Shown here: one piece after another, positions 1 through 64,000 of the stretch | How the letters are laid out: every line of letters starts with the position of its first letter | Numbering within the stretch: the stretch's first letter is position 1 | DNA from: Flectonema sp. DT1601 | Lineage: Eukaryota | Assembly (NCBI GenBank): GCA_964019425.1 | Contig: OZ025790.1 | Span: forward strand, 806,001-870,000 | Direction: 5' to 3' | Length of the DNA stretch: 64,000 nucleotides | The notes under the pieces: model-generated | What the model saw: only the letters and a program-made list of their open reading frames with translations | What the model was told of the DNA's origin: nothing | The model's database searches: none | Program-made: the position numbers and the translations under genes

Positions 1-3000
1 AGCGACAGTTGCGGAAGTGCCACGTTGAACATGACATCCCACTGCTGCGTCACCGCATCCTGCTCCAGGGTTACCTTCACCACCGTAGGTGCAAGCGCTT
101 CCGACAAGATCGCGCTCAGAGCGTCAGCCGTGCTGAACGACGGTTCGCGTGCCACGTTCACGACCGTCCCGTCCTCAATCCCGAGCACCTTCACAGGCTT
201 TCCGAGCATCTCCTCGTACTTCGTGTTCCCCGTCTTCAGAAGGGTCACTCGGAACCCGAGAACCGAAGCCTCAATCTCCTCGGTCGTGCACACCCGAATC
301 CCCTCCGTCCCGTCATCCCTTGCCGCCACGGTGATCGATGATCCCAATCCAGCAGCGTTTACCGCCTCCGCCACCCTCGCTGCCACTCCAGCGGTCGTCG
401 TCTCCGCCTGGATCGCCGCGTAGTCCAGCTCAATCAGCGTCACGTACTGCTGGTTGATTTCGATCTCGAACGTCCGGAACGTAAGCGCCTCTTGGAACGC
501 TGCGTTGTCCGCTCCCGCCCAGCCTGGCAGCATCTCACTCTCGTAGCACAGCGACAGCGTCTGGCGATCCTTCGGTGCCTGCGCCGCCGTCATAACCGAA
601 ACCAGCTTCTCCGTGATCGAATCTGCGAAGTCGATCGCATTTCCGAGCGACAAGTCTATCAGAGGCAGCGTCACGTTGAAAACTGGCGAACTCGCGTATT
701 CTTGCAATCCATTGATCACCGTGTTCACGATCTGCACCACGTCAAGCGGCGACAAACCCCGAAAGTTCAGCAGCTGGTCCATGTTGTGGTGCGCAATCGT
801 CAGTCCCCCCGGGGTGAAGATGTCCGGCAAATCCACCGTTACCCGCGGTCTTAGGTCCTCTCCCCCCATTCCCACATTGTTGCTCCCGCTCAGATCCGTC
901 TCCCCGATCGTCGCCTTGAACGGAATCTCAGCCTTCACGTGACCACTCTTCGTGATTACCATCGCATCTCCGCTGATCTGCGTGATGGCAACGTGGTTTC
1001 CCCCGGAAAGCGCTCCCTCGAACCGCATCGCGATGCTACCCGACCCCCCGTCAATCGCAGCGCCGAGCACCCCCACCGTCACAGTCGCCTCCAGCCCACT
1101 GTTCAACGACAGGTCCAGCACAAAGTCATCGAACGCGATCGACACGTCGTTTGCCGACACCGACGACAGCCCACCCGACAGGTCGATGCGCAGCTCGAAT
1201 CGGAACCCAAGCGTCGCCTTCGCCGCAAACGTGTTCACCCCGCTGAACTCGAAAAGCTCTTCGTCGATCAGGTCCTGCAGCTTCGGCGTGATCTCCATGT
1301 CAAGCAGCCCGTTTACGAGAAACGAAAGCTCGAACACGTCCCCGTTCCGCCCTCCCGAAACCAATGCGAACGGCACGTTGTTCTGCGGTTTGAAGATCAG
1401 CTCGACCATCGCCAAAAGCTTCTCCTGGTACATCGTGATCACCTCACGCGCCCCGGGGCACACCGGTGACCCCTCGCTCGCCTTGCACGTTGCCGAGTAT
1501 TTCTCGTCCACCAACTTCGTCAGCTCCGCATCCCAGATCAAGAAATCTCCGAACGTCGTCGAGTTCTCCCCCGTCGCCAACATCCCGTTCAGCGAACGGT
1601 CCAGCAACGGAATGTTCGTGTTCAACGCTTCCAACGAGTTCAGTTTCTCCCCGACACTTGCCACCGCCCCGAGACCCGATATCAGCGCGTCCACGATCTG
1701 CGGAGTCAGGGCCACGTCTACCTGGAATTTAGGTCCCGTTGCATCGAACAAGTTGCGATCCACAATGTCCAGCGTCACCAGAACAGATTCCACTCGGATC
1801 GGCAACGATGCCTCCAAACTTCCCTGCAGGACTAGCGAATCTTTCAGAGGCTGCACGTCGAACGACACCGCTGGCGACGCCGTCTGATCGAACAAAGTTA
1901 CAGGTCCCGCCGCCGTGGCCGTCGAGTTTACTCCGAACCCGAGAAGCAGGTTTCCGCTTTCCAACGTAAGGTCGATCGCCCCGAACGAAAGAGTCTCCAC
2001 GTAGTCCGTCAGGTTCGCCCTCACCGCGAAGAAGAAATCCGTCACACGTGTGTAAGCCAGGGGCGCTGACTTTGTTTCGATCAGCGGCTTCAGGTTCAGC
2101 CCCGCCGTCACCCCGACCCGAAACTCCGCTCCGAACGAGAGAGCCGTCGATAGGTCTCCAAGCGCTCCCAACGTCTCCATCGCCACGCTGTCGAACGCTG
2201 GATTATCCGCAACTCCGTCCAGCAGCTTAGTCAGTGCATCCGCAAGCGCCGTCACCAGCTCCGCAGTGGTCGCTTCCGCCCCGAAATCCAGCAGCAGGTC
2301 TACCACCACACACATGTCCCCCTCGGTGTTCGTCTCGAGACCTCCGTTCACCGACAGCGGCCCAACCGACACCCCGACAGTCAGTCCGCTCCCGAACACG
2401 CGCTTCTTCAGATAGTTCACGAACCCACCGATGCTCGGGTTACGTCCAAACAGGTTCGCCAAGTCATCAACGGTGATCGAAACTGCCGAAGATCCGAACA
2501 GTGCGCTTCCCACCTGCGGAAGGTAGTTTTTCCAGTCGAAGATTTCCCCGGTGCTCGGGTCAAGGTGAAACCCCTCCACCGTCAACACGCTGAACTTGCT
2601 CTCACCGATCAGCACCAACATCGCACTCTGGAAGTCGGTACTCGTCCCAAGGGCCTCCCCGACGCTCAGCAGATCCCCGAGGCTTCCCAGAGTGAACGAC
2701 CCCGCGCTCACAGAAGGTGCCAACGCAACACGAAGCTCCGTCAGGTAATCCACTGGGTTGAATCTCACACTTCCCACCGTCACCGGGAACCCTGAAGCGT
2801 CCACCGATCCAAACAGATTCCTCACCGCGTCCGGAAGTTCCCTCAGCAGCGCCTGCGCCATGCGCTTCGTCATACCGAAGTCCGGGTGCAGCGACAACAG
2901 CTGTCCAACCTCTCCGACGCTCAGCGCACCCGTCGAAACAGATCCCGTCGACAACCCAGTGAAGTACGCTCTGAAATACGTTGGGAAGCTGAACAGACTA

Positions 3001-5318
3001 AAATACTCGTCCGCAGAGGGGTCATGGAGCCCCGAGTTGAATCGTCCGAACACCGCTCCCCACTTCCCCTGAAACACCACCAGAATCTTCGCGTTCGTCG
3101 CGTCCAATTTCGCCCCCACGTCCAGAGACGACAGCGCCCCGGCAACCTCCAGAGACAGACCTCCAGCCAACCCATTCGCCAGCTGACGGAACTTGATTAG
3201 CAATTCCAGGTAGTCCCCCAAGTTCTTCGCGATGTCGAATTTCCCCTTGAAAGACGACAGAAGCCCCTCGATCTGTGACAACCCCGGGATCGATGACAAC
3301 CCCGACACGTCGAGACCCCCAATCCCCTCAATCAGGCTCGTCAGCTTCTCCGGCAGCTCCGAGAACGTGTTCGTCGACAATCCCGTGTGTCCGACCCCTT
3401 CCCCGACACCGTTCGGAAGGCTCGGAATGAAAGCCGACAAGTCCATATCCAGAGAGAATTTCGGAAATCCCCCCGCGAACAGATTCTCGTTGTGGTACTC
3501 GATGATGGGGATCAGGTTCGCGTCCCCGCTGAACAGTCCCACGTCCAGCTCGATTGGCAGGATCACATCCACCGATGCGTAAGGAGTAATCGACAGTTGC
3601 GACAGAAACTCTTTCATCCCATTAACACCTCCGGACCGCAGCTTGAACAGCGAAGCCTCCAAGTACGGAGTCAGCTCACCTTCCGCTACCGCAGCTCCAA
3701 AGTTCGACTTGAACCCAGCACCCAGAGCGAAAGACCCCTCGCTGATCGCAACCGTGAACACGTCTCCCCCGAAAGACAAGCTGAAGTCCACCGGGTCCAC
3801 CACGATCGCTGCCCCTGCGGACAAATCGTTCACCCGAATCACGGAATTCACCGCGATCTTCTCTCCCGACAGCGCCCCGTCGTTCACGAACTTCGTGTTC
3901 ACCGCGAGCGTCACGTCAACGACCACCTGCGCTTCGAACTTCACCTCTGCCGACAGGCTCGGTGCCGCTACATCCCCCTGCGACTGTCCCAGCAGGTCGA
4001 ACAGCGGACCCAGGTCCTTGATGTGCGAAAGCATCCCGTCGATGGTCGCCCCAAAAGATCCCACAGACTCACTAGCTGAAGCCTCCAACCGCATGTTCAG
4101 CCGCACCTCGTTCGACTCCGGGAACCAACCCCCGCTCAGCGTCAACCCGCCCCCTGCGGCATAGTCCAGCGACGCCCCGTTTGTCGGCGTCATCAACCGA
4201 TCCTTGATGTGGGCCATCAGCCCGCGGAACGTGTGCGACCCCGACAGCCCGAAGTACGCCTCCGCCACGGTCTCCAACTTCAGCAGCTCTCCCACTCCGT
4301 TGAACAGCGTAGACGAGTCCAATCCCTCGATGTTCAGCCCGCCGTCCCACCCGAATTTACCAAAATCAATGTTTGCAAGCTGCCCCAGCTGTCCCAAGAT
4401 CGTCTCTTTCAGTGGATCGATGTCCGCATCTACCGAGAAAACCAGCGCCACTCCATCGAAGATGTTCTCATCCGACAAACTCAGAACAGGCGACGGCAGC
4501 TGCCCGACGATCGGCGTCGTTACCCCAACCGTGAACACTCCCTCGAAACCTCCGCTCGGACTTCCCACAGAAATCTCCTGCACCCGCGTCAAGAAGTTTG
4601 TCACGTCGTCCGACGGAAAGTAAATCGGAACTTCCGCATTCGAGATCGTCGCCGTCCCAGCAAGGCTCACCATCCCACTCACTCCGGTCCAAGCCACCTC
4701 CTCTCCAGCATCTACCGACCCACTCAGAGAGATCGTTACCTTCGAAGCACCAATCGAGATCGTCGCCTTCTCCGACGGAGACGTCACCGAGTTCGGAATC
4801 TTCAGCGTCACCGTCGACGAGAAACCACCGGTTCCGGTCAAACTCAGCCCCCCACCCACCTTGAACGCAATCCCCAGCTTCTGCAGGTCAGCTGCCGGAA
4901 GTGATCCAAGACTACCGGAAAGGGTGACCGCTTCTTCCAGAGCCACCGTCATCGAGATCGTCAGCTCATCTGTCACCGTGTCGTGCGTGCACGCCGCTGC
5001 GATCTGGCTTCCAAGGGCCGTATTCACCACGTCGAATGCCGTCTCGTTCACCGTGTTCAGCGTGGTAGTCAGATCCGCTGCGAACTTTGGCAGACCCATC
5101 GAACCTAAATCCTTGTTTGCTCCCGGAATTAAGTTTGAGAATTGGGTCAGTTTGCCTTCGATCGAAGCAGATGCGACCTTCACTGCGTCCAGTGCGTCTA
5201 AGATATGCTGCTGATACGCAGCTGCCACGTCTACACATGGTTCCATTAAACCGTTTGTAGGTGTTGCTGACAACATCGCACTTATCGCCATCATCATTAT
5301 CGACGATCGCGTACTCAT
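1..5318 (-). CDS. Very large secreted/surface protein of unknown function (partial, >1770 aa, runs off window start)
   Basis: ATG at 5318 after an A-run. Reads MSTRSSIMMMAISAMLSATPTNG (signal-peptide-like), then a long Gly/Ser/Leu/Val/Thr-rich frame; no stop seen in the parts translated. Probably absent from the ORF track because the stop lies outside the window. Confidence 0.85.
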   Translation of the reverse strand, partial: MSTRSSIMMMAISAMLSATPTNGLMEPCVDVAAAYQQHILDALDAVKVASASIEGKLTQFSNLIPGANKDLGSMGLPKFAADLTTTLNTVNETAFDVVNTALGSQIAAACTHDTVTDELTISMTVALEEAVTLSGSLGSLPAADLQKLGIAFKVGGGLSLTGTGGFSSTVTLKIPNSVTSPSEKATISIGASKVTISLSGSVDAGEEVAWTGVSGMVSLAGTATISNAEVPIYFPSDDVTNFLTRVQEISVGSPSGGFEGVFTVGVTTPIVGQLPSPVLSLSDENIFDGVALVFSVDADIDPLKETILGQLGQLANIDFGKFGWDGGLNIEGLDSSTLFNGVGELLKLETVAEAYFGLSGSHTFRGLMAHIKDRLMTPTNGASLDYAAGGGLTLSGGWFPESNEVRLNMRLEASASESVGSFGATIDGMLSHIKDLGPLFDLLGQSQGDVAAPSLSAEVKFEAQVVVDVTLAVNTKFVNDGALSGEKIAVNSVIRVNDLSAGAAIVVDPVDFSLSFGGDVFTVAISEGSFALGAGFKSNFGAAVAEGELTPYLEASLFKLRSGGVNGMKEFLSQLSITPYASVDVILPIELDVGLFSGDANLIPIIEYHNENLFAGGFPKFSLDMDLSAFIPSLPNGVGEGVGHTGLSTNTFSELPEKLTSLIEGIGGLDVSGLSSIPGLSQIEGLLSSFKGKFDIAKNLGDYLELLIKFRQLANGLAGGLSLEVAGALSSLDVGAKLDATNAKILVVFQGKWGAVFGRFNSGLHDPSADEYFSLFSFPTYFRAYFTGLSTGSVSTGALSVGEVGQLLSLHPDFGMTKRMAQALLRELPDAVRNLFGSVDASGFPVTVGSVRFNPVDYLTELRVALAPSVSAGSFTLGSLGDLLSVGEALGTSTDFQSAMLVLIGESKFSVLTVEGFHLDPSTGEIFDWKNYLPQVGSALFGSSAVSITVDDLANLFGRNPSIGGFVNYLKKRVFGSGLTVGVSVGPLSVNGGLETNTEGDMCVVVDLLLDFGAEATTAELVTALADALTKLLDGVADNPAFDSVAMETLGALGDLSTALSFGAEFRVGVTAGLNLKPLIETKSAPLAYTRVTDFFFAVRANLTDYVETLSFGAIDLTLESGNLLLGFGVNSTATAAGPVTLFDQTASPAVSFDVQPLKDSLVLQGSLEASLPIRVESVLVTLDIVDRNLFDATGPKFQVDVALTPQIVDALISGLGAVASVGEKLNSLEALNTNIPLLDRSLNGMLATGENSTTFGDFLIWDAELTKLVDEKYSATCKASEGSPVCPGAREVITMYQEKLLAMVELIFKPQNNVPFALVSGGRNGDVFELSFLVNGLLDMEITPKLQDLIDEELFEFSGVNTFAAKATLGFRFELRIDLSGGLSSVSANDVSIAFDDFVLDLSLNSGLEATVTVGVLGAAIDGGSGSIAMRFEGALSGGNHVAITQISGDAMVITKSGHVKAEIPFKATIGETDLSGSNNVGMGGEDLRPRVTVDLPDIFTPGGLTIAHHNMDQLLNFRGLSPLDVVQIVNTVINGLQEYASSPVFNVTLPLIDLSLGNAIDFADSITEKLVSVMTAAQAPKDRQTLSLCYESEMLPGWAGADNAAFQEALTFRTFEIEINQQYVTLIELDYAAIQAETTTAGVAARVAEAVNAAGLGSSITVAARDDGTEGIRVCTTEEIEASVLGFRVTLLKTGNTKYEEMLGKPVKVLGIEDGTVVNVAREPSFSTADALSAILSEALAPTVVKVTLEQDAVTQQWDVMFNVALPQLS

Positions 5319-5438
5319 TTTTTTAGCAGCTGAGAGTTGTTTCTAGCTGCTCTTATTCTTTGATTACCCTTTTCTTTTATTTGATGGGTAACTTGTATAA
5401 CTGAACGAGAGAATGAGAATAAGTAATATAAAAAAAAA

Positions 5439-5522
5439 CAATACAATACACTACACTACACTACACTACACTACACAGCACAACGCAACACAACACAACA
5501 CAACACAACAAAACAAAACACA
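5439..5522. repeat. Compound pentanucleotide microsatellite (CTACA)n(CAACA)n; duplicated at ~12209-12292
   Basis: Directly visible repeat units. Confidence 0.85.
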
Positions 5523-6063
5523 AAAAGGAACGATGTCGTAGATCAAGTCTTCCCCTATTTACCAACAGAATAGAGTCACGCAATTAGATTAATTCACATT
5601 AGAGTGTTGTGGTAGCCTGCATTAACATAAATAAAATACACAAATACGTCTGTGCGAACATTACAACACTCCCATCTCCCAACAACAGGAAACAAGAAGA
5701 AGATACACAACAAGGAAAACGAGGCACAGCTCAACACACGGAAAACGTCGAAACACTGAATGCAACACGATCCAGCATTTCGAGAAAAAAAAGTTTAATT
5801 CAGTTTGTGTGTCATATAAACAACATGACACAGCGGAGAGGAAGAAACTGCTGCGTTCTGATTGTCTGGTCGAAAGCTACCAAGCAATTCAGCACAGCAT
5901 ACGAAGCTTACACAGTTAACAACTGGATTGCTACCAGACATATTCGTTGTCGGGAGAGCGTTTAAAATGGAACAAATAGTGTTTTTTTTTCTCTTTACTG
6001 TTAATTTTTAAATTTTTCTTTTTTTTTTTTTTTTTTTTTTTCAGAGAAAAGCAATACTTTTTA

Positions 6064-9196
<3,133 letters not shown>

Positions 9197-10175
9197 TTAA
9201 AGTAGAAATAACTGAATCGGGGAGAGAGAGAGAGAGAGAGGAAAGAAATAATAAATATTAATAAAATAAAATAAAACAAAATACAACTTTATATCGATCC
9301 AGGAGGGACAAGTCAAGCGGAAGCTCCAGTGAAAGTCTGTAAACTCGCTCTCTAAAACTCGACAACCCCAATGTCGGTGGCAGTCTTCATTTTTTAGAAC
9401 ATCCTGAGAAATAACTGAAATAACAAGTAAAGGAAACAATAAATATCATATTAACACGTTAAGTCCCCTCTTCTTCTGAGATTCAAAACAACAATAAGTT
9501 AGTAGTGAAATAGTTAATATCGAGACGGAGTAGAAATTTAATTTCGACGACGGAGTGGAACAGAAGATTAAAAACAAGTCGGAAGCCTCAGTGAATGACA
9601 AGGTAGTTGAATACAACATTTATTAATACAAATCAAACCGTCGGATGGAATGCTGCAATCAGTAAACAGTCACAGTCACTCCCCTCGGGGATCAAACAAA
9701 TAGTCGAATCAATTCACAGGAATACATCTATGCTCGGACTTTAGCTTACACGCATGTGAATTAATTCACAACAGTTATTCACAAGACTATACTGCTTCTG
9801 TCAGTAGCGGTAGTTTAGAGCACAGCGTCTCGCAGTGTTCGCCCGGGAGCAATGCGGGCTACTAATTGCTTTGGTGCTGTTAGCTACTTATTTGTACCGA
9901 ATTTTGAAATTGGATGAAAAAGCGAAGGGGAAAAGGGGAGGAGGGAGGAACAAGTCGAAGGAGGGAGACAAGTGATCAAGAGAAATATAGAGAGATATAG
10001 AGATATAACTCTGCCTGCTTGAAGAATCAGAAATTAAGACCTTTACCTATTTTCTGCTTTTAATTTATTCTTTTTTTCTTTTTTGTGTGGAAGTCTCCCC
10101 CCAGCGGTCTTTTCGGAAAGTGCGAACGAGACGATGGGCAAACAAAATAAAAAGGGAGAGAGAGAGAGAGATTGA

Positions 10176-12061
10176 ATCATCTCCGTAGAACGAAATGGCA
10201 TGTAGAACCTTGCCTTTTCCGTATGCTACGCCAGCGTGTACGTATCTTCCGGAGTCTTCGAGTACCTTCGGTCCTCTGATCCTTCTAATCGGAGCGTTGT
10301 GTTTCGCGAGGACCGCTACTCCACCCGTGGTCTTGTAAGACCGTTCGTCGATTCTTCTCCTTTCGGAGGGTTTGCTGAAGACCGCCGACCAGCCCTCTCG
10401 TTCGAGTTGTTTGAGCATCTTCTTCTGTTCTGTTTCAGAAAGAAGTGTCTCTTGCACTAGGATGATGTCGGCGTCCAGCGCTATCACCGCTGCGACGTTT
10501 TTCATCATCGTCGTGGTATTCACCGTTGCCACCGAGAATTCCGAAGGGAGTCTCATTGTTGCGTTGTCGTCCCCAATCCGTCCTGTGTCGGTCCAGCCGC
10601 TTCCTCTTCTTTCTGTGTTGTGGAGGTTCCGAGTCATTGCGATTTCTCCAGAACTGCCGCCAGCAGTAGTTCCAACCTCTCCATTCTCGCTTCCAGTGAG
10701 GATCCCGCCGTCGGTTTCTGTTGTTGCGTTGGTTTCGGTGGCGGTTGTGTTTGTGCTTGAGGTGGTTTCGGTGGTGTGTTCGGTGTATCCGATCTTCCAG
10801 CGTCCCTCCAGAGCTTCGATCCCTTCTTCTTCCCATGGAACTTCAGGAAGTCGGTCTTGCAGTATCGCTTCCCGTTGTTCTCCGTCGGTTCTTTTCGCGT
10901 TTCGGGTGGTGTTGCTACAACGCGTTTCACACCATTTTGTTGGGTCACCTTCGTTGTTGGCTTCTGTCCCACTTTCTCAACAAGGCAGAGCTTCCCTCCC
11001 ACCGAGACGGTGTCGGTCTCCCTCTCCGGGCCCCTCACAATCATCCAGCGGGTACCGTCTCTCAGGTCTTCCTGACGTCCCATCCCTCCTCAGCTATCAG
11101 CTGTTTGACTGCCTCATCGGCAGTCATCCCCAGCGGTATGCCGCTAACCTTCGCTTCTGGCATTTTCGCTGGGATGCCCAGCTTCCTCCTGGAGGTGTTC
11201 TCTCCGGATCTCCTCACCCTCATTCCCAGGCCGTCTTTGTTCTGCACCAGTCCGATGCAGTTCGGGTCCTCCTCGGCTTTCACCAGAGCATCGTCCAGTT
11301 TTTCTTCGCCCGGGAGCCAGATGATAGCTCTGTTTTCGTTCCTGGATTTCTCCATCACGAAAACCCCGGCTTTTCCGGATGTCCGAAGGAAGGCCTCCAC
11401 TTCTTCCTCTCTAACCCTTACTACGGCCGAAGCTTCTTCTGGGTTTATCCTGGGTAAATACCCGTCCACGAAACCCTTCATTTCCCTCAGGCAGGTTGTA
11501 ACCCTCTTCGGGTTTCGCTGGAATCGTTTCCAGTCCTCCGCCGAGCATCTCTTCTTGGTCGCCCTCACGACCAAGGGGGAGCGACGCCTCCCGATCCAGC
11601 AATGCCCTTCATCTGGGCCTCCTTTCCTAGATAGGTGTCCGGGTTCACGCAGTGTCCCTTGCACAGTAGTGATAATCCTATCGTGTTCGATAGTTTACTC
11701 CCTTTTACCTTCCTATTGAAGATCGCTGCTGCCATCGTACTTTTCAGCTGACCAGTCGTTTCTGATCTGGTTGGTACAGCTCTATGCCGAACAGGGCGCT
11801 CGTCATGACAGCTGCGGTCGCGATCATTGCTCTCTTGTAATACTTCAGGGGTAGCAGTTTGATCCTTCTCGCTCTCTCGAGGAGTTCCTTCGTGATCCTT
11901 CCCTGACCCGTACGGCGGGTGTTCCCGTTCATCTCGATGTGACTTCCTACGATGTCGACGTGTTTCGAGAATTCGAGGGTCACTCCGTTCATCTCTATTT
12001 TGTGTCCGTTCTCTTCCCGGTTGGAGAACCAGTTGCATTTGTGAGGTGCCAGCTGTTGTCC
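10176..12061 (-). mobile_element. Rearranged LINE fragments: post-RT segment, ORF1, then N-terminal APE endonuclease
   Basis: 12061-~11605 resembles the end of RT and downstream region (GQQLAPHKCNWFS...AVMTSALFGIE...KGHCVNP, one frameshift). ~11605-10634 is ORF1-like, frameshifted near 11070. 10637-~10176 is EEP/APE (VATVNT, DIILVQET, TGGVAVL), truncated. Confidence 0.8.
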
Positions 12062-12088
12062 CATCATTATCGACGATCGCGTACTCAT
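12062..12088 (-). pseudogene. Nine-codon stub (MSTRSSIMM) of the giant gene fused in frame to LINE sequence
   Basis: Identical to 5292-5318, then switches to GQQLAPHKC at 12061. Confidence 0.85.
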
Positions 12089-12830
12089 TTTTTTAGCAGC
12101 TGAGAGTTGTTTCTAGCTGCTCTTATTCTTTGATTACCCTTTTCTTTTATTTGATGGGTAACTTGTATAACTGAACGAGAGAATGAGAATAAGTAATATA
12201 AAAAAAAACAATACAATACACTACACTACACTACACTACACTACACAGCACAACGCAACACAACACAACACAACACAACAAAACAAAACACAAAAAGGAA
12301 CGATGTCGTAGATCAAGTCTTCCCCTATTTACCAACAGAATAGAGTCACGCAATTAGATTAATTCACATTAGAGTGTTGTGGTAGCCTGCATTAACATAA
12401 ATAAAATACACAAATACGTCTGTGCGAACATTACAACACTCCCATCTCCCAACAACAGGAAACAAGAAGAAGATACACAACAAGGAAAACGAGGCACAGC
12501 TCAACACACGGAAAACGTCGAAACACTGAATGCAACACGATCCAGCATTTCGAGAAAAAAAAGTTTAATTCAGTTTGTGTGTCATATAAACAACATGACA
12601 CAGCGGAGAGGAAGAAACTGCTGCGTTCTGATTGTCTGGTCGAAAGCTACCAAGCAATTCAGCACAGCATACGAAGCTTACACAGTTAACAACTGGATTG
12701 CTACCAGACATATTCGTTGTCGGGAGAGCGTTTAAAATGGAACAAATAGTGTTTTTTTTTCTCTTTACTGTTAATTTTTAAATTTTTCTTTTTTTTTTTT
12801 TTTTTTTTTTTCAGAGAAAAGCAATACTTT

Positions 12831-14177
<1,347 letters not shown>

Positions 14178-14241
14178 TTAAAGTAGAAATAACTGAATCG
14201 GGGAGAGAGAGAGAGAGGAAAGAAATAATAAATATTAATAA

Positions 14242-15969
14242 CCCTTTAATAAGAGGCCAAAAACCCTGTTTTTGAGAAAAATCGAAAAATTTGACAAAGG
14301 GGAAAAGGGGTGTGGGGAAAAATACAAAAAAATTACAGGGTGAAAGACACCCCCCCGCGCATTGAAAAAAAACTGAGGTCAGCCCGCAAGGGGGCCAAAA
14401 TAACTTGAGAAAATGCAACAACAGCCTAAAAAAACACTGTTGCTTAGGACCCCTGGGTTCGCTTTGATTTTAGCAATGTTGTAGGAGTAGAGTGCTTCCG
14501 TTTCATGTTTTTCGGTGGGATATGATTGTGTGTAGCAAAGGTATGGTTGTTGCAAACAGGGGCTGAATACTTGTCAATATTTTCGTGATATTGTTCGAAG
14601 CAGGGATCCATGCATAAGAAAACCTCGCTTTTTGAACAAGAAGTCGATGACCTTACTTTTTTTGAGAACAAATCCGTGAACTGCAGTCCCCAAAAATATC
14701 AAATTTTCGTAGGTAGTGACATTTTGTGTGAGTTTGGTGTGTTCCATGACCAATAAGTTGAGAACATGGCCTTTTTTTGAACTGAGCATATGTCCCGACG
14801 TCTTTTTCAGACTTCTTTTGGAGGGTGAAAACATTGAAGATAGAAATCTCTAACAAGTAGTGAAAGACTTTCAGGGTCCAGCGTTTTGTCATCAGAGTTC
14901 TTCTTGCCTTCCCCCTGATACCGTCTACGAGGTCAACACCACCCATTAGTTTGTTGTACTGATGGATCTGTACCGGTAAGTCGATGGTCACTTTTTGATG
15001 GATTTCCTTATTTTAGTCCATCACGTGGCTGTCTCATAATTCTCCTCGAGAGGCAATGTGCTGAAGACATGTACTTCTTTTGGATTGCCCCTGAATATAT
15101 GTGATGCACATTGTGCATTATGTGATGCACATTGTGCTAGGACTGAAAGTACGAGGCAGAGAACTTCTCCACCCGTCCCTGCGCCTCCGCCTTATTGATC
15201 TCGGACCATTTGGGAACTATTGTTTCCCAAAAGCTGTGGATTTTGTAGAGCTTGTCAGCAGGTACGGGGTTGGTGACGGTGTAAAACTTTAGATTGGTTC
15301 GAATTTAGAGGAACCGATCTCAGGAAGCGAAGTGGGGTGTGTACGCCGGGTCTGATGTACCGTTCCTGTAATCTGAGATATTTGGTTTATTACAGAGACC
15401 CACGAGGATATTGAGAGTTTGAGTTCAGCTACGTTAAGATTGAGTGCCTAGTTGTTGCTGCAGTGCGAAATCATCTCATCACCTTTGGGGTGAACACAAG
15501 TTAAAATTTCTGCAGTTCCTTCATCAATTTCAGGTCTGACATGTTCTGCAAGGACCGCCGAAACGTGTGTCGTTTTACCTTGGTGATTTTCTTGCTCCAT
15601 TTCAGAGGGGAAATGCTTGGCTCTATTGTACTCTCTTCATCGCTCGAAGAAGACTCAGGAGCACCCAAATCTGGGATAGGTGACCCTACTGAATCATTTT
15701 CGATGGAAATAGTTTTAGGGATTTTAATTTTTGGCTGAAAACATGGGATAGTCATGGGCAACCTGGCTAAGACTGTTCCCAGTGCAGAAAAAAAAAAATG
15801 AACTTTTTCTCAGAAAAAGCTGGTGATTTTTGCAGCACGATCCCACATAAAATTTGTCGTTTTTGGGCAGCTCTGGCTCCACCCTTGTACTCACAAGGTA
15901 CATTTTTCCCCTTTGTCAAAAAAAAAAAAACGCGAAAGGCCCCTATAGTGGCCTTCAGGGCTTAAAGGG
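14242..15969 (-). mobile_element. Degenerate, internally deleted piggyBac-family DNA transposon
   Basis: Ends ccctttaa...ttaaaggg; subterminal 17-bp IR at 14290-14306/15904-15920. ATAA duplicated at 14238-14241 and 15970-15973, empty site near 9261. Transposase remnants YNKLMGGVDLVD, KRWTLKVFHYLL and VFLCMDPCFEQYH lie in different frames. Confidence 0.93.
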
Positions 15970-16164
15970 ATAAAATAAAATAAAACAAAATACAACATTA
16001 TATCGATCCAGGAGGGACAAGTCAAGCAGAAGCTCCAGTGAAAGTCTGTAAACTCGCTCTCTAAAACTCGACACAAGGGGACAACCCCAATGTCGGTGGC
16101 AGTCTTCATTTTTTAGAACATCCTGAGAAATACCTGAAATAACAAGTAATGGAAACATTAAATA

Positions 16165-16445
16165 ATCTTCAGCATCCCATTCATCCCAACATCAGGTGAA
16201 GTATTTTCACTTCAACGGCAGCTAAATTTGTTGATCCGAAAGCAAGCCCGAAAAGCAACTTACCAGAAAAGAAGAATGAAATTGAGCCGTTGATCTTGTT
16301 CTGTAATTCCTATTGAGGAGATGAAGTACAATGGGTTCAAGAATCACCTACTCCTTCAGGATTAACACTGAAGAACTGTTGACGTAAAAAAAAAGATACA
16401 AAAGAAAAACGAACATCCGATGCTATTCTGAAAACCTCCACACAT
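16165..16445. repeat. Dispersed repeat shared with the upstream flank of the Ubl-LRR genes (37161-37428; start only at ~59364-59395)
   Basis: atcttcagcatcccattcatccc...attctgaaaacctccacac is present at both long sites. Confidence 0.85.
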
Positions 16446-17084
16446 GCGAGTATCATTTTCTCTATTATGGATCGCAACAGAATCACGACACAGAAAACAT
16501 AAGAGTTGTGAATAAACCTGATACAGAACAACTCTTAGAACAACTATGAATTACTATAAAACTATCACCGCAAAGGATACAAAAGAAAAGAAGAACGCCC
16601 GAAACTTTCCCAATCTCCCCCTCGGGCGGAATTGATTGTTTAAAAAAAAGAATTGGCAAACTTCACTTTTTACTTTTTTACTCACACTTTTGTTTTGTTT
16701 GTGTGCAACCGGTACAAAATCCTAATAAAGGAATAGGTTTGCTACGCTGCCACAATTCTCTTTCTACCGAATAATGGGTTTTGTAGGTACAAAAGAAAAA
16801 AAAAAAAAAAAAAAGAGAAAAAAAAAGAGAGAAAATTGAGCGAATAAACGCGGTCGGGTTCATATACCTCACCATTACATTAATGAGAGCTTGTATGATA
16901 TTGAGATAAACGTATATTGGAAGTTAACACATTGTCATAAGCGAAAAAAAAAAAAATGAAAAAAAGAAAAAGAGGAAGAATGTAACCTCGTGTGATTAAT
17001 ACCAATACGTGAAATATGTACTTTTAGTTACAAATAATACTTGCTAACAGTTCTGACGATCATAGATGTCAGTTACAATATGAA

Positions 17085-17232
17085 TAAAAATACAGTGCTC
17101 TGATGTTCCATAAAACACTACGGAATACTTATCCCTCTTAAGCCTTCATCAGTAAGTTCTAAGGGACTTCATTCCAGTTTATAATAAGAAATCGGATCCA
17201 ACAATTGTGGTCTATTTCAAAAGAACTGATTT
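17085..17232 (-). repeat. Diverged, internally deleted copy of the 3' UTR of the Josephin-carrying element
   Basis: Shares ccttcatcagtaagttct...tctatttcaaaagaactgattt with 17680-17766 but lacks the GAAAC half of the ribozyme-like motif. Confidence 0.8.
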
Positions 17233-17268
17233 TTCTATGTTCATAGTTTATATTAATCAGTATCAGAC

Positions 17269-17304
<36 letters not shown>

Positions 17305-17629
17305 ATCAATCAATCAATCAAATACAAAAATTTGCAGGACAATAAACAAACTAATGGTTGCTTTCGGGCTGTCCTACTCATCGCGTTTGCCCTTATCAGC
17401 CCTTCTCTGCTGTATTAGTAAGAATATGAGTTTATTATAAAAAAGTGCACTAAATTAAAACATAAAAAAAAAAAAGAAAAATTATAAAAAAACACATTGT
17501 TCTGCTGTTCCATAATACACTCTGCTGTATTAGTTAGAATATGAGTTTGTTATAAAAAAGTGCACTAAAATAAAATATAAAAAAGAAAAGTTATAAAAAC
17601 ACATTGTTCTGCTGTTCCATAATACACTG

Positions 17630-17713
17630 TGGAATACGTAGTTTCAGGCCTTAATCTTATACTACTTGTCCCTCTTAGGCCTTCATCAGTAAGTTCTGAG
17701 GGACTTCATTCCA
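17630..17713 (-). ncRNA. Hammerhead ribozyme-like motif (atypical stem I)
   Basis: Minus strand: CUGAUGA-aggccu...aggccu-GAAAC-uac-GUA-uucca. Core retained at 55262-55347 and mostly at 56164-56235. Stem I cannot be drawn canonically next to the core. Confidence 0.45.
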
Positions 17714-17817
17714 GTTAAATAATAAATCGGATCCATCAATTGGTCTATTTCAAAAGAACTGATTTCTTAATGTCCATCGGAGCTCGCCAGGACGGGCTAG
17801 CATATATTTGCTTTTGA

Positions 17818-18554
17818 TCAGCGTTCTATCTCTTCTACATCTGTTCGTTTTATTACGAGTGCGAGTTCTCCTTCATCGGAGCTGTAGTCGTCTTTCTTGC
17901 GCTTTTCCTTAGTGTTGGTGAGGAGTAGAATTCCTTCATTCGAGGGTGCCATGGTACAGTCGTTATCATTATTATTATCCTGCAGAGTTTTTCTTAAAAT
18001 CATGTGAAAACAATATTCTGGGCGTTTAAAATGTCTGTCAAAATGGTCGAATGATAATCGTCGGTCTGTCGCTCCTTTGAGAATGTCTCTAACAATAATG
18101 GAATCAAAGGAGACAAGGGCCACCATGTAGTGTGACATTCTAGCACCAGCTTTGTTTAAAATGAATGCGGCGGCTATTGTTGGGTAGTCCATAGAACTGG
18201 GATCTACATATTGGTGGATTTCCCTGTTGAGTTTATGTTTACTTGCTACCCCCAGAACGGTTAAAGAGAACCAGCCATCCGGGGATGGTTTTTGCTCGTT
18301 GCTGCCAGGTTCTACTTTTTGATGTTCTTCGTAGAATGTTTGTTGTAGTTCTTGCAAATAGCTGAAATTAATTCGGTCAAGATAAAGATGGTCTGCAACA
18401 AAATTCAGCGATGCCCATCCACACTCACCTCCGATTAGACCTTCCCCTGAAGATTGATGTGATTGTATTGGGAATCGTTTGTCTAAGGTGTGAAGTGTGG
18501 AACTTTTATGATTAATGGTGTCTTTTTCGTCGCTTACAGGGATACCATGATTAT
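17818..18554 (-). CDS. Josephin-like (Ataxin-3 family) cysteine protease domain, 5'-truncated reading frame
   Basis: Frame open from the element junction, with no ATG before the catalytic Cys. Motifs HQ...GECGWASLNF, DGWFSLTVLGVA, AFILN, SHYMVAL, IVRD parallel Josephin Q...C...LN, GxFSxxVL, AFICN, HW, NLD/N. Confidence 0.6.
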
Positions 18555-19593
18555 TGCTGTATTAGTTAGTTAGCTAACAAGTCCTTCAGACTACCGAGTA
18601 TCGGTTAGGTAGACCCTCAAAGAAAACCTGATAGCTTTTTGAGGGTCTCCAGTACTGCGGTGGGAGGATATTATTAGAACAGTTGTTAGACGTTGCAAGA
18701 AAAAAAGAAAAAAATCGAAGTTTGTTCAAAAAATAAAGAGAGACAAAAAAAAATAAGTGTCAACCGCCAAATCGAAAAATACAACACAAGGTCATTCATT
18801 TGTAGGTGTGGAAAAAGAATAAAAAAAAATACGAAGATGGGGATGAGCGGAAAAACGCAACACACAAAAAAAAAAAAAAAAAGAGAAAAGAGAGAAATTT
18901 GCTGCTATGTAATTGATCGAGGGGAAAAAAAAAAAAAAAAAAGAAACAAAATCGAAAAATAACAAACCGATCATCAACAGTTTCCTTTTAATGATTAATC
19001 ACTGGTGTGGAAAAGGAACGGGTGAAACATCGACAAGAAAGTCTCAACAGGAAATACCATTTGAAAGGAAACCTTGTGAACCATTTTACCTTATCTTTTT
19101 TTTTCTTTTCATCTCGAAGACACGTTTTACGAGCGAAAAGAAAATTGCGGCAACAAATTGCGGCAACTTAAACGGTAACATCCCTTGCTTTTTAGGCTTG
19201 TTTCCGGTTGCACAAACAAAATTCTTTTGTACCAATGTAGTCAGAGAAGAAACTGTTTAAGTTGACTTCCCCACCCCCCAGATTGTGTCTGCGTAACGAA
19301 ATATAAGTCAAGTACCGAATGATTTCTAACCCCCTTTAAGCTTGATAATACAGAAGCTACCCTCCCCCTCCACCTTTCCTTATCAAAAACGTATCTAATC
19401 AAAGCAGATAATATCCTTATACTTAGCTGATCACAGACAGTATCACCGGAGGCACAAGAAGGGAAAACAGATGACATTTCGACCATAATAAATTAAGAGA
19501 CTTTAATACCGACTTCATCGGTTTAAATAATAATAATAAATTATAATAATAAGGAACAATAACAACATTATAAAATATGAACAAGCCAACAAA

Positions 19594-21084
19594 TCACTCA
19601 TTAGGAGGAGGGGTCATAATTCCATCACGTGGCGTGACTGGTAAAGAGCCGATCACGGTGGTGGTTGCCTCTGATGGTGCGTCCCTCTCTTCACAACAAA
19701 GCCATTTGCCAAAGTCAGACCAGAATCCCTTGCTATGCTCATGAACATCTTTGAAATCAGTCACAGCGTGCTTAATATCTGATAATTTAACTTTTCCAGC
19801 ACGGAGACCTCCCTCATATAGATAAGGAATGTGACTGAAAGCCTTTCTCTGTAAGAACGATATTCCCATCATCTCAACACAAATCATGAAGTCTTGAATA
19901 CCAGTAGCTATTTGATCTTTCGACCAACCACCGTTTTCATGGTCGTGAATCCATCCTGTCTTTACACAAAACCCAATAAATATACCTTGCCAAAAGCATA
20001 AAAATACAACTAATTTTATTGCTATGAATTTTGATGTCGGATTCCTGTCTTTTAGAATTCCTTTTGTCGCTAAATAGAAATAAAACAAACAGGTAAAAGC
20101 GATTGTTACCGACAAATTCTCAACCAAAAGCAACCAAGGATAACTGTTCTCTCCGTAATTAAACATTTCGTCTTCGTCGTATTTATCAAGAGCTTTGCAC
20201 AAGATCGCAACTAACGTGCAGATTGGCTTCAGAAGGACGTATTGCATAATACAGCATCTCCAAGCGTTTATGATGTACCGATCAACGCTAACTGGTTTAA
20301 AAAAACACAATGGAAAAGGATGCTTCAATACTGCTGTACCAGAACGTTTAAGTTTCTTAGCTGCGGGTTTGTCTCCGCCGAGGTACTCAACAATCAAACA
20401 GAAGAATGTGTACAAAACAAAAGCTTCATAGCAATCTCTAACGAGGTTAATGTAAATAGCAGCACTGCTGTAAAATTTTAAAGCGAAACAAGAACATATT
20501 GAATAGACTGGGACGAGTATCAGAATTCGAATTATTTTCCGCTGCTCCGACGGATTAGTATAACACGTGAGGTGAAGATGAATTTGAAAAGCAGTGAAAG
20601 TGGTTGAGAAGAAAGTACACCAAACTGCACACCACAATGCTGGTTGCTGATTGTCCCAAATCCCTGCTGAAAACAACCATATCCCTACACCAGTTAATGC
20701 AAGGAGGTTGACTATGCTAAATATGACGAATATTTGAAAAAGTAATTTAGTTCTACCTTTACCAGTGTCCGATGCCCATCCGCTATACTGACTGTCACCT
20801 CTATTTCTCGTATCGATTTCTTCTTTTAATGATATCGCTACCGTCTGTGATCCGTATTCCATTGGCCTGTCTTTAGATAAAAGTTTTTCATTCGGTTTAT
20901 CCTCCTCTTGTGGTGGCATCACTTTAAAGTCGACATCTTTTGTTATATTTTCATCTTGCTGTTCTTGTAAATGCTCTGCATGCCCAATTGGTATAACTTT
21001 TTCTTCCTTTGATCCATATCCTACTTCCTTCTCTATTGGTACGAGTCGTGCTGTCGGTTTGGTATTCTCCGAGTCGGATCCCAT
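19594..21084 (-). CDS. TMEM184 / organic solute transporter alpha family protein
   Basis: QRKIIRILILVPVYS, RDCYEAFVLYTFF, KFIAIKLVVFLCFWQG, QDFMICVEM. ATG at 21084 (MGSDSEN) preferred over the TTG start. Confidence 0.93.
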   Translation of the reverse strand: MGSDSENTKPTARLVPIEKEVGYGSKEEKVIPIGHAEHLQEQQDENITKDVDFKVMPPQEEDKPNEKLLSKDRPMEYGSQTVAISLKEEIDTRNRGDSQYSGWASDTGKGRTKLLFQIFVIFSIVNLLALTGVGIWLFSAGIWDNQQPALWCAVWCTFFSTTFTAFQIHLHLTCYTNPSEQRKIIRILILVPVYSICSCFALKFYSSAAIYINLVRDCYEAFVLYTFFCLIVEYLGGDKPAAKKLKRSGTAVLKHPFPLCFFKPVSVDRYIINAWRCCIMQYVLLKPICTLVAILCKALDKYDEDEMFNYGENSYPWLLLVENLSVTIAFTCLFYFYLATKGILKDRNPTSKFIAIKLVVFLCFWQGIFIGFCVKTGWIHDHENGGWSKDQIATGIQDFMICVEMMGISFLQRKAFSHIPYLYEGGLRAGKVKLSDIKHAVTDFKDVHEHSKGFWSDFGKWLCCEERDAPSEATTTVIGSLPVTPRDGIMTPPPNE

Positions 21085-21273
21085 TGTTGTTGTTGTTGTC
21101 TGAGTAGGTTGATAAAACAAAGAAATAATTCAAAAAAAGAAAATAATAATCTCCTTTGCGATGAGTAAATTAGAAGAAAGTTTAACGTAAGTACTAAAAC
21201 GTTGTAAGGACCGCGACGAGTCTTGAGGGTTCTACATCGATAGATCTACGATTATAATAAGGAACAGGAACCT

Positions 21274-22743
21274 TTACAACCAACACCTTGGATACAGGAA
21301 ACCCTTATGCTCAGCAGTCACTGTTACCTGATCAGTACAGTTTTGTGTATAGTTAGCAGGCCAGCCAGTTTGAAAAACGGTTTTCGCGATTTCAGAAAGT
21401 CGAACTTTCATACTATTGAAAATATGAGGTTCCCGTTTAGAGAGATCGACTCTCTCTGAAGGATCATTTATAATATTAAATAAACATCCGTCAGGACAAC
21501 CCGAATCGTTAAATTTCCCACATTCAGTCGACTCATTTGGGTACGTACGGGAAGTCCAAATCCCGTCATTCAGATTACCGACAATATACTTCCATTGTCC
21601 TTTAATTAAACCTTGACCAGTTGGGAAGTTTAAAGAACCCTCGTAATCAACAGAGAGTGGGATTTCAACCCTTGGAGAAGTACTGTTCTTACCAGACAAT
21701 AGATCCCAAACATTAAGGCTATCTATATCAGGTAATCCTGGTTGATCGTCTTCTTCATTAACTCCAGCGAGGTGTGCAAAAGTTGAATACCAATCAGCTA
21801 CGTGTATGTATCCATCAAGCTTCATTCCTGACATGTTTTTTGGAATCAGACCCCCAGAAGCGAATGCTCCAACTCTAACACCCCCTTCATAATCAGTGTG
21901 CTTACCTCCTCTGAGAGGATAATTATTCGAAGCACACCCCTCAATGGCTGATGCTCCACCATTATCAGCACTGTAGATTACAAGAGTGTTATCCCACAGA
22001 TTATTATTTTTTAAAGCCGTCGTTAAGTTTCCAATAGAGTCATCCAACACTCTAACCATTGCCTGGTAGATCCTTCTTTGAGAATTAATTGAACTATTTA
22101 AATATATATCTGGTACTTCGTAGGGGAAATGAGTGTTTTGATAGGCAGCATATAGGAACAATGGTTTTGTCTTGTTGTGGTTGTTGATTATTTTTGTGAT
22201 CTCAGTCGTGTAAATGTAACTACCGTATGTTCCATTCCTTCCATAAGCTGGTGATAGATCCTGAAACAGATCGATACCGGCGGGTGTTTTTTGAGTGAAA
22301 TGATCTTCAGAACCCTGTAGGTATCCAATAGAAGTATCGAAACCTCTCATGGTCGGAACATTTTCTATAAATGTCGCGCCAAGGTGCCATTTTCCGACAT
22401 GATGCGTTGAGTATCCAGCTTGTTTTAATTTCAACGGAAGCATCGTAAATCGTAAATCAACACCACCTCCACTCTCAGCAGGATTTTGTTGATTTACGTG
22501 AATTGGAAGTCTACCAGTCATCAGGGAACTTCTAGTTGGGCTGCAATATTTATAAACATAATGTCTCTTCAGTTCGATACCGTCTCTGGCTAACTTGTCC
22601 ATGTTTGGGGAATACGCCTCTGGATTATCCTCAGTAAATCCCATGTTATAATAACCAACATCATCACCCAACAAGAAAATCAAATTTGGAAGCTGTGCTG
22701 CATGAGTCAGAGTACTGACAATCAGAAGCAATATAATCCTCAT
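21274..22743 (-). CDS. Secreted arylsulfatase B-like sulfatase
   Basis: PNLIFLLGDDVG, CSPTR (CxPxR), GKWHLG, SADNGG, NYPLRGGK; signal peptide from ATG 22743. Confidence 0.95.
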   Translation of the reverse strand: MRIILLLIVSTLTHAAQLPNLIFLLGDDVGYYNMGFTEDNPEAYSPNMDKLARDGIELKRHYVYKYCSPTRSSLMTGRLPIHVNQQNPAESGGGVDLRFTMLPLKLKQAGYSTHHVGKWHLGATFIENVPTMRGFDTSIGYLQGSEDHFTQKTPAGIDLFQDLSPAYGRNGTYGSYIYTTEITKIINNHNKTKPLFLYAAYQNTHFPYEVPDIYLNSSINSQRRIYQAMVRVLDDSIGNLTTALKNNNLWDNTLVIYSADNGGASAIEGCASNNYPLRGGKHTDYEGGVRVGAFASGGLIPKNMSGMKLDGYIHVADWYSTFAHLAGVNEEDDQPGLPDIDSLNVWDLLSGKNSTSPRVEIPLSVDYEGSLNFPTGQGLIKGQWKYIVGNLNDGIWTSRTYPNESTECGKFNDSGCPDGCLFNIINDPSERVDLSKREPHIFNSMKVRLSEIAKTVFQTGWPANYTQNCTDQVTVTAEHKGFLYPRCWL

Positions 22744-23152
22744 AAAGACCCTTGTGATCCCTGTTTTAAAATAAAAAAAAAGATGATACGTTTCTTTTTT
22801 TTTTTTTTTCCATTTCTTTTTTACGTTTCTACTCGTTAAAAATACATGGGAGGTACACAAAGGGAAATGGTATTACATTTTTTTTAATTTTTTTTTTTTG
22901 TATTTTTTTTTTCCTCCCCCGATCAGGTAATAACAGGGAGAAGAGTAATAGAGGGACAAGGATGTGGGGTAAAAAAGAGAGATGTGAAGCAATTCTTCTC
23001 ACGATAACAAATACTATGTTAGAAGTGGGGGGGATGAATTCTACAAGTGGGAGAAGAACAAACTGTCAGACAGTGTGACAGAAGACAAACTAAAATACAA
23101 ACAGTGGGGTCATAGAATATGAAAAGACACATTGAGAGTTCTCTCTTATAAC

Positions 23153-24883
23153 TTAATGAAGTTTGGTAGGAGTGTCAAAAGGAGAAGATGGTGACAGCGG
23201 TTGTGGAGAATGAGATAACGCGCGTGCAGGAGAAGCCGAAGGAACACCTGAACGGTTATGTCCAGAGTGAAATGTACGATGTGAGCTCCTCAGGTTAGCT
23301 TCTTCTTTTTCAAGTGTCTCACGTTGAAAACGAAGACGAACTTCCTCCCCAAGGAGCGGACGCTCTTCTTCTTCTGCACTGCGACGCTTCGCAATGTGCT
23401 CATCGCATTCTTGTCTCAAGTTAGCAGCAAACTCTTCACTGCTCATTACCTCTCGTTCAGTGTTTGATACGATTATCTTTTTAGCTGACTCGTTGTCCTT
23501 CGCAGCTAGCAGGTCGCGAACAGCTCCTTCTTTCTTTACGGCAGCACGTGCAACGGCGTCCTTAGACTGTAAGTGTGCTACACCCTTCTCTCTTTGAATG
23601 TCCTGCACTCTCGCTAATTCCCCCTCAGCTACGGTTAACTCATTTGCGATGAGTCGAGAGCGTTCATTGCAGGCATCGAGGTCAGCTTGTGAAATATGTT
23701 TCTTCTCTTCGGAGGTGGAAACGCCGTTTTCGCGGGTTGCGACTTCGAGCTCTTGTGAAGATAGTAAGTTTTGTAGTTCTTCAATTCTTTGAAGAGTTCG
23801 GTTTCGTTCATCCTGCTGCTGTTGAAGAGATTGAACAGCAGCATCGAGATCACGAGTAGCTAATGCGTGAGATACTTCAGCTTTTCGAATATCTTCTCTT
23901 CCGTGAGCAGCCTCCTGAACTTTTGAAGAAACTGATTGACGAACTTGAGAAGTCTCCTCCTGGGCCTGTTCAAGAACTGCTTTTGCTTCAGTCTCAGACG
24001 TTTGAGTTCCTTCTAATGTTCCGATTGCTGCTTCTAAGTTTGCTTCATTATTGATAACTTCATTACTGGCAGAGTTTAAGACGTCATTTGATGTTCTCAA
24101 CTTCTCATGTGATGCGTCAACTGCCTTCCCTGCGGCTACGATAGAAGCACTCAACTTATCCTCAGCAACTTGATCTTTCCATCTGTAGAATAAAGAGTCC
24201 AATATCGTCGGGTACAGTTCTGCAAATCTTTGAAATTCTCCGAAGTCGATCTTTTCATCGTTGTTGCTGTCGGCTTTGTGGAAGAGTTCTCCAGGAACAG
24301 AAACAGTATCGAACTCAACGCGATATTTTAGTAAGTTATCAACGAACACCTGCTCTACGAATGAACCAACACGATTCTCATCCATAATATTAAATACCTG
24401 TCTTACTTTATCTTGATGACTCTCTCCTCTAACAGCTGATGTAATTACTGGTGACAGAGATGATTGTACCTGTGGAGGTGGAATAGGATCAACAGGTGAA
24501 GGACTCATGTATGGAGGTGGTGGAGGTGGCATTGTTGGTGACATTGTCAAAGCTGGAATAGTCTTGCAAGGAGGTGGAATCTTGGATTGAATTTCTCTAT
24601 GAAATGCTGTCTCTCTCTGCAACACATAAACCTGACTGTAACCCTTCAACTGAATCTGGGAAGTAAGATCAACCCATTGCTCAACAACATCGTCAAATAT
24701 TTGCATCTTTTGAACTGAAAACGGCTCCATTGGAACATCAAGAGGTCTTCTAAGTGACGCCTCAGTAGCAAGCACAGCCTCTACCTTTGCTTGAAACTCA
24801 ATCATGGTGGGAGGTGATACGAATTGAAGTTCAAAATTTGTCTTCACAGAGAAGAGATCTGCAGCTACAAGTATAATAAACAT
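23153..24883 (-). CDS. BILBO1: BILBO1-family flagellar pocket collar protein (NTD, EF-hands, coiled coil)
   Basis: N-terminus VAADLFSVKTNFELQF...WVDL...QVYVLQ...HREIQSKIPP, EF-hand with EFQRFAELYP, long coiled coil ending EEVRLRFQR. May be a paralogue rather than the orthologue. Confidence 0.85.
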   Translation of the reverse strand: MFIILVAADLFSVKTNFELQFVSPPTMIEFQAKVEAVLATEASLRRPLDVPMEPFSVQKMQIFDDVVEQWVDLTSQIQLKGYSQVYVLQRETAFHREIQSKIPPPCKTIPALTMSPTMPPPPPPYMSPSPVDPIPPPQVQSSLSPVITSAVRGESHQDKVRQVFNIMDENRVGSFVEQVFVDNLLKYRVEFDTVSVPGELFHKADSNNDEKIDFGEFQRFAELYPTILDSLFYRWKDQVAEDKLSASIVAAGKAVDASHEKLRTSNDVLNSASNEVINNEANLEAAIGTLEGTQTSETEAKAVLEQAQEETSQVRQSVSSKVQEAAHGREDIRKAEVSHALATRDLDAAVQSLQQQQDERNRTLQRIEELQNLLSSQELEVATRENGVSTSEEKKHISQADLDACNERSRLIANELTVAEGELARVQDIQREKGVAHLQSKDAVARAAVKKEGAVRDLLAAKDNESAKKIIVSNTEREVMSSEEFAANLRQECDEHIAKRRSAEEEERPLLGEEVRLRFQRETLEKEEANLRSSHRTFHSGHNRSGVPSASPARALSHSPQPLSPSSPFDTPTKLH

Positions 24884-25583
24884 TTTGTATTAAAAAGAGA
24901 TTTACAGCTGAGAGGGGTACTTGGATAAATAAATCAAGAATTAACACTCAACTAATTAGACATGAAATCATTATTCCGTCCACACAAAATTCGCATGCAT
25001 CAAATAAACTACCAGAGAAAGAAATACTGTCAAGTCAAATTGACCCGATACAGCTTGAAAACATGAGAGCGGGGGGGTGAACAATATAAAAACGATGAAG
25101 ACAAACACACCGAGTCACGAATAGAATTCAAAATTAATCAAAAAAAAAAAAAAAAAGAAAAACGCGCAATCATGGAATGGTGGTACCCCCCCACTCGCTG
25201 TTTTATTCTCTCCTTACTTTTGTTGAGCGAAACAGTACTCTGTAGTATTGCTGGTGAAAGCAAATAAAAAATAAAATAAAAACAATCACTTCAAGATACT
25301 TTGTAATTTATTAATCGCAAGGTATCAGTTAGGCTAAAAATTGGAGAAGTCTCTTTTTTATTATTATTTAGTAATTTTACTATTGTTTTTTTTTTTTTTT
25401 TTTCTTTGTCAACCTTTTTTTTTTTTTTTTTTTTTGAATTTTAAGTAAGGTATATAACACTGAAGGACAAGAACGACGAATAAGGATCTCAAAGGGGAAT
25501 AGGGGAAGTTAGCAAGTTCCAAAACAGACAAAACATGATAAAGACTACTAAAGTTAGCCTCGCAACTGGTCATCCGATTCAAG

Positions 25584-28500
25584 TTAGTGTTTAGGTGATG
25601 GCTGGTCATCCGTAACATCTTGTTGTTCTGAGATATGTACCTCACCAGTTATTTCATCAGACGGCTGTTCCACTGACTGAGGCTGTTCTTCTGGCTGTGG
25701 TTGTTCCTCCAGTTGTTCCACCGATTGAGGCTGCTCTTCTGGCAGTGGCTGCTTTTCCGGTTGTTCCACTGACTGTGGTTGTTCTTCTGGCTGTGGCTGT
25801 TCCTCTGGCTGTGGTTGTTCTTCCGTTTGTTCCACCGATTGAGGCTGCTGTGGCTGTTCCTCCAGTTGTTCCTCTGGCTGTGGCTGTTCCTCTGGCTGTG
25901 GCTGTTCTTCCGTTTGTTCCACCGATTGAGGCTGCTCTTCTGGCTGTGGCTGTTCCTCTGGCTGTGGCTGTTCCTCTGGCTGTGGCTGTTCTTCCGTTTG
26001 TTCCACCGATTGAGGCTGCTCTTCTGGCTGTGGCTGTTCCTCTGGCTGTGGCTGTTCCTCTGGCTGTGGCTGTTCTTCCGTTTGTTCCACCGATTGAGGC
26101 TGCTCTTCTGGCTGTGGCTGTTCCTCTAGTTGTTCCACTGATTGTGGTTGTTCCTCTGGCTGTGGCTGTTCCTCTGGCTGTGGTTGTTCTTCCGTTTGTT
26201 CCACCGATTGAGGCTGCTCTTCTGGCTGTGGCTGTTCTTTCGGTTGTTCCACTGATTGAGGCTGTTCCACTGACGGTGGTTGTTCCTCTGGCTGTGGCTG
26301 TTCCTCCGTTTGTTCCACCGATTGAGGCTGCTCTTCTGGCTGTGGCTGTTCTTCTAACTGTGGGTCTAAATGAACTTCACTTTGTAATTGTTCCCGTTGT
26401 TGAATAGTATCAACAATAGGATTACTTACTACTGATATTGGTGAAGAGTCTGATGATTTCTTCATCCATTCAATAGAGGAATATTGAGAATTAAAACAAA
26501 GACTTGGTGACAACAGTGAAGCAGTAGATGTTAATGGGAATAGTAAAACAGGACCTGGTTGGCTTTGAGTTGGTTCAACTTTTGAAGACTTTGCCAGGCT
26601 ACTGATACTGGAGATGACGCTGACTGGTGCAGCTACTGCTGCTGACGCAACTTGGAGAAGTTTATTAGTAGGGTTTGAGTCTTCTTTTTTATCAACTGGA
26701 ATTGAAACAGAAGAAGGACTCAAATGGTGTTTTACAGTTCCAATTGAAGTTTCTGGTTCCCAAGTAGTCCACGTCACTGCTTTACAACTTTCACTTGACG
26801 GTTTCTCAATTGGTTGTAATGTGAATGGCAATCTGGCAGAATTCTCTGTTTTTGGTTTTTTTTCACCGACAATCTTCTTTAATTCCTCGTCGGTCAACAT
26901 GTTTTCTCGTTTTTCCTGATCCCTCTTTGGGAGTGGTATGTCGGGTATATTCGGAACAGTTGCGATGTTATGTATTCTTCTCTTCGATTTATCACCATCA
27001 CTACCACTTGAAGAATCACTAAACTCCGTGTAGTCAGCTAAAATATTATTCATTATCGTTTTTTCTTTCACTTCTTTAGCAGCAGCATCTTCCAATGGCT
27101 GTGATGGATATGCTAAAGGAGCACTGCATGCACGACAGAGCTGATTAAAGTATGTCGAGAATTCTTTCAAAGTCATCTTTGAATCACTTTGGATATTTTC
27201 ATTAAATAATTTAATAACAGGAGGTGAATCTGGTGTGTTTCTATCCTTTAGAAGGTGAGGACCCTGGGCTTTATTATTAACCCAGGCACCGACTTGGACA
27301 GCTCCTGTTTCGGAATTAATTAAATATCTGACTGAATTACCTACAGTGTATTTCGTTACACAACTTTTACAACAACGCTGAGGAGTTGTGTAGTTGAAGT
27401 GGTTCGGAAAGGTGTGGGTTTGATTGCTGCATTCTTTGCAGAATAAATTACCACATCCTCTACAATGATGTCGTCTCCTTGTTAGTAACGTGAATGGCTT
27501 TGTGCAATCAGAACAGGTAGACGAGCTGTCATCTGGTGACATGGTTGGTTGTATGAATAAATCTTTTTTTTCAGATCCCTTCTCAAATATTTGAATTTCA
27601 ACATTCTGGTCAGGATGTCTAATTATTAATATTCTTTCTTGAACTTCATCTTCCCATTCTCCCTCATATTTTATACTCGATTCGAGATCCAGAAGAACAC
27701 CTCTTCCATTCCTTTTATCATCCTTCCACATTCCAGTAAACATAAAGCTGTCGGTAGTAAGTTTACCCATACCATGTCGAAGATCCTTACCCCATTCACC
27801 CAGGTAGATGTCACCTGTTGGGTAAGAAATAAGACCTATTCCGTGTCTCATGCCGTTGTGGTGCATTCCATTGTAATTTGATGCATCATCGTATATTGCT
27901 TTTCCAATTCCATGACGAGTGACTGTGGATGTGAGACCATCAGAGTGAGTTGTTCTTTTTACTTCTCCGTGATAAACTGTTTTTAAAATAACACCTTGTT
28001 CGAAATATCCTTCTTTCGTAGTCCCGTCAGGAAGTCTTAAGAATCCTTGACCAGTTGGAAGACCATTAGAAAACGCTCCAATATACTCCGTGTTCTTATC
28101 TGTTATTAAGTTTCCGTTACCTGACTCTAAAGAATCACTCATAGAACCGACGTAGTAGTAGTTTCCATTTGATGATATCTTTCTTGCCATTCCGTTAAAA
28201 CCGTTTTCTGTTGCCGTTCCTGTTATGTAATTACCATTCTCCATTACTGATATTATTGTACTTCCTTTGACAGCTGCTTGTGCACAAGACGAACAGGCTT
28301 TATCTTTATCTTTACGAGTTGATGTTGACATCGGTGATGGAGGTTCACTATCTTGACTTGCTGAGAGTGAATCATCTCTCGTACTTCCTAACTGACCGGC
28401 AGATTCGATTCTATGCATTCCACTTGTCTCTGAGAATCCACAGTGTCCGATCGGTATTTTAAACTCCTTCAAACATGATGAACAGGCATCTCGTTTACAA

Positions 28501-30428
28501 CCCGGACAACAATACTTCCAACGGCTGATCCCAAATGATGATTGACAGAATTCACATTTTTGACCACTAGTTGCTGCGTCAGCTACCTGCTGATGGACAT
28601 GAAGTACTGAAAGGACTTCAAGACCAGAACTGTATTGAGTAATAAAGGTTCGAATGTGTTTATGATTATCATCAAAACAATGAACTGTTAAGGTACCAGT
28701 TGGTTTATCTTCAATCCAATGTGATTCAATTTGATAGTTAGAATGAAATAATATTCCCGACCCAGTTCTACTATTGTGATCCCAAGAACCAGAATACTTA
28801 TTACCATCAGTGTCAAACAGTGTTCCTTGACCATGACGGGTTCCCTCTGACCATGTTCCTGAATATTGAGAGTTGTTTGGGTATTGGAGGGTACCTATTC
28901 CGTAGGGGATATCGCAAACAACGTCACCTTCGAAAATACCTCCGTCTTTGAAAGTAATTCGACCGAATCCAGATTTGTGTCCCTGTACCCAAGTTCCATA
29001 ATAATATGACCCATTTGGGTATCTGTAAGTACCTTCACCGTGATAAGTATATCCATGATGCTCTCCATCATAGTGAGTAGTTGGTTCATTATTATCCCAT
29101 AATCCATGTTGAATAGTGTTATCAGGTCTTTGTTGAGTTCCTGGTCCTTGTCGCTTTCCGCATTCCCATTTTCCAACGAATTCGGTTCCGTCAGCTTCCC
29201 GTAAACAACCAATTCCATGACGTTCTCCTCGTTCCCATCTGCCGTAGTAAAAACCGTCTTTAGAAGTCCACATCAGTCCTTTGCCGTGAAACTTATCAAA
29301 CTTCGAGTCACCGCAATAAACAGAATCATCTTTCATCCACATGACACCTTTCTGTCGCTCACCTTTTATAAAGGCTCCAATAAAGACATCTCCCGAAGCG
29401 TATTTCATTCTTCCAGGTGAAGTAGGGTTGTCTCCGGTATGAAACAATCCGTTAACTGTTGGACCAGTGTACTCTGCGTCTTGTTTTGGGAACTTGAAAG
29501 TACCGCGGCCGTTTGGTTTACCTCGAAGCCACTCACCAGAGTAGGTGTCACCATTTCTGTATGTTTGAATGCCTTGTCCGGATATTTGATTTGCTTCCCA
29601 TTCTCCGTGGTAGCGGTCACCGTTATGATATTCTCGTATTCCTTTTCCTTCTTTCATATCTTTATTCCAATCTCCGTCATAGCGACCTCCGTTTGCATAC
29701 ATTAAAATACCTTTACCGTGTCTCTGATCGTTGATCCAAGTTCCTTCGTATCGATCACTGTTGTCGTATGTACACTTTCCTCTACCTTCTCTTTTATTGT
29801 CAACTAGTTCTCCAGAATAAGAGTTTCCGTTCTTGTAATCGATACGCCCCTTGCCGTGCATTCCACGTATTTTATGAAAATTTCCTTCGTATTGTTTTAC
29901 TGCTCCGGTAGAGTCGCCTGCGAAGAATTTCGAAGGGAATGACGGAGAATTCCCGAGAGAAACTCCCTTAGCAATCTTTTTTAATGTATTTTGAGATGTA
30001 TATTTGACGGATTGTCCGAATGGTTGACCAGCATCCCACTGACCTTCGAATTTGAAGTCTTTGGTGCTGATCGTGCCGGTACCATGACGATGACCTTCGA
30101 ACCATTCCCCAATGTAGACTGAGTGATCTCCATATTCACGTTTACCCTGGCCGTGCCATTGGTCATTTTGCCATTCGCCGTCGTAGCTGCCGTCATTTGG
30201 GGTGTCAAAAAACCCTTTTCCGCTTCTCTTTCCCATAACCCATTGACCACCGTATCTTGTTCCATCGTGAAATAATGCGATTCCACTTCCATCAGGTAGT
30301 CCAACTGTTTCACACTTATCTCCATCATAGTGACGAATACTTTTATCTGAAACCAGACCAACGTTAACTTCGACGTTGTAGTTACGCAGCTTCTTAAGCG
30401 TGATGTCGTCCCATTTTCCCTTCATCAC
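25584..30428 (-). CDS. MORN-repeat protein with two FYVE-type zinc fingers and a Gln/Glu/Pro repeat tail, 1614 aa
   Basis: Many YxGxW...HGxG repeats; canonical FYVE (RRRHHCRGCG) and a degenerate one (WKYCCPGC). Confidence 0.93.
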   Translation of the reverse strand: MMKGKWDDITLKKLRNYNVEVNVGLVSDKSIRHYDGDKCETVGLPDGSGIALFHDGTRYGGQWVMGKRSGKGFFDTPNDGSYDGEWQNDQWHGQGKREYGDHSVYIGEWFEGHRHGTGTISTKDFKFEGQWDAGQPFGQSVKYTSQNTLKKIAKGVSLGNSPSFPSKFFAGDSTGAVKQYEGNFHKIRGMHGKGRIDYKNGNSYSGELVDNKREGRGKCTYDNSDRYEGTWINDQRHGKGILMYANGGRYDGDWNKDMKEGKGIREYHNGDRYHGEWEANQISGQGIQTYRNGDTYSGEWLRGKPNGRGTFKFPKQDAEYTGPTVNGLFHTGDNPTSPGRMKYASGDVFIGAFIKGERQKGVMWMKDDSVYCGDSKFDKFHGKGLMWTSKDGFYYGRWERGERHGIGCLREADGTEFVGKWECGKRQGPGTQQRPDNTIQHGLWDNNEPTTHYDGEHHGYTYHGEGTYRYPNGSYYYGTWVQGHKSGFGRITFKDGGIFEGDVVCDIPYGIGTLQYPNNSQYSGTWSEGTRHGQGTLFDTDGNKYSGSWDHNSRTGSGILFHSNYQIESHWIEDKPTGTLTVHCFDDNHKHIRTFITQYSSGLEVLSVLHVHQQVADAATSGQKCEFCQSSFGISRWKYCCPGCKRDACSSCLKEFKIPIGHCGFSETSGMHRIESAGQLGSTRDDSLSASQDSEPPSPMSTSTRKDKDKACSSCAQAAVKGSTIISVMENGNYITGTATENGFNGMARKISSNGNYYYVGSMSDSLESGNGNLITDKNTEYIGAFSNGLPTGQGFLRLPDGTTKEGYFEQGVILKTVYHGEVKRTTHSDGLTSTVTRHGIGKAIYDDASNYNGMHHNGMRHGIGLISYPTGDIYLGEWGKDLRHGMGKLTTDSFMFTGMWKDDKRNGRGVLLDLESSIKYEGEWEDEVQERILIIRHPDQNVEIQIFEKGSEKKDLFIQPTMSPDDSSSTCSDCTKPFTLLTRRRHHCRGCGNLFCKECSNQTHTFPNHFNYTTPQRCCKSCVTKYTVGNSVRYLINSETGAVQVGAWVNNKAQGPHLLKDRNTPDSPPVIKLFNENIQSDSKMTLKEFSTYFNQLCRACSAPLAYPSQPLEDAAAKEVKEKTIMNNILADYTEFSDSSSGSDGDKSKRRIHNIATVPNIPDIPLPKRDQEKRENMLTDEELKKIVGEKKPKTENSARLPFTLQPIEKPSSESCKAVTWTTWEPETSIGTVKHHLSPSSVSIPVDKKEDSNPTNKLLQVASAAVAAPVSVISSISSLAKSSKVEPTQSQPGPVLLFPLTSTASLLSPSLCFNSQYSSIEWMKKSSDSSPISVVSNPIVDTIQQREQLQSEVHLDPQLEEQPQPEEQPQSVEQTEEQPQPEEQPPSVEQPQSVEQPKEQPQPEEQPQSVEQTEEQPQPEEQPQPEEQPQSVEQLEEQPQPEEQPQSVEQTEEQPQPEEQPQPEEQPQPEEQPQSVEQTEEQPQPEEQPQPEEQPQPEEQPQSVEQTEEQPQPEEQPQPEEQLEEQPQQPQSVEQTEEQPQPEEQPQPEEQPQSVEQPEKQPLPEEQPQSVEQLEEQPQPEEQPQSVEQPSDEITGEVHISEQQDVTDDQPSPKH
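25670..26360 (-). repeat. Coding minisatellite of 18-bp units (EEQPQP / EEQPQS / VEQT)
   Basis: Visible ctctggctgtggctgttc repeats with higher-order blocks. Confidence 0.95.
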
Positions 30429-31170
30429 TCAATAAGAAAATGGTGTCACCCTCACACACCCCCCACACACACGCTGTTGAAATATGTTGAATGCAACAAT
30501 AGTAAATAACAAAATAATCTATTTTTAGAATATCAAAACAACCGACAATCGGGTTGACATGATTAGGTGAGTGTCTGCTGATGTGGATATCTTAAATTTA
30601 TAAATATATTTAAAAAAACTTTAAAAAAAAACGTCAATACGCAACAACAACAGCTCTCATTGACAACTTAACTAAAAAACGGGGATAAGTGGAGGGCTGG
30701 AAGGTTAACGGTTCTTGCTTCCTTTTCAGCGGTACATAGTGTACCTAGACAGATATGTGTGCTGTCTGGTTCGAATCGCCTGTTCTGGAAAACATTATTT
30801 TTTTTCTTAAAAAAAAATTAAAAAGTTTTAGTCTTTTGCTTTTGGTTTTTTTTTTTTTTTTCTATTTTTGTTGTCTTTCGCATTTTTTTTTTTTTTTTAA
30901 ATTAAGTTTTTTTCTGCTTTTTTCTCTCTTTTCTTTTTTTTTTTTTTTCTTTTTTTTAAAGCTACCCCCCCCTCCCCCCCCCTTCCAGCTCCCCACTGAA
31001 CTCCCTCAATAATATTGTCAAGTTTATTTTTTTACCTTTTCCAGCTGTATAATAAAACTAATCCTTACATTTTCAGAAAGGCAGACAAGCTTCTCATACT
31101 GCAGCAGGACACACTCTGGGATGGCTTCTCAAATCAGGATTTAAAGGTCCCTAAGATAATTTGAGTGTTT

Positions 31171-31207
<37 letters not shown>

Positions 31208-32028
31208 TAAATAAATCCCAAGAGAAACTCCTCAGCTAGAAGCACCTACCAACAGAATAAAGGGAGCTGGGCTGCCTTACCCACAATTCCTTTTTTTTTT
31301 TTTTTTTCTTTTCCTTCTTCTTAGTATAAAACCATCACACTGATAAGAATACAAGGTATTCAGGCAGCGCGTGATTCGCCTTAACGATGGTAGCTTCAAT
31401 AACAGCAGGGAGGGAAAGCTAGAAACTAGGGAATTAAGTTGCCTTGGGGGAGGGGGGTTTTTTTTTTTATTGGGGGGATGGGTGAGTGAAAAATAAAACA
31501 AAATAAAAAAAATAAAAATAAAAAATAAAAAAAATTGACTCGTTGAGAAGTAAAGCTCACAAAGATTCCTCGTGGTCAATGTTTTTATTATTATGAATAA
31601 ATATATATTTATTTTTTTTCCCATTTCTTTTTTTTTAATGTTCCTTCTTCTTCCTCCTCTGATAAAAGCTAGACGGTGATGCTGGTTTCACACCTGACTT
31701 CCATCAACCAGTCAGTGTGTTACCTATAAAGGTTGTCTTGGCACTCAATTGCACCCCTAAAGGCAGACTGACAATCTAACCAAGTGCGGACAAGATCCCT
31801 TGATCTCGTCATGAAAATTGGTCTTAGTTTTTCATCTTGTTATGTTTAACGTGTTAGCATTGTACAAAAAAAAAACCAAAAAAAAAAAAAAAAAAAAAAA
31901 ACCAACACTTCGTTTTGCCTGACTTTTTGCTGAAATTCTTCACATTTTCTCAAAAGGGGCTCTTTTTTTAATTTATTTTTTTTTTTTTTTTTGTACTAAT
32001 GTGTATGAGCCAAAAAATTCACACCAAA

Positions 32029-34097
32029 CTAGTCAACCTTAATCGATCCGTAGATGATTCTCATAAAGATGTATCCTGACAGAACTCCAATAGTTCCGAT
32101 TGCAATGTACATCGCGCCAGAAAAGACAAGCATAATCTGTGAATAAATAAACATCGAAAGGGCGGATTCAATTTTCAGTTGCGTTTGAGCATAGTATAAA
32201 GAATACAAGAAAAAGTGAATTCCCATTCCTCCTGGAATCACAAAGGCTTTCCACCACCAACGATGTTCTTCAAACACCAACAAGAAGTAAACGATGACAA
32301 TAGTAACTTCAATTGACACTATCAAAACAGTGAGCGCTGTTAAAGCAAGGAATCCAAAGACGTAATAAACCATTCCCTGCCACATTGAGGAAAGGATGAA
32401 CCGAAGCTCAATGAACGCAGCTCCGAATGGTACCAACCCTGGCACTAATACCAAGAACCAAGTCTCAAGATACCAACTTCTTTCTGGAACGACTCTCTGA
32501 ACGGCATTGATCTGTTTGTTGTTGTTGATGATGATGATGATGAACAAAAAAAAACTGAATAACACTAATCAATGTTTACACCAATAGAAATCATACCTTT
32601 ACAGGAGGGACAAGAGCAGTCATTTTGTTACCGAAACTTGCTCCGAGAATGACCAAAGGAAACGAAACACCAATCCATAAAGCAAACATATAAAGTGAAT
32701 TGAATACAACTGGCGCACTGTTGTACGATGGTGTCGTTGACACGATAACAATCTGTTTGTTTGTTTGTTTTTTTATTTTTAATTTCCGCACAACTGCTGA
32801 AATACATAAAACCAAGACATACTTCAGTAATCACCCAAGCAAGAAGCATTCCTCCAGGAAATGCGAGGGCCGCAGCGAAAATTGGTCTCCAAGCGAACAT
32901 ATTAAATGTGATGAGTACGTAGGCGGTTGAGTATCCGTTTAGAATAGACATCAATACGAATAAGAGAATCGATGCAGTTATTAATCCTCCTCTGTTAGCA
33001 GGTGAAAGGAATCCAAGAATAGCGAATGTGAATACAAGTGACGCCATTCCAATAAGTTGGAGTCCTGTTCCTACCAATACAGCCAACAGACGTGGGTATT
33101 CTGGGATTCGGAAGACGTCGCCGTGAACAAGTTTCCAACCAACTTCTTCATTTTGTTCTTCCATATCATCAGGGTCGCCACCCATAATATCAAGTCTCAA
33201 AGCTCTGATCATAATCATAGCAACAACAGTAGCGAAACATAAAATAATTAAACTACTGTTAACAATTCCTAACCAATGAACTCTCGCATTCCTATTGGAG
33301 AATGCTAAGTTTAAGTAAGCATCCCATCTGTTACTCCACGAGACAGTACTCTCATGCCATTTAACAGAGTATGACCAAATGATCTTCTTTGTTGTTTCCA
33401 TTGTAGTTACTGGAGGATGCTTGTCGTGAATTTTAAAGTTATCATCACAAGCATCTTCATGAACGTGATCAATTGAATGAGGAACGACATAGAATCCAAC
33501 AATAATCCACTTACCATTATCTTGTTGGTTAGCATGGATATGTAAAGCCAAGTGGTTATGAATATGAGTAGTCGTTCCGATACATGACTGAGGTACTCCA
33601 AGTGCGAATCCACGAGTGTGAGTGTCATAGGTTTGTTTACCAGTTGGACAAGCAGCATTGTATACCCAAGATCCATTACTTACGACTGGGAGGTTATCAA
33701 GGACGAAGGTTCCTCTGTACCCATGGCGGATTCTTCTCTCAAAACGGGCCAAGTCACCGCCAGTAACTTCATTCTGACCTGGGGAGCATCTGATAGGCGC
33801 GCACTTCTGGTCAACCATCATCTTCGCCTTGTACAGAGATGGTGCAATACGATCTCCCCAAATCACTTCTCCAAGCTTCTCATCTTTCGCTCCCTGAACG
33901 AGAGTCGTCTTGTTAGGCGCACAGAACTTCACCGAGTAGAAATCGAGTGAAATCAACTCTTCGTGACTGAATAGTGAGTTGACTTTAATAGGACCTACTG
34001 GTGAACCTCTTTCGTATTCCTTTAATGCGATACCAGGGATGTAATTGTAACCGACTACATTACTCAATAGTCCGAATACGAGCGCTGCTCGCAACAT
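32029..34097 (-). CDS. TM9SF / endomembrane protein 70 (nonaspanin), 3 exons
   Basis: WSNRWDAYL, VHWLGIVNS, GWKLVHGDVFR, PFGAAFIEL, IYGSIKVD. GT-AG introns 32753-32822 and 32512-32596 join three ORFs in frame. Confidence 0.95.
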
Positions 34098-34209
34098 TTT
34101 AAAATGTGTTCTGGAGATAAATAACACGTAACTTACTATTACTTGATTTATATTAACTTTGTGTAAGTACGCCAAGACAATGATGGACGTGATCACTGAA
34201 AGAGTGATA

Positions 34210-34308
34210 ATAGACTGCTATGGTCTTAAGCGATAGACTGCTATGGTCTTAAGCGATAGACTGCTATGGTCTTAAGCGATAGACTGCTATGGTCTTAAGC
34301 GATAGACT
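34210..34308. repeat. Perfect 23-bp tandem repeat (atagactgctatggtcttaagcg) x4.3
   Basis: Four identical head-to-tail units plus 7 bp, no spacers. Confidence 0.95.
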
Positions 34309-35849
34309 CACTTTCATTGGATAATGACCACCACTCCATCATCAGAAATCGTCCGAGGTGGCTTAAGGTCGCACATTGGGATCTTGCAGTGGTACTTCCA
34401 AAGTCACAATTCGTCCACTCAAACAAGGAAGAATACAACACACTATGGTTTACTTTCTCGCGAGCAAAAGCACCTGTTCTAAGTAGGTCTTAAGAATCAT
34501 CCACAGCAGACATATTGTTGTAGACCTTCTTCTTGTGACACCAATTTAAGGGGGTGAAACTTTGACAATGTAAAAACAGTAACAACTTTCCACACCTGTA
34601 GCTCTGTAGAGAAAATAAATATAAATACGAAAAGGGTGAACAACAATCGCCACCAATCACATTTTAACTATAACGCGGGATGAACATAAAAGATGCATCC
34701 TCGGCAAGAAAGTAATACGTGTTTATTATACGGTTGTGTACCAGAGGTCCCCCAATTATTACCAGGCTATCCCGTGGGTACCTAACACCCAATCCGAGCT
34801 CACCTATCTAATAAAAGAATCGGTACTGGGGCACCCTAACCCCCCACTAGTTTCGAAATTCCATTTTTTTTTTTTGACTGTTTCTGGTACGTTTGCCTTG
34901 TATCTCTGTTGGTTGCCCTCAAAATACTCAAAAACCAGCTTAGCAGCTACATTGCAGATACTTGTTTACACCCTGGGTTCCTATGAATACTGGAATGACA
35001 GGAACAGGAGAAGTGATGAGACAGGAGAATCATAGATTCCGTGAGAACTGCAGAGTACGATATCGGGTGGTGATTCTGAGTTGGGTCGAGCAATGTTGCT
35101 CACAATAAGTACACCCTCAGCAGTTTTTCTAGAATCTATAGCTGCTTGAGGGCGCTGCTACGGGATCTATGTTCTAGTGGCTGGGGATGGCAGAAGTGAA
35201 TAAGACTCGGATAGAAGTAGGACTGGAATTGCGGAAGAACAAGAAAAAGAAGGTAGAGCTGGTGGTTGCCTGTCAGTTGCAACACCTGATATGAAAAATC
35301 AAGTTCAAGATGAAATAGTAGCCTCTAGTGGTACCGTAGTATACAACTCCTCCGTGAATCAAAAAAAAAGGGAAGGGGCAGTCATCGTCAAAAACATGAT
35401 GACAGAAGGGCTAAATAATCCTTTCTATCAACAGACTATTGAAATACACTCTGCCTGGATGTACTACATGAGTAGTTTGCAACTGAGGTTCAGTGTGACC
35501 ATATCAACTTCTTCCTCCCACACATCAACCAGAATACGGTAGTGACGTGTCCGGATATGAAGATTCTTCTTCATATCTGCTTCTTGATGTCTGACATGAC
35601 AAGATGATTCACTTTAGGATAGATGTTGTTAGAGAATGAGGGCAATGCTCTTTATTAACTACCTTTTCCTTTAGAGGCCAAAAAAAAAGAAAAGGCAATT
35701 CCTTACAACAGCGAAAGATTCTTATGTGTAGTATACAATAGAGAAAAACAAAAATTTCTGCGAGTCCAACAGAGAATTTCTCAAAAGATTAATTAAGGAG
35801 GATTTAGTCCCCTTATCTCTTCTTTTGGCATATTTTTCATTACTTCTCT

Positions 35850-37040
35850 TCACAATCCTATTTTAGACCTCTTTTTTGCCCTTATATAAAGGGACAAGTC
35901 TGGCAATAAGTCTTTCAAATACATAGACCTTTCCACAAACAGAGAACTATTGTTTTCAGGTACCTGAACTGATTGAAGTCCTTCGCAACCTTCGAGAAAG
36001 CTCCCCCCAATTTTTGTAACACTATTCAGACTAGAGAGGTCTAACGAGGTAATAGAGAAACAGCCCTTTAAGCAAAAATCTCCAATTTCATTGACACTAT
36101 TCAGACCAGAGAGGTCTAACGAGGTAATAGAGAAACAGCCCTTTAAGCAAAAATCTCCAATTTCATTGACACTATTCAGACCAGAGAGGTCTAATTTGGT
36201 GATGGAAGTACAGGATCCTAAGAAATAACTTCCAATACTTGTGACACTATATAGACCAGAGAGGTCTAATGAAGTGATAGAAGAACAGAATCCTAAGAAC
36301 AAACCTCCAATTTTAGTGACACTATTCATACCAGAGAGGTGAAGTGAAGTGATGGAAGAACAGTTTGCTAAGAAAGAATTTCCAATTGCAGTAACACTAT
36401 TCATACCACAGAAGTCAAGTGAAGTGAGTGAAGAACAGAAAAATAAGAACCCATCTCCAATTGATGTGACACTATTCATACCACAGAGGTCAAGCAAAGT
36501 GAGTGAAGAACAGAAAGAAAAGAACTCATCTCCAATTGATGTGACACTATTCATACCAGGGAGGTCAAGCGAAGTGAGTAAACAATTTTCTTTTAAGAAT
36601 GAGTCTTCGATGGCTTGGACTTCAGAATTTGAATTGCGGAACGAAACCCGTTTGACTATTGGAGGTATCAATCCTTTCTCAAGTTTGAGGATATTGTTCT
36701 CTAAGAATGTGGGAGTGTCCAGAAAGAGACATTTTTCTTCGTCACCAGCCAGCCTGCGAAGCAGCTCCTCTCGCTTTGTTTCATCCACAAACCAGCTTTT
36801 ACCAAATAAACGAAATCGTTTCTTCCCCACCTCCAGCTCGCTGTTGGGCCCCACTCCATGAACAGCCAGACGCTTAGTTTCACAAAGAAGCTCTCCAGCG
36901 AACGACAGTTCGACTTCCTCCGCATCGATGCCCCACTCCTCAACCGCCGCAGTCAACACGTCGCTCACGAGTGAATCAGCAACAGCTGTGAATGACACCG
37001 CGGGAAGTCCCAAATCCGGACACGACACAGAAACTTGCAT
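35850..37040 (-). CDS. Ubiquitin-like N-domain plus BspA-like 25-aa leucine-rich repeats (paralogue 1, 396 aa)
   Basis: MQVSVSCP...ELSFAGELL...NSELEV, then repeats such as SSITSLDLSGLNSVNEIGDFCLKGC. Confidence 0.88.
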   Translation of the reverse strand: MQVSVSCPDLGLPAVSFTAVADSLVSDVLTAAVEEWGIDAEEVELSFAGELLCETKRLAVHGVGPNSELEVGKKRFRLFGKSWFVDETKREELLRRLAGDEEKCLFLDTPTFLENNILKLEKGLIPPIVKRVSFRNSNSEVQAIEDSFLKENCLLTSLDLPGMNSVTSIGDEFFSFCSSLTLLDLCGMNSVTSIGDGFLFFCSSLTSLDFCGMNSVTAIGNSFLANCSSITSLHLSGMNSVTKIGGLFLGFCSSITSLDLSGLYSVTSIGSYFLGSCTSITKLDLSGLNSVNEIGDFCLKGCFSITSLDLSGLNSVNEIGDFCLKGCFSITSLDLSSLNSVTKIGGSFLEGCEGLQSVQVPENNSSLFVERSMYLKDLLPDLSLYIRAKKRSKIGL

Positions 37041-37772
37041 TGTGTTGAGGAATGGCTGAAGTGGAGATAAGATAAGAATAGCTAGCGCGCTGTACGCCAT
37101 GTCGAAGAATCAAATAATACACCTCAGCCGCTAACAAAACTGACTCAACAACTCAGAATCATCTTCAGCATCCCATTCATCCCGACATCAGGTGTAGTAT
37201 TTTCACCTCAACTAAATTTGTTGATCCGAAAGCCCGAAAAGCAACTTACCAGAAAAGAAGAATGCAAGAGCCGTTGATCTTGTTCTGTAATTCCTATTGA
37301 GGAGATGAAGTACAATGGGTTCAAGAATCACCTACTCCTTCAGGATTGACACTGAAGAACTGTTGACGCAAAAAAAAAGATACAAAAGAAAAGAAGAACA
37401 TCCGATGCTATTCTGAAAACCTCCACACCTGTGAGTGTCCTCCTCAGGAGGATAGTTTGAAGCGGAAGACTCCCTCTGCTTTGCTATTTACATTTCCCAG
37501 TCCATACTAGTGAAGCAAGTGGAGAAATCCATCAGTCGGTATTTCCAGCAAGTACTTCGATTGTTCGATGAATTAATAAAAGTATTGCACTGACGATCAC
37601 TAGTCGGCATCTATCAGGGGATGAGAATCTCCTCCCGTCGGGTAGGAACATCAGGTTGAAGAAGACAACAAACTTATGACTTCGAAGTAGTATCGTGCTC
37701 GAGTGTTGGAACTTCTTATCGATAGATATAATTATTATAAGTTGAGCATCACAAGATAGATTATAAATAATA

Positions 37773-38627
37773 TTAAGCGTTCTTCGCTTTGGTATTTATG
37801 TCAATAGTTTCTTCGTTTTGTTTGTTTTGTTGTGAAGTTTCTTCGTGTGCTGCTTTTCGCAAATCAGCCATCTGTGATGAGTAGTCTTTCGTGATTTCAA
37901 GTGCTTCCCTTTTTTGATTGGCGTTTTCGTAGTCTGCTTGTGTTCTATAATCGTATTCCTTTTTACTATAAATATTACCGCGTCTCTTTTGAACGTGAAA
38001 GGGTTGAAGAAACTCTTCTAAAGGACTGGGACCAGGTGCCCTTGTTATGTTGTGCATTTCAGTTTTTTTTAATAATGTTAAGCCCTCTTGAGTTGAGTGA
38101 ACAGATGAAAACTTTATTAATAAAATTAATCTACTGAATGACACAACGCATGCAAGGCCTGTAGCAACAGTGGAAAATACACAAGCTGCGAGCATTGGAT
38201 AGTGTACTCCCTGTTGCAAACAGCAGTTAGCACTGACGTCACCTCCGTCTCTCGAATAGTGAACAGTTACCTCATTTCCTACCTTAGTAACATCATTATA
38301 TAATGGGTTGGTAGGTAATAAGAATTCACCAACATCAGTGGAATTCAAACCACTAGCGAGTATTCTATCTCCTATAAAACTCTTTGGTCCCAATCGCCAA
38401 GCGTATTTTATATCCCAGAATCCGAAACCTAGGTAACTAGCTTTTATAATTTTGCCTTTTCTCTGGGCCGTATAAGAATTTGTTTTGTGTCCTTGTGCTA
38501 TTGTTAAGTAGCAAGTTATCCCGCATTGACATGATGCAAGGCCGAACACCCATGAAGCTATAAGATACGGGAAACTAGCAAACTGTGATACAGATGGTGC
38601 CCCCCAAAACTGAGTCCTGGCTGCCAT
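37773..38627 (-). CDS. Hypothetical membrane protein, 284 aa
   Basis: ATG after an A-run, two hydrophobic segments, charged C-terminus. Confidence 0.75.
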   Translation of the reverse strand: MAARTQFWGAPSVSQFASFPYLIASWVFGLASCQCGITCYLTIAQGHKTNSYTAQRKGKIIKASYLGFGFWDIKYAWRLGPKSFIGDRILASGLNSTDVGEFLLPTNPLYNDVTKVGNEVTVHYSRDGGDVSANCCLQQGVHYPMLAACVFSTVATGLACVVSFSRLILLIKFSSVHSTQEGLTLLKKTEMHNITRAPGPSPLEEFLQPFHVQKRRGNIYSKKEYDYRTQADYENANQKREALEITKDYSSQMADLRKAAHEETSQQNKQNEETIDINTKAKNA

Positions 38628-39102
38628 TTTTTTTTTTTATTTTTTTTTTTATAAAGTATTTTCTGGTAATTGAAAAGTTTGTTAACAAAAAAAAAAAAAC
38701 AAAAAAAAAAAATAATCACTCGAACTGAAACAGGAAGGGAACACAATATAAAAAATAAAAATAAAAAAAAAGAACAAGAATTTGGACAATAAATACATAA
38801 AAATTCACCTTTCTCAATCCTCAATGAAAATAGATAAAAAGGGAACAAAATTCCAACACAAAATAAAGTAGCGTTCATCAGTTGCAGGCATCATCTCAAC
38901 TTCGTGATAGACATATACAGTATTGCGTACTTCACATATACAAGTTGTACTATACAGATGAAAGAAAATAAAAAGGTACAGAAAAGTAAAGAAAAAAAAA
39001 GGAGGAGGAGGGGGGGGAAAATCTAATGCTTTTTAAAAGCGAATAAAAGAGAGAGAAAAATAAAACACAACATAAATAACTAAGAGGGAGGTAATGATAC
39101 AT

Positions 39103-39134
<32 letters not shown>

Positions 39135-39424
39135 CCCTTTCTTTTTAACAACAATCAACTGCGCCAACAGTTGAATTTTTTTTTTTAGAAATAGAGAGGA
39201 ATAAAGGGTAAACAAGAAAAAAAAAAATTAATAATCTTCTCCACGAGAATCTAGAGGAAGGATGTGAAGTAGGCGAATATTATTATTATTATTTGTTTTT
39301 TTCCCCCCGGTTCTTGCTTAATAGGTTACAAACAATAATGAAAAACAGGGAAGAAATAGTTTATTTTTTTTATTTTTTTTTCTTAGTCAAATTTCTATAA
39401 AATAAATAAACAAATAAATAAAAA

Positions 39425-42400
39425 CTATTTTAGTGGCCTAGCCGAACGATCTCTGCTGGCAGCCACCTCAGCGCTAAGTCTAGCGATTCTGCGTTCGAGG
39501 CTCTCTCCCTCAATACTTCCACCAAGCGTTGCAGCAGGCATCGAACTTGCGGCACCAATGCCTGCGATACTTAACGGTGCTGTAATATCAGTAGCGTATT
39601 TCATTGATGAAACACCATACGGAGCTGGTGACACTCCTCTGGGATGAGCAGCAATCGCAGGCCTTCCAACTGGTCGTCCAACACTAAGTGGTCTACCAAC
39701 TCTGACCTCTGAAGGAACAATTGGCATTATAGATCTCGTCTCTCGAAGTGATGGAGAAGACAAACTCGCCGCCACTTCTCTCCTGGCTAGCTCCACAGCA
39801 GCTGACTGCGCTGGTGCATAAGCTACGAGAGCTGAACTTCTAATTGGTGAGCTTTCTCTTGACGACGCACCCAATGTTGGAGCTGCTGCAATACCAACTG
39901 CTGGGACATCCCTCGGAGAACCTCTGATAGGACTCGCCTGTTGGTGTTGTTTATAATGCTGTGTTATTATAATTACACTAGACGAGAGGTAACTTAATAC
40001 TGTAATTATATACAAAGAAACATGAAACTGGCTAAAAGGTTAGTTGCTATGTTTAAACTAACAGTTGGTATCGAACGGAGGGGGGAAAGAAATAAAACAT
40101 ACGACAGTTGCAGTCATTACAGCAGGTGCATTGTTTCCAATAATCCCCTGACGGATGCGTTCAACTGCACTCAGAGTTGACATGTTAACTGGAGGAACAA
40201 TCGAAGCTTGACCACCTCGAGCGATAGACGGAGAGCTTTGCAAGTGGCTCTGGGAAGTTACAACAGATCTTGCTGGTGATGTATGAAGATCATTACCTCC
40301 TCCATTAACAGCATCTTTGAATAAAAGTGTACTTGTTCCTTTAATACGAAGTTCCTTCATGGCATTCTGTAATGCTTCTTTACTGGAAATTGGATTTCCG
40401 TCAACAGCCAACAACTGCATTCCCTCACTAATTCCTGCTCTGTAAGCAGCTCCGTTTGGTGTTACAGACTTCACAACAATCTCTCCGTCATTTCTACCTT
40501 CCCAAAAGAGACCAACTGTTTCCAAGTCTCTGAGCTGCACGACGCAGATTCTCTCTCCGGGGAGGGTTGCTCGGTTTGCCGTTGCCTGTAATTAGATTTT
40601 TATGATTGATGTGAGCAAAAGTTTCCAATAAAACATTAAAAACAAATGTACGAATACAAACCCTATGAGAAGGAGCAGGTGATGTATGCCTTAATGACAA
40701 ACTGTTAGGAGGTGGTATTTCTACAGGAGATTGACTACGAAGAGCACCCCTGTTGGCGGATGCAGGTCCGGATGCTCTTCTGTTTGGAGATCCACGTACT
40801 GGTGATACTGGTCTCCATTGTTCGTCGAATGCATTTAAATCTTTGTGGTGTTTGGCTTCCTTTTCTTCAAGTGCAAGTCGCTGTTCGACGAGTCTGATTT
40901 CCTGTTCTAGGATTGGTCTCTCTTCACCATTGAGAGCATTTCTTCTTTTCTTCAATTCCTCACTCTCCTCCTGAAGTTGTCTCAGTTGCTTCTCCATGTC
41001 AGTGACATCTGCTCCAGCATTCTCTAAATTGTTCTTCGCATCCTGAAGTGCGGCCTGTTGTTTAGCAACTCTGTTAGCTGCTTCAGCCTTTGCACGTTCT
41101 TGTGCTCCAGTATTACGACGAGCGTCAAGTAAGTGTTGTTGAGTTTCACGTCTTCTCTGCTCTTTAACTTTCTTAACATTGTCGAGAGTTACTTCAGCAT
41201 CTTGAACAGCAGCTTCTGCTCTCTTTACTTCAGTGTCGGCGATTTCCTTCTCGCGGGTAGCTGCGAATTGTAATTCTTCAGCATCTGAGTACTCTTGTTG
41301 AGTTCTCTTTACATTCTCCTGTTGCTGGATGCAGGTGTTGCGCTGCTCTTCAAGAAGACGTTGTAATTCCAACAGCCGTTCCTCAGCGCGCTTTGACTCC
41401 GTTTCGGCAGCGAGAACTCGAGACTTCTGTCTGTCGACTTCGCGATCAGTTCTGAGCAAGTCAGCACCTGACTGTCTTTCACGTTGTCTTTGCTTTTCCA
41501 GGTCAGAAGCTCTGTCTTTGAGAGCATTCTCAGCATGGGCAACTAAAGCAGTTTGTAGTCTTTGAGCAGTTCTTTGACTGTCTTCACTAATCTCATGACA
41601 CCATCCACGTGGTACATTGTGTCCTTCACATTCCATACTGATGAGTGCAGCATTAGGGAGATTTCCGTCAGTTGCTTGTTCTTTGATTTTAAATGCAGCG
41701 AATGGGGGGAGGAGGAGCTCAGCTTCTTTTGGGTATTTACTAATCTCTTGTAATGCTACTCCCCATCTACAAGACCCAACAAGGAATAGAATTGATCCTC
41801 CAGATGATCTGGTAGCATTAGCTGCGTCACCTCTGATATAAGATTCACTAACTTCCCTATCGAAGGCACATGATGAAGCTGAAGGCCAATGAAGAGGTTC
41901 ATCAACACCCATTGCTCTGTGTGCTGCTAAGACTTCAGCAGGTAATCCAGCAAGCCCTCTGTACAGCATTTCTGTTGGATCCGATCCGTTCTGTTGAGTA
42001 CAAATTGAAATTAACAGTCCGATATACTTCACCCACTTGCAGCATGTCTCCCAAGCTTCAATCCCATCAGCCTGATCTCTCTTTTTAGGATCCGCTGCTG
42101 TTCTCATCGCCCAGTTAATTGCGCTGAAAACTGCTCCGTTTCTCTCTTTGCCGTACTGTTTGACGTAGTTTTCCCAAGGGGTTGGGTTTTGTTCGTCATA
42201 TGTTGGGACATTATCGAAGGTGACGAGAGCGTCAATATCAGGGCCAGCCATAGTGTATATTGTCATACACAAAAGTTCTATTCTGTTATACTTTGGGTAC
42301 GCATCTCCTTTAACTTGTTGTAAATAACGTGAAGCTTCTGCAATGACAGCGAGTTTAGAATGGACTGTTTCTGGTGCTTTTATGTTGGAGATTAATTCGT

Positions 42401-43043
42401 CGACGACGTCACCTGGTTTGCGTCTCCATTCAGTTGCGATGCGATCAACGAAGTCGTGAATGTCTTGTTCGGATATTGAAGAGTACTGCTGATCTTTTTT
42501 TTCTGCACAAACACCTTTAGCTGCTGTGCCTAAAGCACTCGCTACTTGATCAGCTTGTCTTGTTGATACTTCATGACGCTCTGATTCATCAGACATGCGA
42601 GCAGCTGCTTCTTGTTCACGTTGTTTATCAAGAAGTCCAGTTTGTGATTGAAGATCAATTTCTGCTTGTTGGAGTTCATCCATTGAAGTTTGAAGATTTT
42701 CTTGCATCTTATCCTGCGTTGATAATGATGACGTGAGTTGCTCTCCAGCAGTTTGGACTGCTGACATGTGTGTCTCAGCAGTCTTTCTATCATTTAATCT
42801 GTGGAATAAACATTCCATTAATTTTGGATATTGTTCTCCGAGATACCTAAACTCAGCCATGCTTAGCCTGCCGTCACTATTATTATCACATCTCTCAAAT
42901 AAGTGAATTATCGTGGAACTGCTGAATTCTACTTCTAATGATCGAAGACTTTCTTCAAAGTCAGAAGTTGTCGGCGTGTCCATTCCTCTGCTGAAAGATT
43001 GAAACACGACCCTCGTCATCTCATCGAGTCCGTGTCGAGACAT
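39425..43043 (-). CDS. BILBO1-like EF-hand/coiled-coil protein with inserted ADP-ribosyltransferase domain and PDZ domain, 3 exons
   Basis: GT-AG introns 40586-40661 and 39938-40102 join three ORFs in frame. EF-hand DNNSDGRLSMAEF; ART motifs LYRGL, SASSC, YPKEAELLLPP; PDZ VKSVTPNGAAYRAGISEGMQLLAVDG. Confidence 0.85.
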
Positions 43044-43416
43044 TTTTTTTTTTTTTTTTTAAGAACTACCCTTTGAATAGAAAACAACTTGACTACTAAA
43101 TAATAATAATGTGTTTGGTCAAATCTCCATTCTTACAGACCACTTTTCAGCTTCAACATGTTCCCTTCTGGATTGTAAAGAAACTTAATTGCGACGATCA
43201 AAAAATTCATTTGTGGTATCCAATAACTGAAAAGTTAAGAGGAAAAAACAAGGGGGAGAGACATTTACTGTGGTATAATAAGAAGGAACTAATGCTTGTT
43301 ATTTTCTTTTTTCTTTTCTTTTATTCTTCTTTTTTTTTTTTTTTTATAAAATTAAATATAAAACAGATGTGTAAATTGAATCATAAAAGTTTAAGAGAGT
43401 ACCATCGCAATGATTT

Positions 43417-44849
43417 TCATTTGTGTTCTTCTTCTTCTTCGTCTTCGGCTTCCTCTTCTTCCTCTTCCTCTTCTTCATCGTCGTCTTCGAGGTCCGCTTC
43501 TCCATCGCCTTGAGGGGCAGAACTGCCAAAGACTGTGATACCTGATGCATCCCACTGTTCTCGGAGAGGCATGTGGACACCACCCATCCAAGAAGGGATG
43601 ACTGTCTTGGGTAACGTCCCAGAACGAATCAAAACAAAGAAAGTGAGTCCCATGACCAAAGCACACAATATAATACTGAGACCTACGATTGTGTCTTTCA
43701 GGGTTCCACGAAATGAACTGTTTTCTTCTTCAGATTTACTTTTTATAACCGAACCGTATCCAATACGAATGATGTCCTCCTCTGCATTGTCTTCTCTCAT
43801 CGACAATCCAGCAAAGGTTTGACTCTTTTCAGGTCTTATTAATGTCCGTTTATATATTTTTCTCCCAGAACGAGGCATTACAAGTCTGGCGTTACCATGA
43901 GGCGGGGGTGTGACTTTGGCTTGTCCACGAAGCAGAGCATCAACTGCTTTTTTTTTAATAAAACGGACTCTACCACTGACAAGCCATGTAACTTCTTCAA
44001 GACACGGTGGATACGTTTCTGATCCTTCGTAGGTGTATATGGAATCGTGTGTTAGATCAACTTGCGGAACAAATAAAAAAAGATATAAAGCATCTTCCTT
44101 CTCAGGTAGTTTTGAGAAATGATCAGTGACCTGGGTAATGATATCAGGTCCCATGTTTTTTTCTCTCAAAAGATCAGATTCATCAACTTCATGATTACCG
44201 ACCACGTCGTATAGTAATGATATTCTAATCTGTTTTGGTCTTTGTGACCAAGGCTTTGATTTGTCTGAGTGAGAACCATCAGCTGGCTTGAATATCAACT
44301 GCTGTTCCACAGCATGTCTTACTCCGTTTATAAGATGCTCTGCTGGTAACTTATGAAGTACATCAGTTAGAACCATTTGATCATCCATGAGTGAGGTTAT
44401 TAACATCAGTTTAGATCGTTGCATCTGAACAACAATATTATGACCATCATTAATTATATAGTCGTAGTCAATACCTCCAGGTTGAGTTGCTTCTGGAGGA
44501 ACGTAGTTCAAGAGATGTAAAAAAGCAGGTTTTTTCAACTCTGTTTCAGAATCAACTATATCAATGGGTGATTGAGCTTGACCAGTACACTCCTTAAATG
44601 GAAATGCTATGTTCGTACAGCTGCCTTCACCTGAAACACATGTCTCTTCAGTACTTCGAGATGCCCATGACCAGGGTCCGTCGCTTTTACTTGGGTCTGT
44701 TTTTTTATTTTATTTTTTTTTTAAAAAAAGCGGTAGATACATGCTTTGAGCTTATACATACCGTAACTCCATCCTGGAAGTGATTCCTGACATACAACAA
44801 CAACCACACAACTCAGGTGCAATATCAACAACAACGAGAATAAATTCAT
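43417..44849 (-). CDS. Alpha-carbonic-anhydrase-like type I membrane protein, probably catalytically inactive, 2 exons
   Basis: Signal peptide + WSY, intron 44697-44761, GPWSW, QSPIDI, YEGSETYPPCLEEVTW, GNAR, TM helix, acidic tail. Confidence 0.88.
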
Positions 44850-45646
44850 TTTTAGAAAAGTTTTTTTTTTCTTTTTATTATTATTTTATATATTGAGAGA
44901 TGAAGGCCATCAATATTCTTCTCAAAAAAAAAAAAAGAGAGAAGGGGAAAAAAAAAAAAAAATATTCCTGTCAGAAGCAAAATAATCATTAAACTAGCTA
45001 CGCACTGAAAATACTTCCATTTCGTCATATCGCAAGTCTGCGACGATCTGCTTCAGACTGTGGGAGAGAAGTGATAAGTAACTAGGGGAGGCAGTATGAA
45101 TGAAACTAACACCACTTTCTATTGGTCACATATGTCTTATGCATGTTGCCGCTGAAGGTCTGGTAATTCTTTAATTAAATTGATGGTACAATATGAGGAT
45201 AAAAAAAAAATTAGAAGAAAACATTTATCCAGCGTCAAAATCAAAAATCAAAAATAATTGGATTCCAGAAACGCGGACCTTTACAATTAAAAAAAAAACA
45301 ACAGATTTTTTTTTTTTTTTTTAATTTTTTTAAAAAAAACCAAACAGACAGAAGGTTTTGTCCAACGGGCAGCTGTGCCGCAGAAGCGTGCACAATTTTT
45401 TTTTTTTTTTCAAAAAAAGAAAAAAGTAAAATTATTATTGTCTATTTAGTATCTCGCAGTTTCCCGCGAGATGACACGAACTTCGTTATTTCTAAACAAG
45501 ATGACCGACGTCATCTACACGATTGAAATGGAAGGTGGCCAGATAGCGAGCTACGGAGACAGCAGCTCAAAAAGATTCTTACAACCTTGTTGCATGAATC
45601 ATAATCAAAACACTTCTTTCTCAGTTGCATACAGGTATTACCATCA

Positions 45647-48600
45647 TCATGTTTTTTGTTTTTTTATTATCTTCCTGACGGGTTTTGATTGTCTCACATT
45701 CTTACTGTATAATCGTTGGTACGCAAACCTCTGTAACGACCTGAAGTAGGTCCCAAGAACCAATCGATTATGCATCCATAGTAGTGCGAGAGATATAGAA
45801 CTCTTTATTGAACATATTGACTTGTGATTAATAGTGTCAGCAGCATACAACCACCATTTTGAAAAGAATTTTTCCAAAATCGATCGGGATGTTGATTTTC
45901 GCAACTCAGTAACAACAATACATTGAAGTCGACTAGCTTCTTCTTGCCAACACAGACGAGCAGACTTTTCAGCTTCGAGACGTGATCTTGCTGATGAAAT
46001 CCACAGCTTCATCTGCTCTACTCCATTCACATGTTCTGACGTAGCGGAATAGAATGATGTGTTTGTATCTGGAGATCTATTCATCATCACATTTTGTAAA
46101 AGTGGTGTACCACTATAACTAACTGTTGGTGTATCAGCTTTAGCAGAGTACAGTGATTCCCCTGCAGGTGTCGTATGTTGTTCATCGGAAAAGTTTATTG
46201 CTGTTGTCTTGTCGGGTGTCGATAAGTTGAATCCGTCTGTGGAATCCGTTGTTTCATTGAGAGTGAAGTTACTTACATGACCCGCAGACTGACTGTTGTC
46301 AACCACTACTTTGTTAACCTTCACCTTGTCTGTGGAATCAGTTGTTTCATTGAGAGTGAAGTTACTTACATGACCCGCAGACTGACTGTTGTCAACCACT
46401 ACTTTGTTAACCTTCACCTTGTCTGTGGAATCAGTTGTTTCATTGAGAGTGAAGTTACTTACATGACCCGCAGACTGACTGTTGTCAACCACTACTTTGT
46501 TAACCTTCACCTTGTCTGTGGAATCCGTTGTTTTATTGAGAGTGAAGTTATTTACATGACCGGCAAACTGACTGTTGTCAACCACTACTTTGTTAACCTT
46601 CACCTTGTCTGTGGAATCCGTTGTTTTATTGAGAGTGAAGTTATTTACATGACCGGCAAACTGACTGTTGTCAACCACTACTTTGTTAACCTTCACCTTG
46701 TCTGTGGAATCCGTTGCATTAATAACGATTTCAGAGTGGACATCACTTTCATGAGATGAGAGACACACTCCACTATTTGTAGAAACATAATTCCTGATGA
46801 GTGTTGTAGAGGTTGAGGTAGGCTTCATATGTGATGGTAGACTGTCCGTTGTCAACTGCCTGCTGTCTGACTGATTGTTATCTTCTTTATTAGTGGCTAA
46901 CTCGCCGTTATATCTGTCTGAAGAGTTGGCTGTGTTGTTATCGAGTGTGAATTTGTGGTGACTGTTGCCAAGGATCACTTCGTTAGTTTTCAACTCATCG
47001 TCTTCATTGGAAGTTGACCTGCCGTTGAATCTGTCTGTGCAATCAGTTGCTTTATTGAGAGTGGGTTTATTTACAGAAATTACCGACTGCCTGGTGACGG
47101 TGTCTCCATTATTTGAATATACCGATTCATCAGGTCTTATAAAACTATTTCGTATTCTATCATTCTCCTCATCAACTACAATACAACCCCCTCCTCTATT
47201 TTCATCATTAAGTCTGCTGGAGTTACATTCCTCAGGTGGGAATTGATATTCTGCCTCACCCGTTATCAGAGCTGTTGGTGTGACTCCTTTATTCCCTACT
47301 TTAAGAGGTATTCGAATATCAGGTTTCACATGTGAGAATTGATGTGCTTCAGTAGAACTGTTTTTAGATACGATTATTGGAAGTTGTTTTTTATTTGATG
47401 AATCTGATCCAATATGATGATGTGTTAATTGATTTAAAGACTTTAGAGTATCAGGTATCACATGTGAGAACTGATGCTGTCCACAATAATCATCCTCCTC
47501 CTTAGAAGAGTTATTTCCAACATTAGAAAACCTTTTTAACGTCGATCTGTAAGTTGTGTTATTGCTGGCCTTTCGAATAACAGATTTCGGTTGGACGCTT
47601 AATTTTTGTCTCAGGGATGACGGACTCGGAATGATATTATCATAACTATTTGTGTGTCTCGAGGGTAGAAAACAATCATCATCTGAATCCCTGCATCCTA
47701 GATTATGGTGTTGGATATTACTACGTTTCTGAACACCTGGTTCACTAACGATTTCTTCGTTAGCATTTTTATCAAAATTAGAAATGTTTACGTGAAGTAA
47801 TCCTTGTTGAACTGTCGCCTCATTAAAGTTTAACGCAGCTTCTGATAGTGGTATTGGTTTTGAGTAGTGTGATTGTATAGTTTCAGATCGGATTAATTCA
47901 AGAACTTGTTGAGGACTGAAACTCTCATCCGGATATACTCCGAAATACTTTAAACATTCTATACAACCATCCTTGTAGATATCTCGTTCTATTGATGTTG
48001 TTAGGTCTGAAGGTATTTGTTCATTAGTTTCCTTTGGTTGGGATATTTCCTTTAAATTCGTGTCGTGTTCTTGAGACCATCCAAAGAGGGTTTTGTTCCC
48101 ACCAGATGACCATATCGTTGATACTTTTGTTGTTTTTACTGTTGACATTGACATGATAGGAGTTCCATTCTTGTTCTTTGATAATTTCTTATAACTACGA
48201 CCACCCCACGTACTTACAGTTCCATCCCACGAACTTGCCCAAACCCTGTCAGGTATGTAAACCAAACTACTGATTTTATTTTTATGAGAATCAAGTTTTG
48301 CTAAACAAAGTTGACTCTGAATTCCCCAAACAAATATATTTCCACTAGCATGACCAGTCCACAATCGACGTCCACAGTCTGATAATGTCATTGCTGTAGG
48401 ATTTGGTTGCTTACACCAATGCGTCGGTTTAGTTGCTTTCAAATCATGATCACATATAAAAGTAAATATTCCTTTTGATGATCCAACGAAGAGAGTTGAA
48501 TCTAATATTGACATACATGTTATACCTGTATCTGAAAGTCTCAGTTTGCGTAATATGTTTTGAGAAGTTGAATCCCATTGAAGTATGTAAGAGCTTTCAT

Positions 48601-48958
48601 AGGATGCGAAAACAGTTTTCGTTTTATCAGATGAAATTAAATTCACAACACCTGATAAATTATTATGACCAAGATGAGGATACACCTCACCGATTACATT
48701 ATAAGAAGTCGAATGATGTATTTCAATAACGCCCGATGATAAACCAATCCACACACAGTGATTATGGATGGTAAAACATCTTATACGTACTCCTGTGTAG
48801 GTTCTTTTTAATTTTATGTCGCCTGTGATGACGTCTCTTATGGTAAGGCCACCATCCCTGTCACCCAACCAGACATCGTTACCAGAAGCTACCAAACATG
48901 TGATGTCACAGCCTGGACCATCTTTTATTATTGTGCAGGCCTGGCCTGGGGCCTTCAT
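45647..48958 (-). CDS. WD40-like beta-propeller protein with long low-complexity region (3' end uncertain)
   Basis: N-terminal WD-like repeats (VWLGDRDG, LWTGHASG, VWASSWDGTVSTW); 1103-aa ORF. Confidence 0.85.
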   Translation of the reverse strand: MKAPGQACTIIKDGPGCDITCLVASGNDVWLGDRDGGLTIRDVITGDIKLKRTYTGVRIRCFTIHNHCVWIGLSSGVIEIHHSTSYNVIGEVYPHLGHNNLSGVVNLISSDKTKTVFASYESSYILQWDSTSQNILRKLRLSDTGITCMSILDSTLFVGSSKGIFTFICDHDLKATKPTHWCKQPNPTAMTLSDCGRRLWTGHASGNIFVWGIQSQLCLAKLDSHKNKISSLVYIPDRVWASSWDGTVSTWGGRSYKKLSKNKNGTPIMSMSTVKTTKVSTIWSSGGNKTLFGWSQEHDTNLKEISQPKETNEQIPSDLTTSIERDIYKDGCIECLKYFGVYPDESFSPQQVLELIRSETIQSHYSKPIPLSEAALNFNEATVQQGLLHVNISNFDKNANEEIVSEPGVQKRSNIQHHNLGCRDSDDDCFLPSRHTNSYDNIIPSPSSLRQKLSVQPKSVIRKASNNTTYRSTLKRFSNVGNNSSKEEDDYCGQHQFSHVIPDTLKSLNQLTHHHIGSDSSNKKQLPIIVSKNSSTEAHQFSHVKPDIRIPLKVGNKGVTPTALITGEAEYQFPPEECNSSRLNDENRGGGCIVVDEENDRIRNSFIRPDESVYSNNGDTVTRQSVISVNKPTLNKATDCTDRFNGRSTSNEDDELKTNEVILGNSHHKFTLDNNTANSSDRYNGELATNKEDNNQSDSRQLTTDSLPSHMKPTSTSTTLIRNYVSTNSGVCLSSHESDVHSEIVINATDSTDKVKVNKVVVDNSQFAGHVNNFTLNKTTDSTDKVKVNKVVVDNSQFAGHVNNFTLNKTTDSTDKVKVNKVVVDNSQSAGHVSNFTLNETTDSTDKVKVNKVVVDNSQSAGHVSNFTLNETTDSTDKVKVNKVVVDNSQSAGHVSNFTLNETTDSTDGFNLSTPDKTTAINFSDEQHTTPAGESLYSAKADTPTVSYSGTPLLQNVMMNRSPDTNTSFYSATSEHVNGVEQMKLWISSARSRLEAEKSARLCWQEEASRLQCIVVTELRKSTSRSILEKFFSKWWLYAADTINHKSICSIKSSISLALLWMHNRLVLGTYFRSLQRFAYQRLYSKNVRQSKPVRKIIKKQKT
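46235..46715 (-). repeat. Coding tandem repeat, 93 bp (31 aa) x5
   Basis: gtctgtggaatc recurs at 46235, 46328, 46421, 46514, 46607 and 46700. Confidence 0.95.
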
Positions 48959-49581
48959 GGCAAAAAAAAACTACGAGAAATAGAATTTTAAAAAAAACCA
49001 AAAAAAAAAAGAAAATCTCTTTTTAATTCTATCACACAACACTATTATGGGAAACCGATCATATAAACTTGAATACTGTGGGTGAGAAAAAATTTAAAAA
49101 AAAAAATTTTTAAAAAAAAAAAAACTATTTAAAAAAAACTGGTTGTCATGATCTTTCGTTAAGGCAATATGGTACTTGGGCAATTAAGAAACAAAAAAAA
49201 AAAAAAAAAAAAAAACAGATGAGCCTTAATCAGAAGGGGTTAGCTAATTCAGATAAGAGACCCTGATGCAATGCATCGATACAATTCTAAAATTCTCTAA
49301 AGAGAATAAAATAACACAAAAGAGACATACATGCGGGAAGTTTTTTTTTTTTTGCACTTTCACCGCAAAACCCAATTGTGAATTCCACGAATTGTTAAAA
49401 GAAAAAAAAAAAAAAAAAAAACAGCCCAGAAATAACAAAATGCTAATAAAAAAGAATCAGATCCTGGGTTTCCACAGAAACCAGGACAAAATAGTAATAA
49501 ATTTGTCCCGCCTTATGGATCATCACGCTATGGTTACAGAGTACTGAAAATGGATAAAATTGAATCTCTAAAGAAAACACA

Positions 49582-50649
49582 CTATACCAAATACAAAACA
49601 CCCATACTCTCATCAAGGTAGATATCAGAATACTTTTGCATCATGCGGGCAGCGCTTAAGATCTGATCACGTGGAGTATTGAATTCTATTGAAAGCTCTT
49701 CAATGGTTTTGACTTGAGTCGTACCTGATTCAAGTAAATGTTTTACTTTATTAGAGAGTGAGACGACGTCAAAAGCTGGTATTGGTGTTGGTGTTGGTGC
49801 TGGAGCCGCAGGCTTATCGTCAGACACAATTACTTCGGTGCCTGGTAATGGAACAACTGCGAGTGACGGAACAGGAATCGGTTTTATTATCTTCTTCTCC
49901 TCCGTAGTAGCAGGTTGATCCACGACTGCAGGTCTTGTCCTTGGCGCTTCCTTCTTTTCAGGTGTCTTTTTTATGATTTGCACTGCAGCAGGTGATGCCG
50001 GCCGCGCCACTTCTTCTTTTCGCTTTTTCACAATTTTCGTAGTTTTTTTACTTTCCTCTTCTTCGAATTTCATTTTTTTAGTAAGTCTCGTCAACATTTC
50101 ATCATACCACAATTCAACTTTTATTTTTAGGTATTCTTTGCTTGTTGGAGGATCGGCATTGGCATACAGTTCAGGTAAAATAAGCTTCACAATCAATGCT
50201 AAGTAAGGCCTTGAAAGGTCATTCATCCAAGTGTAATTCTGATTATATTAATTTTTTTTTTTTTTTTTAATAGAGGAGAGAGGGTGAAAAAAAAACACAT
50301 ACACTCTTTGGAACTAATGTTGCTACCCATATTTGCATACAAAAAATCTTTTCTTCTTTCGATACTGAAACAATATCACCATTAAGGGTTTCTTCAACAC
50401 GTTTTATATCTGATGCTCCGGTTGGTCTTCTCTTTAATTTTGTTCTCTGTTTGTAATTAATTTTTTTTTTTTTTTTTTTTTTGCCTATGCCAAAATTCAT
50501 GTGTTGCATACCAAACCACTTAAACCCTTTTTTAAGTAAGGTAAGTTATCGTTGAACCATTCATCAGTCATTTGACTGACGTTGTCAGTGCGCATAAGGT
50601 TTACAAGATGTTTTAAATAAGCATCTCTCACATCATCAGGACGACCCAT
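49582..50649 (-). CDS. Hypothetical protein with possible C-terminal winged helix, 3 exons
   Basis: ATG 50649 (MGRPDDVRDAY); GT-AG introns 50447-50511 and 50239-50302 give a continuous frame into ORF 49582-50226. Confidence 0.75.
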
Positions 50650-50729
50650 TTTTTTTTTTTTTTTTCCCCCTCCTTTAGTTGCTGGAAAAAGAGAGATTTT
50701 AATAAAAGAAGATTTTAATAAAATTGTTG

Positions 50730-51617
50730 TTAAATCTCAACAAACGTGTTCATGTCGGGTTTCCTGATGCTGGAGGGAATGAAACAGAGATATCAAAAAA
50801 AAAAAAAAAAGAAGAAGAAGAAGAATACCCAAATAGGCTAGCTGAAGTGTTTCTACATTTAGACTTACGTTGCTTTTAACTTCTTCCCGGAACGATACAG
50901 TGATACTAGTCCAAATAATGCAGCCAGGAGTACCACCACAGGAGTTGTCAGTAGGGCAGATGCCGACAAAACTATCGCAAGGTTGGGAATATAGTCTCTG
51001 AGTACGTAGACTGTTAAGTACCAAAGAAAATGTTGATACCCCACTCTCGACAAGAGTGTTATAAATAAGATGATATGAGAAAACATAAATATCGATGAAA
51101 ATAAATGAACCGGAGCTATCACAGAAAGCAACAGAGAACCAGCTAACGATGTAAAACCGTATTCTGTGCGAGAGTTTACGTCATTTGTGAATGTGAAGGT
51201 GTGGAGGAGGACTGTTAGCATATCAGTTGAAGAGTTTTGTTGTTTGGAACTATCAATCAAAGTCGATTCTACTTTAAGTTCAGCTGATGGTTTTATATCA
51301 GTTTGTGAACTACTTTGAGATTCTAATTTTTGACTGCCAACAGACTCAACTGGTTTCATCAGTTCAGCCATTTGAGAATGCCAGTCAGCGTCACGCTCGT
51401 ATTCAGGAGTTCTCTCTAAGATCTTTAATCTTCTTCTAATCTGAGGATCTGTAACATCTGTAGTTGTAGTTGTTTTGGTTTCTAATTTATCTTCTTTCAG
51501 ATCTTCACAACTCTTCAGCTCTGTCTTCAACCTCTCCATTAGTACCTCCCACTCTGAATCTCTTTCATAATCAGGTGTCCTTTCTAACATTTTTATTCTT
51601 CGCTTTGCCTGCAGCAT
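50730..51617 (-). CDS. Hypothetical membrane protein with a duplicated N-terminal motif
   Basis: RRIKMLERTPDYERDSEW / RRLKILERTPEYERDADW; hydrophobic C-half; probable terminal intron 50770-50868; 5' structure uncertain. Confidence 0.65.
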
Positions 51618-52579
51618 GTTGTCAGGTTTGTTACTGTGTCTGAGTATTTGGTATTAAAACTGTTGTTGTAGTTGCTGCTGTTGTATATAAAAAAGAATAG
51701 TCTATGTGAGGTAGGTTACTTATTTTTTTTTCGTTTTTTGTTTTTACTTACAGACGTTCTTCAGGGGATCGGAAGATGACTTCACATAGCGATCTTGCTA
51801 ATCAAGTCCATTCAGCGCTTCTTCCTCGGCAACTCTTTTGAGAATCTCACATTCTATGGCCGTTATCTTATCTTTTAATTCTTTTTGTTCACTTATTAAA
51901 CCAGTCTTGACTGCATTTTCAGTTAAAGGCATTGTTTCTGATTGTAATAAAACAATAAGGCAAAATTAACAAATGTTCCAAAAAATAATAAGTATTCAGA
52001 CGGTCGTTACAATGAATGTAAAGGGACTTGGATAAATAAATGAAGGGATAGACATGAATTATCATAATTGGATTCTGTCTAATAATAAACTTCACAATAG
52101 TGCAGTATTAGTACGTTTAGTTAATCTTATTGGAATATAAAAAAACATATGAAGGTTTGATTAGGTTCATACGAATATAAATCTCTTGTATTATATCAGA
52201 ACTCAATAATAAAATTAAAAAACTCATGACACAAAGTGACTAAAATGTTAATACAGGCTAACACTCTGTAAATGAAGAGGGTGAAACGTTGACAATGTAA
52301 AAACAGTAACAACTTTAAGTATTAAAAACAAAATTAGTATCAAGTACTTGACTGAAAAATATTTGTAGTTGTTAATCAAAGAAAATTACGTTTAGAAAAA
52401 AAGAAAACTATATTTTTTGTCTTACTGACCAGAAGTCGTTGTCGAATCTGAAAGGGGGTGAAGGAATAGTGGTAATCACAATTAAATTATAAAAATCACT
52501 TTTCAACCCAGACAAACCGGATAATGCAAAACCAGATTGCCAAAACCAGATCATAAAAAGAACGCCTGAGCAAGCTCAC

Positions 52580-53470
52580 CTAATCGACAGGAGAGCCTAC
52601 TGACATGCCATCAGAGATTTCTTCTTCTTCCTGCTCAGGTTCACCGGAGCAGCGGCCTATCATCCAAATTGGTAATTCTACACGACATCTGATAATCATA
52701 TTCGCAATGACTATAATTAGTATTGACATCCCACATATTATTAACATCTTAACAATGTAATCACGAAAGTGTTGTTTAATACTGTATTGACATGGATCTG
52801 TAAAAGAGTTGGAGTCGCAATGAAGACATTCTCCGGGATCGAGGTCGCAGCCGTATGCTGTTGCATTGCAGCATCTTCCCCAACCACTGCATTTAAACTG
52901 ATCTTGTATTTCACATATTTGATTTGCTTTGGAATCCTTTACCAACTGATACCAGTCATTTCCGAGTCTGAGAGTAGTGTTTTCATCTTCTAATGCTGTC
53001 ATTGCAATCATCATTGCTGCGATTCCCACAACAAGTATTCCTCCGCTAATCAAAGAAAAACCAATTTGATATTTAAAAGGAAGACAACAATATCTCATGA
53101 TATTTTGCAACCAATGTTGATTATTTCTCTTTCGACCTGTATCTCCATAGTTGAGTGAGATGCATAAAGTAAGCATCCCCCAAATGACGACTAGGCAAGC
53201 AAGACTAGTCATACAAATAATCAGGTCTCTGCAAGGCTTACATAAATCTACAAGTCCCCAATAGGTTAATCGATTACCCCCAAAAAATACTCCTAACGAC
53301 CCAAATGCAATAAAAGAAACTCCGATAATTGCAATCACACTGTCCCAAACTTTTTTTGAATTTGTTCTGATTTCGTCTTTCGGAGGCGACTCATCGCAGA
53401 ATCGAATTTCAGCAGCACAAGACTCTGACAAATCAATTTCAAAACACTCTACTCCATTATTAGTATTCAT
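52580..53470 (-). CDS. Tetraspanin-like protein
   Basis: Three TM helices, Cys-rich loop (IQDQFKCSGWGRCC...PC), fourth TM helix. Confidence 0.8.
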   Translation of the reverse strand: MNTNNGVECFEIDLSESCAAEIRFCDESPPKDEIRTNSKKVWDSVIAIIGVSFIAFGSLGVFFGGNRLTYWGLVDLCKPCRDLIICMTSLACLVVIWGMLTLCISLNYGDTGRKRNNQHWLQNIMRYCCLPFKYQIGFSLISGGILVVGIAAMMIAMTALEDENTTLRLGNDWYQLVKDSKANQICEIQDQFKCSGWGRCCNATAYGCDLDPGECLHCDSNSFTDPCQYSIKQHFRDYIVKMLIICGMSILIIVIANMIIRCRVELPIWMIGRCSGEPEQEEEEISDGMSVGSPVD

Positions 53471-53605
53471 TCCTCTGAATTAAACAATAAGATCACGTCA
53501 AACACGTTCATGTTTAAAAAACACAATTTTTTCAGTGTTTTTCCCCCCTCGTCGTGCAGGTTAGATGATAAAAAGGGAAAAATTCTGTTAATTTTTTTTT
53601 CTTCT

Positions 53606-54364
53606 TCAGCTGTTAATAATTTTATTTTCTGTTAAAAACGATTCAAAAAGTGATATAATATCATGAAATGGTTCATTGAGGCGATGACCACCACCTTGGA
53701 TTACTTCCCATCTCTTTCGTGTTGTCGCTGGAATTAAGCTATACAATTCCTTAGCATCGGACACTGGAATAACATCATCCTTTTCTCCATGGACAATTAA
53801 AGTTGGAATAGTCACGCTAGACGCTAATGGTTGATCATGAAATCCATTTTTTTCGGCATCTTCTAAGAGATTTCCACATATTTTTACATCTCCAACAAAT
53901 TGACTTTGCATGATTAAGTGACCTTCAGGTGATTTCGGAAGCTCACCCCATCGTTTAATTAATTGGGCAGCGGGAGCAACAAGTAAAAGCGCTTTAATAT
54001 TATCAATAGAGCTGGCTGCCTTCATGGCAACAACTCCTCCTATCGAAGAACCAACGACGTATACATCACCTTTCAGCATACTAAGTAAGGTTTCTGTTTC
54101 TTGTACAAAACTCGATAACGTGACTTCTTCAAGACTCGAACCCGATTCTCCATGACCAGTGAAGTCCATTCTGGCGAATCCATAGTCTCTCTTTTCAGCC
54201 CGGGCTCTGAGACATTCTGACTTCTCACTAACTCTAACAGAACAGAACCCATGCAGATAAACATAATAAGGATTACCAACAATCTTAGGGTGAAGGATAT
54301 CAACCGCCACTTCAACACCGCTGCGGACAGTCAGCCTCATTGACTTCATGTTTGTTAAATTCAC
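53606..54364 (-). CDS. Alpha/beta hydrolase (ABHD10-like)
   Basis: YLHGF, DFTGHGES, GSSIGG nucleophile elbow, HGEKDDVIP, GGHRL. Confidence 0.92.
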   Translation of the reverse strand: MNLTNMKSMRLTVRSGVEVAVDILHPKIVGNPYYVYLHGFCSVRVSEKSECLRARAEKRDYGFARMDFTGHGESGSSLEEVTLSSFVQETETLLSMLKGDVYVVGSSIGGVVAMKAASSIDNIKALLLVAPAAQLIKRWGELPKSPEGHLIMQSQFVGDVKICGNLLEDAEKNGFHDQPLASSVTIPTLIVHGEKDDVIPVSDAKELYSLIPATTRKRWEVIQGGGHRLNEPFHDIISLFESFLTENKIINS

Positions 54365-54573
54365 TGAATGTCTTATTCAAATAATTATTCTTTTTCAGTA
54401 GCTCCTTCGAGAAACTAAATATAAATACGACAGCAGTCTTCATTTTTTAGAACATCCTGAGAACTATCTGATCCGACTGTTAGGAAATTATAATTTCTTC
54501 ATCACTCGAGAAATACCTTAACTGTAAGGAAATAATAAATACTAGAATAACACAAGTATCTTCTAATAAAGAT

Positions 54574-54907
54574 AGCCACGGTAGTCTACTACACTACCGT
54601 GGCTCGGTTGACCTGTTTCATCCACTCACCGCTGCTAGTGAAAGCGTTGGTTCCTGTTTCGGTCAACTGCATCCACCACATTCCCAAGGGTTTAATCAAA
54701 AGAAGTAACTGTGTTGGACTTTTCGGACATGTATTAGCAATGGAGTTACCATTGTTATCCAACTGAACGCCGTAAGGCATTTTCCCCGCGTAGATTATGG
54801 CTGATTTAATGAGCCGTCTGCAGACCCAATGTGATCCATTTACTCTGAGACTTGCATGGCTTAATCCTTGAAACAAGCATATGACTACTGGCAGGATCAA
54901 CCAGGTT
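54574..54907 (-). rRNA. Orphan 5' fragment of 18S rRNA gene (~310-330 nt, truncated)
   Basis: Minus strand starts AACCTGGTTGATCCTGCCAGTAGTCATATGCTTGTTTCAAGGATTAAGCCATGCA, continues through CGGCTCATTAAATCAG and GCTAATACATG, then passes into AT-rich DNA. Confidence 0.95.
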
Positions 54908-55152
54908 TCTTGTTACTCTAACCAACAGGGAGTACCCGAAAGTACGCACCCGAGAGTTGAAAGCATCAAGACGTTGGTTGTCTCTTTTTTTCCGCAGTTC
55001 TGATAGAGGCAGTCACCACCAAACCTTTCGGTCAGCAGCAGCTTCTCTATAGAACTTGTGATGGTTTTCACCATCGTGCCTTCCAGAATACATTGGCATG
55101 TATGTAGCTCAGACGAGTCTGACAACTACTGCCTGGAACGAATCCGTAAGGA
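54908..55152 (-). other. Possible 5' external transcribed spacer carried with the 18S fragment
   Basis: Higher-GC non-coding segment abutting the 18S 5' end; positional inference only. Confidence 0.45.
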
Positions 55153-55172
55153 CGCGATATTAGATAGATAGA

Positions 55173-55703
55173 ATGAGTTTATTATAAAAAAGTGCACTAA
55201 AATAAAATATGAAAAAGAAAAATTATAAAAACACATTGTTCTGCTGTTCCATAATACACTGTGGAATACGTAGTTTCAGGAGCCTTAATCTTATACTACT
55301 TGTCCCTCTTAGGCCTTCATCAGTAAGTTCTAAGGGACTTCATTCCAGTTAAATAATAAATCGGATCCATCAATTGGTCTATTTCAAAAGAACTAATTTC
55401 TTAATGTCCATCGGAGCTCGCCAGGACGGGCTAGCATATATTTGCTTTTGATCAGCGTTCTATCTCTTCTACATCCGTTCGTTTTATTACGAGTGCGAGT
55501 TCTCCTTCATCGGAGCTGTAGTCGTCTTTCTTGCGCTTTTCCTTAGTGTTGGTGAGAAGTAGAATTCCTTCATTCAAGGGTGCCATGGTACAGTCGTTAT
55601 CATTATTATTATCCTGCAGAGTTTTTCTTAAAATCATGTGAAAACAATATTCTGGGTGTTTAAAATGTCTGTCAAAATGGTCAAATTATAATCGCCGGTC
55701 TGT
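55173..55703 (-). mobile_element. Shorter 5'-truncated copy of the Josephin/hammerhead element
   Basis: Near-identical to ~17540-18070; flanked by an imperfect 20-bp direct repeat (55153-55172, 55704-55723; 2 mismatches). Confidence 0.72.
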
Positions 55704-55729
55704 CGCAATATAAGATAGATAGATAGTAT

Positions 55730-56070
55730 CAGTTATCTTGTTGTACAGCCTCTGGGAATAGCTTGAACAGCTCACCTATTTCTGATTCACTTATCTTAAC
55801 TAAGATTTCCTTAATTATCTTTTCGTCGTCTTTATAATAAAATGGAATATCATTGTAAACTGTAAGAAGCTGATTCTTTTCTGTGTCTTTTATTTCCTGC
55901 ATGACTTTCTCCCAGTCTTCCCCCGTTGATAGTTAGAGTTCAGAACCTCCTACCACTCCCAGATCGATGAGTTTTGTACTGCTATTGATGAGAACACCTT
56001 CGTATTGAATTGAAAGTCTTGCTTTTTTGAAATTAGACTCAGCACATAATTTGTCCAAGACATCACTGGC
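55730..56070 (-). pseudogene. Fragment of a ubiquitin-like-domain gene with an in-frame stop
   Basis: Translates ASDVLDKLCAESNFKKARLSIQYEGVLINSSTKLIDLGVVGGSEL*LSTGEDW..., resembling the Ubl of the LRR genes. Confidence 0.5.
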
Positions 56071-57155
56071 TTAATTTTAGAACAGAAAAAGTGAGAATAA
56101 GAAAATCAGAGATTAGTAAAAGAAAAGTATTCATTTCTGCAGTTTCCTAACATCAAAGGGTAATAGAATATGTAGTTTCAGGAGCCTTAATCTCATACTA
56201 CTCGTCCCTTTTTGGGCCTTCATCAGCAAGCTCTACTCTTCGCCAGGATAGATATATAGTATTAATGGTTATCAGTCAAAAGAAGGGGAGAGGGCGGGAA
56301 AATTCAATCGATTAGATAGATAGATTAAGAAGTCCAATACATTGCATACTGTGCATCACTGATACAGCAAACTAAAGAGCATCGGGTTAACTCCAATAGA
56401 GCTACGAGGCAACAGCAACGTAATTAGACGCAATCTTATTAGATAGAGCTTCGGCTGACGGGGCATAATGAACACAATATTGTCAGCTTTCCACTTGTCC
56501 GATTGCTGTCAGGAAATGATATGAGGATAACTATAGAGAAAAAAGAAAACAAATAAATAAATAAATAAATAAATAAATAAAAATCAAAGACACTGGGGGC
56601 GGGGCGTTTTAATACTGTAAGGGATAGAATTTTGTATATAACTAAAGGAGGGTTATCGAACTTGTCCATTAAACAATGCCGCTTCGATACGGCTGTATTG
56701 TGAGTCTTGAATTTTATCTATGAGTGTAGACTTCTTTGGTGTACGCAACGACTGTTTTTCGTGTTGCTGTGTTGAAGGCTGGATATTGTATACCTGCTGC
56801 TCCTTTGAGAAAATAAATATAAATACGAAAAGGGTGCAACGCAGAACAACAATCACCAATAACATTTTAACTATCACGCGGAGGAAGTGAGATCTCGCTG
56901 AGTCGAATGCCCGAACACGGCAGTTTGTCAGCAGGTAAACTCGAGTTGAAAAGCCTCCATTGCAGAACAGACATCCGATTTGTTTGCGCCAGTCGCAGGT
57001 GGTAATCAGATTGTACTTGGCAATGCGCCCCTCAGTGTATCAAAGTACTGGGGACCGTCATTCTTTCGTATCCTTTCAAATTCCTTTTGACTCTTGCCTC
57101 GACGGCTGATAACTCCAACTTATTAGATTGCGAGAGAAATTAAAAGAGCAATAAT

Positions 57156-57516
57156 ACATCACTACAGTAAAAGCATTAGCCCTATACTATGTTAATAGCA
57201 AGAACCAAGTGAAAAAGAAGACGGCAACAGCCTGTGTATAATATAATGAAATAACTATAGGGAAGAGGAGATGTTTTAATATTTCAAAACTTAAGGGTGA
57301 ATTGATGAGAAACAACTTTATTGAATACAGATACGCAAGATACGCGAACAGCCATACAACTCGGAAGAGAACAGCAAGTAACGCTCTCTTAATCCAGACC
57401 ATTTCATCACAAAATGTGGGCAACTCAAAAAAAGGAATGATGACGAGAAGAATTTCTGAATAAAGACACAAGAAACAAGAATAAAATTAGATATTTATAA
57501 AAGTTAATAAACGCAA
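57156..57516. repeat. 361-bp direct repeat, copy 1
   Basis: Nearly identical to 59500-59860. Confidence 0.93.
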
Positions 57517-57756
57517 CGCATGCTTTCCAGAAAGTTACTCTGCCGAGGGCGATGCTCTTTATTAACTACCTTTTCCTTTAGAGGCCAAAAAAAAGAAAAG
57601 GCAATTCCTTACAACAGCGAAAGATTCTTATGTGTAGTATACAATAGAGAAAAACAAAAATTTCTGCGAGTCCAACAGAGAATTTCTCAAAGATTAATTA
57701 AGGAGGATTTAGTCCCCTTATCCATCTTCTTTTGGCATGTTTTTCATTACCTCTCT

Positions 57757-59247
57757 TCACAATCCTATTTTAGACCTCTTTTTTGCCCTTATATAAAGGG
57801 ACAAGTCTGGCAATAAGTCTTTCAAATACATAGACCTTTCTACAAACAGAGAACTATTGTCTGCAGGTACCTGAACTGATTGAAGTCTTGCGCAATCTAT
57901 GAGAAAGCTCCCTCCAATTTTTGTAACACTATTCAGACCAGAGAGGTCTAACGAGGTAATAGAGGAACAGCCCTTTAAGCAAAAATCTCCAATTTCATTG
58001 ACACTATTCAGACCAGAGAGGTCTAACTTGGTGATGGAAGTACAGGATCCTAAGAAATAACTTCCAATACTTGTGACACTATATAGACCAGAGAGGTCTA
58101 ATGAAGTGATAGAAGAACAGAATCCTAAGAACAAACCTCCAATTTTAGTGACACTATTCAGACCAGAGAGGTGAAGTGCAGTGATGGAAGAACAGCTTGC
58201 TAAGAAAGAATTTCCAATTGCAGTGACACTATTCATACCACAGAAGTCAAGTGAAGTGAGTGAAGAACAGAAAAATAAGAACCCATCTCCAATTGATGTG
58301 ACACTATTCATACCACAGAGGTCAAGCAAAGTGAGTGAAGAACAGAAAGAAAAGAACTTATCTCCAATTTTAGTGACACTATTCAGACAAGAGAGGTGAA
58401 GTGAAGTGATGCAAGAACAGCCTTTCAAGAAAGAATTTCCAATTGCAGTGAGACTATTCATACCACAGAAGTCAAGTGAAGTGAGTGAAAAACAGTAAGA
58501 TAAGAACCCATCTCCAATTGATGTGACACTATTCATACCAGAGAGGACAAGTGAAGTGATGGAATAACAGAATCCTAAGAACAAACCTCCAATTTTAGTG
58601 ACACTATTCATACCAGAGAGGTCAAGTGCAGTGATGGAAGAACAGCCTTTCAAGAAAGAATTTCCAATTGCAGTGAGACTATTCATACCACAGAGGTCAA
58701 GTGAAGTGAGTGAAGAACAGTAAGATAAGAACCCATCTCCAATTGCAGTGACACTATTAAGACCAGGGAGGTCAAGCGAAGTGAGTAAAGAATTGTCTTT
58801 TAAGAATGAGTCTTCGATGGCTTGGACTTCAGAATTTGAATTGCGGAACGAAACCCGTTTGACTATTGGAGGTATCAATCCTTTCTCAAGTTTGAGGATA
58901 TTGTTCTCTAAGAATGTGGGAGTGTCCAGAAAGAGACATTCTTCTTCGTCACCAGCCAGCCTGCGAAGCAGCTCCTCTCGCTTTGGTTCATCCACAAACC
59001 AGCTTTTATCAAATAAACGAAATCGTTTCTTCCCCACCTCCAGCTCGCTGTTGGACCCCACTCCATGAACAGCCAGACGCTTAGTTTCACAAAGAAGCTC
59101 TCCAGCGAACGACAGTTCGACTTCCTCCGCATCGATGCCCCACTCCTCAGCCGCCGCAGTCAACACGTCGCTCACGAGCGAATCAGCAACAGCTGTGAAT
59201 GACACCGCGGGAAGTCCCAAATCCGGACACGACACAGAAACTTGCAT
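57757..59247 (-). CDS. Ubiquitin-like N-domain plus BspA-like LRR protein (paralogue 2, 496 aa)
   Basis: Near-identical termini to 35850-37040 with a net four more 25-aa repeats; shared block 57545-59395 vs 35638-37192. Confidence 0.88.
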   Translation of the reverse strand: MQVSVSCPDLGLPAVSFTAVADSLVSDVLTAAAEEWGIDAEEVELSFAGELLCETKRLAVHGVGSNSELEVGKKRFRLFDKSWFVDEPKREELLRRLAGDEEECLFLDTPTFLENNILKLEKGLIPPIVKRVSFRNSNSEVQAIEDSFLKDNSLLTSLDLPGLNSVTAIGDGFLSYCSSLTSLDLCGMNSLTAIGNSFLKGCSSITALDLSGMNSVTKIGGLFLGFCYSITSLVLSGMNSVTSIGDGFLSYCFSLTSLDFCGMNSLTAIGNSFLKGCSCITSLHLSCLNSVTKIGDKFFSFCSSLTLLDLCGMNSVTSIGDGFLFFCSSLTSLDFCGMNSVTAIGNSFLASCSSITALHLSGLNSVTKIGGLFLGFCSSITSLDLSGLYSVTSIGSYFLGSCTSITKLDLSGLNSVNEIGDFCLKGCSSITSLDLSGLNSVTKIGGSFLIDCARLQSVQVPADNSSLFVERSMYLKDLLPDLSLYIRAKKRSKIGL

Positions 59248-59499
59248 TGTGTTGAGGAATGGCTGAAGTGGAGATAAGATAAGAATAGCGCGCTGTACGC
59301 CATGTCGAAGAATCAAATAATACACCTCAGCCGCTAATAAAACTGACTCAACAACTCAGAATCATCTTCAGCATCCCATTCATCCCGACATCAGGCATTA
59401 CTGAGAGAGTAATAGTTTTAAAGATATTTCCAATCATATAAATATATGTACTGAAGGGAGAAGACCCCCCAACCGCTAGAGAAGTACTTCCTCAGTGTC

Positions 59500-59860
59500 A
59501 CATCACTACAGTAAAAGCATTAGCCCTATACTATGTTAATAGCAAGAACCAAGTGAAAAAGAAGACGGCAACAGCCTGTGTATAATATAATGAAATAATT
59601 ATAGGGAAGAGGAGATGTTTTAATATTTCAAAACTTAAGGGTGAATTGATGAGAAACAACTTTATTGAATACAGATACGCAAGATACGCGAACAGCCATA
59701 CAACTCGGAAGAGAACAGCAAGTAACGCTCTCTTAATCCAGACCATTTCATCACAAAATGTGGGCAACTCAAAAAAAGGAATGATGACGAGAAGAATTTC
59801 TGAATAAAGACACAAGAAACAAGAATAAAATTAGATATTTATAAAAGTTAATAAACGCAA
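59500..59860. repeat. 361-bp direct repeat, copy 2
   Basis: Nearly identical to 57156-57516. Confidence 0.93.
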
Positions 59861-60381
59861 TCTGTCGGGGTGATGATCTTTCTATTTTAGTACTACAAAT
59901 TAAAAAGGATGTGTAAAATATGAGAAGACTAAATATTAATCATTGTTGAATACGACCACATCCTTATAAACTTTACCAGTAGTAGTCTTATTTATTTTAT
60001 TTACTTATTCGCGAAGTTTAAGAACTCATAATTCAGAGGGGAGTTGAATGTTTGAATTTGTAAAATACAACTGTTTTGTATCGCGTTAACATAGCGATAG
60101 TTTAACATCTGTTAAGGATACAGTGACTAGGTGTGATGCTTAACTTAGCCTTTTAAAGTAACTATTAGGTTTCAAGAGTAATCCTCTTACCTCTATTCTC
60201 TCATCAGTATGGTGTAGAAGGGAGGCTCAACAGCCCACCGTGAGACTCTCACAGACGATGAGAGACGTTGAAGAACCTGAAACAAATAACGGCAATTTCA
60301 GTCAAAGAGAGGAAGAACACGCTACATTAGATGAGAAAAAACAAAGAAAGAAAAATGATATAAATGAAATAAAATTAGATC

Positions 60382-62061
60382 CTAACTCTGGTACTGAGTG
60401 ATGAGTAGTTTAAATCCAAAAGCTGCTGCAGTCCCGAATGTAGTAATGAACTGTCCAAGAAGTTCGTAGTTTGCACGGACTCCAAGTACTCTAACTGGAC
60501 AGAGGTCGTATAGAGCTTCGAGTCCTCGCTTTATTTCAGCAAGAGCACGACAGACAGATTCAATATGATTGATAGAGTCATCATTTGCAGTGTCCAAGTG
60601 TAGTGATCGAACTCTTAATTTTTCAACAGATATAAGCCCCGCATGATTTCTCTGAACCGAATTACAACGAGCTGCACAAGAAAGAACTGCCGCCAATGAA
60701 GCAGCAACAAAAACAGTTATTGTAACAACGATTGCTAAGACTTGAGTAGGAAAGATGTAACCACTCAAACTTGCCATAGCTACTCCAAGAACAGCAATCA
60801 CTAGTAGCACTAGAGCAATGGAAACATAAAAGGTGATTCGTACTTGAAATCGTTTTCCTAAATCCAATGCCACAACTCTACAATGAAACCAAGTATAGCA
60901 GTTTGCAGGTATTTGAAGGCTTATCTTGTCAATAATAAGATGTCCTCCTGGAGGAGGGGTCAGTCCAACCGCCCACATGGTTGTCTGTAACACAGAATGC
61001 AACCTGTGATAGTGCACTACTCCAGCCATTAAAAACATAAACATTGAATACCAACAAAATGAAATAATCATCTGAGCTATAATCTTTACAACAAAATGTT
61101 CCCATCGGAGGCCATCATAAGTAAATGGTGGAACAGGTGACCAAAGGCATGCTATGATAAAGATATGTGATATTTTACCGATCTTACCAATAGTTGCTGT
61201 TGTTCCCTTTGTATAGGTTAAGGAATAGTCACATAGTCTTTCCATTAAATCAGATGCACGGAGGAGGTATAAATGTCCGGAAGAGTTCGTATCTCCGCCA
61301 AGAGACTGTGGTTTTCGAACATAAAAAACTTGTTTTTCCAAATCAACACCTGTACGCAACTGAGCTACCCGTAACTCATCATAAAATAATTCAGTAGAAC
61401 AATTCATCCACGATAGCACTAAGTGTCTGGTTAAGTCCATCCCAACCTTTTCAGATAACGCTTTGTATTCAGAAGGAGGATAAAAAGCGTATTTTGTGCC
61501 GATTACAATACTCCTATAAGTATAAAGTGTTAACGCTAAGCAGACATCAACTTTCAATTCATGTAAATCTAAAAATATGAAAGCAAACAAGACACTCATC
61601 ATCATTAATGGGATACATTCAATTAAGAGAGGTGGGAATTGAAGTGATCCAGGGCGACACCATGCAAGACAGCCAACGTAAACCTTGTTTTGTGCGGCTA
61701 TAAAACCATCAATAAATAAATTAAATGGCAAAGCCAAAGGCTGAAGCAGATGAGATATCGCCTCATAAAAAAATACTCTCGGGTTGAAAACAACATCTCT
61801 AGAAGGATCCACTTCTCCGACCTTTTCACATCGCATTCTTTTTTCCAACTCATCGAGGATGACGCTACGTACTGTAGGACATTCCACTATTCGCTTGTCA
61901 TTGCTCAAGGCCCAAGGATGTATTCTCAATACGTTGGTACCCTTCGGGGAGTTCAGTGGCGAACCAACAAAACCCATACAGCCATCACGTGATCCCATTT
62001 CATCCCCATCAGGGAGTTTTAAATTATCAAGATTTAACTTTTCTTCATAACCTGTAGACAT
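60382..62061 (-). CDS. Hypothetical multi-pass membrane protein
   Basis: Long ORF with about seven hydrophobic segments; ATG 62061 (MSTGYEEK) is the likely start. Confidence 0.8.
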   Translation of the reverse strand: MSTGYEEKLNLDNLKLPDGDEMGSRDGCMGFVGSPLNSPKGTNVLRIHPWALSNDKRIVECPTVRSVILDELEKRMRCEKVGEVDPSRDVVFNPRVFFYEAISHLLQPLALPFNLFIDGFIAAQNKVYVGCLAWCRPGSLQFPPLLIECIPLMMMSVLFAFIFLDLHELKVDVCLALTLYTYRSIVIGTKYAFYPPSEYKALSEKVGMDLTRHLVLSWMNCSTELFYDELRVAQLRTGVDLEKQVFYVRKPQSLGGDTNSSGHLYLLRASDLMERLCDYSLTYTKGTTATIGKIGKISHIFIIACLWSPVPPFTYDGLRWEHFVVKIIAQMIISFCWYSMFMFLMAGVVHYHRLHSVLQTTMWAVGLTPPPGGHLIIDKISLQIPANCYTWFHCRVVALDLGKRFQVRITFYVSIALVLLVIAVLGVAMASLSGYIFPTQVLAIVVTITVFVAASLAAVLSCAARCNSVQRNHAGLISVEKLRVRSLHLDTANDDSINHIESVCRALAEIKRGLEALYDLCPVRVLGVRANYELLGQFITTFGTAAAFGFKLLITQYQS

Positions 62062-62745
62062 TAGTATGGAATTACAGCGACTGGGGAAATAACGAAAAAA
62101 AGTTGTGTTACGCATTGCGAAAAAATACAGAAAGCAATACCAACAAAACGAGCAAGAGATTGCCAAGGGGGATGTGGGAAACTGGCTTCTTCTTTTTTTT
62201 TTTTTTTTTTCCCTCTCCGAGAAATAGCTTTAAAGCTTCACTGCCTCAAATCTGACGACTGTCTTCTAGTAGACGTGTGTAATAGCTTTCCTAAAATCGT
62301 TTTTTTTTTTTTTTTTTTTCATCCACCGAAAGTAGTCATAAGATAAGCAAGTTCGTGTCCAGCCTTGTCAATAAAAACTAAAACGCGGTGCAGAATAACT
62401 GCTCGGGTGATGCGAGCACGAATCTATTTTTTTTTTCCCCCTAATAAAAATGCAAAGTCCCTTCCCTGCCAACCACGGCATTTTTAAACTCAACTCAGAC
62501 AGCAGAGCGGATTGTCACAGTGTCCCAAATAGAACAACTCGGAACGTAAATTCAGAAGTTGCTTTCCCACCGCGAACTGAGTAGTAATAAAGTACGATAG
62601 GTAAAGGTAAGGAAATAAACATGCTATATTTACCACTAACTCCTGTTCCCTCTCAGGAAGTTCACTAGTAGTCAGGGGGTGGAGTGACCTACCGAGAACA
62701 TTATTATTATCTTTCTCTTTTTTATTTTTGTTTCTTTTTTTTAAA

Positions 62746-63273
62746 TTATTTTAAGATTTTCATCTTTCCCATGTGACCTAACTTCGGGAACTCCTCATCA
62801 AGATACGGATTACCTTCTTGCTTAAGACGAGTAGCGTCAGGTTTGTTTTTAGCGTAACCGGAGAAGACATCTTGAACTGCTGAGAACCCTTTTATGACCT
62901 TACCGAAAGGAGTGAAGCCTTGACTGTCTAGACTACTGTTATCAATCAAGTTTATGAATACTTGTGTACTTCTAGTGTCATCACCACGCCGTGCGAATGA
63001 TATAGTGCCTTTCTTATTGGATTGCTGCGGAGGATCATCTTTTATGGTATGCTGCCATTTCGCTTGCATTTTTTTATCCGCAGCTATCCCGAATTGAACA
63101 ATAAAGTCAGGTACTACTCTATGGAATCTGCAGTTATCAAAAAATCCATCTGAAACCATCTGCAGAAATCGCTCTGCCCCTATCGGAGACCAGTCTTCGT
63201 GAACCTCAATAACAACTTCCTCCATCGATGCTCCCTTTTCTCTATAGTATTCAAAGCAAACATTAATCGACAT
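62746..63273 (-). CDS. Cyclophilin-type peptidyl-prolyl isomerase
   Basis: RFHRVVPDFIVQFG, GTISFA, TRSTQVFINLIDN, FTPFGKV. Confidence 0.95.
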   Translation of the reverse strand: MSINVCFEYYREKGASMEEVVIEVHEDWSPIGAERFLQMVSDGFFDNCRFHRVVPDFIVQFGIAADKKMQAKWQHTIKDDPPQQSNKKGTISFARRGDDTRSTQVFINLIDNSSLDSQGFTPFGKVIKGFSAVQDVFSGYAKNKPDATRLKQEGNPYLDEEFPKLGHMGKMKILK

Positions 63274-63880
63274 ATTCTTTTTTTTTAAAAATCGTGTCTG
63301 GGTAAGGAGTCAAGTACTCAGAAAAAGAAACAAACAACAGCTGGTCAGTTAGAACAGTGAGGATGGATCTCTTTACGAGATATCGATTGGTGAGTAGACA
63401 GCTTGTTAATAAACCAATGACTTCCATATGTGGTGGTAGCCTGCATTAACATAAATAAAATACACAAATACGTCTGTACGAACATTACAACACTCCCATC
63501 TCCCAACAACAGGAAACAAGAAGAAGATACACAACAAGGAAAACGAGGCACAGCTCAACACACGGAAAAAGTCGAAACACTGAATGCAACACGATCCAGC
63601 ATTTCGAGAAAAAAAAGTTTAATTCAGTTTGTGTGTCATATAAACAACATGACACAGCGGAGAGGAAGAAACTGCTGCGTTCTGATTGTCTGGTCGAAAG
63701 CTACCAAGCAATTCAGCACAGCATACGAAGCTTACACAGTTAACAACTGGATTGCTACCAGACATATTCGTTGTCGGGAGAGCGTTTAAAATGGAACAAA
63801 TAGTGTTTTTTTTTCTCTTTACTGTTAATTTTTAAATTTTTCTTTTTTTTTTTTTTTCAGAGAGAGAAAAGTAATACTTT

Positions 63881-64000
63881 TTAGAGCTTTCTGGTTCTGA
63901 GGGCCTTCAGAGCCTTGGCAACTTGCTCGCTGCTGCACTCGTTCTCAAAGAAGGTTCCCTGAGCGTCCTGCTCGCACTGGCCAACTGGCTGGGTGCTGCT
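63881..64000 (-). CDS. Third cathepsin L copy, C-terminal end only (partial)
   Basis: Matches 12831-12950; downstream flank 63433-63880 matches 5609-6060 with a few differences. Confidence 0.92.
   Translation of the reverse strand, partial: SSTQPVGQCEQDAQGTFFENECSSEQVAKALKALRTRKL

Follow-up and report, generated by a model that had tools for sequence, protein, structure and literature searches.

The gene at 39425..43043 of the window (the whole 64,000-nt stretch of DNA analysed here) appears, with good support from sequence comparison, to encode a BILBO1 paralogue whose coiled coil carries an inserted domain predicted to have the R-S-E ADP-ribosyltransferase (ART) fold, and a PDZ domain is encoded further downstream in the same gene. 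The architecture appears to be new, its component domains are known, and it is common to other diplonemids. We consider it somewhat more probable than any opposite view that this BILBO1-family protein, with the ART in its coil and the PDZ downstream, is a cytoskeleton-anchored, likely arginine-specific mono-ADP-ribosyltransferase. A preliminary description of the locus, which had proposed an ADP-ribosylating enzyme co-assembling with a cytoskeletal scaffold, is partly supported by the results below.

The gene, like all features described here, lies on the minus strand and consists of three exons separated by two short GT-AG introns. Its host is probably a diplonemid flagellate. Translation of the three exons would give a protein of about 1130 aa, a length that is only approximate because several candidates exist for the acceptor of intron 2. 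Exon 1 (40662..43043; 794 codons, phase 0, ATG at 43043) codes for the EF-hands, the N-terminal coil, the ART domain, the C-terminal coil and a Ser/Pro-rich linker, and its product begins with the same start residues (MSR..M.R.VY) as the orthologues. Intron 1 (40586..40661; 76 nt, GTTTGT...TTACAG), deduced from the frames and from homology, moves the reading frame exactly into that of the PDZ domain. Exon 2 (40103..40585; 483 nt, 161 codons) is in phase 0 at both ends. A second intron is required because two stops (TAG and TAA) lie between the frames of exons 2 and 3; it was placed at 39959..40102 with the donor GTATGT from 40102, and the in-frame acceptor candidates would let exon 3 start at 39958, 39937 or 40027. 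Exon 3 (39425..39958) encodes a Ser/Pro/Ala-rich tail, whose terminal part is the conserved motif ESLERRIARLSAEVAASRDR (39428-39505), followed by the stop at 39425-39427. The orthologues P0005 and P0006 gave three collinear tblastn matches on the gene (frames -3, -1 and -1), tblastn matches of orthologues extended across 39434-39913 of the tail, and a C-terminal motif of the same type also terminates P0003, P0005 and P0006.

A reference for the scaffold part is provided by the same gene cluster at a distance of 15 kb, where the gene at 23153..24883 encodes a paralogue of 576 aa with an N-terminal domain (NTD) of the ubiquitin-like type, EF-hands and a coiled coil. On sequence grounds this product is a genuine BILBO1 homologue: its first 107 aa matched the T. 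brucei BILBO1 NTD structures (6sjq, 2mek) with an E-value of 2e-22, and it reached 28.7 bits with Pfam BILBO1_N (cut-off 28.3). A word-index search returned five relatives (31-46% identity, 95-99% coverage) and no named kinetoplastid BILBO1 among its matches, thus the BILBO1 identity of the neighbour rests on the match to the PDB NTD structures.

The collinearity of the two genes, claimed already in the preliminary description, was borne out by several comparisons. BLASTP aligned aa 29-177 of the ART-bearing protein with aa 180-328 of the neighbouring product (E 2e-12) and aa 640-730 with aa 428-529 (E 6e-6). When profiles of eight orthologues of the ART-bearing protein and six BILBO1 homologues were compared by hhalign, residues 4-742 were aligned with BILBO1 156-540 over 390 columns (probability 99.7%, E 4.9e-26), and the ART region fell into one long gap of the alignment. 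Generic similarity of coiled coils was rejected as the explanation by shuffle controls, in which 500 composition-preserving shuffles were made per segment. None of the 500 reached the score of the N part (z 17.9), the C-terminal coil (z 6.7) or the last 56 aa (z 9.4) against BILBO1; the N-terminal coil by itself was weakly BILBO1-like (z 3.2, reached by 3/500). The ubiquitin-like NTD (Pfam PF18281, BILBO1_N) had no match in the ART-bearing protein and the hhalign alignment begins only at BILBO1 residue 156, in agreement with the earlier remark that this domain is missing.

The BILBO1-type part starts with an EF-hand pair located by hhalign at aa 4-80 (42804..43034). Its Pfam EF-hand matches are weak (E 0.02-0.05); its canonical loop, which occupies aa 53-64 (42852-42887), reads DNNSDGRLSMAE, and all eight orthologues conform there to D-x-[ND]-x-[DN]-G-x-[LV]-[ST]-x-x-E. 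The EF-hands are followed by a BILBO1-like helix, YPKLMECLFHR, which in the BILBO1 family has the form YP..L(E/D).L.(Y/H)R. The N-terminal coiled-coil arm (about aa 73-170, 42534..42827) was matched by hhalign with the BILBO1 coil over its first quarter; AF2 modelled a helix at 73-156 (pLDDT about 88-92), and the composition is coil-like at aa 101-171. The C-terminal arm (about aa 479-743, 40815..41609) was aligned to BILBO1 residues of approximately 331-540 and includes the conserved end EERPILEQEIRLVEQRLALEEKEAKH; AF2 helices were obtained at 479-549, 553-584 and 610-743, and the composition is coil-like at aa 484-747. The full-length AF2 model of the exon 1 product was poor (pTM 0.39) with a badly modelled ART part, and its geometry was not used.

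The insertion in the middle of the coil was confirmed, while its extent, given previously as about 300 aa at approximately 41590-42480, had to be enlarged: according to the family profile, the R-S-E ART domain covers aa 177-503 (41535..42515), about 330 aa, and begins at the conserved GVCAEK. Modelled separately, the domain is predicted to have an R-S-E ART fold (AF2 pLDDT 86.4, pTM 0.87), and AF2, Foldseek and VIA-align all agree in this respect, which was the point on which the preliminary description had made its own interpretation depend. This fold is characterised by a split beta-sandwich together with a helical N-terminal part. In the PDB, a Foldseek search gave 135 matches at E <= 0.001, headed by Vis (E 6.5e-9), HopU1, XopAI, C3 and ART2.2. 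Among the matches listed by VIA-align, all 50 were ARTs with Z-scores of 11.3-14.6, including HopU1 (Z 14.6, 204 aligned residues, rmsd 4.3), Tre1 (Z 14.1, 181/185 aligned, rmsd 2.6), ExoS (Z 13.8) and ART2.2 (Z 12.9, 204 of 223 residues aligned). At the sequence level, a profile search of the PDB with the domain detected Vis (4xzj, E 2.8e-4), and the single-sequence search gave ART2.2 alone with an E-value of 0.19. The sole Pfam family matched by the domain was ART (PF01129), which scored 23.3 bits when the whole frame was searched and 24.4 bits with the domain only (gathering cut-off 22.3); the match is partial (aa 409-459) and exceeds the cut-off by 1 bit in the whole frame, and PF01129 was matched by 11 of the 12 aligned family members at E <= 0.01. 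NCBIfam yielded no family for any of the 12. When the ART domain was searched by itself in the atlas, the closest clusters carried PF01129 or PF03496 and many were of protist origin, which serve as leads only; the whole exon 1 protein gave no usable match there once the ART clusters were set aside. Scanning metagenomes and prokaryote genomes with a profile of the domain produced pattern matches only, none of which was confirmed by tblastn.

All three catalytic motifs named in the preliminary description (YRG, SSC and EAE) were found intact, at aa 361-363, 390-392 and 440-442, respectively. Their conservation was counted in 26 family members, which are 34-65% identical. The arginine of motif I (R362 in LYRGLAGLP, 41958..41960) lies on the first strand, within strand 186-193 of the model, and is present in 26/26 members. 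Motif II (S391-C392-A393, 41865..41873, with S391 at 41871-41873) is situated where a strand ends and a helix follows (216-219 and 222-230 of the model); the serine is kept in all 26 members, the cysteine and the alanine in 25 each. In the HMMER alignment to 4xzj, S391 is in register with the first serine of the Vis S-T-S motif, and this register was preferred over the conflicting one suggested by the serine motif of ART2.2 because it fits the strand/helix pattern of the model. Motif II is S-C-A instead of the classical S-T-S, with the first serine alone retained, and because of this difference NAD+ binding is taken only as an assumption. Motif III (E440-A-E442, the ExE in YPKEAELLLPP, 41718..41726) was aligned with EAEVL of Vis and Tre1 by the profile and with QEEVLIP of ART2.2 in the single-sequence search, and both glutamates occur in every one of the 26 members. 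The arginine, the serine and both glutamates are kept even in the most divergent member, P0023. In the cholera-toxin-like R-S-E ART clade (ARTC), motif III has the general form [QE]-x-E, and ExE is its arginine-type signature; ExE enzymes of the clade can also use small molecules as acceptors or function chiefly as NAD+ hydrolases. From the invariance of R, S and ExE (26/26) we infer that the ART domain is probably catalytically active and likely arginine-specific.

The PDZ domain assigned earlier to exon 2 was recovered at 40316-40552 by Pfam PF00595 (E 1.2e-7, 32.4 bits, cut-off 23.2), and PDZ_6 also matched (27.6 bits, cut-off 27). The PDZ regions of relatives were mapped to the same exon by tblastn (P0006, E 8.7e-20; P0005, E 2.8e-15), and their own PDZ matches are under the Pfam cut-off. 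No PDZ was seen in P0007, P0009, P0011 and P0012, all of which were inspected by eye and P0011 also by a Pfam scan, thus the domain is not fixed in the family. The PDZ exon is a frame-preserving cassette and is skipped in the transcripts of one relative. No hydrophobic signal or membrane segment was detected in the protein (the maximal 19-residue Kyte-Doolittle mean was 1.16, inside the ART domain), so the signal peptide typical for the vertebrate ecto-ARTs (ART1-5) is absent, as is their GPI or membrane anchor, and the protein is predicted to be cytosolic.

The transcriptomes of diplonemids contain full-length orthologues, as does Diplonema papillatum (DIPPA_17138), and nine proteins extend over 91-99% of exon 1. 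All parts, from the EF-hand through the coil, ART, second coil and PDZ to the C-terminal motif, are joined in single transcripts or proteins (P0005, 1289 aa; P0006 of D. papillatum, 1291 aa), which upholds, from relatives rather than from RNA of the host, the earlier assumption that ART, coil and PDZ are parts of one transcript. In the tree of ART domains the BILBO-fused forms (11 of 24 rows) are set apart by a branch with UFboot 86 and SH-aLRT 98, a grouping that fits a single origin of the BILBO-ART fusion. The protein is already present in NCBI under the name 'hypothetical protein'. The preliminary description knew of no such architecture; our literature search likewise found no paper pairing BILBO1 with an ADP-ribosyltransferase, but the arrangement is not unique to this genome, being conserved in diplonemids. 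A 2026 paper (PMC13615690) counts 76 BILBO1-NTD homologues in D. papillatum, besides 10 or more other BILBO1-like proteins, describes the location of BILBO1 homologues at the feeding apparatus and the cytoskeleton, and applies YFP tagging with expansion microscopy in this species. DIPPA_17138 may already be included as a BILBO1-like protein in the list of its File S1 (BILBOD1-86). A preprint (10.64898/2026.09.11.751042) presents a depletion system based on an auxin degron.

For the function of the protein, we propose that the two coil arms would let it assemble, at the flagellar pocket or the feeding apparatus, with a polymer of the BILBO1 type or with copies of itself, because the arms match the polymer-forming and targeting part of T. 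brucei BILBO1, whose coil is, according to PMC4379179, necessary and sufficient both for polymerisation and for flagellar pocket collar targeting. The ART domain would spend NAD+ to place ADP-ribose on arginines of neighbouring proteins; arginine is proposed as the acceptor because ExE is the signature of the arginine-type clade. Through the conserved EF-hand loop calcium may tune the shape of the polymer and perhaps the exposure of the enzyme (the role of the BILBO1 EF-hands is treated in PMC4379179). The PDZ domain could recruit a substrate or an anchor by binding a C-terminal peptide, and this recruitment could be switched by splicing because the exon is frame-preserving and skipped in the transcripts of one relative. 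The more elaborate proposition, that diplonemids possess an arginine ADP-ribose 'writer' within a BILBO1-type polymer of the flagellar pocket or feeding apparatus, tuned by calcium through the EF-hands and aimed by an alternatively spliced PDZ cassette, is put forward tentatively, as a view that we hold to be plausible yet rather less probable than its opposite.

The globular domain of about 330 aa in the coil may also block, rather than permit, entry into a BILBO1 polymer. On another reading, the protein would be a real ART working outside any such polymer, whose coil only dimerises and whose PDZ and tail direct the enzyme to a complex at a membrane or in signalling, that is, a soluble or membrane-proximal enzyme of BILBO1-like descent. 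The loss of the ubiquitin-like NTD and the interruption of the coil by a large globular domain speak for this possibility, as does the presence of ART paralogues in unlike proteins (P0014, P0018, P0021 and P0022), which suggests that the ART domain is a mobile signalling module. However, the BILBO1 coil is kept at either end in all eight orthologues, including the C-terminal EE.P.L..E[VI][RK]L..QR, and we regard an enzyme acting apart from the polymer as unlikely, at a chance of roughly one in four.

Less probable still, though worth weighing, is that the ART-fold domain acts without transfer to proteins, as an NAD+ glycohydrolase, a sensor of NAD+ or ADP-ribose, or a structural or binding pseudo-enzyme. 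The S-C-A in place of S-T-S would be compatible with such a role, and so would the extra helices of a domain exceeding the classical size by about 100 residues and the fact that some members of the clade are mainly NADases; on the other hand, pseudo-enzymes usually lose their catalytic residues, whereas R, S and both E are kept here in 26/26 members. That the gene model is an artefact, in which the ART-coil, PDZ and tail frames belong to separate genes or to a pseudogene and the introns are unreal, could draw on the ambiguous acceptor of intron 2, but it is highly improbable, and separate genes were rejected, since the EF-hands, coil, ART and second coil occupy one uninterrupted open frame of 794 codons, the PDZ and tail are arranged behind it just as they are in relatives' transcripts, and the introns have canonical splice sites, with the first of them leading precisely into the frame of the PDZ.

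Returning to the proposed cytoskeleton-anchored transferase, its scaffold resembles T. brucei BILBO1 and D. papillatum BILBOD (PMC4379179 and PMC13615690) in having an EF-hand pair and then a long coil that is collinear to its end. It differs from them in the lack of the ubiquitin-like NTD, in the enzyme domain of about 330 aa placed after approximately the first quarter of the coil, and in the long C-terminal extension with the PDZ and a conserved terminal helix. With the bacterial R-S-E toxins and effectors (Vis 4xzj, HopU1 3u0j, Tre1 6drh, ExoS 6gnk, C3, iota/CDTa) the insert shares the fold (Z 11-14.6) and the equally placed R, S and ExE, with the YxxExE spacing of Vis, although sequence identity to the PDB ARTs is only 10-22% in the structural alignments. 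In contrast to the toxins, it is encoded by an endogenous, intron-bearing eukaryotic gene without a secretion or translocation part, is embedded in a structural protein, has S-C-A for S-T-S and carries extra N-terminal helices. Vertebrate ARTCs (ART2.2, 1gxy/1og3, PF01129) are likewise eukaryotic, and ART2.2 was aligned over nearly its full length; they carry a signal peptide and are either secreted, GPI-anchored or located in the ER, whereas the protein described here has no hydrophobic segment and has cytoskeletal and PDZ modules as its fusion partners. Further counterparts are the diplonemid ART paralogues, which have the same ART domain with the same boundary (36-47% identity) and combine it with CAP (P0014, P0018), an EF-hand (P0021) or several PDZ domains (P0022), with P0020 and P0031 as further examples; unlike in the protein studied here, the domain in these paralogues is not flanked by a BILBO1-like coil, and they fall outside the BILBO-fused group in the tree.

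ARTC-type (R-S-E) enzymes are mainly known as bacterial toxins and vertebrate ecto-enzymes, and diplonemids are very abundant marine protists. If the proposed reading is true, a polymer-forming scaffold bearing an endogenous cytosolic ARTC would represent a new placement of a protein-modifying enzyme, and the first endogenous cytoskeleton-integrated ARTC enzyme in any eukaryote. It would then be only the part so far noticed of a larger, expanded system of intracellular ARTC signalling in these organisms. The locus also shows that the recently reported expansion of BILBO1 in diplonemids includes forms that gained an enzyme domain. The protein would also offer a direct handle on the regulation of the diplonemid flagellar pocket and feeding apparatus.

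The gene at 39425..43043 (minus strand) had been taken in the preliminary description for a collinear relative of the BILBO1-like gene at 23153-24883 (minus strand) in the same cluster, from which it would differ by the loss of the N-terminal domain. The neighbouring gene encodes a genuine BILBO1 homologue of 576 aa, which passed the Pfam BILBO1_N model and has EF-hands and a coil after its N-terminal domain; its first 107 residues matched the solved N-terminal domain of Trypanosoma brucei BILBO1 (6sjq, 2mek) with an E-value of 2e-22. BLASTP aligned the product of the gene under study with this neighbour on both sides of the insert, aa 29-177 with 180-328 (E 2e-12) and aa 640-730 with 428-529 (E 6e-6). 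Comparison of a profile of eight orthologues (A3) with a profile of six BILBO1 homologues (A4) by hhalign gave a probability of 99.7% (E 4.9e-26, 390 columns aligned), where residues 4 to 742 were aligned to BILBO1 156-540 with one long gap corresponding to the ADP-ribosyltransferase (ART) region. Both aspects of the earlier proposal were thus upheld, since the hhalign match starts only at BILBO1 residue 156 and the ubiquitin-like N-terminal domain was found in the gene under study neither by Pfam nor by hhalign. Because coiled coils can align on composition alone, each BILBO1 segment was shuffled 500 times. The real score was reached by none of the 500 shuffled sequences for the N part (z 17.9), the C coil (z 6.7) and the last 56 residues (z 9.4), while the N coil alone gave a weak signal (z 3.2, reached in 3/500). 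The gene product has a canonical EF-hand loop, DNNSDGRLSMAE, with a pattern conserved in all eight orthologues.

A study on T. brucei BILBO1 (PMC4379179) describes its coiled coil as both required and sufficient for forming polymers and as the part that targets BILBO1 to the flagellar pocket collar, and ascribes calcium binding and shaping of the polymer to the EF-hands. For Diplonema papillatum, another paper (PMC13615690) reports 76 proteins resembling the BILBO1 N-terminal domain, at least 10 resembling other BILBO1 regions, and two tagged BILBO1 homologues located around the feeding apparatus. Because of these T. brucei and D. papillatum data, the coil arms are the presumed means of entry into a polymer: through both of them the protein would join a polymer of BILBO1 type or form one of its own. 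The same descent from BILBO1 is compatible with a dimeric signalling ART that has kept from BILBO1 nothing but its ancestry, an alternative that we consider unlikely, though deserving serious attention.

As judged from sequence profiles and a structure model, the insert (aa 177-503 of the exon 1 product) is an R-S-E ADP-ribosyltransferase domain. The Pfam ART family (PF01129) matched the exon 1 product with 23.3 bits (cut-off 22.3) over aa 409-459 only, and it was matched at E ≤ 0.01 by 11 of the 12 aligned family members. A search of the PDB with the single sequence returned only rat ART2.2 (E 0.19); a profile of 12 domains (A2) found Vis (4xzj), an arginine ADP-ribosyltransferase of Vibrio splendidus, with an E-value of 2.8e-4 and with EAE placed over EAE, and Tre1 with 0.14. 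The fold of the insert had been set beforehand as a point to be checked, and it was recovered by an AlphaFold2 model of aa 175-515, which was confident (pLDDT 86.4, pTM 0.87). With this model, Foldseek found 135 PDB matches at E ≤ 0.001, with Vis in the first place (6.5e-9) followed by HopU1, XopAI, C3 and ART2.2. The VIA-align Z-scores were 14.6 (HopU1, 204 residues aligned, rmsd 4.3), 14.1 (Tre1, 181/185 aligned, rmsd 2.6), 13.8 (ExoS) and 12.9 (ART2.2, 204/223 aligned), and all 50 of the matches listed were ADP-ribosyltransferases. The model places R362 on the first strand of the fold and S391 at the end of the following one, ahead of a helix, with E440-x-E442 immediately before a later strand. 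The R-S-E motifs, previously read as intact, keep their key residues throughout the family: R362, S391, E440 and E442 were each conserved in 26 of 26 members (hmmalign). Since the serine is followed by C in 25/26 and by A in 25/26 members, the middle motif is S-C-A, not S-T-S. A domain with ART fold might also act as a NADase or a sensor or be a pseudo-enzyme; however, this reading is weakened by the retention of every catalytic residue in all 26 members, and we regard it as improbable.

Exon 1 is a single 794-codon open frame on the minus strand, which begins with the ATG at 43043, ends at 40662 and is followed by a GT donor. No hydrophobic segments were found in its product, which was therefore read as probably cytosolic. 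Intron 1 (40661..40586, minus strand) is 76 nt long with the borders GTTTGT...TTACAG, and the reading frame after it is exactly that of exon 2 (40585..40103, minus strand), which comprises 161 codons up to a GTATGT donor. The last coding stretch ends with the stop codon at 39425-39427, and two in-frame stops lie between it and exon 2, so a second intron is required, for which candidate acceptors precede 39958, 39937 or 40027. The two introns proposed earlier are accordingly backed by the frame shift at intron 1 and by these stops.

A word-index protein search detected 23 proteins at E ≤ 0.001, including the window's own frame. Nine of them span 91-99% of exon 1 with 41-56% identity, mostly Trinity transcripts from EukProt plus P0006, the best named relative ("hypothetical protein DIPPA_17138" of D. 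papillatum, 47% identical across 93% of exon 1). Three others (P0008, P0010 and P0013) are confined to the N-terminal 62% and stop shortly past the ART domain. P0005, a relative of 1289 aa, and P0006 (1291 aa) continue with a PDZ domain and then a shared C-terminal motif, SLE(R/K)RIARLSAEVAASRER. When these two were compared with the window by tblastn, three collinear matches were obtained, which correspond to exon 1, the PDZ domain (40319-40534) and the tail (39434-39709). The joining of ART, coil and PDZ in one mRNA, as had been proposed, is supported by these transcripts and proteins of relatives together with the collinear matches, which also agree with the placement of the PDZ domain in exon 2. 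A wrong gene model, in which these parts would not belong together, is hardly credible in view of the joined relatives. The PDZ exon may be a cassette: it is 483 nt long and has phase 0 at both ends, so the frame is preserved if it is skipped. The isoform P0003 of one relative lacks exactly the PDZ segment that is begun in P0002 from the same Trinity gene, and this segment is complete in P0005 from another Trinity gene. Exon phase and the P0002/P0003 isoforms suggest alternative splicing of exon 40103-40585. No PDZ domain was seen in P0007, P0009, P0011 and P0012, inspected by eye and, for P0011, by a Pfam scan.

Directional gene clusters are typical of Euglenozoa, and the window forms a single such cluster despite its spliceosomal introns, all 29 Pfam-bearing frames of at least 220 aa being on the minus strand. 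Directly next to the BILBO1 homologue, a 1614-aa frame (25584-30428, minus strand) encodes a FYVE zinc finger and MORN repeats, the latter matched at E 3.9e-63. In trypanosomes a MORN-repeat protein adjoins the flagellar pocket collar, and this adjacency may be worth attention. Two papain-family cysteine protease (cathepsin) genes on the minus strand carry DUF3586, the kinetoplastid-type C-terminal extension; the one at 6061-8681 is broken into two overlapping frames (6960-8681 and 6061-6972), which implies an intron or a frameshift, and the other lies at 12831-14177. Together with the shared gene orientation and with D. papillatum as the source of the best named relative, this extension makes a diplonemid other than D. 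papillatum the most likely origin of the window. BspA-type leucine-rich-repeat genes (Pfam LRR_5) lie at 35850-37109 (E 1e-27) and 57757-59355 (E 2e-44), both on the minus strand. A G-, S-, L- and V-rich frame of at least 1780 aa (3-5342, minus strand) with a signal-like start runs off the window end; no Pfam family and no tandem repeats were found in it, and the stretch around it has 59% G+C vs about 40% elsewhere in the window.

The ART domain with the conserved boundary GVCAEK recurs in other diplonemid proteins with different partners, namely CAP domains (P0014 and P0018), an EF-hand (P0021), or several PDZ domains and a coil (P0022). P0020 also belongs to these ART relatives with other partners. 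Such proteins suggest that an intracellular ARTC family has expanded in diplonemids and has exchanged its partner modules. In an unrooted maximum-likelihood tree of 24 distinct ART domains (isoform duplicates P0003 and P0005 left out; P0023 forms a very long branch), the 11 BILBO-fused forms are separated from the other domains by a branch with UFboot 86 and SH-aLRT 98, which was recovered in 84% of 200 bootstrap trees. The grouping is compatible with one BILBO-ART fusion, probably before these species diverged. Scanning metagenome and prokaryote contigs with the ART domain profile found nothing. Literature searches found no paper pairing BILBO1 with an ADP-ribosyltransferase and none mentioning DIPPA_17138, and the ADP-ribosyltransferase papers naming Diplonema or diplonemids appeared unrelated by title and abstract. 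"ADP-ribosyl" and "PDZ" do not occur in the main text of PMC13615690, whose list of the BILBO1-like proteins of D. papillatum (BILBOD) is itself in File S1. All domain families involved are already known; what is new is their combination and its conservation.

The anatomy of the protein is established, and its activity, specificity, location and partners are predictions. If the coil arms are embedded in a polymer, the ART domain would stand out from its surface and is predicted to ADP-ribosylate arginines of nearby proteins, while calcium and the optional PDZ domain may tune assembly or the recruitment of substrates.
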